DNA of 64,000 bases from positions 9,290-73,289 of the forward strand of contig CAWHED010000005.1 in NCBI GenBank assembly GCA_963828395.1, given 5' to 3'. The number at the start of each line of letters is the position of its first letter. Positions within the stretch are counted from its first letter, which is position 1. Of this stretch, positions 1 through 64,000 are shown piece after piece. Source of the DNA: an uncultured Bacteroidales bacterium (lineage in GTDB: Bacteria; Bacteroidota; Bacteroidia; Bacteroidales; VadinHA17). A model generated the notes under the pieces. It did not search any database. It saw nothing but the letters and a program-made list of their open reading frames with translations, and had not been told where the DNA came from. Made by a program: the position numbers and the translations under genes.

Positions 1-300
1 CCAAACAGTTCAATACCATGAGTTCTTGCAGTTTTCAAACAGTTGTGCAACCTGGTTCCTGGACAGTTCGTCCCGTATCTGCTTATCCTGATTTATAGTC
101 GGGATATTGTGATCGGCAACAGCAAGAGTCTTCTCCGGCCTGAAAACTCTTATACCTCTGTTATTAAGGCCGCTGAAGGCCTGGGGACTGGTGACCTCAT
201 GAATAAAGTGCTGATCAATATACAGCACGTCAAGGCCACCATCGATGTGACTCACCACATGATCATCCCAGATCTTATCAAAAAGTGTCTTTGCCTCCAT
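1..300 (-). CDS. leuC: 3-isopropylmalate dehydratase large subunit, N-terminal part. The gene runs off the window and has an apparent extra base near 22-24.
   Basis: ORF 10..300 starts MEAKTLFDKIWDDHVV and contains YIDQHFIHEVTSPQAF, typical of LeuC. After ENCK this frame hits TGA at 10-12, while the +1 frame continues THGIELF as expected for LeuC. Confidence 0.85.
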
Positions 301-342
301 TTAAAAATTATAGTTAACAGCCACCTTCCGGCGGGGTGCGGG

Positions 343-1836
343 TTACTTGATTTTATCGATAGCGTCAATAAAAGCTTCCACAGAAGCTGTGATTATATCT
401 GTATTGGCAGAAAAACCGTAGTAGGTTTTACCTTGGTGCTCAACCTGTATATGAACTTTCCCGATATCATCGCTGCCCTTTGTTATAGCCTGGATAAGAA
501 ACTCCTCCAGATGCACGGTCTTGCTTATCAATTGCCTGACCGCCGTAAAGGCAGCATCGATAGGCCCATTGCCTGATGAGGTGGCGGTATGGATTTCCCC
601 GTTTATCCTGATGCACACTGTTGCTACCGGTATCATTGATTTTCCGGATGTAACCTGCAACCGTTCCAGTTTAAGTGCTTTTTCTCCTTTGAAAACTTCG
701 CCGGAAAGGATCCTTATATCTTCATCGTTTATCTCCTTTTTCTTGTCGGCCATAACCAGGAAGCGATGATAGATGTCATCCAGTTCCTCCTTGCCAAACT
801 TCAGTCCAAGTAACTCAAGCCGGTGATTGAGAGCAGCTCTTCCGCTTCGTGCTGTAAGGATGATTGAAGATTCCCTTATGCCAACTTCCACAGGGTCAAT
901 TATTTCATAGTTCTCCCTGTTTTTGATAACCCCGTCCTGATGAATCCCTGATGAATGTGCAAATGCATTCCGTCCTACAATAGCTTTATTCGCCTGCACG
1001 GGCATGCTCATCAGGGTGGAGACGAGCCGGCTTGTACTGAAGATGAGCTTTGAATTTATGTTTGTTGTCAGGTTCAGATTGTGGTGGCTTTTAATTATCA
1101 TCGCCACCTCCTCGAGTGAAGTGTTACCCGCTCTCTCCCCGATACCGTTGATTGTTACCTCGACCTGCCGGGCTCCGTTAATGACACCCATCATTGTGTT
1201 TGCAGTAGCCATACCCAGATCATTATGGCAGTGGGTTGAAATCATGGCTTTTTCGATATTCGGTACATTTTCTTTCAGGAAACGGATCTTCTCACCGTAT
1301 TCTTCCGGGAGACAGTAACCTGTTGTATCCGGAATATTAACAACTGTTGCCCCGGCTTTTATTACAGCTTCAATTACCCTTGCCAGGTATTCGTTTTCGC
1401 TTCTTCCCGCGTCTTCAGCATAAAATTCCACATCATCGACAAATTTTTTTGCATACTTAACAGCATCCACAGCTCTTTTAATTGTCTCTTCAGGTGTTAT
1501 TTTGAGCTTGTACTTTATGTGAAAGGGGGAGGTACCGATACCTGTATGTATTCGCTTCTTTTTTGCATACTGAAGAGCCTCTGCGGCAACCTCAATATCT
1601 TTTTTCACAGCCCTGGTCAATGCGCAGATAATGGGATCAGAAATTGCTTTCGATATCTCAACCACTGACTGGAAATCTCCCGGACTTGAAACAGGGAATC
1701 CGGCCTCAATAATATCGACACCCAGCGCTTCAAGAGCCCGGGCGACTTCAATTTTTTCTATTGTATTAAGCTGGCACCCGGGAACCTGCTCACCATCCCT
1801 GAGGGTGGTGTCAAAAATAATTATCCTGTCGTTCAT
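343..1836 (-). CDS. leuA: 2-isopropylmalate synthase
   Basis: ORF 343..1905. The conserved N-terminus [17 protein letters not shown] begins at the ATG at 1836. It lies downstream of ilvC in the same operon. Confidence 0.93.
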
Positions 1837-1859
1837 CTTTGTATTTTTTATACCCATGT

Positions 1860-2903
1860 TTATTTTCCGGGCCTGAGTTTTCTGACCATTGCACCTGCCT
1901 GCCACATTTCTGAATTGTGCAGTTCATCAAGTTCAGTGGTCAGCTTTTCCCGGTAATCAGGCTGTCTGTTTGCTTCAATAGTTATCCTGGCTTCATTGCC
2001 GCTGGCTACGCTTTCATACAGTTTGTCAAATACGGGAGCAACAGCATCGCGAAACTTGTTTTTCCAGTCGAGAGCACCTCTCTGGGCTGTTGTTGAGCAA
2101 TTGGCATACATCCAATCCATTCCGTTTTCTGCAACAAGAGGGAGAAGGCTCTGTGATAATTCCTCCACAGTTTCATTGAAAGCCTCGGACGGGGAATGAC
2201 CCTTTTTTCGCAGAAGATTATACTGTGCTTCCATTATGCCTGCAATGGCACCCATAAGAACGCCTCTTTCCCCTGTAAGATCGCTGTATACTTCCTTTTT
2301 AAAGTCAGTTTCAAAAAGATATCCGGAACCAACTCCGATGCCCAGGGCAAATACCCTTTCCCGGGCTTTTCCTGTAGCATCCTGGTACACTGCATAGCTT
2401 GAATTGAGTCCTTTCCCTTCAAGGAAAAGACGGCGAAGGGATGTTCCCGAACCCTTGGGTGCAATCAGGATCACGTCAACATCCGCAGGTGGCACAATGC
2501 CGGTCTGATCATTGAATGTTATGCCGAAACCATGAGAAAAATAAAGGGCTTTTCCCTTCGTAAGGTGCTTCTTCACCACCGGCCACGAAGCAATCTGTCC
2601 GGCATCAGAAAGAAGGTATTGAATTATTGTACCTCTTTTGCATGCCTCCTCGATTTCGAAAAGATCATTACCTTCTTCCCATCCGTCCCTGACGGCTTTG
2701 TCCCAGGAAGAGGAATTCTTCCTCTGGCCAACAATTACATTAAGCTCGTTGTCTTTCAGGTTAAGCGACTGGCCTGGACCCTGGACGCCGTATCCTATTA
2801 CGGCAATTACTTCATTTTTTAAGACCTCACGGGCCTTTGAGAGCGGGAATTCAGCCCTGGTTACCACATTTTCAGTTACGCCTCCAAAATTTATTTTTGC
2901 CAT
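1860..2903 (-). CDS. ilvC: ketol-acid reductoisomerase
   Basis: 347 aa with the Rossmann segment [21 protein letters not shown]. The size matches class I ketol-acid reductoisomerases. Confidence 0.95.
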
Positions 2904-2933
2904 GATTTCCGGTTATTTGATTATTATCAGTTC

Positions 2934-3494
2934 TTAATTAACAATTTCAATTTCCTGCGGTTCCGGGCGCTTTGCCTCATCCATCTCCTTCAGGTAAGAA
3001 TTTAATTCCTTTACCTGCTTTGTGATTGCCACACGTCCTGACCTTACAAACTGCAAGACTCCGTAAGGCCCGAGCTGGCTCAGCAGATCAGTTATTTCAG
3101 CTTTGTGCCCGGTTTTTTCGATAACGACATATTCGGGAGTGACTTCAAGTATACGGGCATGATGTCCCCGGACAATATGATCAATGATATTTCCCGACAT
3201 TAATCCCCGTGTTGCAACTTTGAACATCGCTATTTCCTGATAAATTATTTCATCGGATGTGTGCACAAAGACCTTCAGTACGTCAACCAGCTTTTCCATT
3301 TGCCTGGTCACTTTTCTTACCATTTCCGGAGATGTAATAACTACCAGCGTCCACAGATGTACACCGGAGACGGCAGATTCAGAAGCTGTTATGCTCTCTA
3401 TATTTATTTGCCTCCTGGTAAGGATTATTGTTATCTGATTAAGTATACCGATGTGATTCTCGGTAAAAAGTGACAAAGTATATTCGTTTTTCAT
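2934..3494 (-). CDS. ilvN: acetolactate synthase small (regulatory) subunit
   Basis: 186 aa with an N-terminal ACT-like segment YTLSLFTENHIGILNQITIILTRRQINIESI. It sits directly downstream of the large subunit gene. Confidence 0.9.
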   Translation of the reverse strand: MKNEYTLSLFTENHIGILNQITIILTRRQINIESITASESAVSGVHLWTLVVITSPEMVRKVTRQMEKLVDVLKVFVHTSDEIIYQEIAMFKVATRGLMSGNIIDHIVRGHHARILEVTPEYVVIEKTGHKAEITDLLSQLGPYGVLQFVRSGRVAITKQVKELNSYLKEMDEAKRPEPQEIEIVN

Positions 3495-3506
3495 GTTTCC
3501 GTTGTT

Positions 3507-5246
3507 TTAATTTGTCAGTCTTACATCCGAAACTGATGAACCCGGTTCGACCATTGGCAGAACATTTGCTTCCTTGCAAATCGTAACGTCAAGCAGGTAA
3601 GGCACATCTGCGGCAAGCATCTCTGCCAGTGTTTTTTCAAGATCCCTTCTTGCCGATACTTTCTTTGAGTTAATATTAAATCCCTCGGCTATCTTGATAA
3701 AATCAGGGTTGACCAGGGCAGTCGAGGCATATCGTTTATTGTAGAACATATCCTGCCATTGCCTGACCATCCCGAGAAAACTGTTATTCAGGATAATTAT
3801 CTTAACAGGAATCTGATACTGAAGAATGGTTCCAAGTTCCTGGATTGTCATCTGGAAGCCTCCGTCACCAAGGAATACCACAACCTGTTTATCAGGTCTT
3901 CCGATTTTAGCGCCAATAGAAGCCGGAAGTCCAAAGCCCATCGTTCCCATACCACCTGATGTCACCAGGCTGTTTGGATTTTTAAATTTATAATACCGGG
4001 CGGCAGACATCTGGTTTTGTCCCACATCTGTAACAATTATAGCATCCCCGTGTGTCAGGTCCGACACCAGCCGGACAACTTCACCCATTCTGATCTCACC
4101 CGATTCTGGTTCTGTCTCGGACCTTATGACCTTTTCATATTCTGTTTTATCACATATTCGGAATTCCCTGATCCATTTTGCAAATGAGTTTTCTTTCACC
4201 AGGGGTATCAGGTATCGTAACACTTCACGGGCATCATTATTTATTTCAAGATCGACCTGTACATTTTTATTGATTTCTGCTTCGTCTATTTCGATATGTA
4301 TTATCCTGGCGTTCTTTGCATATTTCTTCAGGTTGCCTGTTACACGGTCATCAAAACGCATTCCCACGGCAATTATAAGGTCAGCCTGATTTGTAAGAAT
4401 ATTTGGGCCGAAGTTACCGTGCATGCCAAGCATTCCTGCATATAATCTGTGACCATAAGGAAAGGCTGAGAGACCCAGCAGGGTCAGGGCAACAGGTATT
4501 CCGGTTTTCTCGGCAAATTCTTTAAGTTCATTTTCCGCACCTGAGAGAAGGACCCCATGCCCGGCAAGGATTAAAGGTTTTTCAGCATGGTTGATCATTA
4601 TGGCTGCTGATTCTATCTCCCTGGTATGCAATGGTATCCTGGGGTTATAGCTTCTCAGGTATTCACATTTATTGTATCTGAAACTGAGTTTTTCAATCTG
4701 GGCATCTTTGGCCACATCAATCAGGACCGGTCCGGGACGTCCCGATTTTGCAATATAAAATGCCTTTGCTATCGTGTCGGGTATATCCTCCGCTCTTTTG
4801 ACCTGGCAGTTCCATTTTGTGACCGGCATTGAAACACCAAGAATGTCAGTCTCCTGAAATGCGTCTGTCCCTATCAGGTTTGATACCACCTGTGCGGTTA
4901 TGAAAACAACTGGAACTGAATCAAGGAAGGCGTTTGCAATACCTGTAACCAGGTTTGTTGCCCCGGGACCGGATGTTGCGAAGCAGACCCCCGGCTTTCC
5001 GGTCACCATTGCATAAGCCTGAGCTGCATGCGCAGCTCCCTGTTCATGACGGGTAAGTATATGACGGAGCTTATCTTCATAATCAAGCAGTTTGTCATAA
5101 ACAGGCATGATGGCACCTCCCGGATATCCGAATATAGTGTCCACCCCTTCCTGAATGAGACACTTGAGCAGCGCTTCAGCTCCTGAAATCTGCTCCTTAC
5201 CGTTTGTCTTTTCAGCTACTGATTGTATTATTTGTTTGCTTTTCAT
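3507..5246 (-). CDS. ilvB: acetolactate synthase large (catalytic) subunit
   Basis: ORF 3507..5324 contains [30 protein letters not shown] and the ThDP motif [16 protein letters not shown] prefer the ATG at 5246 (MKSKQII) because the longer ORF overlaps the ilvD stop. Confidence 0.93.
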
Positions 5247-5316
5247 TTTAAGTTTTGCTTGGTCCTGATTATTTTGTCTCTTTCTGCCCCATTCTCCATG
5301 CACCATGCCCTGTGCT

Positions 5317-7143
5317 TCATACAATTCTCACCGCTCCCTTGTCAGCTGAGCTTACTGTTGCAGCATAGGCTTTTAGTGAAGACGGTATTTCACGCCGGCA
5401 ATTCTTTGGCCTGTAGGCCATTTCTCCTTTTGCTTCTTCCTCTTTATGTCTTTTAATAATCTCATTTTCAGAAATGTTAACATTTATCTTCCGGTTTTCA
5501 ATATCAATGTCTATCCGGTCTTCTTCTCTGAGAAGTGCAATTTCTCCTCCGGCAGCAGCCTCCGGGGAGACATGCCCGATTGAAAGTCCGGAAGTACCGC
5601 CTGAAAAACGGCCATCGGTTATTAAGGCACATTTCTTATCAAGACCTTTTGATTTCAGGTAGGAGGTAGGATAGAGCATCTCCTGCATTCCGGGTCCTCC
5701 TTTCGGACCTTCGTACCTGATCACGATCACATCTCCTGCGCGCACCTTGTCATTCAGAATTCCTTCCACAGCTTCTTCCTGTGATTCGAAGATCACTGCA
5801 TGACCTGAAAATGTAAAGATTGAAGGGTCAATGCCTGCTGTTTTGACTATGCATCCGTTTTTTGCAATGTTTCCATAGAGGACAGCAAGACCACCTTCTT
5901 TGTTGTAGGGATATTTTATACTTCTTATACATCCGTTTTCCCTGTCGGTATCAAGTGTGTCGTAAAGAGTGTCCTGAGAAGCCAATTCAAGGCTTCTCTT
6001 CATCCCCGGAGCGCTTCTGCAGTATTCATATGCGAGCTGCAATGCCTTTTCTCCCGAAATATCCCAGTCAGAAATTGCATCATGAAGGGTTGGATAATCT
6101 ATCCTTTTTACAGAGCTGTCTATCAGATTGTTCCGTTCCAATTCACCAAGAATGGCAAAAATACCTCCGGCACGATTTACATCCTGTATATGATATTTCG
6201 AACTTGGAGAAACTTTACATAATGTGGGTATTGAACGGGAAAGCAGATCAATATCTTTCATGGAAAAATCAACACCGGCTTCATGTGCAATCGCAAGAAG
6301 GTGAAGAACGGTATTTGTTGACCCCCCCATTGCAATATCCAGCGACATGGCGTTTTTAAATGCCTGCCTGGTTGCTATTGACCTCGGAAGAACGGTGTCA
6401 TCACCCTCGTTGTAGTATCTGTTCGCCAGATCAACTATCAGCCTCGCAGCTTTCTCAAAAAGCCTCATTCTATTTTGATGTGTGGCTACTATTGTTCCAT
6501 TACCCGGAAGTGCCAGACCCAGCGATTCATTCAGGCAATTCATTGAATTCGCCGTGAACATACCTGAACAAGAGCCGCATGTTGGACATGCCGCCATTTC
6601 AATATTATTAAGATCTTTATCACTTACTGAACTGTCAGCAGCAGATACCATTGCATCTATCAGGTCGAGAGACCTGTTGTTGTAATTTCCAGCCTCCATC
6701 GGTCCGCCGGAAACAAATACCGCGGGTATGTTAAGCCTCATGGCAGCCATCAGCATGCCGGGGGTGATCTTGTCGCAATTACTGATACAGATCATTGCAT
6801 CTGCACGATGCGCATTGCACACATACTCGACACTGTCGGCAATAAGCTCTCTCGAAGGTAAAGAATAGAGCATCCCTTCGTGGCCCATGGCAATGCCGTC
6901 ATCAATTGCTATTGTATTGAATTCAGCTGCGAAGAGGCCAAGTTTCCCAATCTCTTTTTTAATGATCTGGCCAATGTTATGAAGATGGACATGTCCCGGA
7001 ACGAACTGGGTAAATGAGTTTACAATAGCAATGACCGGTTTTCCGAAGTGTTCATCTTTCATGCCATTAGCACGCCAGAGGCTTCTTGCGCCGGCCATGT
7101 TCCTTCCTGTGACCGTTATTGCACTCCTGAGTTGATTCTTCAT
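5317..7143 (-). CDS. ilvD: dihydroxy-acid dehydratase
   Basis: 608 aa with the IlvD/Edd motifs [18 protein letters not shown] and [22 protein letters not shown]. Confidence 0.95.
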
Positions 7144-7160
7144 AGGTCCAAAAACACATT

Positions 7161-7194
7161 AAAAAAAAAGCTTCCCGGATTTCCGGAAAGCTTC
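7161..7194 (-). terminator. intrinsic terminator 17 nt upstream of the ilvD start codon (attenuator terminator)
   Basis: The minus-strand RNA reads GAAGCUUUCCGG-AAAU-CCGGGAAGCUU followed by U9. The stem is fully paired only on the minus strand, with one G-U pair. Confidence 0.8.
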
Positions 7195-7227
7195 TGTATA
7201 CTTATTGTGTTACATATTTTTCCCGGA

Positions 7228-7284
7228 TCAACTGCTTGCGGCAATGATAGTGAGGGAAATAATATATAATATAGATTTCACCAC
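7228..7284 (-). promoter_or_regulatory. putative ilv-leu leader peptide ORF (18 codons, GTG start)
   Basis: The minus strand reads GTG GTG AAA TCT ATA TTA TAT ATT ATT TCC CTC ACT ATC ATT GCC GCA AGC AGT TGA, which translates to VVKSILYIISLTIIAASS (5 Ile, 2 Leu, 2 Val). The UCCGGGAA right after the stop can pair with UUUCCGGA, the left arm of the terminator. Confidence 0.45.
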
Positions 7285-7306
7285 TTATTCATTAATAATT
7301 GAGGTT

Positions 7307-7336
7307 CAAAAGTACATAATTTTATTACAAACCAAA
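7307..7336 (-). promoter_or_regulatory. Bacteroidota-type promoter for the ilv leader
   Basis: The minus strand has TACTTTTG (a TAnnTTTG -7 box, plus-strand 7307-7314). TTTG elements lie 13 and 18 nt upstream, at plus-strand 7328-7331 and 7333-7336. Confidence 0.5.
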
Positions 7337-7354
7337 TTAATTATCAATTTTTCT

Positions 7355-7769
7355 TTATTTCGTAATTCTTAAGTCGAGAAAAATTGAAATTATTTTATGT
7401 ACTATAATTCTTAAAATAACCACATTACCTTTCCGGGAAAGCAACAATAAATTATGCAGTATTATTTTTTGGCTCTTCTGAATTCCCCTGCCGCCGAGAA
7501 AGCCCCAGCCACCACTGCCAAGAATGAACCCCAGTGCATAGAAACCTCCGTTGTTGTTCTGTGCATACATAGTGATCTCATCACTGAAGAGCATGCCTAT
7601 AAGATCAAACGGAGCTATAAATCCATGCCATAAGCCACCTAGGAAGCCATAAGTATGACCGGTAAGGCATTGGCCAACTGACTTCATACTGGGCACATCC
7701 TGTGACAAACAACAGAATGACTACAGCTACTGAAAGCAAGAAACGTTTTTGTGAAAATAGAGTTTTCAT
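7355..7769 (-). pseudogene. small Gly-rich membrane lipoprotein, apparently frameshifted
   Basis: The ATG at 7769 opens MKTLFSQKRFLLSVAVVILLFVTGC, a lipoprotein signal peptide. Near 7688 the sensible reading moves to ORF 7355..7708 (MKSVGQCLTGHTYGFLGGLWHGFIAPFDLIGMLF...GSGGWGFLGG). The 415-nt span is 3n+1. Confidence 0.5.
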
Positions 7770-7844
7770 AATCCGGTTATTGTTGGTTATACAGCAACAA
7801 GTTAGACTAAAAAACCAAGAAAAGTATTATGAACAGGCTGCTTA

Positions 7845-9039
7845 TTACCCCAGGACTCCCAGTTCGCGTCCGACTTTTGTGAAAGCTGAGATTGCCTTGT
7901 CAAGATGTTCTCTTTCATGCGCAGCCGAAAGCTGCACCCTGATTCGTGCCTGACCCTTGGGTACTACCGGATAATAAAATCCGATTACATAAATACCCTC
8001 GCTGAGCAGTCTTGAGGCCAGTTCCTGCGCAAGCTTCGCATCATAGAGCATCACGGCGCAAATAGCCGATTGCGTGGGTTTAATGTCAAAACCTGCTTTC
8101 AGCATCTTTTCAACAAAATATTCAGTATTGTTATGAAGCTTGTCCTGCAGCTCATTGGTCTCAGTCATCATCTCAAGCATCCTGGTCCCTGCCGCAGCCA
8201 CCATCGGAGGGATGGAGTTGGAGAACAGATATGGCCGTGAGCGCTGGCGAAGCATCTCAATGATCTCTCTTGCGCCCGGTGGTGAAGCCTCCTATGGCTC
8301 CGCCGAAAGCCTTGCCGAGGGTGCCGGTGATTATCTCGATCTTTCCCCTGAGGTTATACAAGCTCGGTGACACCGTCGTCCTGTTTTTCCTACCACACCG
8401 GCTGAATGTGATTCGTCAACCATGACCATGGCGTTGTATTTCCCGGCGAGCTCATAAATCTTACCAAGCGGGGCCACATTACCGTCCATTGAAAAAACGC
8501 CATCGGTGACAATAAGACGGAAGCGTTGTTCCTGGGCCAGCTGCAGTTGTGTCTCAAGGTCTTCCATGTCAGCGTTCTCATACCGGTACCGCTGTGCCTT
8601 GCACAGGCGCACCCCGTCAATGATGGAGGCATGATTCAGAGAGTCCGAGATTATTGCATCTTCACTTGTAAGCAACGGTTCAAACACCCCGCCGTTGGCA
8701 TCAAAGCATGCCGCGTACAGAATGGTGTCTTCAGTACCGAAAAACTCAGCTATCTCCTTTTCCAGCTCCTTATGAAGATCCCCCGTACCGCAGATGAACC
8801 GTACTGATGACATGCCGTAACCATGTGTGTCAAGAGCATGTTTTGCAGCTTCGACCAAGCTTTTTACTTGCAGACAGCCCAAGGTAGTTGTTTGCACAGA
8901 AATTAAGTACTGTCTGACCGGAATCAAGCGTGATCTCAGCACCCTGCGGTGACACAATTACACGTTCATTCTTATAAAGCCCGGCCTCTTTTATTTCCCT
9001 GAGCTGGATACCGAGATAATCCTGGTAATTATTGTACAT
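7845..9039 (-). pseudogene. kbl: glycine C-acetyltransferase (2-amino-3-ketobutyrate CoA ligase), broken by four single-base insertions
   Basis: Fragments 8830..9099, 8331..8957 and 7845..8255 join to a canonical Kbl. Recognisable segments are [82 protein letters not shown] and GFYYPVVPKGQARIRVQLSAAH. Frame changes are near 8863, 8374, 8362 and 8268. The 1195 nt equal 3n+1, consistent with four insertions. Confidence 0.9.
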
Positions 9040-9161
9040 CTGATTACAGTATTCACAAAAACGGATGCAAAGATGGTGTTTTAGCAGCTGATTATTCAAT
9101 GATGATAATCATCCATCTCAGCTTAGTAATTAACAGGATTGTCTATCCGGCAGCGAGGTTG

Positions 9162-10410
9162 TTACTGCCCGTATTTTTCTATAATCTGTTCTTTTGTAAG
9201 TCCGAGTATGTCATATTTTATGCCTGTTTTAATGAATGCAGACAGGGCTTTGTCGAGGTGGCTGATTTCGTGACCTGCACTTATCTGGGTTCTTATCCTC
9301 GCCTGTCCGTTGGGAACAACAGGGAAGAAGAAACCTATCGCGTAGATGCCCTCATTATAAAGATCCTTTGAAAAGTCCTGTGACAGTTTTGCATTGAAAA
9401 GCATTACCGGAACAATTGGGGTGTTGCCGTCTTTCAGGATAAACCCTGCTTCCGTAAGTCCTTTCCGCCAGTAGGCTGCGTTTTTCTCAAGCTTATCGCG
9501 CCTCTCCGTGCTTGATGAGAGGATATCAAATACCTTCAGTACGCCTGATACAATGACCGGTGCAATGGTATTTGAAAAAAGGTAGGGGCGTGCCTTCTGC
9601 CGGCACATATCAACTATTTCCTTCCTTCCTGAGACGCAGCCTCCTGACGCTCCTCCAAGAGCTTTACCAAAAGTCGTGGTTATAATATCAATCTTACCGA
9701 AGACTTTACAAAACTCATGTGTTCCGCGACCTGTTTTTCCGATGAAAGCCTGTAGCATGCGAATCATCCACAAGCAGCATTGCTCCGTATTTTTCACACA
9801 GATTCACCATTTCATCGAGTCTGGCGGTATCTCCATCCATTGAGAAAACTCCGTCAGTGATAACCAGCTTCAGCCGTTTGTCTGCATGCAGCATGAGTTT
9901 CTCCTCCAGGTGCTCCATGCTCGAGTGCTTGAAGGTATCGTGTTGTGCGCTGCAGAGCCTCATTCCATCGATAATTGAAGCATGAACGAGCCTGTCGGAT
10001 ATCATTATGTCCTCACTGGTGAGTATAGCTTCGAAGACACCGGCATTGGCATCCATGCATGAAGGGAATAGTATTGTGTCTTCGGTGCCGAGAAATTCCG
10101 TCACCTTGTTTTCCAGCTCCCGGTGAATATCCTGTGTTCCACATATAAAACGAACGGAAGACATGCCGTAACCCCTGCTCCCAAGTCCGTCATGAGCTGC
10201 TTTGATCACCTCCGGGTGGCTTGAGAGGCCAAGGTAGTTGTTCGAGCACATGTTAATGACCTTTTTGAGGTCAGAACCTGCAGGGAACTCGACTTCAATA
10301 TCGGCTGCCTGTGCACTGTGTATGAACCGCTCCTCCTTGAAAATGCCGGCGATTTTTATCTCTGCCAGTTGTGCCTGGTAGATATCTCTGGTTTTTTCAG
10401 TGTAGCTCAT
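9162..10410 (-). pseudogene. Kbl/BioF-family alpha-oxoamine synthase paralogue (PLP-dependent), one frameshift
   Basis: Fragments 9715..10410 and 9162..9797 contain [71 protein letters not shown] (PLP lysine) and GFFFPVVPNGQARIRTQISAGH. The frame change is near 9745. The 1249 nt equal 3n+1. Confidence 0.88.
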
Positions 10411-10422
10411 GATATCCTGGAT

Positions 10423-10686
10423 TTATTTGTTCAGATATTGATTTACCAGCCCCACTATGTTGTTCACGCTGTCAAAGGCTTCAGGTGTTGCTTTGCTTGG
10501 CGGTATCTTGATTTTGAATTTATTCTCAAGAAAAACAAGAAGTGAGACCATCGAGAATGAGTCGACATATCCGCTTGAGATCAGTGGTGTTTCATACGTA
10601 ATCTTGACATCCTCATCATCAACATATTCCTTTACAACATATTTAAGGATCATCTCCTTCATCTCATTCAGGGCATTTTCTTCCAT
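10423..10686 (-). CDS. acyl carrier protein (phosphopantetheine-binding)
   Basis: 87 aa and acidic, with the carrier-protein serine motif SSGYVDSFSMVSLLVFLE. Confidence 0.8.
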   Translation of the reverse strand: MEENALNEMKEMILKYVVKEYVDDEDVKITYETPLISSGYVDSFSMVSLLVFLENKFKIKIPPSKATPEAFDSVNNIVGLVNQYLNK

Positions 10687-10729
10687 AATTGATATCTATT
10701 AAGTTAAAGAACAAAAATAGTCAAATGGT

Positions 10730-12452
10730 TTAATCATTTTCAAGAGTTGAGATGTCACCAACCTCCTCGCCCCACTCCCTGGCATGAAGAACTCTCCTCA
10801 TGATTTTTCCACTGCGCGTTTTGGGCAGGTTTTCGACAAATTCAACAGCCTGGGGCATGGCCATAGGTGACAGTCTTTTTCTGATGAAGTTCATAATATC
10901 AAGCTCAAGGTCCGGCCCCGGGATAAATCCAGGTTTAAGGGTTATGAATGCCTTAACGACTTCCATGTTGATCTCATCCGGTTTTGAGGTGACGGCTGAC
11001 TCGCCGACGGCAGGATGTTCCAGAAGAGCCGATTCGACTTCAAACGGACTCACAAGGTGCCCGGCGGTGTTGATTACATCATCGTCACGCCCTATGAACC
11101 AGAAATAGCCTTCATTGTCAATAGTTGACCTGTCGCCGGAGAGATACCATCCGTTCACAAATTTTTCCCGGTACTTTTCTTCATTTCTCCAGTACGTTCT
11201 CATCATTGCGGGCCAGCCCGGCCTGAAGGCGATCAGGCCTGCCTTGCCAGGCTCGGTCAGCGGAACAAATGTCACAGGGTCAAGCACCGTGGCGGTGATG
11301 CCCGGAAAAGGTTTTCCCATTGACCCGGGCTTGATCTTCATGCCCGGGAAGTTGGTGATCATGATCGAGCCCGTTTCTGTCTGCCAGAACGTATCGTGAA
11401 AAGGTTTGCCGAATACTCTCTGCGACCAGATCACTGCCTCAGAATTTAAGGGCTCGCCAACGCTTGCCAGGTGACGAAGTGAGGTGAGATCAAAATTTTT
11501 CACAACCTCATCTCCGGCTTTCATCAGCGACCTTATGGCTGTGGGAGCGGAGTACCACACCGTTACCCTGTACTTCTCAATGAACCTGTACCAGGCCTGT
11601 GCCGAGAACCCAGTATCAAGGACGCATTGTGTAGCCCCAAGACTCCATGGCCCAATTATTCCGTATGATGTTCCGGTGACCCATCCGGGATCGGCCGTGC
11701 ACCAGTAAATATCCTCATCATGCAGGTCCAGGACCCACTTGGTTGTAAGATATTGTGAAATAAGCGAATAATGAACATGCTTTACTCCCTTGGGCTGTCC
11801 TGTTGTGCCTGATGTATAATGCAGTACGGAAGGTGACTCGGCAGTGGCAGGAAAGACATCAAAATGCTCAACCGGCTTTGAATCATCAAGGCTGAAGAGT
11901 ACTTCCCCTTTTTTCAGTTCGCCAGGTTTTACGGCGTCAACAATAATCACAAATTCAAGACCGGGAAGCCTTGAACGGATCTTCCTGACTTTTGACAGGT
12001 GTTTCTTCTGGGTAATGACAGCTCTTGTGTGTGCATTCTCCAGTCTTACGAACGAAAGAATCTTCACCGAAAGCTGAGAAGAGAGGCTGTACAATAGCTC
12101 CGGTCTTAAGGATACCGAGAAATGAGAGATATAGTTCGGGTATCCTGTCCATGAAAAGACACACCCTGTCACCATCTGTAATGCCAAGCTTACGCAGAAA
12201 AGTGCCGATGGTATTTCCGGCAAGCCTGATGTCATTAAACGTATATTTTTTTTCAATTCCCCCAAACCCTTCATAAAAAAGGGCTGTCTTATCTGCGTTC
12301 CCCTTATCGCAGATCCTGTCGGAACAATACCATCCGATGTTGATAATATCACCATGATTGTACTCCAGATCTTTCTCTGCTATGCTCCAGTCGAAATCTC
12401 TGGTCAGTTCTTCATATGTCGGATGTTCAGCCATGAGAGTTCTCTTTGACAT
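10730..12452 (-). pseudogene. AcsA-type acetyl/short-chain acyl AMP-forming ligase, one frameshift
   Basis: Fragments 11955..12452 and 10730..12355 contain YTSGTTGQPKGV, FWQTETGS, YLSGD, GRDDDVINTAGH and PKTRSGKIMRR, with tail GDISTLEND. The join SAFGEDS / RLENAHTRAVIT resembles Bacillus AcsA. The frame change is near 12047. The 1723 nt equal 3n+1. Confidence 0.88.
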
Positions 12453-12483
12453 TAAGTTAGGACTATTTTATAATATGGCATCA

Positions 12484-12517
12484 CTTTAGCTCACTCCGAA
12501 CTTTAGCTCACTCCCAA
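12484..12517. repeat. 17-bp tandem direct repeat covering the tdh stop codon
   Basis: CTTTAGCTCACTCCGAA (12484-12500) is followed by CTTTAGCTCACTCCCAA (12501-12517), identical at 16 of 17 positions. Confidence 0.9.
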
Positions 12518-13542
12518 CTCAGGATTACTTTCCCGCAGTTCCCTTCCTCCATGACGTCAAAACCCTTCTGGAACTCATCGATATGGAATCGGTGGGTGAT
12601 GATCGGTTCAAGGTTAATACCGCCGATGATCATCATCTGCATCTTGTACCATGTCTCCCACAGCTCGCGGCCATATATACCTTTCAGTGTCAGTGCCTTG
12701 AAAATTATATCGCTCCACGGAACCTCGAAGTTTGAAGGAAGGATCCCCAGCAGGGCTATGTTTGAACCGTTGTACATGTTTGCTATCATCTCCCGGAAGG
12801 CGGCGGGTGAACCCGACATCTCCAGCCCCACATCGAAGCCTTTCATGTGAAGAGGCTCGAGCACATCATGTATTTTTTGTCCTTTCTTAGGGTTAATCAC
12901 CATGGTGGCGCCCATTTTTTTTGCCAGCTCCAGCCGGTAGTCGCTCAGGTCACTGGCTACCACATTACGTGCTCCGGCAAACCTTGCAATGGCAACAGCC
13001 ATGCTTCCTATCAGCCCTGATCCTGTTATCAGGACATCCTCACCGAGCAGGGGAAAGGCCAGTGCAGTATGAGTGGCATTGCCGAACGGGTCCATTATGG
13101 CAGCCCATTCGTCAGGGATGCGGTGGTCAAGCAGCACGACATTCCTTGCCGGCACACGGACATACTCGGCAAACGACCCGTCGATATTTACTCCTATGCC
13201 TATAACGTTTTCGCATACATGTTCCCTCCCCCTGCGGCAGTTGCGGCACACGCCGCAGAAGAGATGCCCCTCACCCGTCACCCTGTCGCCAACCTTCACG
13301 TTGGTCACGCCTGGTCCGGCCTGCTCTACATAACCCATATACTCATGACCGATGGTCATCGGCACCTTGATGGTTTTCTGCGCCCACTCATTCCATTCGT
13401 AGATATGCAGGTCGGTGCCGCAGATAGCCGACTTTTTCACCTTTATGATGACATCATTATAACCCGGTTCCGGAATATCCACTTCCTGCATCCATAAACC
13501 CTTCGCAGCCTCAGCCTTGACAAGAGCCTTCATCTTCTTCAT
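12508..13542 (-). CDS. tdh: L-threonine 3-dehydrogenase (Zn-dependent MDR family)
   Basis: 344 aa and intact, with ICGTDLHIYEWNEWAQ, GHEYMGYV and the structural Zn Cys cluster CGVCRNCRRGREHVC. Confidence 0.9.
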   Translation of the reverse strand: MKKMKALVKAEAAKGLWMQEVDIPEPGYNDVIIKVKKSAICGTDLHIYEWNEWAQKTIKVPMTIGHEYMGYVEQAGPGVTNVKVGDRVTGEGHLFCGVCRNCRRGREHVCENVIGIGVNIDGSFAEYVRVPARNVVLLDHRIPDEWAAIMDPFGNATHTALAFPLLGEDVLITGSGLIGSMAVAIARFAGARNVVASDLSDYRLELAKKMGATMVINPKKGQKIHDVLEPLHMKGFDVGLEMSGSPAAFREMIANMYNGSNIALLGILPSNFEVPWSDIIFKALTLKGIYGRELWETWYKMQMMIIGGINLEPIITHRFHIDEFQKGFDVMEEGNCGKVILSWE

Positions 13543-13603
13543 AATGCTATTCTATTCTTTAAATCGTTATAATGTAAATTTAATACAAAAAGAGGAGTTT
13601 GTT

Positions 13604-13611
13604 TATCTTTG
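13604..13611 (+). promoter_or_regulatory. candidate -7 promoter box upstream of gltX
   Basis: TATCTTTG matches TAnnTTTG and lies about 68 nt upstream of the gltX ATG. Confidence 0.3.
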
Positions 13612-13678
13612 CCCGTACCGGCGCTTAATTTGAGTGTCGCATTGTATTATTTTGATTGTTTCTTTAAAGGTTACACAC

Positions 13679-15205
13679 ATGACTGACACGAAAATACGTG
13701 TGCGTTTTGCTCCCAGTCCCACCGGACCGCTGCATATCGGCGGAGTACGCACAGCACTCTATAATTATCTTTTTGCAAAACATTTTGACGGGGTATTTAT
13801 CCTCAGGATTGAAGACACCGATCAGGCCCGCTATGTAGAGGGTGCCGAAGAGTATATCATTGAAGCTCTCGGATGGGCGGGAATAAAAATTGACGAGGGA
13901 ATCAGGGAGGGTGGTCCTCATGCACCTTACCGCCAGAGTGAAAGAAAAGAGATCTATCACCAGTATGCTGAACAGCTGCTCAGCACCGGCGATGCCTATT
14001 ATGCTTTTGACGCTCCTGAAGAGCTGGAGAAGCTGAGACAGGAATATGAAGCACGCGGTGAGACATTCAATTACGGGTGCACCACGCGTAAGGGTATGTG
14101 CAACTCTCTCACCCTGAACTCTGAGGAAGTTAAAAAGAGGATCGCCTCCGGCGATCACTATGTGGTCAGGTACAGGATGCCTGAGAATGAAGACATTCAC
14201 TTCACTGACATTATAAGGGGAGAGATCGTTGTCAACACCTCAACCCTTGACGATAAGGTGCTGTACAAGTCCGACGGCATGCCTACCTATCACCTGGCAA
14301 ACATCGTGGATGATCATCTGATGGAGATATCACATGTTATCAGGGGCGAAGAGTGGCTTCCTTCCCTGCCTCTTCATGTGCTGCTGTATCGTTCCTTCGG
14401 GTGGGAGGCACCGCTGTTTGCCCACCTGCCGCTGCTGCTCAAACCGACGGGCAAGGGCAAGCTCAGCAAACGCGACGGCGACAAGATGGGCTTCCCTGTC
14501 TTTCCGCTCTACTGGCCTTACGGTGAGACGGCAACAGGCTACCGCGAGGAGGGCTACTTCCCTGAAGCCTTTGTGAATATGCTTGCACTGCTGGGATGGA
14601 ACCCGGGAACGGAACAGGAGCTATTCTCCATGGAAGAGCTGATACATGACTTCTCAATTGACAGGGTAGGTAAATCAGGCTCCCGCTTCGATCCCGAAAA
14701 GGCAAAGTGGTTCAATCATCAGTATATGCAGCGGAAGAGCACTGAAGAACTCGCCGGGTTATTTGCCCCGATTCTCAGAGAGAAGGGATTCAATCCTTCG
14801 CATGAAAGCCTGATGAAGCTTGTTTCGATGGTCAGGGAGAGAGCAACATTCGTAACAGACCTTTGGAAGGAAGCTGATTTTTTCTTCGTTGCACCTGATT
14901 CATACGATGAGAAAGAACTGAAAAAAAGATGGGATGACAGGACGGCTGAGATGATCAGATCTCTTCGCGGATTGGTTGCTTCATTTCAGGTATTTACTCC
15001 GGAGGAGATGGAAAAGGATGTAAGGGAATGGGTAAATGCAAACGGATATAATACCGGTAATGTATTCAATATGTTCAGGTTACTGTTAGTGGGAGCCTGC
15101 CGCGGCCCGCGTCTCTTTGACATTGCGGAATGGCTGGGCAGGGAGGAGACCCTTCGCAGGCTTGATACCGGACTCAGAAAGCTGGCACCCGGATATGATG
15201 CTTAA
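13679..15205 (+). CDS. gltX: glutamate--tRNA ligase
   Basis: ORF 13634..15205. The conserved start is MTDTKIRVRFAPSPTGPLHIGG (HIGH motif), and the KLSKRDG (KMSKS) motif is present. Confidence 0.95.
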   Translation: MTDTKIRVRFAPSPTGPLHIGGVRTALYNYLFAKHFDGVFILRIEDTDQARYVEGAEEYIIEALGWAGIKIDEGIREGGPHAPYRQSERKEIYHQYAEQLLSTGDAYYAFDAPEELEKLRQEYEARGETFNYGCTTRKGMCNSLTLNSEEVKKRIASGDHYVVRYRMPENEDIHFTDIIRGEIVVNTSTLDDKVLYKSDGMPTYHLANIVDDHLMEISHVIRGEEWLPSLPLHVLLYRSFGWEAPLFAHLPLLLKPTGKGKLSKRDGDKMGFPVFPLYWPYGETATGYREEGYFPEAFVNMLALLGWNPGTEQELFSMEELIHDFSIDRVGKSGSRFDPEKAKWFNHQYMQRKSTEELAGLFAPILREKGFNPSHESLMKLVSMVRERATFVTDLWKEADFFFVAPDSYDEKELKKRWDDRTAEMIRSLRGLVASFQVFTPEEMEKDVREWVNANGYNTGNVFNMFRLLLVGACRGPRLFDIAEWLGREETLRRLDTGLRKLAPGYDA

Positions 15206-15868
15206 TGAGGACATAAAATTTATCGATTTTCATTCGCACCGGGTAGAGGGAGAGGAACACACTCTTATTATAAAAAATCTTTTCGCTGGCGAAGAAGTAC
15301 CCGGTATCTGTGTCTCCCGGCATATATTATTCAGCAGGAATCCATCCGTGGTACCTTACAGTGGAAAACGCTGCTGAGATGATGCTGGCCCTGAAAAATA
15401 CTCTTAAACATCCGCGTGTTATTGCAGTTGGTGAGGCTGGATTTGATTCAATAAGAGGTCCGTCAAAAAAAATTCAATACGATGTTTTTATTTACCAGGC
15501 ACAACTTGCCGAAGAGTTTAACAAGCCTGTTGTGATCCATGCGGTGAGAGCCTGGGATGTTCTCAGGATGGCGAAGAAAGCGGTCAACCCTTCAGTAAAG
15601 TGGATTATTCACGGTTTCAGGGGAAAGGCGCAGCTGGCATCGGATCTTGTTCCGAAAACTTCATGATCTCTCTTGGTGTCGAAGGTATGTCACCGGAGGT
15701 GATTGAGGCATGCAGGAATGCAGAACATCCTTCTGGAAACAGACGATTCCGGCAGATCAATAAGTTCTGTTTACAGTCACTTTACCGCCATAAGCGGGAT
15801 CGGACAAGGACGAATTGATTGACAGGCTGAGGGACAACTTTAATTCATGCTTCGTCATTAAAAAGTAA
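15195..15868 (+). pseudogene. TatD-family metal-dependent hydrolase, several frameshifts
   Basis: Pieces in ORFs 15117..15377, 15310..15666 and 15600..15818, plus two further frames, read IKFIDFHSH, YYSAGIHPW, AVGEAGFD, VVIHAVRAW, IIHGFRG, NFMISLG, NILLETDDS and DKDELIDRLRDNFNSCFVIKK. Frame changes are near 15312, 15655, 15720 and 15802. Confidence 0.8.
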
Positions 15869-15869
15869 T

Positions 15870-16628
15870 ATGATGGAAGAGTGGCTGTCACGCACTGAAA
15901 TGGTTCTTGGGTGAGGAGGCTTTAAAGAAGCTGAAAGAGTCTCATGTGCTGGTTGCCGGTCTTGGAGGGGTTGGCTCATGGGCTGCCGAGATGATATGCA
16001 GGGCGGGAATAGGAAGGATGACAATCATTGACGGTGATATTATTACAACGGCAAACATAAACAGGCAATTACCCGCGCTGACATCAACCGTCGGTAAAAA
16101 AAAGGCGGAGGTGATGGGGGAGAGGCTGATGGATATCAATCCTGCCCTGCAGCTGAAGGTCATCACCGAGTTCATCCGCGATCAGACGGATGAATGATAT
16201 CCTTGAGGAGGAGAAATATGATTATGTCATTGATGCCATCGATACTCTTTCGCCCAAGGTTTTTTTAATTTATCACTCATTAAGTCTTAAGCTGAAAATA
16301 GTAAGCTCCATGGGTGCCGGCGGCAAGTTTGACCCCTGCACTATCAGGGTTGCCGATATCTCAGAAACCAATTTCTGCAATCTTGCCCGCATTCTGCGGA
16401 AGAAGCTTCACAAGCTGGGTGTGCGCGACGGTTTCCTGGCCGTTTACAGTCCCGAGGTAATTGACAAGGATAAAATAATCCGCGAATCTGACGAGACGCA
16501 ACAAGGCTTCAAAGGTAGGGACTGTATCCTACATGCCTGCCGCCTTCGGCATTGCCTGTGCTTCGGTGGTGATAAGGGAGCTTTCTGGTATGAAAGCTGG
16601 CCAAGCATTAGTAGGAATTAAGAATTAG
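15870..16628 (+). pseudogene. tcdA: tRNA threonylcarbamoyladenosine dehydratase (ThiF/E1-like), three +1 frameshifts
   Basis: The sequence reads MMEEWLSRTEMVLG / EEALKKLKESHVLVAGLGGVGSWAAEMICRAGIGRMTIIDGDIITTANINRQ / MNDILEEEKYDYVIDAIDTLSPK / RNKASKVGTVSYMPAAFGIACASVVIREL. The frame moves 0 to 1 to 2 to 0 near 15912, 16189 and 16496. Confidence 0.85.
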
Positions 16629-16731
16629 ATAATCAGTTGATTCGATAACCGCAGATCCGGCAGTGGCGGCTGCGTCCGTAAATTCTCCTGACCCTCAGAC
16701 TTTAGACTTTAAAGACTTCAAGGACTTTCGA

Positions 16732-18281
16732 CTATTCAGTCATTTTCCCTTTTATGGGCGGAAGATCAGTTCCGGGAGGTATACTGAGGTGAAGATTTAC
16801 TTCTACATTCTCTGCATCAAATATGCAGGTGATCTTATAGGAGTGCGGACTTTCAATGTATCTTAATACAAGTTCAAGCGTATTATCATCTTTCCAGCTG
16901 TAGGACCCTGCCGTCTTGTTCATGGACAAAGCCCCGGGCCTGCTTAAGATGTTAGGTCCGGCCAGTACTGTTTCAGCCAACGCCCATTTGCCGGAGCCAA
17001 ACGGAATAATGTAATCCGTACTATCAGAATTCATCGATAAATAGCAAGTGTCTCCTGAAAACCTTATTGAAAAGGATTCAAATTTCAGGTCATTCTTTTC
17101 GAGTGCGAATGTTTTTGATGACAGCTTTGAGGCCAGGGGTGATTCCGGTTTCCTGGCTGCCGGCGGAAGTGCCAGTGATGAAAGCCTCTGCTTCAGTGTT
17201 TCTTCAGCTTCCTTATTCTCAGCAAGCGGTTCGGCTTTCATAGCCGGCAGCAGGTATTTCCAAACCATATTAATCTCATCCTGCATGTCGGGAGATTCTG
17301 CAGTGATGGCAATAACTGGCATCTCTATCCGGCATGACTGATGATGAACTGTCCGAAGGCGCCGTCAGCCCTGAAAGCGTTGTCTCGGCAGCGCCAGAAC
17401 TGGTAGCAGTAACCTTGCAGCCAGTCGCTGGAGTCTCTTTTTGACTGAAGGGCGTCAGGTGCCTGGTCTATCTTGAATGTCGTTGCCTCTTCAACCCAGC
17501 TTGCAGGAATAACCTGTTTGCCGTTCCACATGCCTTTCTGCAGGTAGAGCTGTCCGAACTTAGCCATGTCTTCCGTTTTAACGAGTAAGCCCCAGCCGCC
17601 TGTGTTGATGCCATCGGGGTTGATTTCCCACTCCATGCCCTCAATGCCTAATGGACTGAACAGACGCGGTCTCAGATAGTCTATAACCATTTCTCCGGTT
17701 ACCTTCTGGACTATGGCTGACAGCATGAACGTGGCCATGGAATTGTAGAGAAATGTTGTACCCGGGTCATTGGTTACCGGGAAGGCAAGAAAAGACTTCA
17801 CCCATCCGGGACCGGCTGACCTGATGGCCCCTGTCGGTTCAGGCGACTGGCCTGCTGACATGGTAAGCAGATCCTTAACGGTCATGTCAGCCAGGAAGGG
17901 TGAAACTGAATCAGGCAGCTGATCAGGGAAGAAGGATATGACCTTGTCATTGACGGTGAGAAGCTTTTCGTTTACGGCAAAGCCGACGGCAGTCGAGGTA
18001 AAGCTTTTGCTTGTTGAGTAAAGGGTATGTCTCAGGTCTGGCTTGTATGGGTCCCACCATCCTTCGGCTATTACCTTGCCGTGCCGGAGGAACATGAAGC
18101 TGTGAAATTCCTGCCTGCTTGCGGCAGCAGAATCCAGGAAAGTGATAATGGCTTTGGATGAGACACCCTCAGCTTCAGGAGTGCTTCTTGGCAAGGAAGC
18201 GGTCACCGGGGTTTCATTTTTACAGGCGTCGGCAAGCAGAAGAATTACTACAATGTACAGGGTGAGTCGGAAGGTTTTCAT
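16732..18281 (-). pseudogene. serine hydrolase of the beta-lactamase family (lipoprotein), two close frameshifts
   Basis: The signal peptide is MKTFRLTLYIVVILLLADAC, and the S-x-x-K motif is YSTSKSFT. ORFs 17325..18329 and 16732..17322 join as GAFGQFII-VMPDRD-AVIAITAES if single bases near 17339 and 17319 are removed. Confidence 0.85.
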
Positions 18282-18638
18282 ATGATCAATGAATTGTTTA
18301 ATAGATATTGTCACAGGTGTCATGGCCAAAGACTTTTACTATGACAAATATACTAAAACCTCTATGAGGTATTTAGTAAAACTTAACATATTATTCTACA
18401 ATACCTTATGCGCTATGCGCATTGTATTTACACAAAATCAAAGAGATTCTGATTTCAAAATTCGTTCCTTCAACGGTTGTATAGACCCCTATCAACAATA
18501 TTGCTATTTTCCAAGGGTCCACTGATTAACTTCCTTTTCTTTATAATGATATGTAATTTTAATATCGACAATGCATAGTATATTTATTCGTTAATCATAT
18601 TAACCTTAGTTGTGGTGAAAATACCGAAAGGTAAAATT

Positions 18639-19719
18639 ATGAACAAGCGCAGATTTCTAAAAGCTCTAAAAAGAATAAAAAGATTACCAAAGTACAAGTA
18701 TTTCTTTTTCTATACTGCAAACAAGGTAAAGCACTTATACTTAAAACTTAGTCGATCTACCAGGGTTGCCTATCCTTCCACAATAATGCTCGAGCTGACA
18801 AATCACTGCAATCTTGCCTGCACCACTTGTCCCAGAAAGTATGATTATGGCAAGGAGATGGAAATAGGAACAATGAAAGTTGAATATGCAAAGGCTGTAA
18901 TTGATCAGGTATGGCCATATTTGGATTCAATTGGGCTTACAGGCATGGGAGAAACATTTCTATTCAGGCAGATTGAAGAAATTGTCGACTATATCAAGTC
19001 AAAAAACAAAGGAATAGTAATCTCAGTTTCCACAAATGCAGTTGTTCCGAATTTTATTGAAAAGATATCTCCATTGATTGGCAAGATTGACACAATTCAA
19101 GTTTCGATTGATGGTTTAAATGAAGTTTATGAGAACATCAGGAAAAATGCTTCTTTCAAAACCCTTGATGACAATTTGGAAACCCTGTCTGACCTTTGCA
19201 GAGGTAAAGGTACGGACCTTATACTGAACATGGTAGTCACCGAAGAAAATTACCGGGAGATGCCATTACTCGTTAAGTATTCCGAAGGGAAAGGGATAAA
19301 GTATATGGATTTCACTTTATTTAACCTGGTTGCCGTAACTAAAATTAATCGGTCGTATTATGAATTGTATAAATCACCTGATTTTTTAAAGGTTCTTTTA
19401 AAACTTGAAGAATCTGTAAGAAGCTCCAAAGATGTTATTGTTACTAACAGGAATTTTAAAACGGGAAGTGGATTTCACAAATGTCCATTCCCCTGGACAC
19501 ATTTTTACATTACCTGGAATGGATTTGTAACGCCTTGTTGTGCAAAACCATTTCCAAAAGAGCTTAATTTTGGAAATGTCTTTGACGGTAAGTTGATCGA
19601 TATTCTTAATAGTTAGTACTTTCAGGAAATTCCGGGATTTGTGGTACAAAAATGAAACGCCTGATTTCTGCAATAAATGCCATTTCATTGATATAGAGCC
19701 TGTCAAAGGCTATAATTGA
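18639..19719 (+). pseudogene. radical SAM protein with a SPASM/twitch-type C-terminal Cys cluster, one frameshift
   Basis: It has the CNLACTTC (CxxxCxxC) motif. The C-terminal part reads CPFPWTHFYITWNGFVTPCC and, after removing one T at 19613-19614, ILNSSTFRKFRDLWYKNETPDFCNKCHF. The region is visibly AT-rich. Confidence 0.8.
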
Positions 19720-19739
19720 TACAACCTCTCTGAAAACAG

Positions 19740-20732
19740 ATGATGACAAGAAAAAGAACCTGGATTTCGGTCGGGGATTATATAGACCTGAAAAATAAAA
19801 TCAAGCTGAAGGGATTGCTTGAATTAAAGTCCATATTCAGGTTCTCGGGCCAACAAAGAGCAATAAACAAATGGGATAATATCAAACCTTCATCTGACTT
19901 CTGGATTGTACCTGCAGTAAGAAAGCGATGGAACGAGAAATGTACAGGAGATCCAAACGTGGAATATGAAGATTATGTCGTAAAGAAACTCTTTAGCAAG
20001 GCAGAGAACCTGAGGATGATTTCCGTCGGCTGTGGAACTGGTGCAAGGGAAAGAAAATTTGGGAAGTATGAGAACTTTAGTTTGATTGAGGGGATAGATC
20101 TTGCGTCATCCAAAATTGAAGAAGCACGCAAGTATGCAATAAAGTCAAATTTGAATACCCTAAGATATTATGTCGGGGACTTCCGATCATTCGAATTTGA
20201 ACCCAACTCATATGATCTGATTTTATTTAATTCAAGCCTGCATCATTTTGATAGGATAGACCATTTAATGAGGTCAAAGGTACTGCCGCTCCTTAAGAAT
20301 GAAGGGTATCTCGTAATATTTGAGTATGTAGGTCCAAAAAGACTACAATGGACCAAAAGGCAGCTGGATTTTTCAAACAGGTTATTGAACGAGATGCCGG
20401 ATAAGTACAAGACCAGATTAAACAGTGCGACGATAAAAAAAAGAATATACAGACCTGGCCTATTAAGGATGTATCTTGTCGATCCTTCTGAAGCCGTAGA
20501 GTTCTAGGAGATATTACCCGTTATAAACAACTACTTTAAACCACTTGAAGAGAGGAAAGTCGGATGGGATGTCCTGCATCTGCTTTTGAAGGATATTTCA
20601 CATAACTTTCTTTCTGATGATAATGAGACCAAATCGTTACTCACTTACATTTTTGAACAAGAAGATAATTACATGTCAGAAACAGGTAGGAGTGATGGTA
20701 TTTTCGGAATATATCAGAAGCGGAGCCTGTGA
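19740..20732 (+). pseudogene. class I SAM-dependent methyltransferase interrupted by an in-frame TAG
   Basis: The SAM-binding motif is MISVGCGTGARE. ORF 19740..20507 ends at the TAG at 20505-20507. The same frame then continues for 74 more sensible codons (EILPVINNYFKPLEERKVGWDVLHLLLKDISHNF...) to the TGA at 20730-20732. Confidence 0.75.
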
Positions 20733-20820
20733 AGATTTTTGTGACGCTTTCCAGTTGCTCGCCGACCAGCTCCGTGCTGTAAGATATTATTGCAGACAGC
20801 ATCAGGAATTAAAAAACATT

Positions 20821-20828
20821 TATCTTTG
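20821..20828 (+). promoter_or_regulatory. candidate -7 promoter box for the tRNA
   Basis: TATCTTTG (TAnnTTTG) ends 12 nt before the tRNA 5' end. Confidence 0.4.
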
Positions 20829-20840
20829 CCACCTCAAACC

Positions 20841-20912
20841 GGCGCGTTCCTCTAACGGATAGGAGTTCGGTTTCTCACACCGACAATAGCAGTTCGATTC
20901 TGCTACGCGCTA
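20841..20912 (+). tRNA. tRNA-Glu (anticodon CUC)
   Basis: I folded a 72-nt cloverleaf by hand. The acceptor stem is GGCGCGT/ACGCGCT with G1-U72, and the D stem is CTCT/GGAG with a GG loop. The anticodon stem is TCGGT/ACCGA with loop TT-CTC-AC. The variable loop is 4 nt, and the T arm is AGCAG-TTCGATT-CTGCT. No CCA is encoded. Confidence 0.85.
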
Positions 20913-20947
20913 CAATTTTAATCCGGGATTAATTTCGACATTAAAGC

Positions 20948-20979
20948 AGAGGCAGGTCTCAGTCCTGCCTCTATTTTTT
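20948..20979 (+). terminator. intrinsic terminator after the tRNA
   Basis: AGAGGCAGG-TCTCAGT-CCTGCCTCT is followed by ATTTTTT. Confidence 0.75.
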
Positions 20980-20990
20980 CACACCTGTAA

Positions 20991-21452
20991 TTATTTTGCG
21001 GTAATGCTGTCTGCCGACCTCTGTGCCCAGTTAATAACCAGGTCCTTTTCATCTGTACTGAGCCGGGCATCTTTATGCATAATTTTATAAGACTTCAAAG
21101 GCATAAAATCCTTTTCAATAACTCCGGCAACTCCCTCCAGTTTGCTTATTTGTTTCCTTGGGGTATAACCGCCAAACTCACTGAAATTCAGACCATCCCG
21201 CGCATCCGCAATATGCCCTGACATCCACCATCCGGCAGGCTGAATATTGACATACCATGGATACCTGGTATTATTGCTGTGACAGTCATAACATGCATTC
21301 TGCAGGATGACCTTAACCGAATCAGGCATGCTGAACACACCCGAAATATCGGAAGACAATGCCTTGCTGTCAATCTTACGGTCAGGACGGAAGAACTGAA
21401 TAGCCACAAAGGCAATCACTATGACTATCAAAATCTTTTTGGCAAGTTTCAT
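20991..21452 (-). CDS. haem-binding domain-containing protein
   Basis: ORF 20991..21494, probable start MKLAKKILIV. It has one TM segment and then NACYDCHSNNTRYPWYVNIQPAGWWM...MPLKSY, typical of the Haem_bd family often found next to Cu efflux genes. Confidence 0.8.
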   Translation of the reverse strand: MKLAKKILIVIVIAFVAIQFFRPDRKIDSKALSSDISGVFSMPDSVKVILQNACYDCHSNNTRYPWYVNIQPAGWWMSGHIADARDGLNFSEFGGYTPRKQISKLEGVAGVIEKDFMPLKSYKIMHKDARLSTDEKDLVINWAQRSADSITAK

Positions 21453-21518
21453 TGTTATTTTTAATTCTTCTTTTATTACACCACAAGTTAGCATTTCTTT
21501 ATTATACGTAAGGCAATA

Positions 21519-22786
21519 CTATTTCGGATTCATCATGCTCGGTTTTCCCTCAAGCTGTGCAGCCGCATCAACACTGAAGGCGCCGCTGGTAACTATCTCT
21601 TCGCCTTCTGTCAGGCCGTCAGTAACCACATAACTTTCTCCGAGCATCGGGCCCAGTCCAATTTCACGTATTTTAAAGACCGGTTCATCAGTATCCGGTT
21701 GTTTTACATATACGATGGAACGCTTGCCGGTCCATAAGACTGCAGATTTAGGAATTACCAGGTTATCACGGTATTTCATCAGATTTGAAGAGACAATGCC
21801 GGTTGCGAACATCTCGGGTTTGAACTTGCCGGACTGATTTGCCATTTCGACCCTTACTTTAGCCACCCGGGTGACCGGATCAATTACGGGGTCAACAAAA
21901 ACAATATTGGCCGAAAAATTCTCCCCGGGCAACGACTGAAGTGTGAATGAGATTTTTTCTCCTTTTTGCAGGAATTGGAGGTCACTTTCATAGGCATCGA
22001 ACATGACCCACACTCTTGAGAGATCGGCAATATCAAATAAAACCGTGCCCTGTGAGACATAATCACCGGTATTAACCCTCCTTGAGGTAACAATGCCGCT
22101 CGAATTCGATGTAATATCAACGGTATTCTGAACAGCTCCCGATGCCTCAATATTTGCGATCTGATCGTCCGTGAGCTTCCATTGGTGAAGTTTTTCTTTG
22201 GCTGCTTCGTATATTGCCGGTTGTGATCTCTTTGGTTTTAGCCGCTTCCAGCAGCTCCTGCTGTGCTGTGACCAGTTCGGGAGAATAAATCTGCGCCAGC
22301 ACCTGTCCTTTTACTACGGATTCACCGGTGAAGTTTACCGCCAGCCGATCTATCCTGCCCGGCACATGTGCAACCTGGCTCTGCAACAATCTTTCATCTG
22401 CCTGTACATTTCCGTAAAGCCTGATTTCCTTTACCGGGTTTTGCTTTGAAACCACAGTAGTAAGTACATTGGCCAACTGGGCTGCTTCCGGAGTGAGATG
22501 TATAGCCATCGGGATCGACTGATGCAGAACTGTTCTGAACAAGAGGGATCAGATCCATACCGCAGATCGGGCATTTGCCCGGTTCGTCCAGGCGTATCTG
22601 CGGGTGCATGGCGCAGGTCCATATTGTACCCTGAACTACTTCTGATGGGTGATTATGTTTCTCCCCGTTTTTTTGCGATGGATGAAAGAACAGCCAGCCC
22701 AAAAAGACACCAAGTATCAGTAACAGGCTGTATTTCAAATATTTATTTGAAAATATCTTAAACTCCAGAGCTTTTTCATTGTACAT
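21519..22786 (-). pseudogene. CusB-like efflux RND periplasmic adaptor with an N-terminal metal-binding CxxC domain, two frameshifts
   Basis: Fragments 22394..22831, 22147..22542 and 21519..22013 (plus its start-less upstream extension) contain WTCAMHPQIRLDEPGKCPICGMDL, HVPGRIDRLAVNFTGESVVKGQVLAQIYSPEL and SGIVTSRRVNTGDYVSQGTVLFDIADLSRVWV. Frame changes are near 22504 and 22221. The 1268 nt equal 3n+2. Confidence 0.85.
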
Positions 22787-22791
22787 CGAAC

Positions 22792-24240
22792 TTATTGTAT
22801 TTGTGAATTTGCCATTAATCGATTTAGCCACGCAATGGCTGTATTGTAGTCAGCAACAGCCTCGACCTGCCTTAGTTCATAGTCGAGCATCTGCTGCTGT
22901 ACGCGCAGAACGTCGGTAAGTCCGGATGAAGATGTTGAGAAGCTTTTTAACATGAGATCGAAAGACTGTGATGCCAGCTGAGACTGATTTTTATATAGCT
23001 CCATTCTGCGCCCGGCATCACGGAACATCTGCATGGCGTTATAATATTCAGTCTGCAATGCATTGACAGATGCCTCGTAATTTTGAGATGTGGCAGTCTT
23101 CAGCAGTTCAGCCTCACTTTTCATTGCATTGTATTTTTTCCGGTATATCGGCAGAGTGACAGAAACCATTGGCATGATCATGTCCGCACCATTCATGGCA
23201 GATTTGGACATCATGTTTTTGTTGATCAATGAATAATTCAAACCCAGACCAACCATCGGATAACCCATCGAGGTAACCATTTTCTTACGCGCATCAATGG
23301 ACTGTTTTTCAAATTCAAGCATACTGAGCATAGGGTTTCTGGCAAGCATACTGTCTGACACTGCAATCAGTGATAAACCAAGTGAATCGGCAGAAAGTAT
23401 TTCGTTTGTAAAAACCGGTGAATCAGGCAGCCTGTTGAGATAACCGTTGAACAGGGCGGCAACGCTTTGTTCCTGATTTTTCAGCAAGGCTATGCTGTTT
23501 TCAAGTTCACCGGCTTCCATCTGGATCCTGTACAAGTCTGCAAGTCCTGACCCACCTGTGGAGGAACCCATCGGAGCGGTCTGCATGGCTGACACGGGTT
23601 GACCTGAATTAACTGTCACGGCTTCACCCTGACTCCTTCCCATGGGCTGCATACCTGACGCGCTGCCCGGGTTGGCCGCCGGTGAGGAAACTGATGACAT
23701 CCCGGTGCCGGACGATGTTGCACCGGCACCTCCTACAGGCCCCGACTTGAATCTTACAAGTGCAAGACGTTCGATCGTTTTCAGAATTTCAAGATTTTTT
23801 TCTGAAATACTTATGCCCTGTCTGATTTTGTACAGGTCGTACCAGGTTTTCTGAACATCATAAAAGACCTGAAGTTTGGCATCGCGGAAAAGCTCAAGTT
23901 TTGCGTTTGCCATCAGGCTCATCTCATCTTTGGCATTCTTAAGAACACCAAACCATGGAAACATCTGCATCAGCCTGATGTCAGCAACCTGGTTCCCGCT
24001 GACAAGCTCCATCGGCTTCAGAAACACCCCAAGACTTAACTCGGGATCTGACAGACTCCCGACCTGCGGAATTTTTTGAAGGGCTATCTGGTACTCAGTG
24101 AATTTCTGCAACACGGCAGGATTGTTTTTAGCAGCGATCTCCAGGTACTGAAGAAGCGAATCAGGATACTGCTGGCCCTGACTCACAAGCCAGCTGCCCG
24201 ACACAATTACTGTAAGCAGTATTTTTTTATATGTTTTCAT
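22792..24240 (-). CDS. TolC-family outer membrane efflux protein with a Met/Ser/Gly-rich insert
   Basis: The signal peptide is MKTYKKILLTVIVSGSWLVSQGQ, followed by two OEP-type repeats. The start overlaps the CusA stop. Confidence 0.85.
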   Translation of the reverse strand: MKTYKKILLTVIVSGSWLVSQGQQYPDSLLQYLEIAAKNNPAVLQKFTEYQIALQKIPQVGSLSDPELSLGVFLKPMELVSGNQVADIRLMQMFPWFGVLKNAKDEMSLMANAKLELFRDAKLQVFYDVQKTWYDLYKIRQGISISEKNLEILKTIERLALVRFKSGPVGGAGATSSGTGMSSVSSPAANPGSASGMQPMGRSQGEAVTVNSGQPVSAMQTAPMGSSTGGSGLADLYRIQMEAGELENSIALLKNQEQSVAALFNGYLNRLPDSPVFTNEILSADSLGLSLIAVSDSMLARNPMLSMLEFEKQSIDARKKMVTSMGYPMVGLGLNYSLINKNMMSKSAMNGADMIMPMVSVTLPIYRKKYNAMKSEAELLKTATSQNYEASVNALQTEYYNAMQMFRDAGRRMELYKNQSQLASQSFDLMLKSFSTSSSGLTDVLRVQQQMLDYELRQVEAVADYNTAIAWLNRLMANSQIQ

Positions 24241-27200
24241 TTTTATTTTCCGGTTGATTATCAATAACCTGGTCAGCCAAAATGTGTTTATGACTTACGG
24301 CTCTTTCCCTCCACATAGCCTGAAACAGGGGCACGACGAAAATTGTCATTACCTGTATTATCATTCCTCCGAACATCGGGATGGCCATCGGGACCATAAT
24401 GTCTGCTCCTTTCCCTGTAGATGATAGTACGGGAAGCAGTGCAATTACAGCGACAGCCGTGGTCATCATAGCCGGACGTACCCTTTTTTTCCCGGCCATG
24501 ACCACGGCTTCACGGACATCATGGACGTTACCGGGTTTTTGATTTTCAAACACCTGATGAATATACGTACCCATAATCACACCGTCGTTTGTGGCAATAC
24601 CGAAAAGAGCAATAAAACCGACCCAAACCGCTACACTCAGGTTAATGGTATGCATCTGGAACATATCCCGGAGGTTTAATCCTGCAACGGAGAAGTTCAT
24701 GAACCAGTCCTGTCCGTATAGCCACAGCATCAGGAAGCCGCCCGAAAAAGCTACAAAAACACCCGAGAAATGAATGAATGATGCCGTAATAGTACGGAAC
24801 TGGAAAAACAATAAAAGAAAGATAATCATGAGGCTTACGGGGATGACAATGGCCAGTCTCTTTGTTGCTCTTATCTGATTTTCATAATTCCCCGCAAATT
24901 TGTAAGTCACTCCGGCAGGAAGCGTAATTTCTCCGGAGTCAATTTTGCCCTTCAATACCTCCGTGGCTTCTTCTACCACATCAACCTCGGCTTTTCCTTC
25001 CAGTTTATCAAAGATGACATACCCGACAAGGAAGGTATTTTCACTCCTGATCATCTGGGCGCCACGGGTATAATCAATATCCGCTATTTCCCCGAGAGGT
25101 ATCTGGGAGCCATTCATTGCCGGAACAAGGATCCGTTTCAGGTCTTCCGGGTTATCACGCAGCTCACGGGCGTATCTTACTCTTAACGGGAATCGTTCCC
25201 TGCCTTCGACCGAGGTTGAAAGTGTCATTCCACCGACGGCAACCTGTAATATTTCCTGAACCTCGCTTACCGTCATTCCATAACGGGCCATTGCTTCCCG
25301 GTTAAGTTTTATCTCAAGATAGGGTGCACCGACGGCGCGGTCGTAGAACACTGCGGAAGCTTTAACTGACGGCACCTCTTTCAGCGCCTTCTCGAGCGCC
25401 AACCCCGCTTCTTCAATTTTATCAAGATCCGGGCCGTACACCTTTAGGCCCATCGGGGCACGCATACCTGTTGAAAGCATGACAAGCCGTGTCTCTATGG
25501 GCTGAAGTTTGGGAGCAGAGGTCAGACCCGGTATATCCGTCACTTTGACAATCTCATTCCATATATCAAGGGGTTTTCTGATCTGCGGCCGCCACTGCCT
25601 GAAATACTCTCCCTTTTTATCCGGAATGAGGCTATCAGCCGGAATAACCCTGAATGCTTCTTTCTGAGGATTGTAAGTCGTGCCGTCGCTAAGGAGATAG
25701 CTGCCGTCCCTGTCGACTTTGAACTGCCTGCGATGACCGTTCTCATCCAGAATATATTCGGAACGGTAATTGATAGTATTTTCGAACATCTGTACCGGTG
25801 CAGGATCAAGGGCGGAGTTTACCCGTCCCCATTTCCCTACGGCCACCTCTACCTCAGGTATGGCTGACAGCCGTTTATCAAGTGTCTCGATATATTTAAG
25901 GTTCATCTCAATACCGGTATGCGGCATGCTTGTAGGCATCAGAAGATACGATCCCTCTGAAAGTGACGGCATGAATTCCTTGCCGGTGCCGGGGAATGCC
26001 CTTACTGCACCCTGCCAGGCTGATGTCTGCCGGAAACTTTTCCATCCGGCTTTTTCGGCTCCGGAAGCAATAAAACCAAATATTTTATCCACACCCTGCC
26101 ATACCAGGAGGCCAAAAAACAAAGTAAAAGCCGGTATCATCAGGAACTTCCATTTATTGCGCAATGCCCACCGGAGTATCTTTTCGTAATAATGGACCAG
26201 AGACATCAGGGCGAACAGAATTACCGCTACAATACCGGCAACGAATAAAAAGTTAGCGATCCGGCTGTTGTGGGCGCCAAGCGGCAGCCATTCAACGGAC
26301 AGATACCATGTTGCAACCAGTACAGTGAGGCCAATGTTGATATAGTTTGGATATTCCCTGCGTTTTTCAGGCCACCTGTAATCAAGAAGGTTATTTATTC
26401 CCAATGCAGTTAAGGCCAGTACCGGCCATGTGTGCCAGATAATCGCGAAAACTATCCCGGCAACTATCAAAGCGCCGTTCCATATCTTCTTAATTTTCTT
26501 AGCATCAAAACGGATATTGAAGAAAATATGCACAAGTGTTGGCAGTACAACTATTCCCAGCAGGAATGCCGCAATAAGGGCAAAGGTCTTTGTCCAGGCA
26601 AGAGGGTGGAACATTTTCCCCTCCTGTGCCTGCATTGCGAAGACGGGAAGAAAACTTACTATTGTGGTTGCAATGGATGTGACAACGGCAGCCCTGACCT
26701 CCGTTGTTGCATCGTAAATCACCTGCATTAGTTTTTTACCGCGTATTCCCTTATTCTCAGGCATTTCGAGATGCCTGAGAATATTCTCCACATCAACAAT
26801 CCCGATATCAACCATTACACCAATAGCTATGGCAATTCCTGACAGGGCTACAATATTGGCATCAATGCCGAAAAAGCGCATCAGAATAAAAGTCATTAAA
26901 ACGCCTAACGGCAATAACCCGGCTACAATCAGTGAAGCCCTGAGGTTTATCACCAGGACAATAATCACGATTATAGCAATGAGGATTTCGTGTGAGAGGG
27001 CAGACTGAAGGGTTCCGATTGTTTCCTTAATGAGTCCTGTCCTGTCATAAAAAGGTACTATGGTGACTTTTGAAACGGATCCGTCAGGCAGTGTTTTTTG
27101 AGGCAATCCGGCTTCAATTTCCTTTATTTTATCTTTAACATTATTAATTACCTCCATCGGGTTTGAGCCATATCTGGCAACTACAACTGCTCCGACGGCT

Positions 27201-28099
27201 TCCGAACCTGATTTATCAAGGCCTCCGCGGCGCGGGGCAGGGCCAAAAGATACATTTGCCACATCCTTAATTCGTACCGGAACATTGTTCCGGGCCGCAA
27301 CGACAGATAATTCAAGGTCATTAAGGCTCCTGACATAACCCAGTCCGCGAATGATATACTCCACGTTATTCAGCTCAATGGTCTCAGCGCCGATATCGAG
27401 GTTGCTGTTCTTAACGGCATTCATGACATCCATGACGGATACATTGTAAGCCTTAAGGGCATTAGGGTCAAGATCAACCTGGTATTCTTTGGTAAAGCCT
27501 CCGGCTGATGCTACTTCGGAGACTCCCTCTGCGGCTGAAAGGCTGTATTTAACGTAAAAATCCTGGATGGTCTTGAGTTCTGCGGGATCCCAGCCTCCGT
27601 TAGGTTTTCCGGTTTTCGGGTCGCGTCCTTCAAGAGTATACCAGAATATCTGACCCAGGGCGGTTGCGTCCGGGCCGAGGGTTGGCTGCACTCCCTCAGG
27701 TAATGTTCCCGGAGGCAGGGAATTAAGTTTTTCAAGGATCCTTGACCTGCTCCAGTAGAACTCTGCATTATCTTTGAATATGATGTAGATGAATGACATC
27801 CCGAACATGGATGTGCTTCGGATTGTCTGAACACCCGGGATCCCAAGGAGGGCTGTGGTCAGCGGATAACTTATCTGGTCCTGGATATCCTTCGGTGACC
27901 GCCCCATCCATTCGGTAGCAACTATCTGCTGATTCTCGCCTATATCGGGAATTGCGTCAACCGGCACAGGGTTACGGGGCAGAAAACCCGTCTTCCATTC
28001 AAACGGTGCGGTGACCAGGCCCAGGATGACAAAGGCTGCCAGAAGGATAAATGTCACCAGCCTGTTGTAGAGAAAATATTTTACTAACCGGTTAAACAT
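24227..28099 (-). CDS. CusA/CzcA-family heavy-metal efflux RND permease (1290 aa, extended form)
   Basis: The N-terminus MFNRLVKYFLYNRLVTFILL and conserved RND blocks are present, for example GIAIAIGVMVDIGIVDVENI and GIATNDGVIMGTY. It is intact. Confidence 0.9.
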   Translation of the reverse strand: MFNRLVKYFLYNRLVTFILLAAFVILGLVTAPFEWKTGFLPRNPVPVDAIPDIGENQQIVATEWMGRSPKDIQDQISYPLTTALLGIPGVQTIRSTSMFGMSFIYIIFKDNAEFYWSRSRILEKLNSLPPGTLPEGVQPTLGPDATALGQIFWYTLEGRDPKTGKPNGGWDPAELKTIQDFYVKYSLSAAEGVSEVASAGGFTKEYQVDLDPNALKAYNVSVMDVMNAVKNSNLDIGAETIELNNVEYIIRGLGYVRSLNDLELSVVAARNNVPVRIKDVANVSFGPAPRRGGLDKSGSEAVGAVVVARYGSNPMEVINNVKDKIKEIEAGLPQKTLPDGSVSKVTIVPFYDRTGLIKETIGTLQSALSHEILIAIIVIIVLVINLRASLIVAGLLPLGVLMTFILMRFFGIDANIVALSGIAIAIGVMVDIGIVDVENILRHLEMPENKGIRGKKLMQVIYDATTEVRAAVVTSIATTIVSFLPVFAMQAQEGKMFHPLAWTKTFALIAAFLLGIVVLPTLVHIFFNIRFDAKKIKKIWNGALIVAGIVFAIIWHTWPVLALTALGINNLLDYRWPEKRREYPNYINIGLTVLVATWYLSVEWLPLGAHNSRIANFLFVAGIVAVILFALMSLVHYYEKILRWALRNKWKFLMIPAFTLFFGLLVWQGVDKIFGFIASGAEKAGWKSFRQTSAWQGAVRAFPGTGKEFMPSLSEGSYLLMPTSMPHTGIEMNLKYIETLDKRLSAIPEVEVAVGKWGRVNSALDPAPVQMFENTINYRSEYILDENGHRRQFKVDRDGSYLLSDGTTYNPQKEAFRVIPADSLIPDKKGEYFRQWRPQIRKPLDIWNEIVKVTDIPGLTSAPKLQPIETRLVMLSTGMRAPMGLKVYGPDLDKIEEAGLALEKALKEVPSVKASAVFYDRAVGAPYLEIKLNREAMARYGMTVSEVQEILQVAVGGMTLSTSVEGRERFPLRVRYARELRDNPEDLKRILVPAMNGSQIPLGEIADIDYTRGAQMIRSENTFLVGYVIFDKLEGKAEVDVVEEATEVLKGKIDSGEITLPAGVTYKFAGNYENQIRATKRLAIVIPVSLMIIFLLLFFQFRTITASFIHFSGVFVAFSGGFLMLWLYGQDWFMNFSVAGLNLRDMFQMHTINLSVAVWVGFIALFGIATNDGVIMGTYIHQVFENQKPGNVHDVREAVVMAGKKRVRPAMMTTAVAVIALLPVLSSTGKGADIMVPMAIPMFGGMIIQVMTIFVVPLFQAMWRERAVSHKHILADQVIDNQPENKNENI

Positions 28100-28120
28100 A
28101 TTACGCTTTTAAATGAAAAT

Positions 28121-28156
28121 AACCTGAAAATCCGGGCAGGTCTTACTGCCCGGATT
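28121..28156 (-). terminator. hairpin plus U-tract between the HMA gene and cusA (terminator or attenuator)
   Basis: The minus strand reads AUCCGGGCA-GUAAGACC-UGCCCGGAU followed by UUUCAGGUUAUUUUC. It ends about 22 nt before the cusA ATG. Confidence 0.5.
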
Positions 28157-28173
28157 ATAGGAAGAACACCTTA

Positions 28174-28530
28174 TCAGTTCCACCTTTCATAATGGCAACA
28201 TCCCGGCAGATTGGCATATACTGCATCATCGGCCCTGTATTTCTCAGTGTCGTGACCTGCTGCTGCGGCAATTTTCCGGATGCCATCACTGGTGACCAAA
28301 GCAGGATTGTATGTGACCTTCAGAATCTGTGTCTCCGGGCTCCATACAGCTTCAGTTATGCCATCAATCTTCATGGCGTCTTCAATGCGTGTCTTACACA
28401 TACCACATTCCCCGAGAACCTTTATCTCCTCAGTTTTGGATGTGACTTTTTTATTCTGGTTCTGAGAATTACAGCCTGTAACCAGCAGTACCGCAATGAA
28501 AGTTACGAAAATTAGCTTTATTGTTTTCAT
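28174..28530 (-). CDS. heavy-metal-associated (HMA) domain lipoprotein, metallochaperone-like
   Basis: The lipobox is LLVTGC, and the HMA motif is GECGMCKTRIEDAM. Confidence 0.85.
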   Translation of the reverse strand: MKTIKLIFVTFIAVLLVTGCNSQNQNKKVTSKTEEIKVLGECGMCKTRIEDAMKIDGITEAVWSPETQILKVTYNPALVTSDGIRKIAAAAGHDTEKYRADDAVYANLPGCCHYERWN

Positions 28531-28622
28531 GTGATTTATGAATTAAATTAATAGATAATAATAAAATAACGATACTGCGCATCGTCTGACGACGGGCACA
28601 GCAATTTGAACCGATAGGGAAA

Positions 28623-29039
28623 TCAGATACGGAAAATGCAGAGGATACTCTGCTGGTCAGGAAGAAAGAGGTTAGAGCCCGGAGGACCGGCATCATTGAC
28701 TGCAATAAGGTTCCTGAATGAATTGAAAAGGCTTACCTCAGGCGCCTGGCAAAGTATATTGGTAAGTGAGTAAAGAGGTTTGTCAATCATCAGTATGCTT
28801 GAGATGCTGTAGTCGCTCACGCTGAATTTTGACATCTCATTGTGGCAGCAATTCTCTCTGAATACAGTCATATTGGTGCATTCCATATCGTCTTCCTCCA
28901 TGCCACAGGAAGCCTTCTTGTCATCAATAGCCAATCTGACATCAACAACCGCACCTCCGCAGAAGTGCCGGTCAATGGTCAACCCCATCGCTGAACTCAG
29001 GATCAGAAGAATTACCAATATTGATGCTGCTCTTGTCAT
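28623..29039 (-). CDS. small secreted Cys-motif protein (HxC ... CC ... PP pattern)
   Basis: 138 aa with a signal peptide, then DRHFCGG, ENCCHNE and AGPPGS. From memory this resembles the family NCBI names HYC_CC_PP. I cannot verify that here. Confidence 0.6.
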   Translation of the reverse strand: MTRAASILVILLILSSAMGLTIDRHFCGGAVVDVRLAIDDKKASCGMEEDDMECTNMTVFRENCCHNEMSKFSVSDYSISSILMIDKPLYSLTNILCQAPEVSLFNSFRNLIAVNDAGPPGSNLFLPDQQSILCIFRI

Positions 29040-29097
29040 TCAGATTAAGAACGTTTATATCGGAGAAATGTTCTCCGAAATTACGGTTTTCTGTTAT

Positions 29098-30283
29098 TCA
29101 GCAGGCCATCTCACCTGCATTCTTTTTTGCCGAGAGAAGATTATATGCACCTTTTATAACGACAATGGCAGTATTTAATTCGAAGCCTTCGGGTAATTCA
29201 ACTTCTGTATATCCATCCTGTGATACGCCTTTTTGTACTTCAACCATCCGATATTCAGTAAAAGGCTTCCCGTCTTCTTCCTTATTCCTGTCAAAAACAA
29301 AAATATAATCCTTATCATCAAAACTGACCACAGCCTCCGAAGGAAGAGCTGTAACAAGAGTATCAGATTCTTCTATCAATGCATTCACATACATCCCCGG
29401 CAAAGCATTTTTACAGGGTTTTGGTACAGTAGCATAAACTCTTAATGTTTTGTCATCACTGATCGATTTTCCGGTTTGAGAGATCGTTGCTTCATGAGCT
29501 TCAGTTTCATTATTAATGAAGAATCTTATTTTCTGACCCGCAACAACCTTGTCAGCGTCCTTTTCAAAAAGAGTTAGTTCCAGAAAGAGCTTATCACTGT
29601 TCAAGATTTCAAACAGCACATCTGTTGGTGCGACATATTTCCCTATGTTGATATTTACCGATTTAAGGTAACCGGTGATTGGGGATCTAAGGCTCACGGT
29701 GCTGCTGATATTGGTTTCATTAAGGCTGCCCGGATCAATTCCAATAAGAATGAGTTTCTGCTCAAGCGATCTTACAAGGGCCACTAAGTTCTTATACTCA
29801 ACAGTAACCTGCTGCAAATTCTTTTCTGAATATACCTCATCATTATATAAATCAGTATGACGCTTATATTCCGCTTCAGCGTATACCAGCCTGTTTTTTG
29901 CCTCCAGGTAATTTTGCTGTATGTCAACAAAATCCTGGTTTTCTATTATTGCAAGCGTCTGACCTTTGCTGACAAAATTACCCGCAATGAGCGTAGTGCT
30001 TTTAATGAATCCGCCGAGCGGCATAGAAACGGTTGCCTGGTTTTGAGGTGCAACAGAAATGATGCCATTTACTTTGAGGGTACTGCCCACTGATCTCATC
30101 TCGATTGAACCAGTCTGAATGCCTGCAAGTTTTATCTGATCTTCCCGCATTTCGACAATATTTTCCGGAAGGACTTCAACCTCTGTTGATTCAGTGGAAG
30201 GCTTATTATTCCCCGGTACAAGAGCCTAATAACATTAAAGTTACACAAATGAAAAGTGATACTTTATAATTTGATTTTTTCAT
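29098..30283 (-). pseudogene. efflux RND periplasmic adaptor (CzcB-like lipoprotein), one frameshift
   Basis: The ATG at 30283 opens MKKSNYKVSLFICVTLMLLGSCTG. Removing one base from the C4 run at 30211-30214 joins it to NNKPSTESTEVEVLPENIVEMREDQIKLAGIQTG in ORF 29098..30150. The 1186 nt equal 3n+1. Confidence 0.85.
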
Positions 30284-30295
30284 GATATCTGAAAT

Positions 30296-33200
30296 TTAAA
30301 ATATTTTACCCGAGATATATTCAATTGAGATAATAGTCTGGTTAAAACTATTAAGTGCATCAAGATAATTTTGTTTGATAGTCAGTGCTCTGTTCAGCGT
30401 GAGTACGTAGTCCAGGTAATCCAGGGCTCCGGCTTTATAACTACGGGTTGCCTGTTGAATTATCAGATCAGCCTCAGGCACAGCCTGATTTTCATAAAAA
30501 TCTACATTTGAAGAGTACTTATTATACTCATCAAGTAAGGATTGATAGTTGCCTGAAATTGACCTGGTGTAGTTTTCAGCATCCGTTTGCGCTATGTTTG
30601 CAGCTATTTTCGCAGCTTTTGCCTTCGATGCATATGGGAAAAACCACAATGGAACAGTAATTCCTGCCCGGACACCGTCAAATCGATTATCTTTTCCGAA
30701 ATTTTGCGGTACCCCATTAACATCCTGTGTCCCGATGATCGTCTGGCTGAAGTAGCCGACATTTAAATCAGGCCAAGCCTGGCTTTGTTCAAGTTTGGTC
30801 TCGATCTGAGAAACTTCGACCTGTTGCTTCAGGTAACCCAGAAATGGATTCTGTTCAACCGAACCGCTGTCAGGATTAAATTCAAAATCGATCCGCTGCA
30901 GCTCCTGAACTGCTGGTATCAGAGCGGACTTACTATTAAGCAACACCGTAAGTTTGCGACTGCTGATCCCGATATCAGCGGATACGAGATACAACTGATT
31001 TTTGATTTCAAGGCTTTGTGAACGGGCGGTTATCATTTCGAGTCGATTTGTCTCACCCGCTTTTGCCCTTAGTTCTGCAGCTCTTAATAACCCGGAATAC
31101 AGGCTATCCTGATAGGATATCAGTTTCTGCTTTGACAACAGATATGCATATTGCCAGTAAACCTGCTTAACCTGTGTGGCTATTTCAAGCCGGGTAGCTT
31201 TATATTGCCATTCCTGGCTCCTGATATTTGCATTGGCCAGTCTGCTGCGATTTATGTACACTGCAGGAAATGCAAATGATTGAGAAACAGTAATGCTGTT
31301 GTCGTTTGAATAAGAATTAAATTGTCCGTACTCACCGTCAATTGTTGTTTTTGGAAGATCAATTACAGCTCCCTTAAGAGCTTTCTGAACATCTACGGAA
31401 AGTGCAGCTGACCTAACAGACAGATTACTGTCCAACGCCATCTGAATTGCATCATTCAGAGTAATGACCCTGGCTTGCTGGCCATTTACAGTTCCCAGGG
31501 CGGATGTTAACCCTAAAAACAGAATAATAACTCCTGATTTTTTTGAAAGCATGCCTTTTATTCTGAATTTGTGTTTAGTTGAGGAAGAAATGATGTAAAA
31601 AACAGGAAGTATGATCAATGTAAGGAGGGTTGCAGTAATAAGTCCGCCTATAACAACCGTAGCCAGGGGTCTTTGGACTTCTGCTCCGGCTGAAGTTGAG
31701 AGAGCCATTGGCAAAAATCCAAGAGAAGCCACTGCGGCAGTCATAATTACCGGCCGCAATCTTGTCTGAAGACCTTTCAGAACGCGTTCAGTTATATCTG
31801 TGACACCCTCTTTTTCCAGCCTGTTAAATTCAGCAATCAATACGATGCCGTTAAGAACGGCAACGCCGAATAATGCTATGAAACCAACACCTGCAGAAAT
31901 TGAGAAGTTCATCCCGCGAATCCACAAGGCAAACACTCCGCCAATAGCAGCCATAGGCACTGCTGTAAAAATCAAAAGAGATTGTTTCACGGAATTAAAC
32001 GCAAAATAAAGAAGCACAAAAATCAGGAGCAATGCGGCAGGAAGCGCAATGGATAGTCTTTTCTGAGCAGCTTCAAGCTTCTCAAACTCACCTCCGTATG
32101 AAATGAAATAACCGGCAGGCAATTGTATGCGTTCTTCAATCTGATCCTTCACATCATTGATTACGCTTTTCATATCACGGTTACGGACATTGAATCCTAT
32201 TGTTATCCTTCTTTTCGTATTTTCCCTTGAAACCTGGGCCGGACCTGATTTAACCGAAATGTCAGCCAGTTGTTCAAATGGGATCTGGTGGCCGTCAGGC
32301 AGGGCAACGGAAAGGTTATTAACATCATCCAGATTCTGCCGGTAATCTTTATCCAGGCGAACAACTAACCCGAAGCGTTTTTCTTCATCGTATACTACTC
32401 CTGCCTGACTTCCGGCGAAAGCTGCACGTAATACCCGGTTGGCATCCTCTACAGATAATCCGTATTGCGCCAGGCGGTCACGATTATATTCAACCTGAAC
32501 CTGTGCAAGACCTGTGACTTTTTCTACATTTATATCTTCCACACCGGCAATGGTCTGAATTATTTTTTCGACCTCAGCAGCCTTTTCGGAAAGCATGATC
32601 AGATTATCACCAAATATCTTGACAGCTATATCCTGTTTGGAACCGGTCATCAACTCATTAAATCTCATCTGAATAGGTTGCTGAAATCCGAATTTGACGC
32701 CTGCCAGCGGAATCAGGCTTTCTTCCATTTTGCTTACAAGCTCTTCACGTGAGGTAGCTGAGACCCATTCACTTTTATCTTTCAGAGTGATGATATAATC
32801 TCCGGTTTCCATCGGAGTCGGATCTGTGGGTATTTCACCGGCGCCTATTTTACAAACGGTATGCTTGATTTCCGGAAAGGTTTCAAGTAATATTTTGTTT
32901 GCTTTTATAACATTATCCACCGTATTTGTCAATGATCCTCCCTGGAGTGTAATAACACTTGACGCGAGATCACCCTCTTCAAGCTGTGGTATGAATTCTC
33001 CACCCAACCGGTTGAACAGTATAAGGCTGAATAAAAACAAGGTAATAGCTGAAACAGAGACCAGAAGCTTTTTTTTAAGTGCAAATGCAATAGCAGGATT
33101 AAATATTTTATTGATCCAGCCCATGAGCCGGTCAGAGAAATTTGGTTTATGACCCGTGTCCTTGCTAAGGAACAATGCCGAAGCCATTGGTACATATGTC

Positions 33201-34687
33201 AGGGAAAGAATTGCTGCGCCAATCAGGGCAAAGCTGACTACCTGGGCCATGGGGCGGAACATCTTTCCTTCAATACCGACAAGTGCCAGAATAGGCACGT
33301 AAACTATTAGAATTATTATCTGGCCGAAAGTGGCTGAATTCATCATACGCTTGGCTGAATCAAGTACATTCTCGTCCATCTGCTGCTGATTCAGTCTGGC
33401 TACCCCGGGATGGTGATGTTTACTCATGGTAATCCTGTGAACCACACTTTCAACAATAATTACCGCGCCATCGACAATCAGCCCAAAATCGATTGCCCCA
33501 AGACTCATAAGGTTACCCGAAACGCCGAACAGATTCATCAAAGAAACGGCAAAGAGCATTGAAAGAGGTATGACAGAAGCCACTATTAATCCTGCCCGCA
33601 TATTGCCAAGTAGCAAGACCAGAACAAAGACGACAATCAATGCGCCTTCCAGAAGGTTTTTTGAAACTGTTCCGATTGCACGTCCCACAAGATCAGAGCG
33701 ATTGAGAAAAGGTTCAATCTTAACTTCTTCAGGTAATGACTTCTGAACAGACTCAATGCGGGCTTCAACATTATCAATAACCTCGTGGGCATTTGCACCC
33801 TTAAGCATCATAACCACACCACCAACAGCTTCGGTAGTATCAACGACAAAAGCACCGTACCTGATTGCGCTGCCATATTGAACTGATGCAATATCCCTTA
33901 TTAAAACCGGAACTCCGGAATTGGTATTTTTTACAACGATTTTTTCAATATCCTCAATGGTTTTAACCAGCCCGATACCCCTTATAAAATATGCAGTAGG
34001 TCTCTTATCGATGTATGCACTGCCGGTATTTTCATTATTCTTTTCCAGAGCATTGAAAATATCAGTCAGGGTAAGGTTCATGCTCCTCAGTCTTTCAGGA
34101 TTCACGGCTACTTCATACTGTTTGACATATCCGCCATAACTATTTATATCTGCTACTCCGGCAGTTCCAAGCAACTCACGGCGGACGATCCAATCCTGAA
34201 TTGTCCTCAATTCCATAGGATTAAACTCTTCCTCATGTCCTTTTTTCACAGAAAGACGATATTGATATATCTCGCCCAGCCCTGTGGAAATAGGGGCAAG
34301 GGAAATTTGAGCGAGACCTTCCGGGATAGATTCTTCAGCCTCTTTAAGACGCTCACCAAGCTGTTGTCTTGCCCAGTAAATATCAACTTTGTCTTTGAAA
34401 ACAACTGTTATAACTGATAGTCCCAGTCTTGATATTGACCGAAGCTCAATAATATCAGGGATATTGGCTACGGCAACTTCTATTGGTGCCGTAATAAAAC
34501 TTTCAACCTCCTGAACTGCCAGCGATGGAGCCAGAGAAATAACCTGCACCTGGTTATTTGTAATATCGGGAATTGCATCAATCGGCAATTTTGATAATGA
34601 ATAGGTACCCCATCCGATCAATGCCAGAATGAACAAGCATATTATAAATTTATTCTTTACTGAGAATGAGATTATTCTATTAATCAT
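30296..34687 (-). CDS. CzcA/CusA-family RND permease fused in frame to a TolC-like outer membrane factor (1463 aa)
   Basis: Residues 1-1045 are an RND permease (MINRIISFSVKNKFIICLF ... ILPVFYII). From the Met at 31552 a signal-like segment MLSKKSGVIILFLGLTSALGTVNGQQ follows, then about 400 aa of OEP-type repeats. No stop separates the two parts. Confidence 0.85.
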   Translation of the reverse strand: MINRIISFSVKNKFIICLFILALIGWGTYSLSKLPIDAIPDITNNQVQVISLAPSLAVQEVESFITAPIEVAVANIPDIIELRSISRLGLSVITVVFKDKVDIYWARQQLGERLKEAEESIPEGLAQISLAPISTGLGEIYQYRLSVKKGHEEEFNPMELRTIQDWIVRRELLGTAGVADINSYGGYVKQYEVAVNPERLRSMNLTLTDIFNALEKNNENTGSAYIDKRPTAYFIRGIGLVKTIEDIEKIVVKNTNSGVPVLIRDIASVQYGSAIRYGAFVVDTTEAVGGVVMMLKGANAHEVIDNVEARIESVQKSLPEEVKIEPFLNRSDLVGRAIGTVSKNLLEGALIVVFVLVLLLGNMRAGLIVASVIPLSMLFAVSLMNLFGVSGNLMSLGAIDFGLIVDGAVIIVESVVHRITMSKHHHPGVARLNQQQMDENVLDSAKRMMNSATFGQIIILIVYVPILALVGIEGKMFRPMAQVVSFALIGAAILSLTYVPMASALFLSKDTGHKPNFSDRLMGWINKIFNPAIAFALKKKLLVSVSAITLFLFSLILFNRLGGEFIPQLEEGDLASSVITLQGGSLTNTVDNVIKANKILLETFPEIKHTVCKIGAGEIPTDPTPMETGDYIITLKDKSEWVSATSREELVSKMEESLIPLAGVKFGFQQPIQMRFNELMTGSKQDIAVKIFGDNLIMLSEKAAEVEKIIQTIAGVEDINVEKVTGLAQVQVEYNRDRLAQYGLSVEDANRVLRAAFAGSQAGVVYDEEKRFGLVVRLDKDYRQNLDDVNNLSVALPDGHQIPFEQLADISVKSGPAQVSRENTKRRITIGFNVRNRDMKSVINDVKDQIEERIQLPAGYFISYGGEFEKLEAAQKRLSIALPAALLLIFVLLYFAFNSVKQSLLIFTAVPMAAIGGVFALWIRGMNFSISAGVGFIALFGVAVLNGIVLIAEFNRLEKEGVTDITERVLKGLQTRLRPVIMTAAVASLGFLPMALSTSAGAEVQRPLATVVIGGLITATLLTLIILPVFYIISSSTKHKFRIKGMLSKKSGVIILFLGLTSALGTVNGQQARVITLNDAIQMALDSNLSVRSAALSVDVQKALKGAVIDLPKTTIDGEYGQFNSYSNDNSITVSQSFAFPAVYINRSRLANANIRSQEWQYKATRLEIATQVKQVYWQYAYLLSKQKLISYQDSLYSGLLRAAELRAKAGETNRLEMITARSQSLEIKNQLYLVSADIGISSRKLTVLLNSKSALIPAVQELQRIDFEFNPDSGSVEQNPFLGYLKQQVEVSQIETKLEQSQAWPDLNVGYFSQTIIGTQDVNGVPQNFGKDNRFDGVRAGITVPLWFFPYASKAKAAKIAANIAQTDAENYTRSISGNYQSLLDEYNKYSSNVDFYENQAVPEADLIIQQATRSYKAGALDYLDYVLTLNRALTIKQNYLDALNSFNQTIISIEYISGKIF

Positions 34688-34807
34688 TATAACCGGAGTT
34701 TATTAAATATCAATTATCTGAGGTTTGTAGCTACGCCCAATCCGGGCAGCGTTATGTTGTGCTGACACATATTTATGCATCGATACACAATTATCTCGAC
34801 AAATGTT

Positions 34808-35245
34808 TCAGGATAGGATCTGGCAATGCATGGTCATCAGGTCACGTCCGTCATGCATTTGCATATTATTTGAGAAAAGTCTGACACTCAGTAAGTCATG
34901 ATCCGGAATAATTGTCAGGCTGGTCGCTGTCAGGAAATAGGGTATGATCTCCGGCTGCACTTCGGTGCGGATAACCTGGACAGCGATTATTTTCTCGGCC
35001 TCAACTGAGCAGCAGTCGTGTGAAAAGATGTATTCACCCGCCTTTTGACCGGGGCTTGCAATGTCCTTATCATGCCCGCCGCAACACTTGTCATCTGCTC
35101 CGCCTGCTGTAAGTGAGGTGACCAGATTCTTCATGCCACAGTGGTTGCAGGTGTGCCTTGTTAAAGTAAAGCCCATAGTGCCTGAAAGCATAAGAACTAT
35201 CAGGAGGACGGAGAAAAAAGGCGATATATATCGCATGCTTTTCAC
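34808..35245 (-). CDS. small secreted Cys-motif protein, a divergent relative of 28623..29039
   Basis: 145 aa with a signal/TM segment, then TRHTCNHCG, DKCCGGH and HDCCSVE. It is the first gene of the czc-like unit. Confidence 0.55.
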   Translation of the reverse strand: MKSMRYISPFFSVLLIVLMLSGTMGFTLTRHTCNHCGMKNLVTSLTAGGADDKCCGGHDKDIASPGQKAGEYIFSHDCCSVEAEKIIAVQVIRTEVQPEIIPYFLTATSLTIIPDHDLLSVRLFSNNMQMHDGRDLMTMHCQILS

Positions 35246-35280
35246 GATGCAAATATAATAAAAGGATCATCGGTCTGTCT

Positions 35281-35315
35281 AAATAAAGCAGAGACGTCGC
35301 ATGCAACGTCTCTGC
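35281..35315 (-). terminator. intrinsic terminator after the dodecin gene
   Basis: A 10-bp stem GCAGAGACGU/ACGUCUCUGC is followed on the minus strand by UUUAUUU. Confidence 0.7.
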
Positions 35316-35412
35316 AAAGATAACCTGCTCCGCCGTGATTTTATTGTATTGGCGGTATAACCAGCACCTGACCGGGATGCATGAGATTAGTCCAATAATT
35401 TATCTGCTTTTG

Positions 35413-35613
35413 TTAAACAACTTCGAAAGTGATCTTTACATTGACACGGTATTCGGTGATTTTGTTCTTCACCACCACGGCCATCTGGTCCTTGACATAG
35501 ACAGAGCGTATCTCCTTGACTGTTTTTGCTGCTGACTTGACGGCAATAGCGGCTGCGTCTTCCCAACTTACCGGCGAAGATGCAAGAATTTCAATTACTT
35601 TTAGTACTGACAT
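35413..35613 (-). CDS. dodecin-family protein
   Basis: 66 aa (MSVLKVIEILASSPVSWEDAAAIAVKSAAKTVKEIRSVYVKDQ...YRVNVKITFEV). This follows the dodecin pattern. Confidence 0.75.
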   Translation of the reverse strand: MSVLKVIEILASSPVSWEDAAAIAVKSAAKTVKEIRSVYVKDQMAVVVKNKITEYRVNVKITFEVV

Positions 35614-35835
35614 AACTTTTGTTTTAATTAGTTAATAATAAATATCCTACATAAAAAGATTGGTCTGTTTTCATATTTTGTAAGTTAGGAAATAATACCC
35701 GGATTTTATCATAATCCCGGTAATTTCTAATCCTTTAGCCGTATTACTAATACTAACAGATTAATTTAGAATTTGTTTTTGTACTTTTAACCATTGTTAA
35801 CCTGAGAACAGTTACAAACTTAAAACCTACTGATT

Positions 35836-36267
35836 ATGGGAATGCTAAAAGAATTCAAGGAATTTGCCATGAAGGGCAATATGCTCGACATGGCTGTTGG
35901 TATCATCATCGGTGCCGGGTTTGGCAAGATCATTTCATCACTTGTGAATGATGTCCTTATGCCGCCGCTTGGACTTCTTCTCGGCAGGGTCGACTTCACC
36001 CAGCTCAAGGCCGTCCTGCAAAAAGGTTCGGATGCCATTATGGATGGCGCAACAATTGTACAACCGGCAGTTAAACAGGTGAGTATCAACTACGGTAATT
36101 TTATCCAGACAATTATTGACTTCATCATTGTGGCTTTCTGTATCTTCCTTGTGATCAAGGCTATGAATAAGATGAAGAAGAAGGAAGAGGCCGCACCTGC
36201 AGTACCACCAGCAGCTCCTGAAGATGTTGTACTGCTGAAAGAAATACGTGACCTTTTGAAAAAATAA
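35836..36267 (+). CDS. mscL: large-conductance mechanosensitive channel
   Basis: 143 aa, starting [44 protein letters not shown]. Confidence 0.95.
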
Positions 36268-36297
36268 AAAAGAACTCTGTACGTTAAGTAATAATTG

Positions 36298-36495
36298 TTT
36301 GCATATTTGCGGACAGTTTTAAAAGCATGGCAAGAATAAAGAAGTACAGGTGGTGGCACAGGCTCTTTCCCGACAGGGGATAAGGCCGAAACAGTCATCA
36401 TAATCTTATAATACAGGAAGCTGCAGCTTAACACTGCGGCTTGCCTTTAACACGTATATGTGAAGAAAGCCGGCTGCGAGGCCGGCTTTCTTTTT
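36298..36495 (+). ncRNA. candidate structured small RNA or orphan leader containing an 18-codon ORF with tandem Trp codons
   Basis: The mini-ORF at 36327..36383 encodes MARIKKYRWWHRLFPDRG. GGCAAG (36329-36334) can pair with CTTGCC (36440-36445). There is an internal hairpin AAGCTGCAG/CTGCGGCTT, and the region ends in a strong terminator. Confidence 0.25.
36465..36495 (+). terminator. intrinsic terminator about 200 nt downstream of mscL
   Basis: GAAAGCCGGC-TGCGAG-GCCGGCTTTC is followed by TTTTT. Confidence 0.8.
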
Positions 36496-36892
36496 GCCCC
36501 CGGAAAAGTAACAACAGAACCTGTACCTGAAAGATTATCGGATGTAAATGTTGTATTCGTAGGTCAAGCCATTTTCACGTAACCACCTGCGAAGCGCTTT
36601 GGCAATCTTTCTTTTCCGGAGCAGGACAATTCCTATTCCATCTGCTGATATCTGATAATATGTTTTCATCTCTTTCTTATCCGTGAAAGCCATCTGGTGC
36701 TTTCATGGCAATATCAAAACTCACTACCAAATTATGATATTGAGAGGCATTGTCAAAGCTCATTTTGATATACTGAGGCCAGCTGTTGATAAACATACCA
36801 TATCTATAGACATGGCAATATCCGGCCTCCGGATGAGAAGCCCGGGCAGATAAGCCTGGCCAGAAATGCCCGGCCAGTCAAATCCGGTCAGC

Positions 36893-37843
36893 TTAATTGA
36901 AATCTGTCAGGTATTTATACAGTTCGCTGTTGGTAGAAAGTATGATTGTAGTGGTCGAATCAAATGTCATTCTGAAGGTTTCCATCGATTTCATGAAACC
37001 GTAGAGACTTCGCGATGCTGCTGACTGGTCGTATACGCCTGTGTAAATGGCTGCAGCGCGCGCATCGGCACGGCCGCGTATCTCCTCCGCCTTGCGGAAC
37101 GCCTCCGACTGGATGGATTTCAGATCCCTCTCTTTTTCACCGTTTATTTTTGACGCTTCCCCCTGACCTTCGGACCTGAACCTTTCTGCTATGCGGTAAC
37201 GCTCACTCTTCATCCTTTCATAGATCTGGGTCCTTACCTCCTCGACATAATTCAACCGCTTTATCCGGACATCGAGAATAACAATCCCCAGGTCCAAGAC
37301 TTTTTCATTGGAAGATACAAGGATCATTTCTTCTATTTTCAGCCTCCCTGTTACAATATCAGAAAGGGTATCACCGGCTTCCTCGCCGATCAGTCCCGAG
37401 GAAGTCGGTGTCCTGTTGGTTGAACGTACCACCTCTTCCAGGTTATGACTGGCAATGAAGTCACGTGTCTCTCCGTCGAGGATATCAGCCAGTCGTGACT
37501 GTGCACCTCTCTCATCCGTCAGCCTCTTGAAGAACTGCAGGGGATCGGTGATCTGCCACCGGGCATAAGTATTGACAAAGATAAATTTCTTGTCTTTGGT
37601 GGGCAGCTGGTTAGGGTCACCGTCCCACTCCATATATCTCTTTTCAAAGAAATTAGCCTTCTGAATGAAAGGTACTTTTAACTTAAGTCCGGGCGTCATC
37701 TTTGGTTCTCCGATAGGCTTGCCAAACTGAGTTATGACAACCTGCTCAGTCTCCTTCACCATATAAACACAGGGAAGGACGATGATCAGTGCAGCTGCAA
37801 TGATGGCAAGAGTTATGATTATTTTTTTTGTCAGGTCGGACAT
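36893..37843 (-). CDS. hflC: FtsH protease modulator HflC (band 7/SPFH)
   Basis: 316 aa with an N-terminal TM segment, then VVITQFGKPIGEPKMTPGLKLKVPFIQ. It sits immediately after hflK. Confidence 0.88.
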   Translation of the reverse strand: MSDLTKKIIITLAIIAAALIIVLPCVYMVKETEQVVITQFGKPIGEPKMTPGLKLKVPFIQKANFFEKRYMEWDGDPNQLPTKDKKFIFVNTYARWQITDPLQFFKRLTDERGAQSRLADILDGETRDFIASHNLEEVVRSTNRTPTSSGLIGEEAGDTLSDIVTGRLKIEEMILVSSNEKVLDLGIVILDVRIKRLNYVEEVRTQIYERMKSERYRIAERFRSEGQGEASKINGEKERDLKSIQSEAFRKAEEIRGRADARAAAIYTGVYDQSAASRSLYGFMKSMETFRMTFDSTTTIILSTNSELYKYLTDFN

Positions 37844-37846
37844 AGC

Positions 37847-38827
37847 CTATTTTTTTGTGTCTAGCTGCATCTGCAAAAGTGGCAACACATTGTTACCACT
37901 CTCATCAGTAATTATTTTATGACCCAGCCTGGGAATAACCTCTTCCATTGTCTCAAGATATATTCTTCGCTTTGTCACCTCGGGGGCTTTGATATATTCA
38001 TGGTACAGGGCATTAAACCTTGCAGCTTCACCCAGGGAGTTATTCACCCTTTCAGTAGCATATCCCTCAGCCCTTTGAATAGTCTCCTCCGCCTGACCTT
38101 TGGCCTTGGGTATAACCTTGTTATATTCAGACCTTGCCTGATTGATCAGGGTCTCCCTTTCCTGCTGAGCCTGGTTAACATCGTTAAATGCATCTTTCAC
38201 AGGGTCGGGGGGATTGACATCCTGCAGCACCACCTGCTCAACCCTGATGCCCAGAGAATACTCCGTGCATAATTCCTGGATCTTCTGATGTACGCTCGAT
38301 GCTATTTCGGCCCTTCCGACCGTAAGCACTTCGTTTACCGTGCGGTCACCGACTATTTCCCGCATTGAAGCCTCGGAGATATCCCGCAATGTGTTTACCG
38401 GTTCTCTGACTTTGAAAAGATAACTGTAAGGATCCTCGATACGGTACTGTACTATCCATTCAACATCAGCAAGGTTAAGGTCGCCTGTAAGCATAAGCGA
38501 TTCTTCAACCGTACCCACTTTTGTGTACTCTGATTTTACCGCGGGTCTCGTGGTTCGAAAGCCAAATTCCTCTTTTTGCTGCCTCTCCACCGCTACCTTG
38601 TACAAAGTCTCGATTATGGGAAATTTAACCTTCAGCCCGGGTTCCACCTTACGGACATATTTGCCAAAGCGGGTGATGACACCCACCTCTTCCGGTCCTA
38701 TCTGGAAAAGAGAGTTTAATAGCAGAATGAAGACAAAAAGTGCGCTCAGAAAATACTTTAAGAGCATCTTGTTTTGTTCCACCCAGCCTGTAAACCCTGG
38801 TTTATTAAAATTTCGTTCAGTCACCAT
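37847..38827 (-). CDS. hflK: FtsH protease modulator HflK (band 7/SPFH)
   Basis: 326 aa with VGVITRFGKYVRKVEPGLKVKFPIIE and TGDLNLADVEWIVQYRIEDP. Confidence 0.88.
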   Translation of the reverse strand: MVTERNFNKPGFTGWVEQNKMLLKYFLSALFVFILLLNSLFQIGPEEVGVITRFGKYVRKVEPGLKVKFPIIETLYKVAVERQQKEEFGFRTTRPAVKSEYTKVGTVEESLMLTGDLNLADVEWIVQYRIEDPYSYLFKVREPVNTLRDISEASMREIVGDRTVNEVLTVGRAEIASSVHQKIQELCTEYSLGIRVEQVVLQDVNPPDPVKDAFNDVNQAQQERETLINQARSEYNKVIPKAKGQAEETIQRAEGYATERVNNSLGEAARFNALYHEYIKAPEVTKRRIYLETMEEVIPRLGHKIITDESGNNVLPLLQMQLDTKK

Positions 38828-38835
38828 TTTATGAA

Positions 38836-40302
38836 TTACTCCCCGACAATCTTTATCAGTTTTCCGGCCTGCACCTGATCTGTAAGCTCAAGGTCATTAA
38901 GCAGGGCATACTCCTTCATTTTATCCTGCGGTACGCCGAAAGAGCTGAAAACAGTTTCCAGAGTTCCGGTACGCTGAACCTTCATGACATGTACCATTTG
39001 TGGCCTGACATTTATTTTTGAAGCGTCCGAGAGCTTTGCAAAGGTCTTCATTGAAGATTCCATTGCTCCGGAGTAGTTTTGAAAATCAGCTTCTGTGGAA
39101 ACGCTGTGGAAAATATAGTAGATGCTGCCGTACTCGATGAAATATGACATAACTATGTTGGTACTTGTGGTGCCTGTTGAGGAGTCCTGATTTGTTTGTT
39201 TCGATAATGTGACAATAGCCGGCATGCCGTTGACAATTCTTTTTTCACTGCGCTGCAGTTGCAGTTTGTATTGAGCAAGGGCGGAATCTGCCGCTGACTG
39301 CAAAGACTTCTGGTTTGACATGGTAAAGAGGATCAGAGCTTTATTGTCGGGAGCCAGGATGGTAACCTGCGTCGGTGCGTTTGTAAGCTTCCATCCGGCA
39401 GGGAAGGAGAATTTAAATTTGAGCTCCGGGTGATAGAAGGTGTTTCCTTCAGTATAGCCCTGTCTTGGATCTTCGCCATAAATTATACCATCAATAAGTT
39501 GCAGGTAACTGTCAGTGTTGACCTTCCATACCGGTAACCTGAGACTGTCCTGCCATTGCGTAGCCTGTTTGTTTACGTCGACATAGCGGTCGCCCGGGTC
39601 GGGGTGTGTCGACAGGAAGGTTGGGACGCCACCTTCGGCTTGGGCCATGTTCATTTTTTCCAGTACTTTGAAAAAGTCGGCCATCTTATGGGCATCATAC
39701 CCCAGTTTTGATGAATATGCAACACCGAGCTGATCAGCCTGGCGTTCGTCATCACGACTGAAGCTCAGGAAGAGGAGCTGCATTCCCTCCATGGCATATT
39801 GCGCATACTGGGCAAACTTTTCAGAAGCTATCATGCCTCCTATCAGGAGGAGCGTTCCGATCTGTTGCTTTGACTGCTGACTGACAGAGTGGCGAGCTGC
39901 AATGTGCCCTATTTCATGGGCGAGCACGCCCATCATTTCAGCTTCGTTGTTAAGCTGGGCCATAATACCGCGGGTAAGATAAACATACCCTCCCGGAACG
40001 GCAAAGGCGTTCACCACAGGTGAATCAATGACTTTGACGTGATACTCGAGGGCAGGACGGTGAGAAATCTTGCCCACTTCCACGCCTTTTGCCTGAACAT
40101 ATGCCTGCAAATCAGCATCGGCATATTCACCGAATGTAGCCAAAACCTGAGGATTATAAGAGACACCCAGTGCCACTTCCTGCGCTTCACTCATCAGCAT
40201 GATCTGCTTCTTCCCCGTGACAGGATTTACCGCACACGCCACGACTATGGTAACAGCTGTTGCAAAAAGCAACACGTTTACCAGAATTCCCGATTTTTTC
40301 AT
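38836..40302 (-). CDS. M48-family metallopeptidase lipoprotein with a LysM-like C-terminal end
   Basis: The lipobox is VVACA, the HExxH motif is LAHEIGHIAARH, and the C-terminal end reads LNDLELTDQVQAGKLIKIV. Confidence 0.85.
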   Translation of the reverse strand: MKKSGILVNVLLFATAVTIVVACAVNPVTGKKQIMLMSEAQEVALGVSYNPQVLATFGEYADADLQAYVQAKGVEVGKISHRPALEYHVKVIDSPVVNAFAVPGGYVYLTRGIMAQLNNEAEMMGVLAHEIGHIAARHSVSQQSKQQIGTLLLIGGMIASEKFAQYAQYAMEGMQLLFLSFSRDDERQADQLGVAYSSKLGYDAHKMADFFKVLEKMNMAQAEGGVPTFLSTHPDPGDRYVDVNKQATQWQDSLRLPVWKVNTDSYLQLIDGIIYGEDPRQGYTEGNTFYHPELKFKFSFPAGWKLTNAPTQVTILAPDNKALILFTMSNQKSLQSAADSALAQYKLQLQRSEKRIVNGMPAIVTLSKQTNQDSSTGTTSTNIVMSYFIEYGSIYYIFHSVSTEADFQNYSGAMESSMKTFAKLSDASKINVRPQMVHVMKVQRTGTLETVFSSFGVPQDKMKEYALLNDLELTDQVQAGKLIKIVGE

Positions 40303-40377
40303 TCGTTATTATTTTGAAGTTATCAAGATCTCAAGACGAAATCAACGGTTGACTTCCAAATTTAGTAAATGTTGACC

Positions 40378-40410
40378 AAAAAAAAAAGGCCGCCTTTATT
40401 GTAAGGCGGC
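40378..40410 (-). terminator. intrinsic terminator after the DUF4382 gene
   Basis: The minus strand reads GGCCGCCUU-ACAAUA-AAGGCGGCC followed by U10. Confidence 0.8.
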
Positions 40411-40438
40411 CCGGGATTTTCAACTTTTATTCGAATAT

Positions 40439-41263
40439 CTACTTATTAGTAAGAACAAAGTCCTGAATGGTTTTATTGCCTGCAATGACATTAATCCCAT
40501 CGATGCTGACTGTGTCGTACCCCTCTTTGGTGGCTGAGATTGAATATGTACCGGCCGGAATACCGATAATGGCATAATATCCAAGGGTATCGGCAAATGT
40601 TGTTGCAACAACAGTGTCCTGCGCAATCCATACTTTAGCTTCCTTGATCTTCACAGCTGAAGTATCTGTCACCATGCCTTCAATTCTGCCTGCAGTGGTC
40701 AGATTTGCAGCCCTGATGCAAGGCTTGAAGATGAAGCCGTTATTGTTACTCATGTTGCCTCTCAATACAAATGATCTTGAGAGATCAAAATCGATCAGCA
40801 CTTCAGAGGTCAACCCGCCGGAAACTACAATAGATGGATTAATATGCAGTTTTATGCCTGTCTGTTTTCCACTTGGTACTTTGACATTGTAGGTATCAGC
40901 AAAATCCTTAAGTTTCAGTCCGGCCTCCTCAACATATAATCTTATGAGATCATATTCACCTTCGGGGATATCAAGATCAAGCAGTGTCCCGGTAACACCA
41001 TTCCTGAGGTCGATCAGGTCTATGGTCACAGTATCATCGGAGAGTAAAACAAACGAATTACCATCGCTCAAGCCGTCTCCCGCCTTCTTAATTTCCACTT
41101 TTGTGATCGTAACCGTTGCTGATTCAATGTTACTGATATCAAATGGATCGTCTGTCACATTGATCACCAGTCTGCCCTGGCCATCACCAGTCTGGGTCCT
41201 GTCACATGCCCCGATGAAGAGGAGCAATGAGGCTGTTAAAAGTATTAAACATGTCTTTTTCAT
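40439..41263 (-). CDS. DUF4382 domain lipoprotein with a carboxypeptidase-regulatory-like C-terminal domain
   Basis: The start is MKKTCLILLTASLLLFIGAC, followed by GRLVINVTDDPFDISNIESATVTITKVEI. The C-terminal part reads GRIEGMVTD...GTYSISATKEGY. Confidence 0.75.
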   Translation of the reverse strand: MKKTCLILLTASLLLFIGACDRTQTGDGQGRLVINVTDDPFDISNIESATVTITKVEIKKAGDGLSDGNSFVLLSDDTVTIDLIDLRNGVTGTLLDLDIPEGEYDLIRLYVEEAGLKLKDFADTYNVKVPSGKQTGIKLHINPSIVVSGGLTSEVLIDFDLSRSFVLRGNMSNNNGFIFKPCIRAANLTTAGRIEGMVTDTSAVKIKEAKVWIAQDTVVATTFADTLGYYAIIGIPAGTYSISATKEGYDTVSIDGINVIAGNKTIQDFVLTNK

Positions 41264-41335
41264 ATAGCTGTTATTTAGAGAATTATGTAAATAATTGTCC
41301 AAATTAACTAACTGAAAATGAAGATTTGATGAAAT

Positions 41336-43450
41336 CTATCTCCTGAAGATTTTCTCAAGCAGGGTTCTTATTTTATTTTTGCCGGCTTCGTCAAAATTGA
41401 CTTCATCGTCCTCAAAGAGATCAATAAGTCTGTCAAAGAAGGTCTTATCCCTGAAATCCGGACAGTCAAGTGCCCCCTGCAGCTCGGGAGGCAGATCAGG
41501 AAAGGGAGTATTCAGCTGTTTCATCAATTCAGGATCTGATTCAGCTTTCTTAAGTGTCAGTGCCACCAGAGGTAAAGCAAGGGCACTCCCTGAGCCATTT
41601 CTACCGCTGTTAAAATGAATGGCCGGTGATGATGCACCAACCCTGCTTACAATGACAAGATGAGGATTGAATGCCGCAAACCAGGCATCGGCATAATTCT
41701 GTGAGGTGCCGGTCTTCCCGGCCAGAGGAATCTTAACGCCGTAGACACTGTATACCGAAGCTCCCGTCCCTTCCCGGATGGCTTTTTGCAGCATTGCTGA
41801 CATAAGTATCCCGGTCCTTTCAGAGAACACCCTCTCATCTGCCGGGGGGAAATCATTCTGCCAGATCACAGCCCCGGCGGACGTTTTTATGGAGACAATA
41901 CTTTGTGGTCTGATCTTAAGCCCTCCGTTTGCAAATGCCGCATATGCCACTGCCACTTCAGCAATACTTGCTTCAGCAGTACCCATGGGCAGTGAAGGAG
42001 TATTGTCAAGAGGAAATGTAAAGCCCATTCTTCTCCACTGCATATCAAGCTTTTCGAAACCAACTTTTAAGAAGAGGCTGAAAGTCGGTATGTTCATCGA
42101 CTGCGCCAGCGCTCCGGCAAGTGAATATTTGCCACCGTAGGAGTGATTATAATTTTCAGGACTCCAGTCGTTAAACCCTGCCAATGTAACGGAGTCATTA
42201 TCAAGATACTGACATGGTTCCATCCCATCTTCAAGCGCGGCAGCATAGAGGACCGGCTTGAATACCGAAGCAAGTTGTCTCCGTGCTGATATCTGATCGT
42301 ATGGCTGTGTCTGGTAATCTATCCCGCCAACCCATGCTCTGATGGCTCCGGTTACCGGATCCATAGCAAGCAACCCTGCCTGCAGCGTGGTCACATCCTG
42401 CCTGAGGCTGTCGGGGATATCCTTCAATGATCTCTTTCCCGGTGCAGTATTGTATTGTTCGTTGAGCCTTTTCTGCATCAGGGAGAGATGTGTTTTGAAG
42501 GCTTCATTGGCTGCATACTGCAGTGAAAGGCTGATGGTGGTCGTAATTACAAGTCCGTCTTTTTCAATATTCCATTCCTTGCCTTTTGGCGGATGTGATT
42601 CCTTAAGTATTTTTTCAGCTTCGTTTCTTATCCTGAACAGGAAATAGTCTGCCGGTCCGGTAATATCATATTTGTTGTAATCGAGCTTCAGGGGAAGCCG
42701 GCATAACGAATCAGCCACCGCAGCGGTCAGGTAGCTGTATTTCTCCATCTGTTTCAGTACCACATTTCTTCTTTTAGCGGCATTTTCGGGGTTGAGACGG
42801 GGGTTATACAAGGTGTTTGCCTTAAGCATGCCGGTCAGGACAGCTGCTTCTTCAATTTTGAGATCCTGAGTTTTTTTATTGAAATACCTGTGTGAGGCAG
42901 CCTCTATCCCGAAGAGGTCCTCACCGAAAGTGACTGTGTTCAGGTACAGGGTCAGTATCTCCTCCTTGGTGAAGACTTTTTCTATTCGCCGGGCCAGCAG
43001 CGCCTCTCTGGTTTTATTTATTAAAAGTGAAAAAAGGAAATAATCTTTTCTGCCATACATGTTTTTTGCCAGCTGCTGGGTGATGGTGCTGCCGCCGCCG
43101 GAGCTCTGATCATTGAAAAGGATTGTCTTGAAAATGACCCTGAACAGGCTTCTTGAATCGATACCGCCGTGTTCATAGAAACGTGCGTCTTCAGTAGCGA
43201 CAAGTCCGTTTTTCAGATAACGGGGTATCTGATCGAATGTGATGTTGGTTCTGTTTTCGGAATAGAACTTTCCTATCGGAAGGTTCTCGGCGGATACGAC
43301 TATTGAAGCAGTTGCATTTTTATAGTTCAGGAGCTCCTTCTTGCCTGGAAGACGACTGAATACACCTCCGTACACTGAAGCAGCAAAAAATCCGGGAAGG
43401 AAGATTATGACGGCAACAACTATTATTGGTATTTTCCAGGTTTTCCTCAT
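41336..43450 (-). CDS. bifunctional class A penicillin-binding protein (GT51 glycosyltransferase plus transpeptidase)
   Basis: The GT51 motifs are VATEDARFYEHGGID and GGSTITQQLAKN. The transpeptidase S-x-x-K motif is ASVFKP, and KTGTS is present. Confidence 0.9.
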   Translation of the reverse strand: MRKTWKIPIIVVAVIIFLPGFFAASVYGGVFSRLPGKKELLNYKNATASIVVSAENLPIGKFYSENRTNITFDQIPRYLKNGLVATEDARFYEHGGIDSRSLFRVIFKTILFNDQSSGGGSTITQQLAKNMYGRKDYFLFSLLINKTREALLARRIEKVFTKEEILTLYLNTVTFGEDLFGIEAASHRYFNKKTQDLKIEEAAVLTGMLKANTLYNPRLNPENAAKRRNVVLKQMEKYSYLTAAVADSLCRLPLKLDYNKYDITGPADYFLFRIRNEAEKILKESHPPKGKEWNIEKDGLVITTTISLSLQYAANEAFKTHLSLMQKRLNEQYNTAPGKRSLKDIPDSLRQDVTTLQAGLLAMDPVTGAIRAWVGGIDYQTQPYDQISARRQLASVFKPVLYAAALEDGMEPCQYLDNDSVTLAGFNDWSPENYNHSYGGKYSLAGALAQSMNIPTFSLFLKVGFEKLDMQWRRMGFTFPLDNTPSLPMGTAEASIAEVAVAYAAFANGGLKIRPQSIVSIKTSAGAVIWQNDFPPADERVFSERTGILMSAMLQKAIREGTGASVYSVYGVKIPLAGKTGTSQNYADAWFAAFNPHLVIVSRVGASSPAIHFNSGRNGSGSALALPLVALTLKKAESDPELMKQLNTPFPDLPPELQGALDCPDFRDKTFFDRLIDLFEDDEVNFDEAGKNKIRTLLEKIFRR

Positions 43451-43563
43451 CTGCTGGCTGAACTCCGATCTGCAAACGTAGCAATTTTTCAGTTAGCGTT
43501 TTTTTTCGTTTACCGGATAACAGATACCAGGAACGGAGCGGGAGCCCTGAAAGAGCGACAGAT

Positions 43564-45111
43564 TTAAAAACAAGCCCTTATTTCCCTGCGGTAGAAAGCA
43601 TGCTTTTCTTTTGCTTCTGACTTTATTTTTTCAATGGTTTGCTTCCCTTCTTCCAGGTAGCTACCTGATTCAAACAGGTCGAATAGTATGGCCAGGGTGT
43701 CAAGAATATAAAGATTGCTTTCGGAAGCCGTTTTCCTGAATTTTTCCCGGAGCAACGCAATTCCAGGTTTTGAAATACCGAAATGGTCATGAACCGCATA
43801 GTAATTCCTTGCCCACATTGATAAATTGGTCACTCCTTCGGCACTCCACATCCATTCAGCAAAGCATGCAATGGCTGTGGAATAGCAATCGTTAAGCGAT
43901 ACGGTATTAAAGTCATAATCAAGGTATCCCGGCCTGCCCTTCAGCCTGCCTTGTTCACGCAGCTCTTTTTCGACACGGGTTTCAAAGTACGGCATCATCT
44001 TAAGAAAAGAGACAGGTGTGTAGCCATCGCTGCATATCTTTCTCAGGAATCCGAGGTTTTCCCTGAGGGAGTCGTAAGTTGTACCAGGCTGGAACATCAT
44101 AAAGCCGTAATTAAAACTTGTGTCTGAATCCTTGAGCAGCTTTATGCACTCAAGGTTTCCGGCAACAGTGGTTCTCTTATTAAGTCTGGTTAATCCCTCA
44201 TCAGTACCGTCTTCCAGGCCGATGAACACCAGGAATAGTCCGTGCTGTCTCATTAATTCCAGGATGTCTGCATCTATCTCATCAGGTCTGCAGTTGATTT
44301 TCCAGATTATTTTATCATGCAATCCTTTTTTCACCAGTTCATTGCAGAATGATTTTATCCAGTCATTTTCACCCCTGGCCTTAACAGGAAAGTCATCATC
44401 ATTAAACAGGTATACTGAGCATCCTTTATCACGGTAGAGGTACTCCATTTCCCTCACTACCATTTCAGGGTTTCTTGAGCGTTTTGTGGGTCCTGATGGC
44501 GTCCTGTAGAATTCCTTTGCATTGCAGTAAGAGCAGTTATAAATGCAGCCCCGACCTGCAAGGATGGTAACATATTTCTTTCCGTATGCGTACTCTCTCA
44601 AGGGCGGTCGTAAAGGAAACGGCAGTCTGTCAAGATCGCGCTCCAGGGGACGTAGTGGTGTCTCAATAATCTTGTGATTCTCTTTGTAGGCAATACTCAT
44701 TATACTTTTCCAGTCCTTGCCTGAGTTGAGGCAACTAACCAGTTCCAGGAGGGTATACTCACCCTCAAATCGTATGATGGAATCCAGGCCGGGGATAAGG
44801 CTGAAAAGTTCCTGTGGCCGCAGGCTTGCAAAATGGCCACCGGCAGTAAAATGGCAGCTGATCCCTTCGCTCCTCAGTAATTTTACGAGCCTGGCGAACT
44901 CGTCAATGTACCCTTCATAGATAACTGAGAAACCGACAACAAGTGGATTGCTTTTTTTCAGATCTTCCAGGATCTCTTCATTTCGCAACCGGAAATCAAT
45001 CATCCTGGTTTCAATGCCGGCCTGGTTCAGTACTGCCGACAAATATCCTACTCCGAGGTTAGAATAATCCCCGAAAACAATAAATATCACCGGCTTTGCG
45101 AATAATCCCAA
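43564..45111 (-). CDS. B12-binding domain-containing radical SAM protein
   Basis: The N-terminal Rossmann-like strand is KPVIFIVFGDYSNLGVGYLSAVL, and the radical SAM motif is GRGCIYNCSYC. The only start before the first conserved strand is the TTG at 45111. Confidence 0.85.
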   Translation of the reverse strand: MGLFAKPVIFIVFGDYSNLGVGYLSAVLNQAGIETRMIDFRLRNEEILEDLKKSNPLVVGFSVIYEGYIDEFARLVKLLRSEGISCHFTAGGHFASLRPQELFSLIPGLDSIIRFEGEYTLLELVSCLNSGKDWKSIMSIAYKENHKIIETPLRPLERDLDRLPFPLRPPLREYAYGKKYVTILAGRGCIYNCSYCNAKEFYRTPSGPTKRSRNPEMVVREMEYLYRDKGCSVYLFNDDDFPVKARGENDWIKSFCNELVKKGLHDKIIWKINCRPDEIDADILELMRQHGLFLVFIGLEDGTDEGLTRLNKRTTVAGNLECIKLLKDSDTSFNYGFMMFQPGTTYDSLRENLGFLRKICSDGYTPVSFLKMMPYFETRVEKELREQGRLKGRPGYLDYDFNTVSLNDCYSTAIACFAEWMWSAEGVTNLSMWARNYYAVHDHFGISKPGIALLREKFRKTASESNLYILDTLAILFDLFESGSYLEEGKQTIEKIKSEAKEKHAFYRREIRACF

Positions 45112-45114
45112 ACC

Positions 45115-45315
45115 TTACTTCCAGAAGGATAGGTCTTTCACTGCGATACAATATTCATGATTTGCCCTGGCAATTTTCTCTGCAAGTTCCAGCTGCAGGC
45201 GGAGTATTGCTTTAATCTGATCTTCTGGCAGCCCAAGTTTTGCAAACTCATCGGGATGCATTTTGAATATCGGAGGATTAATTCTCATAGCTTCCCTTTC
45301 TTCATCATCGTACAT
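45115..45315 (-). CDS. hypothetical 66-aa protein
   Basis: Sequence: MYDDEEREAMRINPPIFKMHPDEFAKLGLPEDQIKAILRLQLELAEKIARANHEYCIAVKDLSFWK. It is in the same frame as the radical SAM ORF, separated only by TAA plus one codon. Confidence 0.5.
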   Translation of the reverse strand: MYDDEEREAMRINPPIFKMHPDEFAKLGLPEDQIKAILRLQLELAEKIARANHEYCIAVKDLSFWK

Positions 45316-45351
45316 GATTTCCTGTTTTTTTAAGGTTAAATAATTTGAATA

Positions 45352-47826
45352 TTATTTGGTAGTGCCGGTCCTTTTGCCGGTCCTTGCTTTAAATTCAGGC
45401 GTTTCTGCCAGTTTTTTCCATTCAGGATCAACTTTCATAAGGTTCAGTGAGAAGAATGAAGGGTTGTTGAGGAGAAAGTCCACCTGCCGGGTTGCATTTA
45501 CAAAATCACCTGTCATGACGTATATCTTTCCCAGATTAATTATCATGTCGCTCTTTGTAATGGCGTCATCACTTGCCAGCTCTACAGCTGTTTTTCCTGC
45601 GATGAGCGCATCGGTCACATTTCCTGAGCCGGCATATGCCAGGCCGCAGTTACTGTAGGCATAATAGTTTTCCGGATTATCCATAATCATCTGTTTGTAC
45701 ACGACAACCGCAGAATCGTTGTATGCCCTCGCCATATGCTGATCATTCAGCAGGCTGTAGAGCCAACCCGATGTTAAGAATCTTAAGCCGGGATATCCAA
45801 GTTCCTCATCTGTCGATGACTTTAATTCCTTTAATGCATCCGGGTACCTGCCTTCATAGATGTACATAAGGATCCGCAGATATTCATGTCTTTCACCTGT
45901 TCTTACGAGTGAAGTATCCAGTACTTTTCTTGCCTCAATTGTATTTCCGTATTTCAGAATCAGGACTTCAATCAGGCTGCTGTATGGTCCCGACCAACCG
46001 GGCACTGCATCAATAGCCTTACGGTAGAATGTGACAGCTGTGTCATAGCTGTGCATATAGGTAAAGGAAATCCCTATATTGATCAGTGCAAGGGCGTCCT
46101 GCGGCTCTTTTTCAATAGCTTTTATTATAAGATCCTGCGACTGTTTCCATTCACCCGTTTTACGGTATACCATCGCCATATAAAAGGACGGTTGGTAATT
46201 ACCCGGATCCATTTCTGCAGCCGTCCTGAAATGGGTTATGGCTTTCTGGTAATCTTCCGTGCAGTAATAATAGTAGAATCCAAGAGCCACCTGTGCATCA
46301 GCCAGGTCTTTATCAAGTTCAAAGGCCTTGTCCGCATCAGACTTGCATTTATCTATATGGGATTCATCAAGCTGGCCGGTGTGAAGGCCCCATGAACGCG
46401 CAATGGAACGTTTGGCATATGCCAGAGCAAAGTTGGGGTCATTCCTGATGGCCCTGTCATACATCATAATGGCGGAAGAAAAGTTTGAAGTCAGGTTTAA
46501 GGAGTCAATGAATTGATTTCCCGAGAAATAATAAGACAATGCTTTTTGAGATTCAACATTGGCAGAAAGGTAATTCATGTATGCGACAGCATTTTTAGTG
46601 GGATTTTTCTCAATTTTTGCTTTTTCTTCAGGCAGGGGTACCGTCTTCAGGTTTGAAGCTATCTGTTCGGCAATATCAGCATGCATTACTGACATGTCAG
46701 CCCATGCAGGCTCATAGGTTTTACCCCATATCTGCTCATTTTTCTTAGCGTCTATCAGATTCACGCTTATCCGGAACTTCTCATCAGTTTTCAGGTAACT
46801 GCCTTCTATAATATAGTTGGCATTCACCTCCTTGCCTATTTCCGGGAAGTTTTTCAGATTACCCTTATAACGTAACACCGCATTTATCGGACGTAAACTG
46901 AATACTCTTATATTGCTGAGCTGATTGATCAACTCAGCGGCAATAGCATCACCGAGCCATATATTTTCCTTATCATCTCCAAATTGTTCGAATGGCAAAA
47001 CCGCAATCGATTTTTCACCGTGCCTGCCCAATCCTGCTTCAGTACCTGAAAACTTATAGATTGCATAAATGCCTGCCATAATCAACATAACTGTCATCAC
47101 CAGAATACCTCTCTTACGCCATGATACTGAATTTTTTTTGATGGCGCCTCCGGCATCAGTCTTTTTGGCCTCAGGCTCTTCCCTCAGCTCTCTTTTAAAC
47201 GGTCTGTCCTTATGCGTCAATGGCTGTTCCGGCTGAAGCGAGGAGATTATTTCCTTAACAGCGTTGGCAGTCTTATTGATCTGGTTACGGTATTTCGTCC
47301 CGCTCAGGTTTTTATTTTCATCATCTGCCGGAGTGAGCGGCCTGTTTACTCCGGGTTCCTTATATATGAAATCAATGGCCCTGAGAGTTCCCCCAAGTTC
47401 ATTCTCGACCATTTCCCTGTCTTCGGGATCAAGCTCATGGATCCGTACCGGCAATATCCTGTTTGCTACATTTCCGCTGTGCAGGGTGACTTTCAGTCCG
47501 AATCTGTCATGGGACGCCTGCGTGATAAAAGCCTTGAACTCATGCTCCCAGGCAAATGCATTGGAATCACAGTAGGTGTGTGAGATTACGGGAATAAAAA
47601 TCAGACATTTAAGCTTCTCTTTCAGAGATGCATCGACATCATGTGTCTCCAGAATGCCGTCATGTGGATTAATGTCGAAGTAGACACTTATCTCTTCCTT
47701 GAATGTCGACTCGAGCTCTCCCCTCAGGTTGTTAACAAAATCAGTGACCCAGCCGTCATGTTTGTTGTCCTTCTGGCGATAGCTGATAAAAATGTCATAT
47801 TCAAAACCCGGGACGAGGCTTGCCAT
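45352..47826 (-). CDS. TIR domain / single TM / TolB-N-like / TPR-repeat membrane protein
   Basis: The N-terminal TIR segment is YDIFISYRQKDN...IFIPVISHTYCDSNAFAWEHEF, and the TM segment is GILVMTVMLIMAGIYAIY. This is followed by SIAVLPFEQFGDDKENIWLGDAIAAELINQLS and multiple TPR-like repeats. The ATG is at 47826, and the listed ORF begins at a TTG at 47835. Confidence 0.85.
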   Translation of the reverse strand: MASLVPGFEYDIFISYRQKDNKHDGWVTDFVNNLRGELESTFKEEISVYFDINPHDGILETHDVDASLKEKLKCLIFIPVISHTYCDSNAFAWEHEFKAFITQASHDRFGLKVTLHSGNVANRILPVRIHELDPEDREMVENELGGTLRAIDFIYKEPGVNRPLTPADDENKNLSGTKYRNQINKTANAVKEIISSLQPEQPLTHKDRPFKRELREEPEAKKTDAGGAIKKNSVSWRKRGILVMTVMLIMAGIYAIYKFSGTEAGLGRHGEKSIAVLPFEQFGDDKENIWLGDAIAAELINQLSNIRVFSLRPINAVLRYKGNLKNFPEIGKEVNANYIIEGSYLKTDEKFRISVNLIDAKKNEQIWGKTYEPAWADMSVMHADIAEQIASNLKTVPLPEEKAKIEKNPTKNAVAYMNYLSANVESQKALSYYFSGNQFIDSLNLTSNFSSAIMMYDRAIRNDPNFALAYAKRSIARSWGLHTGQLDESHIDKCKSDADKAFELDKDLADAQVALGFYYYYCTEDYQKAITHFRTAAEMDPGNYQPSFYMAMVYRKTGEWKQSQDLIIKAIEKEPQDALALINIGISFTYMHSYDTAVTFYRKAIDAVPGWSGPYSSLIEVLILKYGNTIEARKVLDTSLVRTGERHEYLRILMYIYEGRYPDALKELKSSTDEELGYPGLRFLTSGWLYSLLNDQHMARAYNDSAVVVYKQMIMDNPENYYAYSNCGLAYAGSGNVTDALIAGKTAVELASDDAITKSDMIINLGKIYVMTGDFVNATRQVDFLLNNPSFFSLNLMKVDPEWKKLAETPEFKARTGKRTGTTK

Positions 47827-47913
47827 AACATCCAATTCATTGTGTTAAAGTTACGAAAGAGCTGGAGGCGAGTCAAATATATTTCCGCCGGCTTCTGCTG
47901 ACAGCCAAAGGGG

Positions 47914-49780
47914 TCAGATCCTGATACCGATGATTGTTATGTCATCGGTCTGATCTTCCTCTTTTTCCTCTCTCCACATAGCAATCTCTTCATATAGTCT
48001 GTCTCCCTGCTCAGGCATCGGCAAAGCACTTATCCGCAGCAGAAAGTCGCTAAGTCTTTTTCTGGTATACCTCTTATGTTTACTGCCGCCGAACTGATCG
48101 GAATAACCATCTGAACATAAGTATAATACATCAGTTTCTTTAAGCTGCAGCGTCCCGGTGATAAAGGTTTCGTCCTCCTTATCACTGCTGCCTTCCCTGC
48201 CAGCCATGGACTTAATCTCATTTATTCTGCCGTCAGTCACATGCAATAAACTGTTGCCGGTACCTGAAAAGGTAAGAAATCCGGTACGTGTATCCAGATT
48301 GCACAATGCGATATCCATATCATCCGATACGCCGTTCTCATGGAGATCCCTGTGAAGGAACCTGTGAACGCCCGAATACAGGTAATGCATGATATCGGAA
48401 GGGTTGCTTAGCTTCATAATGTTCACGGCCTGATCGAGTATTCCGTAACCAATGGTGCTTATCAGCGCCGCGGGGATACCATGCCCGGTACAGTCTGCCA
48501 GCGCAAAGATTATATGGTCATTGTCCCTGCTGAACAGGTAAAAATCACCGCTGACAATATCTTTTGGCTCATAGAAAACGAAACTGTCAGGGAAGCATTC
48601 CCTGATGTAAAGATCTTCAGGGAGGAAAGCCTTTTGTATATGCCGGGCATAATTATAGCTCCCCTGAACTTCCCCTATAGTCAGTTTGATTTTTTCACTG
48701 ACAGACCTGATCTTTTCATCGATCAGGGGAAAAGATGATGTGAGACCTCTTATCTGATCATTCAGCTCATTGGTTTCACATAACAATTTATGGATACTGC
48801 TCTGTGGCTTTATTGCATATGATAATTTGCTGATGCTTCCCGGCGAGACAGGATAGGCTTCGTAATTAATATCCTGAAGAAAAGCAGGTATAAGCCTTAC
48901 AAGCTCGCGGTCCTTTTCTTTTTCGGGCTCATCAAGCTCGTCGTACGGTACCAGACCCGGATGGATCTTCTTCACATCGTCTTTTGGTTTTACCATAAGA
49001 CCATCCGTTCAGTCTTTTCTCCCAGCTCCACCTGAGATGCTCAACTCTTGCCATGGTCTCAACCTCTTCGTCACCAATATGCAGGGCCAGGGGTTTAAAT
49101 CCCTTTTTAACAGCTCTGATCCTGTAACCAATTGCCAATAGCTTCGTTGGAATGTGAGCGGCATTGTCAATGTTTGAAAGCTGGAGTTCGGTGGGAAGAT
49201 CATTAAACTGCTGAATACCAACTCCTTTCTTAGCCGCACCACTGCCTGCCTGTTTTCTTATTTCATGAAGATACCTTGAGTGAATTGCCCTGGCAATTTT
49301 TTTGATCAGTGACATGCTCACCCCCTCAACCTCTTCGTGCCTGACGATCTCAAGGCCGGCTTCCTTCAGGCCGGAGGGTATCAGATAATTAAGCTCCCGG
49401 AAAAGGATCTTTCTCTCTTCCCGGTCACTCCTTTCCCGGAACCTGTCGAGATCCATCCTGACAAGGAGGGCAATCTCATCATCTGTAATTATACATGTCC
49501 TGCAAAACTCCCGGAAAGGACGCAGGAGAAGATTAAGCGACCTGAGTTTGACGGGTATGACAGAGGCATAGTCGTACCAAAAACTCTTTTCACTCCTGGT
49601 CAGGTCCGTAAAATTCTTAAGAAAAGAAACAGGATGGGCAAACAGCCCTGCTCTCTGCCTGATACCCTGATAGAGACCCTTTCCAACCGGATCAATGAAA
49701 TGTTTCTTAAAATCTGCCGGATCAATCTGTTCTTCGCTGATTATCCGGTTATCAGTATCATATATGTTTTTTGGTGACAT
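47914..49780 (-). pseudogene. RyR-domain protein fused to a PP2C/SpoIIE-type phosphatase, one frameshift
   Basis: ORFs 48932..49780 and 47914..48996 join as EHLRWSWEKRLNGWSYGKTK-DDVKKIHPGLVPYDELDEPEKEKDRELV (a RyR repeat) when one T of the T4 run at 48982-48985 is removed. The C-terminal part, GDFYLFSRDNDHIIFALADCTGHGIPAALIS, is SpoIIE-like. Confidence 0.85.
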
Positions 49781-49797
49781 CAGGACAGATAAAAATC

Positions 49798-50196
49798 CTA
49801 TTGTTCTTCCATTTCTATGAACTCAAACGGAATTTTTACAATCTGAGACATCTCAATACCGGCTTCAAGCATATCGGTATCGTTTTTCATATAATACCAT
49901 TTTACCGAGGCATTGAATTCCTTCGCATGCAAACGGGCCAGAACCTTGCATATATCGAGGATGCATTTTGCAGAGGCGGAATTGAAGTATTCAAAATTGA
50001 AATTGAAGATTATGGGATCCTTTCTTTTCCCTGATAAGACGAAGTCACCGAAATCGTTCATCCAGGCAAGGACCGGTCCGTAAAATTCCCGCACATCCTG
50101 AGGTCTTGACTCGCCTGCGATCTCCAGAAAGTACTCCTCATGGTCGAGTATGACCTTCGGGGAAAAGACAGTCGGACTGATAATTAACTTTTCCAT
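49798..50196 (-). CDS. DUF1987 / SiaC-family regulatory phosphoprotein
   Basis: 132 aa with SPTVFSPKVILD, IAGESRPQDVREFYGPVLAWM, FNFEYFNSASAKCILD and VKWYYMKNDTDMLEAG. These follow the SiaC family pattern. Confidence 0.8.
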   Translation of the reverse strand: MEKLIISPTVFSPKVILDHEEYFLEIAGESRPQDVREFYGPVLAWMNDFGDFVLSGKRKDPIIFNFNFEYFNSASAKCILDICKVLARLHAKEFNASVKWYYMKNDTDMLEAGIEMSQIVKIPFEFIEMEEQ

Positions 50197-50399
50197 TAAT
50201 AAACCTGTAATATGCCTTCCGGATCAAAATTATAAAGGTCCGCCGCTAAAACCGGCAAAGGAGTCGTTAAAAATATTTCTCCGGTTATATATTTATTATT
50301 AACTTGAATAACTGAAACAAAGATAAATTTTCCGGCGAAATTGGTTTAGGGATTAATATTAATATTTCAAATTCTAAATATTCTTAATTACCCCGGGCA

Positions 50400-53300
50400 A
50401 TGAGTGAACCGATCCTGAAAGCATTAATACAGTTATTTGCCCTGATAAGCGATGTTCATGATGACAGGGAGATTTCAAGCAGGGGCAGGGACATTGTGAG
50501 ACTGTTCCTGGCCAGGCATCTGAGCAATGAGCAGGTTCTGAAATACATGGAGATGTTTGATGAGTACATCAGAATCTACCACCCTGATAACCTCTCGAAG
50601 GGAAGCATTCAGGACAGGAAACGCACATCACTCACAGCAATGAGGATCCTGGCCATATGCGAAAAGATTAACGAGGAACTTCAGCAAAAACAAAAAATCT
50701 ATGTGATGGTCCAGATGATGGACTTCATTTCGTTCAGTGCCGATATCACCGAGAAAGAACTGGATTTTCTTGAGACGGTTGCGACCGCTTTTAACATACA
50801 CAAGACAGAATACGATGACCTCAGATGCTTTATCCTTGAACCCGTAAGACGAAAAGTGAGAAAAGACAGACTCATGGTTGTTGACAATAATAATGAGTTT
50901 GACAGGAAGGGCATCAAATATCTTTTCAATGAGAATTTGAAGGGCAGGATACTTTTCCTCCATATCGTCAGCACAAATACTTTCATACTGCGTTATTCAG
51001 GCAAGCAGGATCTTTTTCTTAACGGCCAGAATATCTTCCCCGGGCAGACTTATGTTTTTGACCACGGATCATCAATAAGAGGATCACTCACGGATACGAT
51101 CTATTATAATGATGTAGCTGGAGTGTTCACGGGGGAAGCTTTCAAGCTTAAAATATCGCTCGACGCCAGGGATATCAGCCTCAGGTTCAAAGACAGCGAA
51201 AACGGACTGCAAAAGCTCAGCATTCATGAGGATTCCGGAAAGCTTGTCGGCATACTGGGAGGCAGCGGTGTTGGAAAATCAACCCTGCTTAATGTCCTCA
51301 ACGGGATGACAAAACCGGATAGCGGCGAAGTCCTGATTAACGGTTATAACCTTTATTCCCCGGAAGGGAAGGAAAAGCTTAAAGGCGTCATCGGCTATGT
51401 GCCTCAGGACGATCTGCTGTTCGAGGACCTGACCGTGTTCCAGAACCTGTACTACAATGCAAAAATGTGTCTTGATAACCTTGGCGAAACAGGCATAGTG
51501 GAAGCGGTGGACAGAATACTTGTTGATTTCGACCTTGATGTCATAAGAGATCTTAAGGTAGGCAACCCGCTGAATAAGATCATAAGCGGGGGACAGCGCA
51601 AAAGACTGAATATTGCACTGGAACTTATCCGGGAACCGACGATACTCATTGTTGACGAGCCCACATCAGGACTGTCATCGGTTGATGCCGAGGCGGTAAT
51701 GAATATGCTGAAGGAGCAGACCTACAAAGGCAGGCTGGTGATAATAACCATTCATCAGCCGGGCTCTGACATTTACAAGATGTTTGACAGGATAATGATC
51801 ATGGACAAAGGTGGATATATGATCTACTACGGTAATCCCACCGAGGCTGTCATCTGGTTCAAGACAAGGGCAAATCATGCCAATGCCTTTGAAGATCAGT
51901 GTATTGCATGTGGCAATGTGAATACTGACCAGCTCCTGCAGATCATAGAAGCAAAGGTAGTCAACGAATATGGAAAACCTACGCATATCAGAAGGGTTAC
52001 CCCTGCGGAATGGGCTGAAAGCTTTAAGCCGGAGGCTGAAAAAATCAGTCATAAAAGCAGCCTTGCTGAGGAACCTTTACCTGAAAACGACTATTCCATC
52101 CCGGGCCTTTTCAGGCAATCTGTGATATTTTTTATCCGTGACTTCCTGTCGAAGCTTGCAGACAGGCAGTATATCCTCATAAGCCTTCTCGGAGCGCCCC
52201 TGCTGGCACTGCTTCTTGCTTATTTTACCAGGGACACATCAGGTAATACCTATAATTTCAGCGAAAATGAGAACCTGCCCGCCTATATCTTCATGTGCGT
52301 GATCACTGCCTCTTTTATGGGACTGATAATCAGCGCCGAGGAAATAGTAAAAGACCGCAAAATACTTAAAAGAGAATCATTCCTTAACCTCAGCTGGTTC
52401 AGTTACCTGAATTCTAAAATACTCCTGATGTTCATGATTTCAGCCATCCAGACCATATCTTTTATCCTGATAGGCAACTTTATTCTGGGCATCAGGGGCA
52501 TGACCCTTACATACTGGATAGTATTATTCAGTACATCCTGCCTTGCCAATATGATCGGGCTGACCATTTCCTCAGCATTTAATTCAGTTGTTACAATATA
52601 TATTCTCATACCGTTCATTATCATACCCCAGCTGTTGTTCAGCGGCGTGATGGTAAAGTACGACAGCCTCCATACAGCTGAACGTTACACTAACGAGTAC
52701 GTTCCTGTAATAGGTGATCTGATGCCTGCCCGCTGGTCATTCGAGGCACTTGCTGTCGAACAGTACAAGAGCAACAGGTACGAAAAGAACTTCTTCGGGT
52801 ATGATATGGAGATCAGCCAGAATAACTGGTATGCCTCATTCCTTATTGAAGCCCTGAAGAAAGACCTGTGGCTGTGCCGTCAGTACAAAGACAGCATCAG
52901 ATATCGTGACATCATTATGGGCAAATTCAGAAAACTGACCACCTATACCCGGCAACTTTCAGGTCTGGCAGGTTTTGGCCCGCCTCCTGACGGGCTGATG
53001 GCTTCGCTGAACATAATCGGATTTAATACTGCCGTTGCTGATTTGGAAGAAAAATACCTTGACAGCCTGGCGCGGCAGTTTTTAATTATCAGAAAGAAAA
53101 ACATTGATCTGAAAGAATCAGTTGAAAAATCACTTGTGCAAAAATTGGGCAAGGAGGAATTTCAGGATCTGAAAGACGAATATGCCAACAAAAAGCTCAG
53201 GGAGATCGTTCTGGACGAGTTTAACCAGAAGAAAACTATCGAGACAGCTGATAAAATTGTCCAGAGATATGAGCCTGTTTATATGAAGCCTGTCTCCCGG

Positions 53301-53486
53301 AATGGCCGTGCGCATTTTTATGCGCCGTACAAGCAACTTGGAGAAAAGAGGATTGAAACTTTATGGTTTAATATTATTGTTTTATGGTTAGCCTCGCTTC
53401 TGTTATATATTGCATTGTATTATAAGCTTATACAGAAAGCAGTCGGTTTCAGGTTTCACTTCAGGGTAAAAAAGGCTTTGAAATAA
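50400..53486 (+). CDS. ABC transporter with fused ATPase and ABC-2 permease, plus helical and FHA-like N-terminal domains
   Basis: 1028 aa with Walker A GGSGVGKST, signature ISGGQRKRLNIALEL and Walker B ILIVDEPTSGLS, followed by about six TM segments. About 270 residues precede the ATPase, including LFLHIVSTNTFILRYSGKQDLFLNGQNI. Confidence 0.85.
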   Translation: MSEPILKALIQLFALISDVHDDREISSRGRDIVRLFLARHLSNEQVLKYMEMFDEYIRIYHPDNLSKGSIQDRKRTSLTAMRILAICEKINEELQQKQKIYVMVQMMDFISFSADITEKELDFLETVATAFNIHKTEYDDLRCFILEPVRRKVRKDRLMVVDNNNEFDRKGIKYLFNENLKGRILFLHIVSTNTFILRYSGKQDLFLNGQNIFPGQTYVFDHGSSIRGSLTDTIYYNDVAGVFTGEAFKLKISLDARDISLRFKDSENGLQKLSIHEDSGKLVGILGGSGVGKSTLLNVLNGMTKPDSGEVLINGYNLYSPEGKEKLKGVIGYVPQDDLLFEDLTVFQNLYYNAKMCLDNLGETGIVEAVDRILVDFDLDVIRDLKVGNPLNKIISGGQRKRLNIALELIREPTILIVDEPTSGLSSVDAEAVMNMLKEQTYKGRLVIITIHQPGSDIYKMFDRIMIMDKGGYMIYYGNPTEAVIWFKTRANHANAFEDQCIACGNVNTDQLLQIIEAKVVNEYGKPTHIRRVTPAEWAESFKPEAEKISHKSSLAEEPLPENDYSIPGLFRQSVIFFIRDFLSKLADRQYILISLLGAPLLALLLAYFTRDTSGNTYNFSENENLPAYIFMCVITASFMGLIISAEEIVKDRKILKRESFLNLSWFSYLNSKILLMFMISAIQTISFILIGNFILGIRGMTLTYWIVLFSTSCLANMIGLTISSAFNSVVTIYILIPFIIIPQLLFSGVMVKYDSLHTAERYTNEYVPVIGDLMPARWSFEALAVEQYKSNRYEKNFFGYDMEISQNNWYASFLIEALKKDLWLCRQYKDSIRYRDIIMGKFRKLTTYTRQLSGLAGFGPPPDGLMASLNIIGFNTAVADLEEKYLDSLARQFLIIRKKNIDLKESVEKSLVQKLGKEEFQDLKDEYANKKLREIVLDEFNQKKTIETADKIVQRYEPVYMKPVSRNGRAHFYAPYKQLGEKRIETLWFNIIVLWLASLLLYIALYYKLIQKAVGFRFHFRVKKALK

Positions 53487-53514
53487 TCTTTTTGGGCACG
53501 TGCATCACAGGCGA

Positions 53515-53793
53515 ATGGGAGAGAAGCTGCTATATAAGATCAGGGTCACCGGTCAGGTTCAGGGAGTGGGATTCCGGTGGAAGGCAGCACATGAGGCCTG
53601 GAAACTGGGGATCACGGGATTTGTGAAAAACATGTCCGACGGCAGCGTCTACATAGAAGCTGAAGGATACGCAGATCAGCTGAATAACTACGTTGATTGG
53701 TGCAAAATAGGGCCGGGCATAGGATTCGTCGATTCAGTTGAATTTGACATTTTCCCGCCTGTAGATTTTACAGAATTCAGGATTGAGCATTAA
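53515..53793 (+). CDS. acylphosphatase
   Basis: YKIRVTGQVQGVGFRWKAAHEAWKLGITGFVKNMSDGSVYIEAEG. Confidence 0.88.
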   Translation: MGEKLLYKIRVTGQVQGVGFRWKAAHEAWKLGITGFVKNMSDGSVYIEAEGYADQLNNYVDWCKIGPGIGFVDSVEFDIFPPVDFTEFRIEH

Positions 53794-53961
53794 TCATTGT
53801 AACAGGATTTCCATTCGATCTTAACAATACCTGATGCCCAACGGGTAAAGTTTTTATTACACAATGATTATCTATGGCTCTATGTTGAAATTGGAGGATT
53901 TTGGTCTATCCTACATAATCTTCATTACCGTGTGGCGGGTAAGGTATTATAATGCAATGCA

Positions 53962-54975
53962 TTAGTTCTCAGGGTGGTTGAACATATATCTCAGATTTGA
54001 AAAGAAATAATTCCCCACTATCCAGTCTTTGTATTTCTCCGGCATAGGGACCTTACCAATATCTTCAATGCTGTTTCCGGCATCTTTCATTTCCTTTACT
54101 ATCCTCTCAATATCTTCAACATAATCCCTGGTTAATTTGATTATTTCTGGCCCTCCCGGGTCTCCGTGCCCCGGCACGACTATCCGGGGTTTCATCTGCT
54201 CCAGCTCTGTCAGTTTAGCCTTAAGCTCTTCAGTATACCCATACCCCAGGTACGGATGACCCTGGTTGAACACCAGGTCTCCGGCAAACAATATACCTTC
54301 TCCGGGCAGGTACATGATCAGGTCACTCTCCGTATGGCCTGCCCCTTTATCAATCAGGCTGACTTTTATCTTGCTTCCGTCTAAACTCATTTCATTTTCG
54401 ACATAAGTGTCAGGTACCCTGGTTTTAATTTTCAGATGGCTTTGTGATAACTCTTCAAAATATGGTTTCATCAGTCTTATTGTCATATATTCTGATGAAG
54501 CAGTGTCCCCTGTAAAAGCCTTATCTAATGAATCATAGTATTCATACATATCTTTTGCATAAATTTTTTCTCCGGCAATAGCTTTTGGTTCCTCCTCCCT
54601 TATCAGTTCAGCGGTTTTTTTTGTCGAAATGATTTTCACATCAGAAGAGAAGCACTGGTTCCCTCTCACATGATCATTGTCGAAATGGCTGTTGATTACA
54701 TATTTAATCGGCGACAGCTTCATCTGCTCCACTGCCCCGATCAGTTCTTCTGCCGCATCAGGTGACAGGAAGGTGTCAAAGATTATTGTTGCTTCTCCGT
54801 TATCGACTATTCCGGAATTACCTATTGCCTTTCCCCCGGGCTTATTTATACATGCATAAACGCCATCAGCAAGTTTTGTCACACTGAAATTTGCCGTCGA
54901 AAAATCCTTGTTATCGCTTCCTGAGCATCCTGACACCAGCCATGCTATCAGGACAACAAATAATTTGTTCTTCAT
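53962..54975 (-). CDS. MBL-fold metallo-hydrolase lipoprotein
   Basis: The lipobox is LVSGCS. It has INSHFDNDHVRGN (an HxHxDH-like motif) and VVPGHGDPG. Confidence 0.8.
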   Translation of the reverse strand: MKNKLFVVLIAWLVSGCSGSDNKDFSTANFSVTKLADGVYACINKPGGKAIGNSGIVDNGEATIIFDTFLSPDAAEELIGAVEQMKLSPIKYVINSHFDNDHVRGNQCFSSDVKIISTKKTAELIREEEPKAIAGEKIYAKDMYEYYDSLDKAFTGDTASSEYMTIRLMKPYFEELSQSHLKIKTRVPDTYVENEMSLDGSKIKVSLIDKGAGHTESDLIMYLPGEGILFAGDLVFNQGHPYLGYGYTEELKAKLTELEQMKPRIVVPGHGDPGGPEIIKLTRDYVEDIERIVKEMKDAGNSIEDIGKVPMPEKYKDWIVGNYFFSNLRYMFNHPEN

Positions 54976-55275
54976 TAGTTTATGCTATATTATCTGTTCA
55001 CTATGATAAAATTACGAAAGACCATAAGGCAAGTCAAATAAAAGATGGGTAAAGTACCTTTTGACCGAAATCACCAAAAACGATACATTTGTCAACAGTC
55101 AGCATATATGCATCAAAAATTATTTGTTTCCGGCTTTCTCCGTCAATACTTTCGCTTCGTGGAAATGACCGGCTGATATTGGTATAAAATTTGATGGAAC
55201 ATATTACCGGTCGTGGCCTAAAAGGCGAAATTAAGTTATAACCAATGGATTCAAGAGCTGCAGGAAACAACTCAA

Positions 55276-55860
55276 ATGTTATTAAGAAGTCAAACTATTA
55301 AGGGCACTTACCCGAAGAGTAAATCTTCAAGGGAGGACCACCTTAATCGTCTTTTTGATGAGCTCTCTGATGCTGCGCGCGAGGATTTAATTGAATATCT
55401 TGACCGGATGGGTCTGATAAATGAGGGAGGCCTGCTGGTCATTCCTTCGACCCGTCATTATTTCTATGATGCCGAAGATATGAAAGGCATCAAAACCGTG
55501 GTGAACCTCAGGCAGCTTAACCACGTCAGGGAGGTAAGGGAATTCCTCAGGAATATTGTCGATCTGCTACCTGTCAAAAGCAACTTTGTCGGATGCTTTG
55601 TCGACAACAAGATCCAGAATGGTTTTTCAGATAAATACAGCAATCTGCCACGGGAGATCTCTGAAAAGGCAGAAGCCTGGGAGAATGGCATTGAATCAAG
55701 GATACCTTTCATAAACAGGATGTACAGCTTCATAGATTCCAGAACCAACAGGTACCTGACAAAAAGAGCTGCAACTCATCTGCTTGAGGAATGCGGCCTT
55801 CAGATTATAGGTATGACCGAGCTGAACGGACTGACCTATTTCTGGACTCAGAAACTCTGA
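55276..55860 (+). CDS. hypothetical protein
   Basis: 194-aa ORF with no motif I can name. The sequence looks like coding sequence and the ORF fills the intergenic gap. Confidence 0.5.
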   Translation: MLLRSQTIKGTYPKSKSSREDHLNRLFDELSDAAREDLIEYLDRMGLINEGGLLVIPSTRHYFYDAEDMKGIKTVVNLRQLNHVREVREFLRNIVDLLPVKSNFVGCFVDNKIQNGFSDKYSNLPREISEKAEAWENGIESRIPFINRMYSFIDSRTNRYLTKRAATHLLEECGLQIIGMTELNGLTYFWTQKL

Positions 55861-56070
55861 CCAACCGTATAGTACCCGGACTTATATCCAAAGGACTTTC
55901 CGTTTTAATTTAAGCAGCGAAGGGAGAAATTAAACCTCCGGCCTTTTGGCATGAACTAAATGAGCACTTGAAAAAAATCAGGATTATAAAGTTTCTGATA
56001 CTTAATGTTTGTATCCTTTGCATTTAAAATGCATTTACTTTTGATATATCCTTATAACCTCATTAAACAA

Positions 56071-57258
56071 ATGGAAAAAACAAACCGGATCATCTCGATT
56101 GACATAATGCGGGGACTTACGCTGTTCCTGATGCTTTTTGTAAACGACTTATTTGTACCAGGTGTTCCTCATTGGATGGTACATACTGCTGCTGATTACG
56201 ATGGGATGGGTCTGGCCGACTGGGTCTTCCCGGGATTTTTATTTATGGTTGGCCTTTCAATTCAATATGCCATTGACTCACGGAAACAAAAGGGGCAATC
56301 AAAAAGGCAGATCTTCGGGCATGTTGTTCTCAGGACATTGAGTTTGCTGCTCATAGGTGTATTAATGCTTAATTCCGGCAGACTTAATCCGGAGTTAAGC
56401 GGAATAAGTGAAAATCTGTGGGCTATCTTTATGTATGTTTCAGTATTCCTGATCTGGAACAATTACCCGGCAAACGAAAAATTGAAAAAACTTTTTATCG
56501 GATTAAAAATTCTTGGTATAGCAGGCCTTGCACTGTTAGCTTTGGTTTTCAGGGCCGGGGAACCCGGAAATATCTCCTGGTTCGAGACAGGCTGGTGGGG
56601 TATTCTGGGACTGATCGGATGGGGATACCTCGTTGCGGCATCTGTCAACCTGTTAATCGGGCAGAAGCTATGGCCGACCATTGCTGTCTGGTTGTTTTTC
56701 GTTCTGATGAATATTCTGTCATCGCTTGGTTTAACGGATTTTCTTGATTTCATAAAACCGGTGTTCGGAGTAATTATCAATGGCGATACGCCGTCAGTTG
56801 TTTTATCAGGCCTGGTTATAAGCATAATCCTGAAAAAGAGTGAACTCGGACCAGTAAAGAAAGTCGGAATAATTATACTGATAGGTATTTTTTCCCTTTT
56901 AATCGGGTTCTTCCTGCGTCACTGGTTTATAATCTCAAAAATTCAGGGTACTCCAAGCTGGACTATGATATGTAACGGAATAAGTATGATCGTGTTTTCC
57001 CTTTTGTACTTCATAATGGACATTCATAAGAAGGTAAAATGGGCCAGTATTTTTAAGCCTGCCGGGCAAAACTCGCTTACTACATACCTTGCTCCGGATA
57101 TTATTTATTATGTCGTTTGGGGGCTTAGCCTGCCTTTATTCTTCTACAAGCAGGATGTCAGCCAGTGGATGGCAGTTCTTGGTTCTGTCGCATGGGCCCT
57201 GGCAATGGTCGGCTTTGCAGCTTTGCTTGCAAAAATAAATATAAGGCTGAAACTTTAA
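56071..57258 (+). CDS. DUF5009 / heparan-alpha-glucosaminide N-acetyltransferase-like membrane acyltransferase
   Basis: It starts MEKTNRIISIDIMRGLTLFLMLFVNDL and is polytopic, with about 10 TM segments. Confidence 0.7.
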   Translation: MEKTNRIISIDIMRGLTLFLMLFVNDLFVPGVPHWMVHTAADYDGMGLADWVFPGFLFMVGLSIQYAIDSRKQKGQSKRQIFGHVVLRTLSLLLIGVLMLNSGRLNPELSGISENLWAIFMYVSVFLIWNNYPANEKLKKLFIGLKILGIAGLALLALVFRAGEPGNISWFETGWWGILGLIGWGYLVAASVNLLIGQKLWPTIAVWLFFVLMNILSSLGLTDFLDFIKPVFGVIINGDTPSVVLSGLVISIILKKSELGPVKKVGIIILIGIFSLLIGFFLRHWFIISKIQGTPSWTMICNGISMIVFSLLYFIMDIHKKVKWASIFKPAGQNSLTTYLAPDIIYYVVWGLSLPLFFYKQDVSQWMAVLGSVAWALAMVGFAALLAKINIRLKL

Positions 57259-57330
57259 TTTTCATAAAAGCCAGGGCGACGGGTAATCTCGTTCTTCTTA
57301 TACAAAGGTTGAGAAGCAGAGTATTGCAGT

Positions 57331-57364
57331 AAAAAAAGGTACCCGGCAATTTGCCGGGTACCTT
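57331..57364 (-). terminator. intrinsic terminator closing the SusC/SusD/SusE-like operon
   Basis: The 12-bp palindrome GGTACCCGGCAA/TTGCCGGGTACC is followed on the minus strand by U7. Confidence 0.8.
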
Positions 57365-57407
57365 AGAATTATCTGATCTGACAGATTCCTTTTATTATAC
57401 AGCAGGT

Positions 57408-58214
57408 TTAAACACCCAAATCCAGCCGGATGCCCTCAGGATGAGAAACATAAAGCATCAGGCGATCAGATGTGAATTCCTTGATTTCGAAAACTCCTAT
57501 CATTGCTGGCATCCACCTTCCGAACCCAGAATGTTGGCGTCACCTTTTATTGTAAGTTTGGTAAAATCGGCATTGAATGCACCATGTACTTCCGGTCACA
57601 GGATCTGCAGTCAGGTGATTCATAATAGGTAAAGTTGGCACCGCCATCCAGGTCAAATACCATCTCTGCCTGAAACGTCTGCGGGGGGGCAACATTCACC
57701 ACCTGCATTCCACCAAAATTCCTGCCAGTTATGATCAGCTACCATGTACCACCATAGTCTTCCATCTCCTCCTTCACCGTCGAACACCCATGTCTTCCCT
57801 TCGAGGTTTGCTCCTACAAGCTTATAGTAAGCCTCCGGAAGGGCATGATCAAGCTGGGTGATTGTCACATCAATGCTCTTCGATGGATAACTGATGTTAT
57901 TGATATCGCCGTTTTCAAGGTACGGAGTGGTTACATGAAATGTAAAAGTACTTGTCCCCGGAATAGGGTAAATAACGTCTACCCTGTCTGAAAACTTCTT
58001 ATCAATCACATAATCCCAATAGCCGGCAATTCCCGGTGTGTTCATCTGAATTGACAGTTCATTACCGCCTGTAGTCGACTGCACAACTGTAAGCTCGATA
58101 TTATTCGGATCAAAGCTGTTTGTGAGAACATCTCTTTTCTCAATCGGTTCGCATGCCGCGAGGAGTATGGTCAGCGCACCGACGATCAAACTTATTCCTT
58201 TATATCATTTTCAT
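57408..58214 (-). pseudogene. SusE/F-like surface lipoprotein downstream of SusD, heavily frameshifted
   Basis: The lipoprotein start is MKMI-KGISLIVGALTILLAAC. ORF 57653..58189 carries the core. The continuation MVFDLDGGANFTYYESPD / LTADPVTGST / GAFNADFTKLTIKGDANILGSEGG / GVFEIKEFTSDRLMLYVSHPEGIRLDLGV is spread over all three frames down to the TAA at 57408. Confidence 0.65.
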
Positions 58215-58247
58215 ATCTGTATGGATTTAATATTATTAGTTTACCTG

Positions 58248-59966
58248 TTACCATCCGGGGTTCTGTACATAGACACCGTTCGAGAGGCGGATTTCAGATT
58301 CCGGAATCGGAAGAAGTCCCTTTATTATAACGGGGTAAGAAACGGTGTAAACACCGGCAACCCCTGAATTCATTACATCGCAGGGAGTGGAGAAGAAGTT
58401 CTTGTCAGGGTTTTCAACATCGCCCCACCTTACAAGGTCGAACCATCTGAGGCCCTCGAATGCAAATTCATAAAGTCTCTCCTTCTTCAGGTTGTCAATT
58501 GAGTATGTCACAGGTGTGAGACCAGCCCTGGCTCTTACTTCGTTAAGACCCGTTGCTGTCTCTGTAAGTTCAGAATGCATAAGGAGCACATCAGCGTACC
58601 TGAGGTAGAAGAAGTCCTGTGCTCCCCACAGCATCATATCGTTATTCGACCAGTCGTAGATATACGCGAACATACCTTTTATTCCTTCAGCGCCATCGTG
58701 CTGCAGACAAGTATATTTCTTATTGAACAGCCCGGTTTCATGATCTCCCTTGTTTGATTGATAATCGCCAGTACCCTGTTCCGGTTTGCCCATTTCAAGC
58801 ACTGATGCGATTTTTCTTGGGTCGTCGTCTGGCCATCCATTGAATAATGCCGGGTGTACCGTTCCAAGGCCCCAGCCTTCTCCAAACGGGATCATTGAAT
58901 TACTCCTTATTCCGAAGTAGAGGGAAGCGCGGTTTACGAATTTTTCTCCTTCATTCCAATCCCAGCTCCCGAATGCATACCTCAGCGCAAACATAACCTC
59001 TTTATTTCCAGTCCCAGTTTCGGAGTTAGGACCATCCTGGCCAACCCATTCAAGGCCTTCAGTATCAGCCCATGGCAGTACAACTTCGCCGGCACTCGTA
59101 TTTACATAAGAATATGGCCACAGATTCCTGAAGTCGGGAGTAAGTTCGTACCCGCTGCTTGCAATCACATCATTGAGCGCGGCTATTGCATCATCCTTTG
59201 TCAGTGCAGAGCCGTCGGGAAGAGGCACTTCTGTTGTTGCCTGCTTCTCGATGTTTGTCATATAACCTGTATAGAACAGGTATATACGGGCTATATAAGC
59301 TTTTGCCACCCAAATGTTTGTATGGCCGTATTCTGCAAGCGGAACAGCCATGGGATCTATTTCCGGCATGGTTTCTGCTGCCATCATAAAGTCAGAAGCA
59401 ATCTGTCCGAAAGTCTCGGTAAAGGTGCTACGGGGAACATCACGCGGTGAATCCGTTCTGGGTATGATCGGCATGCCTCCGAAGAACCTTGCAGCCCTGT
59501 ACATGAAGAAACCCCTCATGAAATATGCCTCGCCAAGAGCGGTGTTTTTGAAGTTAGTGGCTTCCTCTGTTGTATAGAAGAAGCTTGTATAGTCGGCATC
59601 TGTTACGGCCTCAATAATAGCGTTTGCTCTATATACACCATTATAGGTCTGCTTCCAGAGATCATTGTAGGTATCCTCTGTTGGGTCAGTAAAATTATCA
59701 ACATTCTTGCCTGCAACATCATCCGGACCACCGCCACCAAGCATATAGTCGCTCAGAAGGTTTGCAGTAACATCTTCCTCGCTGAGTACTCCGGAGACAT
59801 AGAGAGCATTGTAAACACCTCCCATAGCTTCAGTGATATCAGTCGGCGTTTTGTAGAAGTTTCCAAGATCCTTCTGATACAGGTTTCGTGTATCGAGAAA
59901 ATCTTCACAACTGCATACAAGGATGGCAGTTATGGCAACTATAATAAAAAATGTCCTTTTCATCAT
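58248..59966 (-). CDS. RagB/SusD-family nutrient uptake outer membrane lipoprotein
   Basis: 572 aa with lipobox ILVCSC. It sits immediately downstream of SusC and has the typical SusD N-terminal segment FLDTRNLYQKDLGNFY. Confidence 0.9.
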   Translation of the reverse strand: MMKRTFFIIVAITAILVCSCEDFLDTRNLYQKDLGNFYKTPTDITEAMGGVYNALYVSGVLSEEDVTANLLSDYMLGGGGPDDVAGKNVDNFTDPTEDTYNDLWKQTYNGVYRANAIIEAVTDADYTSFFYTTEEATNFKNTALGEAYFMRGFFMYRAARFFGGMPIIPRTDSPRDVPRSTFTETFGQIASDFMMAAETMPEIDPMAVPLAEYGHTNIWVAKAYIARIYLFYTGYMTNIEKQATTEVPLPDGSALTKDDAIAALNDVIASSGYELTPDFRNLWPYSYVNTSAGEVVLPWADTEGLEWVGQDGPNSETGTGNKEVMFALRYAFGSWDWNEGEKFVNRASLYFGIRSNSMIPFGEGWGLGTVHPALFNGWPDDDPRKIASVLEMGKPEQGTGDYQSNKGDHETGLFNKKYTCLQHDGAEGIKGMFAYIYDWSNNDMMLWGAQDFFYLRYADVLLMHSELTETATGLNEVRARAGLTPVTYSIDNLKKERLYEFAFEGLRWFDLVRWGDVENPDKNFFSTPCDVMNSGVAGVYTVSYPVIIKGLLPIPESEIRLSNGVYVQNPGW

Positions 59967-59975
59967 CTACTTTAA

Positions 59976-62900
59976 TTAAAATGTAACACTCATACCAAAC
60001 ATAACCGTTCTTGGTAACGGATAGAGACCCAGATCAGCACCTGGGGCCCAGCTGTAGCCGTCTTCAGCATAACCCACATCAGGATCCATGCCATCATACT
60101 TAGTGAAGGTATAGAGGTTATTGACCGAAGCATATAATGATGCACCCTTCATCCATGTCAGTTTGCTGATGAGATTGTCGAACCTGTAACCCAATACAAG
60201 GTTGCTGATCCTGACATAATCGGCATCGTGAATGTAGATATCCGAGATATAGTTGGTATTCCGGTGTGAAGAAGAGCACAGCCTTGGTATTCTGTCTGAT
60301 GTTCCCTCTCCATGCCAGCGGCCGAATATCTGGGTCGTATAGTTCTGAGTGAAATTGTCGGAAAATGACCTGTAAGACTGCATTATCTGCATGCCGAATT
60401 TGCCGGTCAGGGTAGCATTGGCATATATGCCTTTGTATTCTGCATTAAGCTGAAGTCCCATCTCAAAATCGGGAAGCGGACTTCCCAGCATTACCTTGTC
60501 GTTATCATCTATCACTCCATTTTGGTCCTGGTCAACAAACTTAACATCACCCGGGCGCTGATCTTCAAAATATGGATTGCCCTCGGGACCAACATAAGCA
60601 TCAACATCGTTCTGATTCTGTAACAAACCATCAGTTTCAAATCCGTAGAAGAAACCAATGGGAAATCCTACTTCAACTCTTGATATAGGAGCAGTATTTT
60701 CTGCAAGTTGAGCACGCGGACCATCTATGATACCTTCAGCATTGGCAAGACGGGTCACTTTGTTTTTGTTCATTGTTCCGCTGAATGAGGCACCATAAAT
60801 AAAATCTGAAACATGGTCTTTCCAGTTGATATTGAACTCTATACCTGAGTTTCTTATATCACCGCCATTGATCCAGGGAGCACCTGCGCCTGCTGTGCCA
60901 AGTATCGGCGCAACAACCAGCCAGTCTCTGGTCATTTTGTTATACCAGTCGAAGGATAATCCGAGATTTGAATTGAAGAAACGGGCATCAATGCCAATAT
61001 TTAGCTGTTCCGATGTTTCCCATGTCACATCCGGGTTTGGCACATTTTCAGGTACTGCCGTTGGTGACGAGACAAGCTTATTGGGTCCGAAATAATATCC
61101 CTGAGGCAGGTAAGCAATATTTGAAGTATAGATAAAGTTATCGATGCTCTGGTTACCGTTCTGGCCCCAGCTGGCGCGCAGTTTACCGAAATTCAGCCAT
61201 GAATTATCTTTCATAAAATCTTCTTCTGAGAAAATCCATCCGGCCGAAGCGGAAGGGAAGTAGCCCCAGCGTTTACCTTTGGCGAAGTTTGAAGAACCAT
61301 CAGCGCGGAAGGTGGCATCAAACATATATTTCTCCTTGAAATTATACGACAGGCGTCCTATGTACGAAAGCAGTCCACCACCCTGGGCAGCCCCATCCTT
61401 ACCCGAAGCAGCGATAGCGCTGATAGACTTAGCAACAACATTGTCGAGGTAAGCGTAATCGGGTAATCCGAAGATCGAATTTTGCTTCCATCCACGTATA
61501 TCGACATCCAACTGATTCTTCAGAATCTCATTGCCTGCAAGAATATTGATCTTGTGCTGGTTTATTTTGAAATCGTAAGAAACTGTGTTGGTCCAGGTAT
61601 AATTAATTCCCTGATACATTGTCTGCTCAGCTGCATCAACCAGATTTTTATACAGAGTAGCAAGCTGGTAGGTGGGAGACCATGATCTTCCGTTGCCAAA
61701 CCATGAATTGATACCAAATGATGACCTGATCTTCAGGTTCCTGACAGGTTCTGCAGTAACGTATGCATTACCGGTAACAGTGTTCCCTTTCCCATAATTG
61801 AAGTTGTGGCGGTAATAAAGCGTTGCACGCGGGTCGTGCTGACCGGTTGAGATACCCTCCAGAGTAGGAGTAAAACCATTTGGATCGGGCGACAGGTCCC
61901 ATTGTGTCGGAAGAAGCGGATTGGTTACCAGGGCATCGTGGAGATCGTTCCAGTAAATGTCTCCTGTTCCCACTTCGCGTCTCTGACTGTTTGTCAGAGT
62001 AAAATTCTCTCCTATTGTAAGAATGTCATGGCTTCTTCCCTTGATGAGCACCATTTCAGAGTTCATACGGGCCGTAAGTCTTTTATATCCTGCATTCATG
62101 AGGTCGCCACCAAGCATACCAACCTGATCGAAATACGAAACACCCAGAGCATAGACAATTTCCTTTGCTGAACCTGAAATATTAAGTGAAAAATTCTGAA
62201 CCGGAGCATTCGGGGTAGTTATTTCCTTCACCCAGTCAGTACCTTTCCATCCACCCTGGAGCAGGTTCCAGACATATTCACCAAGATGTGTTCCAAGGTC
62301 GCCCGGGAAGGTTGAGTTGAGGAATGAATTATTTTTAAGCATTGCTTCCCAGTCGTTTGGAGCAAGCCCGTCATTTACTTTACCTTCATCCATAATATAC
62401 ATGTACTCCTGAGCGTTGAGTGCAGGTAGTTTTTTGTAAATATTTTGCATCCCCCGGTAAGCATCAAAGCTGATGACAGGTTTTGCTCCCTTTACACCCT
62501 TTTTAGTTGTCACAAGAATAACCCCGTTTGCGGCTCTTGATCCGTATATTGCCGATGAAGCGGCGTCTTTAAGAACATCGATTGATTCGATGTCAGACGC
62601 GTTCAGGTAGTCAATATCTCCAACAGATACACCATCAACAATGTAAAGAGGGGCTGAGTTGCCTATTGTTCCGAGACCCCTGATCGTAGTCTTTGTTCCT
62701 GCACCAGGCTGACCGCTGTATCTGGTAACATTAACACCGGTTGCAATACCCTGCAGGGCTTCCATTGCAGTCGAAGTATTTAGGTTCGCAATCTGGTCAC
62801 CTTTTACATTTAAATTAGCGCCGGTTACAAGTGCCTTCTTCTGAGTGCCGTAACCAATCACAACAACCTCATCAAGGTCGGTAGGTACATCAGCCATTTC

Positions 62901-63170
62901 AACATTAAGAGTATTAGAGGTAACGTTAACTTCAACCGGAGTCATTCCGATGAAAGTAAACTTTAGTGTTGCCCCCATTTTAGCCGGAATGGTGTAGGAT
63001 CCATCAACGCCGGAGATAGTCCCGACATTGGTTCCGGTCACCACAATAGTCACCCCGGGAAGACCGCTCCCGTCTGCCTGGTAAGTTACACGTCCTTGTA
63101 CTGTAACCTCCTGTGCGATCAACACGCGGGTCAACACAGCAAGGACCAATAGCATTACAGTTTTCTTCAT
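59976..63170 (-). CDS. SusC/RagA-family TonB-dependent outer membrane transporter
   Basis: 1064 aa with the carboxypeptidase-regulatory-like N-terminal segment VTVQGRVTYQADGSGLPGVTIVV, the plug motif DEVVVIGYGTQKK and a C-terminal aromatic end VTF. Confidence 0.93.
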   Translation of the reverse strand: MKKTVMLLVLAVLTRVLIAQEVTVQGRVTYQADGSGLPGVTIVVTGTNVGTISGVDGSYTIPAKMGATLKFTFIGMTPVEVNVTSNTLNVEMADVPTDLDEVVVIGYGTQKKALVTGANLNVKGDQIANLNTSTAMEALQGIATGVNVTRYSGQPGAGTKTTIRGLGTIGNSAPLYIVDGVSVGDIDYLNASDIESIDVLKDAASSAIYGSRAANGVILVTTKKGVKGAKPVISFDAYRGMQNIYKKLPALNAQEYMYIMDEGKVNDGLAPNDWEAMLKNNSFLNSTFPGDLGTHLGEYVWNLLQGGWKGTDWVKEITTPNAPVQNFSLNISGSAKEIVYALGVSYFDQVGMLGGDLMNAGYKRLTARMNSEMVLIKGRSHDILTIGENFTLTNSQRREVGTGDIYWNDLHDALVTNPLLPTQWDLSPDPNGFTPTLEGISTGQHDPRATLYYRHNFNYGKGNTVTGNAYVTAEPVRNLKIRSSFGINSWFGNGRSWSPTYQLATLYKNLVDAAEQTMYQGINYTWTNTVSYDFKINQHKINILAGNEILKNQLDVDIRGWKQNSIFGLPDYAYLDNVVAKSISAIAASGKDGAAQGGGLLSYIGRLSYNFKEKYMFDATFRADGSSNFAKGKRWGYFPSASAGWIFSEEDFMKDNSWLNFGKLRASWGQNGNQSIDNFIYTSNIAYLPQGYYFGPNKLVSSPTAVPENVPNPDVTWETSEQLNIGIDARFFNSNLGLSFDWYNKMTRDWLVVAPILGTAGAGAPWINGGDIRNSGIEFNINWKDHVSDFIYGASFSGTMNKNKVTRLANAEGIIDGPRAQLAENTAPISRVEVGFPIGFFYGFETDGLLQNQNDVDAYVGPEGNPYFEDQRPGDVKFVDQDQNGVIDDNDKVMLGSPLPDFEMGLQLNAEYKGIYANATLTGKFGMQIMQSYRSFSDNFTQNYTTQIFGRWHGEGTSDRIPRLCSSSHRNTNYISDIYIHDADYVRISNLVLGYRFDNLISKLTWMKGASLYASVNNLYTFTKYDGMDPDVGYAEDGYSWAPGADLGLYPLPRTVMFGMSVTF

Positions 63171-63437
63171 AGATTTAGGTTTTAGTATAATTAAAAAAAA
63201 TACTAATTCGATTTTTAAGGTTTGGTGTTAAAAGGTAGTAAAAACATTTGGATTAAATCAAAAAATGAAATAAATATCATGAACCAACCATAAAATAGAT
63301 TATTAATATCACAGGAACTTCAACTCCATGTACAAAAACACCACGCAGAGAAATATTGGGAAATGGAATATCCTTTGCTCTCGGAAGAGCTCCGGGGGCT
63401 TTTGTTTCAGACCCGGGTCGACATTATCAGACTCATT

Positions 63438-63881
63438 TTATGGAATGATTGCTTTAAAGAATGATTTGAAATCGGAGTAGTTTTCAGTAATGCCATAAAC
63501 TTCACATTCCCTGCAATCAGTGTTCTTACAGAGAGTCCCCTTTTCAGATGCTTCCCAGCAGGGATATGCAACACTCAGGAAAGCCTGACATTTTTCACGC
63601 TCCTCATCTGGGCATTGCCGGACTGCCCAGCATGGAATAAGAGCAAGCAAAGTCCTGATCCCTGCAATGTTTAAGCCATCTTCAGTCAGTAATTTATGGA
63701 TATATTTTAATCTCAATATATCTACCTGAGAAAATAAGTTCCGGCTTGACTCTTTCTTGAATGGGATTATCAACCCCTTGTCAATGTATTGCCTTATTGA
63801 ATGAACCGGGATCCCTGAAAGATTTGCTGTAACACTCAATGTATAAACCGGAGTAGTGCTTGCAATTGAGTTATTTTCCAT
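63438..63881 (-). CDS. MerR-family transcriptional regulator with a Cys-rich C-terminal domain
   Basis: The helix-turn-helix segment is YTLSVTANLSGIPVHSIRQYIDKGLI. The C-terminal part is IPCWAVRQCPDEEREKCQAFLSVAYPCWEASEKGTLCKNTDCRECEVY. Confidence 0.8.
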   Translation of the reverse strand: MENNSIASTTPVYTLSVTANLSGIPVHSIRQYIDKGLIIPFKKESSRNLFSQVDILRLKYIHKLLTEDGLNIAGIRTLLALIPCWAVRQCPDEEREKCQAFLSVAYPCWEASEKGTLCKNTDCRECEVYGITENYSDFKSFFKAIIP

Positions 63882-64000
63882 GATTTCGAATAATTCCCAA
63901 ATTATTTCCCACTTAAATATAGATTATTCTGTTGCCTTTTGAAAATCAAAACTTTAAATCCCCTATACTGCATTTCCCATTTAACGCATTCAGCTGCAGT

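Follow-up and report, generated by a model that had tools for sequence, protein, structure and literature searches.

A conserved ligase–carrier protein–Kbl paralogue cassette in threonine dehydrogenase operons and a possible acetyl-carrier-protein route between threonine, glycine, and acetate

Threonine dehydrogenase (Tdh) and glycine C-acetyltransferase (Kbl) are known as a catabolic pair, encoded in E. coli by the kbl-tdh operon. In the 64,000-nucleotide stretch of DNA from an uncultured Bacteroidales bacterium that was analyzed here (the window), three additional genes lie between tdh and kbl, which raises the question of what a ligase, a carrier protein, and a second Kbl-like enzyme might do in such an operon. 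An original prediction, made from the sequence of the window, placed these genes on the minus strand in the order tdh, ligase, ACP, Kbl paralogue, kbl, and proposed that they make a small aminoketone, conceivably a signal. All five genes are present in this order:

12508-13542, minus strand: tdh, Zn-dependent (MDR) L-threonine 3-dehydrogenase; 344 aa, intact
12482-12513, minus strand: direct repeat, two copies of GGAGTGAGCTAAAGT, read from the sequence; in the tdh-lig spacer, overlapping the tdh stop codon
10730-12452, minus strand: LIG, AcsA-type AMP-forming ligase (best model NF003313); 567 aa after removal of an extra base near 12054
12053-12055, minus strand: extra base behind the lig frameshift; absent in L001-L004, L081, and L082; assembly artefact
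10423-10686, minus strand: ACP, acidic carrier protein of the DltC/PltL type; 87 aa, intact; phosphopantetheine-attachment Ser in VDSFSMVSL
9162-10410, minus strand: PAR, Kbl-like alpha-oxoamine synthase; 415 aa, one extra base near 9748
9747-9749, minus strand: extra base behind the PAR frameshift; assembly artefact
7845-9039, minus strand: canonical kbl, glycine C-acetyltransferase; about 396 aa, extra bases near 8858, 8376, 8361, and 8269

From tdh to kbl, the intergenic gaps are 55, 43, 12, and 122 nucleotides, the first becoming 73 if LIG begins at the later start codon (12434), which its orthologues suggest is likelier than 12452. The copy number of the GGAGTGAGCTAAAGT repeat varies among the related loci L002, L003, and L082. 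The motifs quoted in the original prediction were likewise all found, including FWQTETGS, GDISTLEND, and TTFGKALGG, as well as CMDANAG and RLVHASIIDG in PAR versus CFDANGG and a differing segment in kbl. The full-length tdh product exceeds the cut-offs of NF003808 (529.3 bits versus 380) and TIGR00692 (472.6 versus 458), is 97% identical to its counterpart in L002, and has a dN/dS of 0.032. For kbl, TIGR01822 is the top model for all three fragments, the product is 58% identical to E. coli Kbl, and an intact orthologue scores 675.6 with TIGR01822 and 631.6 with NF005394.

Six frameshifts interrupt the locus, with one in lig, one in par, and four in kbl. The original prediction mentioned those in lig and par and warned that, if real, they would make the pathway dead; by the same reasoning lig, par, and kbl would all be pseudogenes in this genome. 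The frameshifts are indeed packed into three neighboring genes, and other parts of the window contain large genes that are unbroken. However, all six are +1 (1-nt) insertions relative to six relatives and are private to this assembly, and sister assemblies (96.8% and 93.8% identical) carry private extra bases of their own in ilvD, ilvB, gltX, and lig but have an intact par. Moreover, the dN/dS values of the broken genes (0.03-0.13) are the same as those of intact neighbors; the values for PAR (0.033) and for LIG and ACP (0.063) indicate strong purifying selection. Because the insertions are assembly-private, the sister assemblies have their own, and dN/dS is low, lig, par, and kbl are almost certainly intact in the organism. 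We see no pseudogenization, and consider a dead pathway extremely unlikely.

The three additional genes recur together. Among genome loci with enough flanking sequence, LIG and ACP genes immediately precede PAR in the same orientation in 69 of 70 and 70 of 70 cases, respectively, and the ACP-PAR gap is often 8-25 nucleotides. In the reverse test, wherein LIG served as the query against metagenome loci, ACP came next in 67/68 and PAR followed in 46/55. A trio seen in 69-70 of 70 loci goes far beyond what chance would give, and LIG-ACP-PAR is a fixed cassette. A threonine dehydrogenase gene is found near the cassette in 43 of 60 loci, comprising 30 of the Zn/MDR type and 13 of the unrelated SDR type (PDB matches 7ol1 and 2yy7, E 1e-130 to 1e-107); two dehydrogenase folds beside one cassette represent non-orthologous displacement in the same context. 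The original prediction depended on conserved synteny of the trio with tdh and kbl. Such synteny is seen in Bacteroidota, and other phyla carry the non-homologous SDR-type enzyme instead, so the trio survives this test.

The hosts are hundreds of uncultured anaerobes bearing about eight phylum labels, in lineages labeled anaerobic and fermentative (Bacteroidales, Aminicenantes, Zixibacteria, Marinimicrobia, Cloacimonadota, KSB1, Delongbacteria, and Gemmatimonadota). Public sources label these proteins “glycine C-acetyltransferase” and “acyl carrier protein.”

The top solved-structure match of LIG is the short-form acetyl-CoA synthetase AcsA of B. subtilis (PDB 9g79, 574 bits, E 2e-171), with which it shares its length class, acetate pocket, catalytic Lys, and PKTRSGKIMRR motif. 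Specifically, the acetate-pocket residues (V310, T311, V386, and W414 in S. enterica) and catalytic Lys609 are kept, and a comparison of 66 LIG sequences shows conservation of GWVTG, SVGEP, (Y/F)WQTETG, and PKTRSGKIMRR. Unlike AcsA, LIG falls in its own clade, whose members share at least 70% identity and are fixed beside ACP. Its motif A8 is GHLVSP instead of GERVGP/GHRLG, a change that is not diagnostic because other uncharacterized AcsA-like clusters share it. ACP narrowly exceeds the PF00550 cut-off (21.4 versus 20.8), its nearest PDB sequences are 6cxt, DltC, PltL, and PigG, and its 56 orthologues have a median pI of 4.2 and share the VDSFSMVSL motif with at least 95% conservation. A gene for the holo-ACP synthase AcpS is present immediately upstream of LIG in 27 of 60 genome loci and 23 of 52 metagenome loci; no AcpS or cognate phosphopantetheinyl transferase gene was found within the 64-kb window.

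Additional evidence on the role of LIG comes from sister loci (L101, L105, L112, L114, L115, and L119). In these polysaccharide loci, a LIG-ACP pair (83-87% and 72-82% identical, respectively) occurs without PAR, and the next genes encode a DltB-like MBOAT and a protein of about 300 aa. MBOAT genes are present only in these sister loci, with no homologue within the 64-kb window, and the MBOAT-linked LIGs are nested within the PAR-linked LIGs of Bacteroidales. This layout follows the logic of DltA-DltC-DltB-DltD D-alanylation, and DltC and PltL are the carriers closest to ACP. In contrast to the Dlt pathway, LIG is AcsA-like (acetate) rather than DltA-like (D-alanine), and the client of the carrier in the window is a soluble PLP enzyme rather than an MBOAT. 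In the MBOAT loci, donating acyl groups is the only role open to the LIG-ACP pair. Because a near-identical pair also feeds this Dlt-like system, LIG is predicted to be an acetate:holo-ACP ligase that loads ACP, and the invariant LIG-ACP adjacency and the upstream AcpS genes further back such loading.

The predicted reaction has a precedent. Citrate lyase ligase CitC (EC 6.2.1.22) acts on the carrier CitD to convert acetate, ATP, and HS-carrier into acetyl-S-carrier, AMP, and PPi; acetyl-carrier proteins are thus known in central catabolism. However, CitC is unrelated to LIG in sequence, CitD carries phosphoribosyl-dephospho-CoA rather than phosphopantetheine, and no lyase subunits are encoded here. 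In Caulobacter and sphingomonads, serine palmitoyltransferase (Spt) operates with a dedicated ACP and an acyl-ACP synthetase, and this module resembles the cassette in combining an ANL-family ligase, a dedicated carrier, and an alpha-oxoamine synthase acylated from the carrier. The cassette differs in that its acyl group would be C2, given the acetate pocket, rather than long-chain, its synthase is Kbl-like, and its context is Tdh/Kbl rather than ceramide synthesis. PAR also fails the Spt equivalog models NF047600 (307.6 versus 640), NF047599 (274.9 versus 500), and NF047603 (225.6 versus 670).

As in the Tdh-Kbl cleavage pathway (Kbl structures 1FC4, 7BXP, 7V58, and 3TQX), the operon pairs a threonine dehydrogenase with a PLP-dependent enzyme that keeps Kbl catalytic residues and passes Kbl models: an intact PAR orthologue (P0002, 98% identical) scores 564.3 with TIGR01822 (cut-off 493) and 562.6 with NF005394 (cut-off 460). 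Unlike Kbl, PAR forms a separate, far more conserved clade, and ligase and carrier genes invariably precede it. Its members are 76-97% identical across about eight phylum labels, are only 51-56% identical in alignment to the Kbls of E. coli, C. necator, and Coxiella, to 7V58, and to canonical Kbls of the same genomes, and do not group with experimentally characterized Kbl enzymes; identity between PAR and canonical Kbl is about 52%. PAR has about 45 clade-specific invariant residues, with 242 of 415 positions at least 97% conserved; among the changes, V replaces the Asn that precedes the PLP-stacking His, and M replaces the F of CFDANGG. PAR also has an extended C-terminus and five inserted residues (EFPxG).

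Altered substrate-lining segments, as noted in the original prediction, might imply a new amino-acid substrate, but the comparison points elsewhere. The PLP Lys, stacking His, Asp/His pair, carboxylate-binding Arg, and NNYLGL are invariant in 77 aligned PAR sequences and the same as in E. coli Kbl. In contrast, positions 7, 11, 14, 15, and 16 after the His, which in canonical Kbl are V, K, R, Y/F, and R (47-49 of 49 sequences), are M/I, mostly S, H, D, and T in PAR (60-77 of 77). In ALAS, Lys156 hydrogen-bonds the ribose of CoA (PMC4615937). Position His+14 has the spacing of this Lys and His+7 that of a second adenosyl-pocket position mutated in the same study, a mapping that rests on residue spacing to ALAS, the AF2 model of PAR (pLDDT 41.6) being unusable. 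Because the catalytic and glycine-binding residues are kept, while clade-specific changes fall at positions equivalent to the CoA-adenosine pocket, the thiol carrier rather than the amino acid has probably changed. We therefore regard PAR as a predicted acetyl-ACP-dependent glycine C-acetyltransferase, its thiol being ACP rather than the CoA used by Kbl.

It might be argued that the annotations are right as given, such that LIG is an ordinary acetyl-CoA synthetase, PAR is a second CoA-dependent Kbl isozyme, and ACP is a bystander or works in some other process. Public names agree with this explanation, and both enzymes exceed NCBIfam curated equivalog cut-offs. For LIG, the two pieces match NF003313 with 629 and 104 bits and an intact orthologue reaches 738.8 against a cut-off of 729; since LIG and PAR both pass the cut-offs for acetate-CoA ligase and glycine C-acetyltransferase (564 versus 493), either might still use CoA. 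However, LIG clears its cut-off by only 10 bits, ACP is adjacent in 70/70 and 67/68 loci with tight spacing across phyla, AcpS is frequently encoded upstream, the adenosyl-pocket-equivalent residues are replaced in all PAR sequences, and LIG-ACP moves as a pair into the MBOAT context without PAR. Taken at face value, the annotations are thus very unlikely to be correct.

We tentatively favor the reading, to which we would give somewhat less than an even chance, that the trio carries out the Kbl step in a form that depends on a carrier protein. LIG would use acetate and ATP to form acetyl-S-ACP, AMP, and PPi, with the acetyl group on the phosphopantetheine arm of the dedicated DltC-like ACP. 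PAR would then use acetyl-S-ACP in place of acetyl-CoA in the reversible reaction of glycine and an acetyl-thioester to give 2-amino-3-ketobutyrate and free thiol, and the co-encoded threonine dehydrogenase would connect this keto acid to L-threonine. The direction we prefer is “load and condense,” wherein a private carrier, held fully acetylated by a ligase that converts ATP to AMP and PPi, would push an unfavorable condensation. The net reaction would be the conversion of glycine, acetate, ATP, and NADH into threonine, with the CoA-using canonical Kbl alongside.

This proposal draws on gene content, the cassette itself, its link to Tdh and AcpS, the kept and changed residues of PAR, and the reuse of LIG-ACP by the MBOAT system. 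From these observations we infer that acetate and glycine are the substrates, that ACP serves as the thiol, and which way the reaction runs; what becomes of the keto acid is least certain. Several points weigh against synthesis. Tdh and Kbl are known as a catabolic pair. An ADP-forming acetyl-CoA synthetase adjoins PAR in 6-7 loci (directly downstream in L041, L066, L078, and L126), which, together with NhaC-type, SSS, and MFS transporters near some loci, fits catabolism at least as well. In addition, the canonical Kbl encoded by the same operon in Bacteroidota would re-cleave the keto acid.

Alternatively, the chemistry may run in reverse as an energy-conserving threonine cleavage, with which the ADP-forming synthetase and the transporters would agree. 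Tdh would oxidize threonine, PAR would use holo-ACP to release glycine and acetyl-S-ACP, and LIG would run backwards to convert acetyl-ACP, AMP, and PPi into acetate, ATP, and ACP. The cassette replaces or accompanies Kbl within tdh operons, its hosts are labeled fermentative, and, because no thioesterase or transacylase is conserved with the cassette, LIG would be the only route of ACP recycling. Syntrophus aciditrophicus makes ATP by a reversed AMP-forming Acs, which offers a precedent. However, in the sister MBOAT loci an almost identical LIG-ACP pair has to work as a loader, and the CoA route (Kbl plus Pta-AckA or ACD) yields the same ATP without a carrier, giving ACP no clear advantage. 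Furthermore, if the reverse Acs reaction is put at about +6 kJ/mol on the basis of textbook free energies, we roughly estimate that an acetyl-ACP:ACP ratio above 100-3000 would be needed at millimolar acetate, which is marginal. We consider the reversed direction unlikely.

The original prediction of a small aminoketone, formed from an acyl-ACP and an amino acid that are perhaps not acetate and glycine, and whose product or derivative (aminoacetone, pyrazine) is a signal or specialized metabolite, now appears quite unlikely. The layout of phosphopantetheinyl transferase, ligase, carrier, and alpha-oxoamine synthase is typical of biosynthetic loading, PAR has its many clade-specific invariant residues, and Tdh-derived aminoacetone feeds pyrazines and the autoinducer DPO. 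Yet the LIG pocket is the Acs acetate pocket, and PAR retains all the glycine/carboxylate-binding residues of Kbl. Moreover, the strict conservation of PAR across about eight phylum labels, its dN/dS of 0.03, and the absence of conserved tailoring, regulatory, or export genes beside the cassette make the system look like primary metabolism rather than signaling.

We speculate that the cassette defines an overlooked primary-metabolic route, shared by hundreds of uncultured anaerobes of about eight phylum-level lineages and linking threonine reversibly to glycine and acetate via acetyl-S-ACP rather than acetyl-CoA, a proposal that in this broad form is possible but doubtful. Such a route would have been overlooked because its parts are automatically annotated as “acetyl-CoA synthetase,” “ACP,” and “glycine C-acetyltransferase,” and our literature search found nothing on such a pathway. 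One version would be an ATP-driven synthesis of threonine from glycine and acetate, independent of the aspartate pathway; its mirror version would form ATP at the substrate level from the thioester of a carrier protein.

Which cytoplasmic acyl donor serves the pathways that acylate surface polysaccharides has long been uncertain, and the sister LIG-ACP pairs with a DltB-like MBOAT suggest acetyl-ACP-dependent acylation of surface polysaccharides. For the cassette itself, genome models now read the trio as acetate assimilation plus threonine degradation, and both calls may be wrong. If our proposal is true, an acetyl-ACP-using Kbl and an ANL-family acetate:ACP ligase would be two new enzyme specificities, and the system would offer a natural case of a private carrier setting the direction of a reversible C-C bond reaction, which is of interest for producing beta-hydroxy-alpha-amino acids. 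It would also give a textbook amino-acid pathway a second form, based on a carrier protein and spread over major uncultured anaerobic lineages. Given that uncultured anaerobes by the hundreds, and of many phyla, carry the three extra genes as a unit, routine annotations probably conceal a previously undescribed route that connects threonine, glycine, and acetate through an acetyl-carrier protein.

The minus-strand operon at 7845-13542 encodes, together with the two enzymes of the threonine-to-glycine route, a trio of genes predicted to carry out a Kbl-type step that uses acetyl-ACP. These genes are an AcsA-like ligase (LIG), a DltC-like carrier protein (ACP) and a second, Kbl-like paralogue (PAR), hereafter called the cassette. 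Genes were called from an ORF table and three-frame translation, and families were assigned with NCBIfam and Pfam. All the sequence motifs quoted in the original prediction were found in the resulting genes.

Genes of the operon and its downstream neighborhood
12508-13542, minus strand: tdh, intact, L-threonine 3-dehydrogenase (529 bits versus a cut-off of 380)
10730-12452, minus strand: LIG, AMP-forming, AcsA-type acetate-CoA ligase (NF003313); orthologues suggest a start at 12434
10423-10686, minus strand: ACP, 87 aa, PP-binding; best named relatives are DltC-type carriers
9162-10410, minus strand: PAR, 415 aa, Kbl-like PLP gene, assigned glycine C-acetyltransferase
7845-9039, minus strand: canonical kbl, PLP gene, assigned glycine C-acetyltransferase
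7355-7769, between kbl and the ilv-leuA cluster: conserved 101-aa ORF, frameshifted in the window
650-7143, minus strand: ilvD, ilvB, ilvN, ilvC and leuA, downstream of kbl and beyond the 101-aa ORF

Many of the closest relatives (among L001-L016 of the homologous loci compared) have the same order of kbl, the 101-aa ORF and the ilv-leuA cluster; more distant Bacteroidales carry a class II ribonucleotide reductase in place of the cluster. Upstream of the operon lie gltX, tatD and tcdA. RND efflux, HflKC, PBP1A and radical-SAM genes are found elsewhere, and the remaining genes of the window are unrelated to the tdh-kbl operon. A direct repeat, two copies of GGAGTGAGCTAAAGT at 12482-12513 of the minus strand, starts within the tdh stop codon; in relatives the number of variant copies ranges from one to three, and L002, L003 and L082 differ here by indels of 7 or 17 nt. 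Rfam searches returned no riboswitch or leader that would hint at an effector in window positions 7000-14500 (E<=1), and none at the gathering threshold in nine diverse cassette loci. A scan for sigma-70 promoters and terminators gave nothing interpretable, and exact-protein look-ups found neither the Tdh nor the ACP of the window on record.

Several of these genes are interrupted, with one frameshift in lig (12054), one in par (9748) and four in kbl (8269, 8361, 8376 and 8858), each amounting to one extra base relative to the closely related loci L001-L004. With one or two exceptions, the frame changes of the window in this stretch look like +1 insertions. Extra bases also break tatD, tcdA, a beta-lactamase-like gene and the 101-aa ORF, and the errors are clustered rather than uniform (7.4-12.1 kb and 15.1-17.3 kb), with several genes of 3-4 kb intact elsewhere. 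Two sister assemblies, reached through ACP, carry private extra bases of their own. In L081 (96.8% identical over 10.8 kb), lig, ilvD, ilvB and thiF are broken and par and kbl are intact; in L082 (93.8%), gltX and kbl are broken and lig and par are intact. Measured against L002, par and tdh have dN/dS values of 0.033 and 0.032, and lig and acp both have 0.063; intact neighbors have 0.04-0.22. Because essential genes that are disrupted in one assembly are complete in another, and given these dN/dS values, we conclude that the frameshifts are not biological but are consensus errors of long-read assembly. The concern that real frameshifts in lig and par would leave the pathway dead in this genome is thus answered by private single-base insertions and low dN/dS. 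We rejected the pseudogene reading on these two grounds and regard it as extremely improbable.

The PAR protein exceeds the cut-off of the Kbl model, scoring about 110 bits below canonical kbl, and carries all Kbl catalytic and substrate-carboxylate residues, yet it lies outside the group of characterized Kbls. Apart from its nearest relatives, everything else compared is 50-56% identical to it, including four crystallized Kbls and the canonical enzymes of the same genomes; canonical Kbls share 54-95% identity among themselves (median 63%). The nearest relatives of PAR form a third Kbl-like clade of 417-419 aa (61-62% identical; L061:9288-10547, L063:9309-10568, L064:1964-3223 and L074:9316-10569), whose members have the insertion and part of the signature of PAR but keep LNHAS and CFDAN; in Delongbacteria-type loci this gene stands immediately downstream of PAR and is followed by one for a 1250-aa Ser/Thr-kinase-like protein. 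On HMM scores, PAR was rejected as a sphingolipid, sulfonolipid, BioF, ALAS or CqsA enzyme.

PAR differs from Kbl at about 45 positions that do not vary within PAR, and the sharpest cluster of these falls just after the PLP-stacking His. At His+7, +11, +14, +15 and +16, canonical Kbls have V, K, R, Y/F and R in 47-49 of 49 sequences, whereas PAR has M/I, mostly S, H, D and T. In Rhodobacter capsulatus ALAS, the ribose of succinyl-CoA is hydrogen-bonded by Lys156 (His142+14), a residue lining the adenosyl pocket, and a second mutated adenosyl-pocket position is at His+7 (PMC4615937). Based on this residue spacing, we infer that PAR has lost basic residues that would face the nucleotide part of CoA, a part that is absent from ACP-bound pantetheine. 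An AlphaFold2 model of an intact orthologue (P0002), built from a 23-sequence alignment of homologues 88-99% identical, was unusable (mean pLDDT 41.6). A face-value reading, in which LIG, ACP and PAR are what their annotations name, is graded unlikely, and we give it only a slim chance.

A scan with the repaired paralogue and six PAR peptide patterns, using one genome per species, gave at least 555 confirmed matches. We analyzed the best 80 of these (L001-L080), all from metagenome-assembled or single-cell genomes, whose labels include Bacteroidales/Rikenellaceae, Cloacimonadota, Neomarinimicrobiota, Aminicenantes/Acidobacteriota, Zixiibacteriota, Ignavibacteriales, Delongbacteria, KSB1 and Gemmatimonadota. 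Pairwise identity of PAR across these lineages is 76-97% (median 83%), and 242 of its 415 residues show conservation of 97% or more. PAR is far slower to evolve than its partners, with between-phylum identities in this set of 80-86% for PAR, 70-76% for LIG, 55-68% for ACP and 54-62% for canonical Kbl; the identities look star-like and do not track taxonomy. This slow divergence may reflect strong constraint or horizontal transfer.

The trio is conserved as a unit, as the original prediction required. Among the best-80 loci, 70 have 2.3 kb or more of upstream sequence; in these, PAR is immediately preceded, in the same orientation, by LIG in 69 and by ACP in 70. In the reverse test, with LIG as the query on metagenome contigs, ACP comes next in 67 of 68 loci and PAR follows in 46 of 55. 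One activated-sludge contig (L091:2763-7283) has the order tdh-lig-acp-kbl without PAR, with canonical kbl 95 nt after ACP.

Sixty of the best-80 loci extend 4.5 kb or more upstream. Clustering of neighboring ORFs revealed a holo-ACP synthase gene immediately upstream of LIG in 27 of these 60. An adjoining second, canonical Kbl is present in 42, and a threonine dehydrogenase lies nearby in 43 when a KSB1 enzyme scoring above the cut-off of the Tdh model is counted. Thirty of the 43 are of the Zn/MDR type (28 in Bacteroidota loci), and 13, mostly from other phyla, are of the unrelated SDR type, 316-320-aa proteins, also picked out by the clustering, that match solved SDR-type L-threonine dehydrogenases best (E 1e-130 to 1e-107). 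The presence of two non-homologous threonine dehydrogenases beside one cassette is the strongest evidence that it works on 2-amino-3-ketobutyrate, the product of Tdh. A YdfG-like SDR (240-293 aa) also occurs near the cassette in Aminicenantes loci L040, L047, L049, L065 and L073. This protein scores best against the model for NADP-dependent 3-hydroxy acid dehydrogenase (278 bits versus a cut-off of 411), and may represent a third type of dehydrogenase serving the cassette.

The best solved-structure match of LIG is Bacillus subtilis AcsA (574 bits, E 2e-171), and LIG scores barely above the cut-off of the AcsA model (738.8 versus 729). It conserves V310, T311, V386 and W414 of Salmonella enterica Acs, which form the acetate pocket of that enzyme, along with the catalytic Lys and R584. 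Given the conserved pocket, the predicted substrate is a C2, or at most a C3, acid. In motif A8, Arg526 of S. enterica Acs is replaced by a Leu that is invariant in LIG; we dropped this change as a mark of ACP specificity because numerous representatives of other AcsA-like 50% clusters share it. The ACP is acidic (pI ~4.2), has a VDSFSMVSL motif at least 95% conserved, and is closer to the DltC, PltL and PigG carriers than to fatty-acid ACPs. A weak NCBIfam match to "ACP for OlsHI" (51 bits versus 130) was set aside, as it concerns an unrelated planctomycete GH3-type ornithine-lipid pathway.

Additional evidence on LIG function comes from exceptions in the reverse test, which revealed a sister system in which LIG and ACP are accompanied by an MBOAT-family membrane O-acyltransferase (PF03062). 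The MBOAT gene is downstream in L101 (300-4999), L112 (4001-8530), L114, L115 and L119 (3983-8530), and divergent in L105 (1337-6010). It is followed by a gene for a ~300-aa protein with a hydrophobic N-terminal stretch and no Pfam match. These loci are set among polysaccharide-synthesis genes and lack PAR, Tdh and Kbl, and their gene logic is that of DltA-DltC-DltB-DltD. The system looks like a Dlt-type pathway that would deliver acetyl rather than D-alanyl groups. The MBOAT-linked LIGs form one small clade whose nearest relatives are the PAR-linked LIGs of Bacteroidales (83-87% identity), which are themselves only 70-76% identical to PAR-linked LIGs of other phyla. Because LIG-ACP can only be the acyl donor in an MBOAT pathway, this arrangement is indirect but independent evidence for loading of ACP by LIG, and for loading as the physiological direction.

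We propose that LIG would catalyze acetate + ATP + holo-ACP <-> acetyl-ACP + AMP + PPi, that PAR would catalyze acetyl-ACP + glycine <-> 2-amino-3-ketobutyrate + holo-ACP, and that Tdh would catalyze 2-amino-3-ketobutyrate + NADH <-> threonine + NAD+. The scheme is closed, and could run in either direction without a further conserved enzyme. We tentatively favor the loading (condensing) direction, although with less than even confidence, since the sister system presents LIG-ACP as an acyl donor and the order of PPTase, ligase, carrier and condensing enzyme is usual for biosynthetic loading. In addition, a private carrier kept acetylated by a ligase that converts ATP to AMP and PPi is what an unfavorable condensation needs.

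An ADP-forming acetyl-CoA synthetase follows PAR in six loci, and NhaC-type, SSS or MFS transporters occur in some. Genes of this ACD family (~700 aa) are beside or near PAR in L041, L053, L057, L066, L078, L079 and L126, directly adjacent in L041, L066 and L078; the hosts are Ignavibacteriales, Zixibacteria, Aminicenantes, Gemmatimonadota and Terriglobia. The Tdh/Kbl/ACD context fits the catabolic reverse, in which threonine is cleaved via acetyl-ACP with formation of ATP. A rough estimate makes this route thermodynamically marginal when acetate is millimolar, and it has no advantage over Kbl plus Pta-AckA or ACD; we consider it unlikely. More doubtful still is a specialized aminoketone or signal as the product. 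The signaling metabolite suggested by the original prediction sits poorly with the extreme conservation of PAR and with the lack of accessory genes.

The cassette resembles Tdh-Kbl in its chemistry, and in its architecture it resembles the Spt-ACP-acyl-ACP-synthetase module of Caulobacter and sphingomonads. The LIG-ACP portion is likewise similar in architecture to the DltA/DltC pair, and the reaction predicted for LIG is that of the citrate-lyase ligase CitC, whose fold is unrelated. A full-text literature search found no description of either the LIG-ACP-PAR cassette or the sister MBOAT system. A widespread cassette, with a function predicted from sequence, appears to have been hidden under routine annotation.

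Follow-up and report, generated by a model that had tools for sequence, protein, structure and literature searches.

The genes on the minus strand between positions 43564 and 50196 of the window (the whole 64 kb stretch of DNA analysed) belong to a module of two linked units. The first unit is a SiaC-like phosphoprotein and an RyR-domain PP2C phosphatase, encoded divergently from an ABCG-type exporter, and the second is a TIR/TM/TolB_N-like/TPR protein together with a small protein and a B12 radical SAM enzyme. Our tentative reading is that the module is vertically inherited in uncultured Bacteroidales and Rikenellaceae and that the TIR-bearing sensor may signal through the phosphatase and SiaC to the exporter. 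A literature search found no description of a module combining a TIR sensor, RyR-PP2C, SiaC and a radical SAM enzyme, in keeping with the earlier note on this DNA, which took the composition to be undescribed.

Gene order and conservation

Five minus-strand ORFs are present in 43564-50196 with successive gaps of 17, 87, 36 and 3 nt, and the ORF coordinates agree with the arrangement originally described, the gap values holding if the TIR/TPR gene starts at the ATG at 47826. Dozens of genomes of Bacteroidales and Rikenellaceae retain the module with differing flanks, and about 25 species-level genomes keep its complete gene order. Since the arrangement recurs in many genomes with unrelated flanks it is far beyond chance, which bears out the conserved linkage that had been proposed.

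In metagenome loci anchored on the phosphatase, SiaC was found upstream in 62/67 and a TIR/TPR gene within the flanks in 26/32, while the radical SAM gene was present in 10/19. Among loci anchored on the radical SAM gene, 24 had both TIR and RyR-PP2C, six TIR only, none PP2C only and 17 neither (Fisher 4e-8 for co-occurrence of TIR and PP2C, phylogeny ignored), with RyR-PP2C never adjoining a TIR-less sensor. On a rough radical SAM tree, TIR and PP2C were jointly absent in at least two to three clades. Either unit can stand alone within 10 kb, with the PP2C unit lacking a TIR/TPR gene within that distance in L088, L143 and L167 and several loci having TIR/TPR and radical SAM genes and no PP2C unit, such that a link between TIR and PP2C, if real, acts in trans.

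This separability raises the alternative that a SiaABC-like-regulated exporter and a separate TPR/small-protein/radical SAM unit are independent and have remained neighbours by shared ancestry. Unrelated genes lie between the units in L006, L031, L041, L042, L047 and L075, L088 and L143 show no linkage of the two and the small-protein/radical SAM pair occurs alone in other phyla. The linkage, however, outlasts inversions and transpositions (L155, L165, and L026, L027 and L049, in which the units are rearranged relative to each other), and of the 19 metagenome loci with 9 kb or more of downstream sequence, 18 had a TIR/TPR gene no farther than 10 kb from the phosphatase. RyR-PP2C moreover depends strictly, and in one direction, on a sensor that carries TIR, and TIR products are now linked mechanistically to RyR domains; independence is therefore considered rather improbable.

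The SiaC and RyR-PP2C partner switch

The SiaC-like (DUF1987) phosphoprotein (132 aa; 49798-50196, minus strand) scored 104.9 bits with Pfam SiaC (cut-off 24.5), placing its original assignment on firm ground, and 56 bits with the NCBIfam SiaC equivalog (cut-off 150). In its alignment to PDB 6KKO/6K4F (E 1e-8) the stretch 'LYLNTSSIK' is paired with 'EYFNSASAK' and Ser73 (49978-49980) with T68, the established phosphosite of Pseudomonas aeruginosa SiaC (PMC7647112). SiaA and SiaB switch SiaC at T68, with the unphosphorylated form binding the target (PMC7647112, PMC8457831), and proteins of the SiaC family have been proposed to modulate adjacent proteins (PMC8457831).

The phosphatase (47914-49780, minus strand) has both of the domains named in the earlier note but is not the single ORF supposed there, as the window holds two overlapping ORFs. 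The first (48932-49780) encodes the first half of the RyR domain and the second (47914-48996) the second half and the SpoIIE/PP2C domain. A +1 frameshift site lies inside the RyR repeat (48979-48994, minus strand), where 'GGTAAAACCAAAAGAC' is one base longer than in all intact orthologues; blastn against L001, L002, L007, L008 and L085 gave a single 1-nt gap at this site in each case. With one A removed, a 621-aa protein results that has 94, 87 and 86% identity to 621-aa homologues over 100% of the length. Three further genes in the window are split likewise, which makes an assembly indel in the A-run the probable cause of the split phosphatase gene.

The catalytic domain (47920-48522) is closest to that of SiaA, matching the SiaA-PP2C structure 6K4E with an E of 4.7e-31, and the metal-binding motifs GDFY, DCTGHG, DGYSDQ and DDIT are conserved. 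NF038263 was the best NCBIfam match of the phosphatase, aligning at profile positions 377-657 of 658 only. Judged by sequence, SiaC and PP2C appear to form a true SiaABC-type partner switch, as first suggested, in which the residue aligned to T68 bears a hydroxyl and the catalytic domain is SiaA-like. Compared with the SiaABCD system of P. aeruginosa, a cytoplasmic RyR repeat serves as input to the phosphatase in place of the SiaA N-terminal region, which the NF038263 match leaves uncovered, and every NCBIfam Sia equivalog score in the window is far under cut-off. As had been observed, neither a SiaB kinase nor a GGDEF protein (the SiaD output) was found within the 64 kb window. A SiaB kinase nonetheless belongs to the system: in sister clades the kinase is fused to SiaC (NF038262 104 bits, over the cut-off of 85) or, at other loci, adjacent to it, and the SiaB-type kinase of this lineage is either encoded elsewhere or lost.

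The canonical RyR (PF02026) repeat (48874-49060, minus strand) matched PDB RyR Repeat domains with E down to 1.6e-24. It holds H248, W251, H273 and D290 (residue numbers refer to the repaired protein), which reach 97% conservation or more across 38 orthologues and have the spacing (+3, +25, +42) of the RyDEP ligand residues H75, W78, H100 and D117. According to a 2026 preprint on phage proteins (PMC13232231), it is through the latter residues that proteins with an RyR domain bind TIR-made 2'cADPR and 3'cADPR or cleave them. The His/Trp/His/Asp positions are conserved family-wide and their presence is therefore no proof of cADPR binding.

The ABCG-type exporter

Divergent from SiaC, across a 203-nt intergenic region (50197-50399) presumed to be a shared control region, is a gene for a 1028-aa ABCG-type exporter (50400-53486, plus strand) with ABC_tran (103.6 bits) followed by ABC2_membrane (80.1 bits). 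Its best NCBIfam match was TIGR00955 (White/ABCG-like) at 254 bits, under cut-off. The exporter gene was divergent-adjacent to SiaC in 48/48 metagenome loci anchored on PP2C that had 2.5 kb or more of upstream sequence and, in a first scan, in every assessable locus except L028. The TIR protein and the radical SAM enzyme had earlier been placed at the position of the output gene; both are separable from the switch (L088, L143), whereas the exporter is always with SiaC/PP2C, making it on grounds of adjacency the better candidate for the SiaD position and, in place of a GGDEF protein, the constant neighbour of the switch. Its N-terminal extension of about 265 aa has a mean column identity of 75%, gave no Pfam or PDB match and is also found in lineages without SiaC.

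Rv1747 of Mycobacterium tuberculosis is an ABCG-type exporter with a long cytoplasmic N-terminal extension linked to Ser/Thr phospho-signalling. The exporter described here likewise has the nucleotide-binding domain before the membrane domain and a long N-terminal extension, but no FHA domain is detected in the extension by Pfam and its regulation would be via a putative SiaC-like partner.

The TIR membrane sensor

The single-pass membrane sensor (824 aa; 45352-47826, minus strand) comprises a cytoplasmic TIR-like domain (47332-47802), a TM helix (47056-47106), a periplasmic TolB_N/FlgO-like domain (46648-47013) and a TPR array (about 45562-46461), all on the minus strand. Many TPR families in Pfam match the array, which settles that part of the initial description, while the TolB_N-like call stands as a resemblance, with FlgO scoring 20.8 bits, under the cut-off of 22.6. 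The TIR call was below the Pfam cut-off by sequence (TIR_2 19.9 bits against 28; E 1e-3), with PADLOC matches to ThsB (E 1.6e-3) and bSEFIR (E about 1e-3), but has the support of a predicted structure. In Foldseek searches of the PDB with an AlphaFold model (pLDDT 84.2, pTM 0.83), the best 29 matches were all TIR domains, led by PdTIR (2.5e-4) and followed by BtTir, MyD88, RUN1, SARM1 and others, at TM-scores of only 0.4-0.57. E96 in the 'WEHEF' motif is invariant in 112 sequences, and the TIR domain is more than 60% identical where the rest of the sensor is less than 50%. The predicted structure supports a TIR domain as the head of the sensor.

TIR-less relatives of the sensor have a short multi-TM anchor in place of the cytoplasmic head. 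Weak matches in the sensor region were to TIGR04510 (35.7 bits), PRK10153 and PRK12370, and the TM, TolB_N/FlgO-like and TPR layout is that of the TIGR04510 'peptide modification system cyclase' and of CadC-like regulators. As with TIGR04510-type receptors, which have interchangeable cytoplasmic heads, the sensor gene adjoins a peptide-modification-like gene pair, but the head here is a TIR domain. A separate, independent case of proximity was seen in L017, where TIR_2 adjoins two RyR-domain proteins.

The small protein and B12 radical SAM enzyme

The 66-aa small protein (45115-45315, minus strand), whose gene ends 3 nt before the radical SAM gene, has a 'PIFKMHPDE' motif (45253-45267) followed by a long predicted helix and gave no family match in Pfam and NCBIfam profile searches. 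A custom HMM scored 100 bits in the window, and an ORF of 58-95 aa occupies this position in almost all of 80 radical SAM loci, those outside the Bacteroidota included, the ORFs sharing an aromatic-x-Met-(Asp/His)-Pro motif. The adjacent cobalamin-dependent (class B) radical SAM enzyme (515 aa; 43564-45111, minus strand) was correctly recognised at the outset, with B12-binding at 72.3 bits and Radical_SAM at 66.9 bits in Pfam. The cluster motif CIYNCSYC (CxxxCxxC) is at 44524-44547 (residues 189-196), the best NCBIfam match is BchE (148 bits, far under the cut-off of 481) and the nearest solved structure is OxsB (E 1e-22).

The enzyme shares an N-terminal B12-binding domain, the radical SAM core and CxxxCxxC with OxsB, BchE and RiPP C-methyltransferases, and differs from them in meeting no equivalog cut-off, in a distinct helical C-terminal region of about 150 aa and in its obligate small-protein neighbour from an undescribed family. 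The small protein and the enzyme are an old pair across phyla, and the enzyme would act on or with the small protein. That the phospho-switch gates a radical SAM modification, as once suggested, sits poorly with an enzyme paired above all with the small ORF.

The pairing also invites a reading of the locus as a RiPP-like peptide signalling or bacteriocin cluster, in which the small protein would be a radical SAM-modified precursor, exported by the ABC-2 transporter and sensed by the TPR protein in the periplasm, with SiaC and PP2C merely tuning export or immunity. The coupling of the small ORF to the radical SAM gene is universal, often with overlapping stop and start codons, its motif is conserved, an ABC exporter is nearby even in switch-less lineages (L059 and others) and the sensor weakly resembles TIGR04510. 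However, leader-peptidase, RRE and SPASM domains are all missing, as is a GG-type leader. The motif sits at the N-terminus and a long helix makes up the variable part, an arrangement unlike usual leader/core layouts, and in other phyla the pair occurs without a transporter or TPR gene. A cluster of this kind is accordingly thought a minor contender, with a low probability.

A possible route of signalling

The chain from envelope cue through TIR, RyR-PP2C and SiaC to the exporter, in which domain identities and gene linkage are the observed part, is the reading that we favour without regarding it as probable. Binding of an envelope cue by the TPR ectodomain would activate the TIR domain, which would turn NAD+ into a cADPR-isomer-type nucleotide derived from ADP-ribose. 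This nucleotide may bind to the RyR repeat in the phosphatase, altering PP2C activity and shifting the phosphorylation state of Ser73, with SiaC dephosphorylated in the best reading. The partner that unphosphorylated SiaC would then bind and modulate would most likely be the exporter's N-terminal extension, and the exporter may move a product of the radical SAM enzyme and small protein.

The earlier proposal had a phospho-switch gating the TIR activity. The direction from TIR to RyR-PP2C to SiaC is likelier because RyR domains bind TIR-made cADPR isomers (PMC13232231). In the reverse direction, unphosphorylated SiaC would gate TIR or the radical SAM enzyme and the RyR repeat would sense another adenine nucleotide or metabolite. 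The switch genes do precede the TIR/TPR, small-protein and radical SAM genes on the same strand with short gaps, the TIR domain co-varies with SiaC/PP2C and modulation of adjacent proteins has been proposed for the SiaC family (PMC8457831). Set against this are the demonstrated affinity of RyR domains for TIR products and the separability of the TIR/TPR and radical SAM genes from a switch that never loses the ABC gene. Moreover, there are one to four tandem TIR/TPR paralogues per switch, depending on the genome, which fits many sensors feeding one switch better than the reverse. The reverse direction is judged unlikely, though less so than the other alternatives.

Least probable by far is a Thoeris-like anti-phage defence system, pairing a TIR sensor with an effector activated by a nucleotide. 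TIR and RyR domains are both tied to cADPR immune signalling, and PADLOC gave weak matches to ThsB (above) and, for the radical SAM enzyme, to the candidate PDC-M51A (41 bits). As in TIR-cADPR-isomer signalling and phage RyDEP, the locus combines a TIR domain that has a conserved Glu with a PF02026 RyR-repeat protein that retains the His/Trp/His/Asp ligand positions. Yet a ThsA-like effector is absent, the output is a partner switch and not a toxin, and TIR forms the cytoplasmic head of a membrane protein whose sensor domain is periplasmic, while the RyR repeat is joined to a PP2C phosphatase instead of being a free sponge or glycosidase. The context is chromosomal, core and non-island, with housekeeping flanks (PBP1a, M48 peptidase, AspRS, UPRTase), the G+C of the module is the same as that of its surroundings and inheritance is vertical, tracking the radical SAM tree. 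On the favoured reading, from TIR to exporter, the module may represent a non-immune use of TIR-made nucleotide signals.

Organization of the Module

The module occupies the minus strand of the window as five open reading frames separated by gaps of 17, 87, 36, and 3 nt, as described in an earlier note made from the sequence alone: a SiaC-like gene (49798-50196), a RyR/PP2C phosphatase gene (47914-49780), a gene for a TIR/TM/TolB_N/TPR sensor (45352-47826) with an ATG start common to all orthologs, a 66-aa ORF (45115-45315) and the gene for a B12 radical SAM (rSAM) enzyme (43564-45111). Searches of Pfam and NCBIfam supported the SiaC, SpoIIE/PP2C, B12-binding, Radical_SAM, and TPR assignments of that note, with many TPR families matching the sensor gene, while its TIR and TolB_N/FlgO calls scored under their cut-offs in profile searches. 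No Pfam or NCBIfam match was found for the 66-aa ORF. A sigma-70 promoter and terminator scan returned the same counts as shuffled sequence, a sigma-70 scan not being meaningful for Bacteroidota.

The phosphatase is not the single ORF that had been described, since a +1 frameshift cuts its RyR domain in two. At window positions 48979-48994 ('GGTAAAACCAAAAGAC') each of five relatives has one base fewer, and the repaired phosphatase of 621 aa is matched over its full length by 621-aa homologs at 94, 87, and 86% identity. Three further minus-strand genes in the window are split likewise into overlapping same-strand ORFs with a Pfam match running across both pieces, namely a class I/II aminotransferase (9162-10410), an AMP-binding enzyme (10730-12452) and a CusB/HlyD-like protein with a heavy-metal-binding domain (22147-22831), which suggests indel errors in the assembly. 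As the close relatives come from long-read MAGs in which many genes are broken, the frameshift in the phosphatase gene is probably an assembly indel; a true pseudogene or phase variation is less likely given the three other split genes. The split CusB-like adaptor belongs to a heavy-metal/RND efflux cluster (22147-28099, minus strand) that also encodes an AcrB-family pump of 1290 aa and an outer membrane factor. The G+C content, about 0.45 elsewhere, dips locally to 0.37 at 18001-20000 and 20841-20913 near a tRNA-Glu(CTC) gene, possibly a hotspot of integration or DNA of foreign origin.

A Probable SiaABC-Type Partner Switch

The SiaC-like protein matches Pfam PF09345 with 104.9 bits (cut-off 24.5) and the NCBIfam SiaC equivalog with 56 bits (cut-off 150), and is therefore a member of the family rather than an ortholog. 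It aligns with the P. aeruginosa SiaC structures 6KKO/6K4F (E 1e-8), in which the phosphosite is T68 (PMC7647112). The phosphosite peptide LLYLNTSSIK of 6KKO/6K4F aligns with FEYFNSASAK, placing at the T68 position Ser73, which on this alignment is the putative phosphorylatable residue; the 'FNS' is kept in the SiaC orthologs examined. The SpoIIE/PP2C domain of the phosphatase (66.8 bits, Pfam) matches the SiaA-PP2C structure 6K4E with an E-value of 4.7e-31, its metal-binding motifs being intact and conserved across 38 orthologs. The top NCBIfam match of the phosphatase is SiaA (NF038263) at 165 bits against a cut-off of 700, with only the C-terminal 280 positions aligning.

The lack of a SiaB kinase and of a GGDEF protein, both remarked on previously, was borne out, with no SiaB found in the 64 kb by phmmer and a 12-sequence SiaB profile and no G[GAS][DE]EF motif in the six-frame ORFs of the window. 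The GGDEF family was also absent from every neighborhood table. Sister clades do have a kinase of the SiaB family, either as a domain fused to SiaC (NF038262, 104 bits, cut-off 85) or, in the related locus L088, as a separate protein encoded before SiaC. The locus probably carries a SiaABC-type switch, the kinase of which is encoded elsewhere or lost in the clade of the window. The module works like the SiaABC partner switch but is not SiaABCD, since it has no GGDEF output, no kinase in the locus and equivalog scores far under the cut-offs.

The RyR Repeat of the Phosphatase

Phage RyR-domain (PF02026) proteins have been shown to cleave the 2'cADPR and 3'cADPR produced by Thoeris TIR proteins or to bind them at nanomolar affinity; the residues used are H75, W78, H100, and D117, which are stated to be conserved family-wide (PMC13232231, May 2026 preprint). 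H248, W251, H273, and D290 of the repaired phosphatase are spaced exactly as in RyDEP, each being at least 97% conserved in the ortholog alignment. On the strength of this spacing and of the stated family-wide conservation the two sets of residues are taken as equivalent, such that the RyR repeat carries the ligand-contact His, Trp, His, and Asp positions as predicted nucleotide contacts. PF02026 was annotated in 120 of 120 homologs among the matches listed, and the repeat matched RyR repeats in the PDB with E-values down to 1.6e-24. Another match is 35tm_A, a 139-aa 'Ryr domain-containing protein' whose offset agrees with the RyDEP numbering and which is probably RyDEP. A degenerate first repeat, with no detection by Pfam, may lie ahead of the main one at residues ~160-235.

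An independent instance of adjoining TIR and RyR genes was seen in L017, a relative's locus on the same contig as L005, where a nucleotide-signaling island (11667-19855) lies directly downstream of the rSAM gene. There the genes for a TrkA_N-RyR protein (639 aa) and a RelA/SpoT-TPR-SLOG-RyR protein (873 aa) lie on either side of one for a stand-alone TIR_2 protein (135 aa, 60.8 bits), and the island also encodes a DUF4062-STAND NTPase (690 aa).

The TIR-Like Domain of the Sensor

The sequence evidence for a TIR domain is weak but consistent. TIR_2 was matched at 19.9 bits against a Pfam cut-off of 28 (E 1e-3), and PADLOC gave matches to ThsB, over 60 residues, and to bSEFIR at E-values of about 1e-3. 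A profile of the domain found no TIR protein among PDB sequences, and an hhalign comparison with a single bona fide TIR_2 protein gave a probability of 3%, which says little given the low profile diversity (Neff). The TIR call of the earlier note is supported by structure prediction. The AlphaFold model built from 30 close sequences was unusable (pLDDT 49.7), and that from a 112-sequence alignment (pLDDT 84.2, pTM 0.83), in which strands and helices alternate, was used for the fold search. In Foldseek against the PDB, ranks 1-29 were all TIR domains, including PdTIR, BtTir, MyD88, TLR1, RUN1, Roq1, BtpA, and SARM1 (E 2.5e-4 to 6e-3, probability 0.99-1.00, TM-scores 0.35-0.57), and the N-terminal domain of the sensor is thus predicted to have the TIR fold. 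E96, in the motif 'WEHEF', is invariant in 112 of 112 sequences and falls, in the model, at the start of helix 91-105, which we take to be alphaC and the place of the catalytic Glu in NADase-type TIR domains.

The TIR-like domain family has 1350 representatives at 50% identity, always N-terminal in proteins of ~700-900 aa, as judged from a representative-library search that gave near-identical N-domains only and had distant TIR relatives out of its range. The domain is more than 60% identical between members while the ectodomains diverge. Other sensors encoded upstream of rSAM have a different, multi-TM N-terminus: where the TIR domain would stand, they begin with a conserved 'ELKRRKV/FRV' and continue with two to three predicted TM segments (loci L029, L037, L040, L043, L044, L046, L050, L051, L057, L059, L064, L067, L068, L070, L073, L074, L076, L078, L083, and L084). 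SiaC and RyR-PP2C were found near none of the TIR-less sensors in these 20 loci.

The Small-Protein/rSAM Pair

The rSAM enzyme matches the Pfam B12-binding (72 bits) and Radical_SAM (67 bits) families and is a class B enzyme in which the B12-binding domain, the radical SAM core and the CxxxCxxC motif are all present; it reaches no NCBIfam equivalog cut-off and its nearest solved structure is OxsB. A species-level genome scan anchored on rSAM yielded 80 loci, which were searched with purpose-built HMMs. Nearly all of them have a 58-95 aa ORF immediately before the rSAM gene, and its stop codon often overlaps the start codon of the enzyme gene. The small proteins have in common the motif aromatic-x-Met-(Asp/His)-Pro, which reads 'PIFKMHPDE' in the window and, outside the Bacteroidota, mostly 'EWVMDPPP', and is followed by a helix of 40-50 aa. 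The pair occurs alone on contigs of Desulfobacterales, Ignavibacteria, Atribacterota, NC10, and Acidobacteriota, and since these contigs lack every other component, it is the most ancient part of the module, with the small protein as either a substrate or an obligate partner of the enzyme. In L037 (9507-9967) and L051 (9476-9955) rSAM is preceded by two small ORFs in tandem, of the 'PIVWYLD/PIVWFVD' type, and L078 and L084 encode a longer small protein of ~110 aa with a CCCCC run. The coupling of a conserved small ORF to an rSAM gene would fit a RiPP-like peptide signaling cluster, a reading that we regard as quite unlikely; searches of the module with Pfam and NCBIfam found no leader-recognition (RRE), peptidase or SPASM domain.

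Conservation of Gene Order

Around phosphatase homologs at 56-86% identity the gene order is the same while the flanks differ, with the common order being a divergent ABC gene, then SiaC, RyR-PP2C, one to three TIR/TPR genes, the small ORF and rSAM. As this order is kept in relatives, the question of whether the genes are syntenic is decided in favor of the module. Across the 80 rSAM-anchored loci a TolB_N/TPR gene lies immediately upstream of rSAM in 64, and RyR-PP2C within 10 kb in 32. In the 47 loci with full flanks both the TIR sensor and RyR-PP2C are present in 24, the TIR sensor only in six, neither in 17 and the phosphatase only in none (Fisher 4e-8, loci being taken as independent and kinship ignored). 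Joint absence of the two is seen in at least two or three clades of a rough rSAM tree.

A second scan anchored on the phosphatase (metagenome contigs L089-L168) placed SiaC immediately upstream of the phosphatase in 62 of 67 loci and the ABC gene divergently upstream in 48 of 48. SiaB kinase genes occur in 34 of 55 loci and rSAM in 10 of 19. A TIR/TPR gene lies in the flanks of 26 of the 32 loci that extend 3 kb or more downstream, and of 18 of the 19 that extend 9 kb or more. Several tandem TIR/TPR paralogs with near-identical TIR heads can accompany a single phosphatase. The only assessable locus with no ABC gene detected upstream of SiaC was L028 (1-1566), the contig of which starts 1.5 kb upstream.

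The genes fall into two units, exporter/SiaC/RyR-PP2C and TIR/TPR/small protein/rSAM, and these might be independent and neighbors by ancestry only, which we judge rather improbable. Loci such as L088 and L143 have ABC, SiaB, SiaC, and PP2C genes and lack both TIR/TPR and rSAM genes within 10 kb; in L026, L027, L049, L006, L031, L041, and others the units are inverted, transposed or split by unrelated genes yet close. In L155 and L165 rSAM lies 3-61 nt from RyR-PP2C, as in L026 and L027, such that the two units can adjoin directly in the opposite order.

The ABC Exporter as a Candidate Output

It had been suggested that the TIR protein and the radical SAM enzyme take the position of the output gene. 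The tightest partner of the switch is instead the ABC exporter (50400-53486, plus strand), which lies outside the five genes then considered. Its top NCBIfam match is TIGR00955 (ABCG-type), and it has a highly conserved N-terminal extension of ~265 aa (window 50400-51200, plus strand), helical in its first half and beta-rich in its second ('GRILFLHIVSTNTFILRYSGKQDLFLNGQNIFPGQTYVFDHGSSIRG'), with no match in Pfam, NCBIfam or the PDB. An FHA-like pattern picked out by eye in the extension found no support in Pfam or the PDB. On adjacency the exporter is favored as the partner and output of SiaC, an assignment that is doubtful and weaker than the signaling chain described below.

Proposed Signaling Chain

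From the domain identities, linkage and co-variation observed we infer every step of a mechanism in which the periplasmic TolB_N/TPR domain would sense an envelope cue and activate the cytoplasmic TIR domain, which would make an NAD-derived nucleotide. This nucleotide would be read by the RyR repeat of the phosphatase, the PP2C domain of which would set the phosphorylation state of SiaC Ser73, with SiaC in turn modulating a partner. The chain from TIR domain through nucleotide and RyR-PP2C to SiaC and its partner is tentative, and we give it not quite an even chance. The several tandem TIR/TPR paralogs per phosphatase, together with their near-identical heads, fit an arrangement of many sensors to one reader via a diffusible signal. 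The small protein and rSAM could possibly be linked to the chain through an exported product or as a regulated target. The reverse direction, proposed in the earlier note, would put the TIR domain or the rSAM enzyme under the control of the switch and is considered unlikely.

Relation to Known Systems and Significance

The sole likeness of the module to Thoeris is the pairing of a TIR domain with a nucleotide-binding reader. A Thoeris-like defense role is highly improbable, as the flanks are housekeeping genes, G+C is uniform, inheritance is vertical and an effector is lacking, with no ThsA-type effector (SIR2/SLOG or Macro) found in the module by Pfam and NCBIfam; PADLOC assigned it to no defense system. 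Full-text literature searches turned up a single paper with any mention of DUF1987 and no description of RyR-PP2C, the TIR/TolB_N/TPR receptor or the small-protein/rSAM pair, and the module is regarded as partner-switch signaling with new input, new output and new accessories.

What is known of bacterial TIR domains and cADPR isomers comes almost entirely from phage defense, and the tie between RyR domains and these nucleotides is recent and known only in phage counter-defense proteins. It is conceivable, if on balance doubtful, that TIR-made ADP-ribose-derived nucleotides serve in Bacteroidales as an ordinary non-immune second messenger, by which several paralogous TIR receptors sensing the periplasm would converge on one RyR-PP2C and, through the SiaC switch, control an ABCG exporter and with it an rSAM-modified small protein. 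That the module represents something categorically new, non-immune TIR-nucleotide signaling read by a bacterial RyR domain, is likewise held with considerable reserve. The small-protein/B12 radical SAM pair is defined across phyla as a previously undescribed one. If the proposal is true, SiaABC-type switches would gain a new input and a new output, and bacterial RyR domains would gain a cellular function, their first as cellular receptors, echoing the much-debated connection of cADPR with the animal ryanodine receptor and offering a tractable bacterial model of cADPR-RyR recognition.
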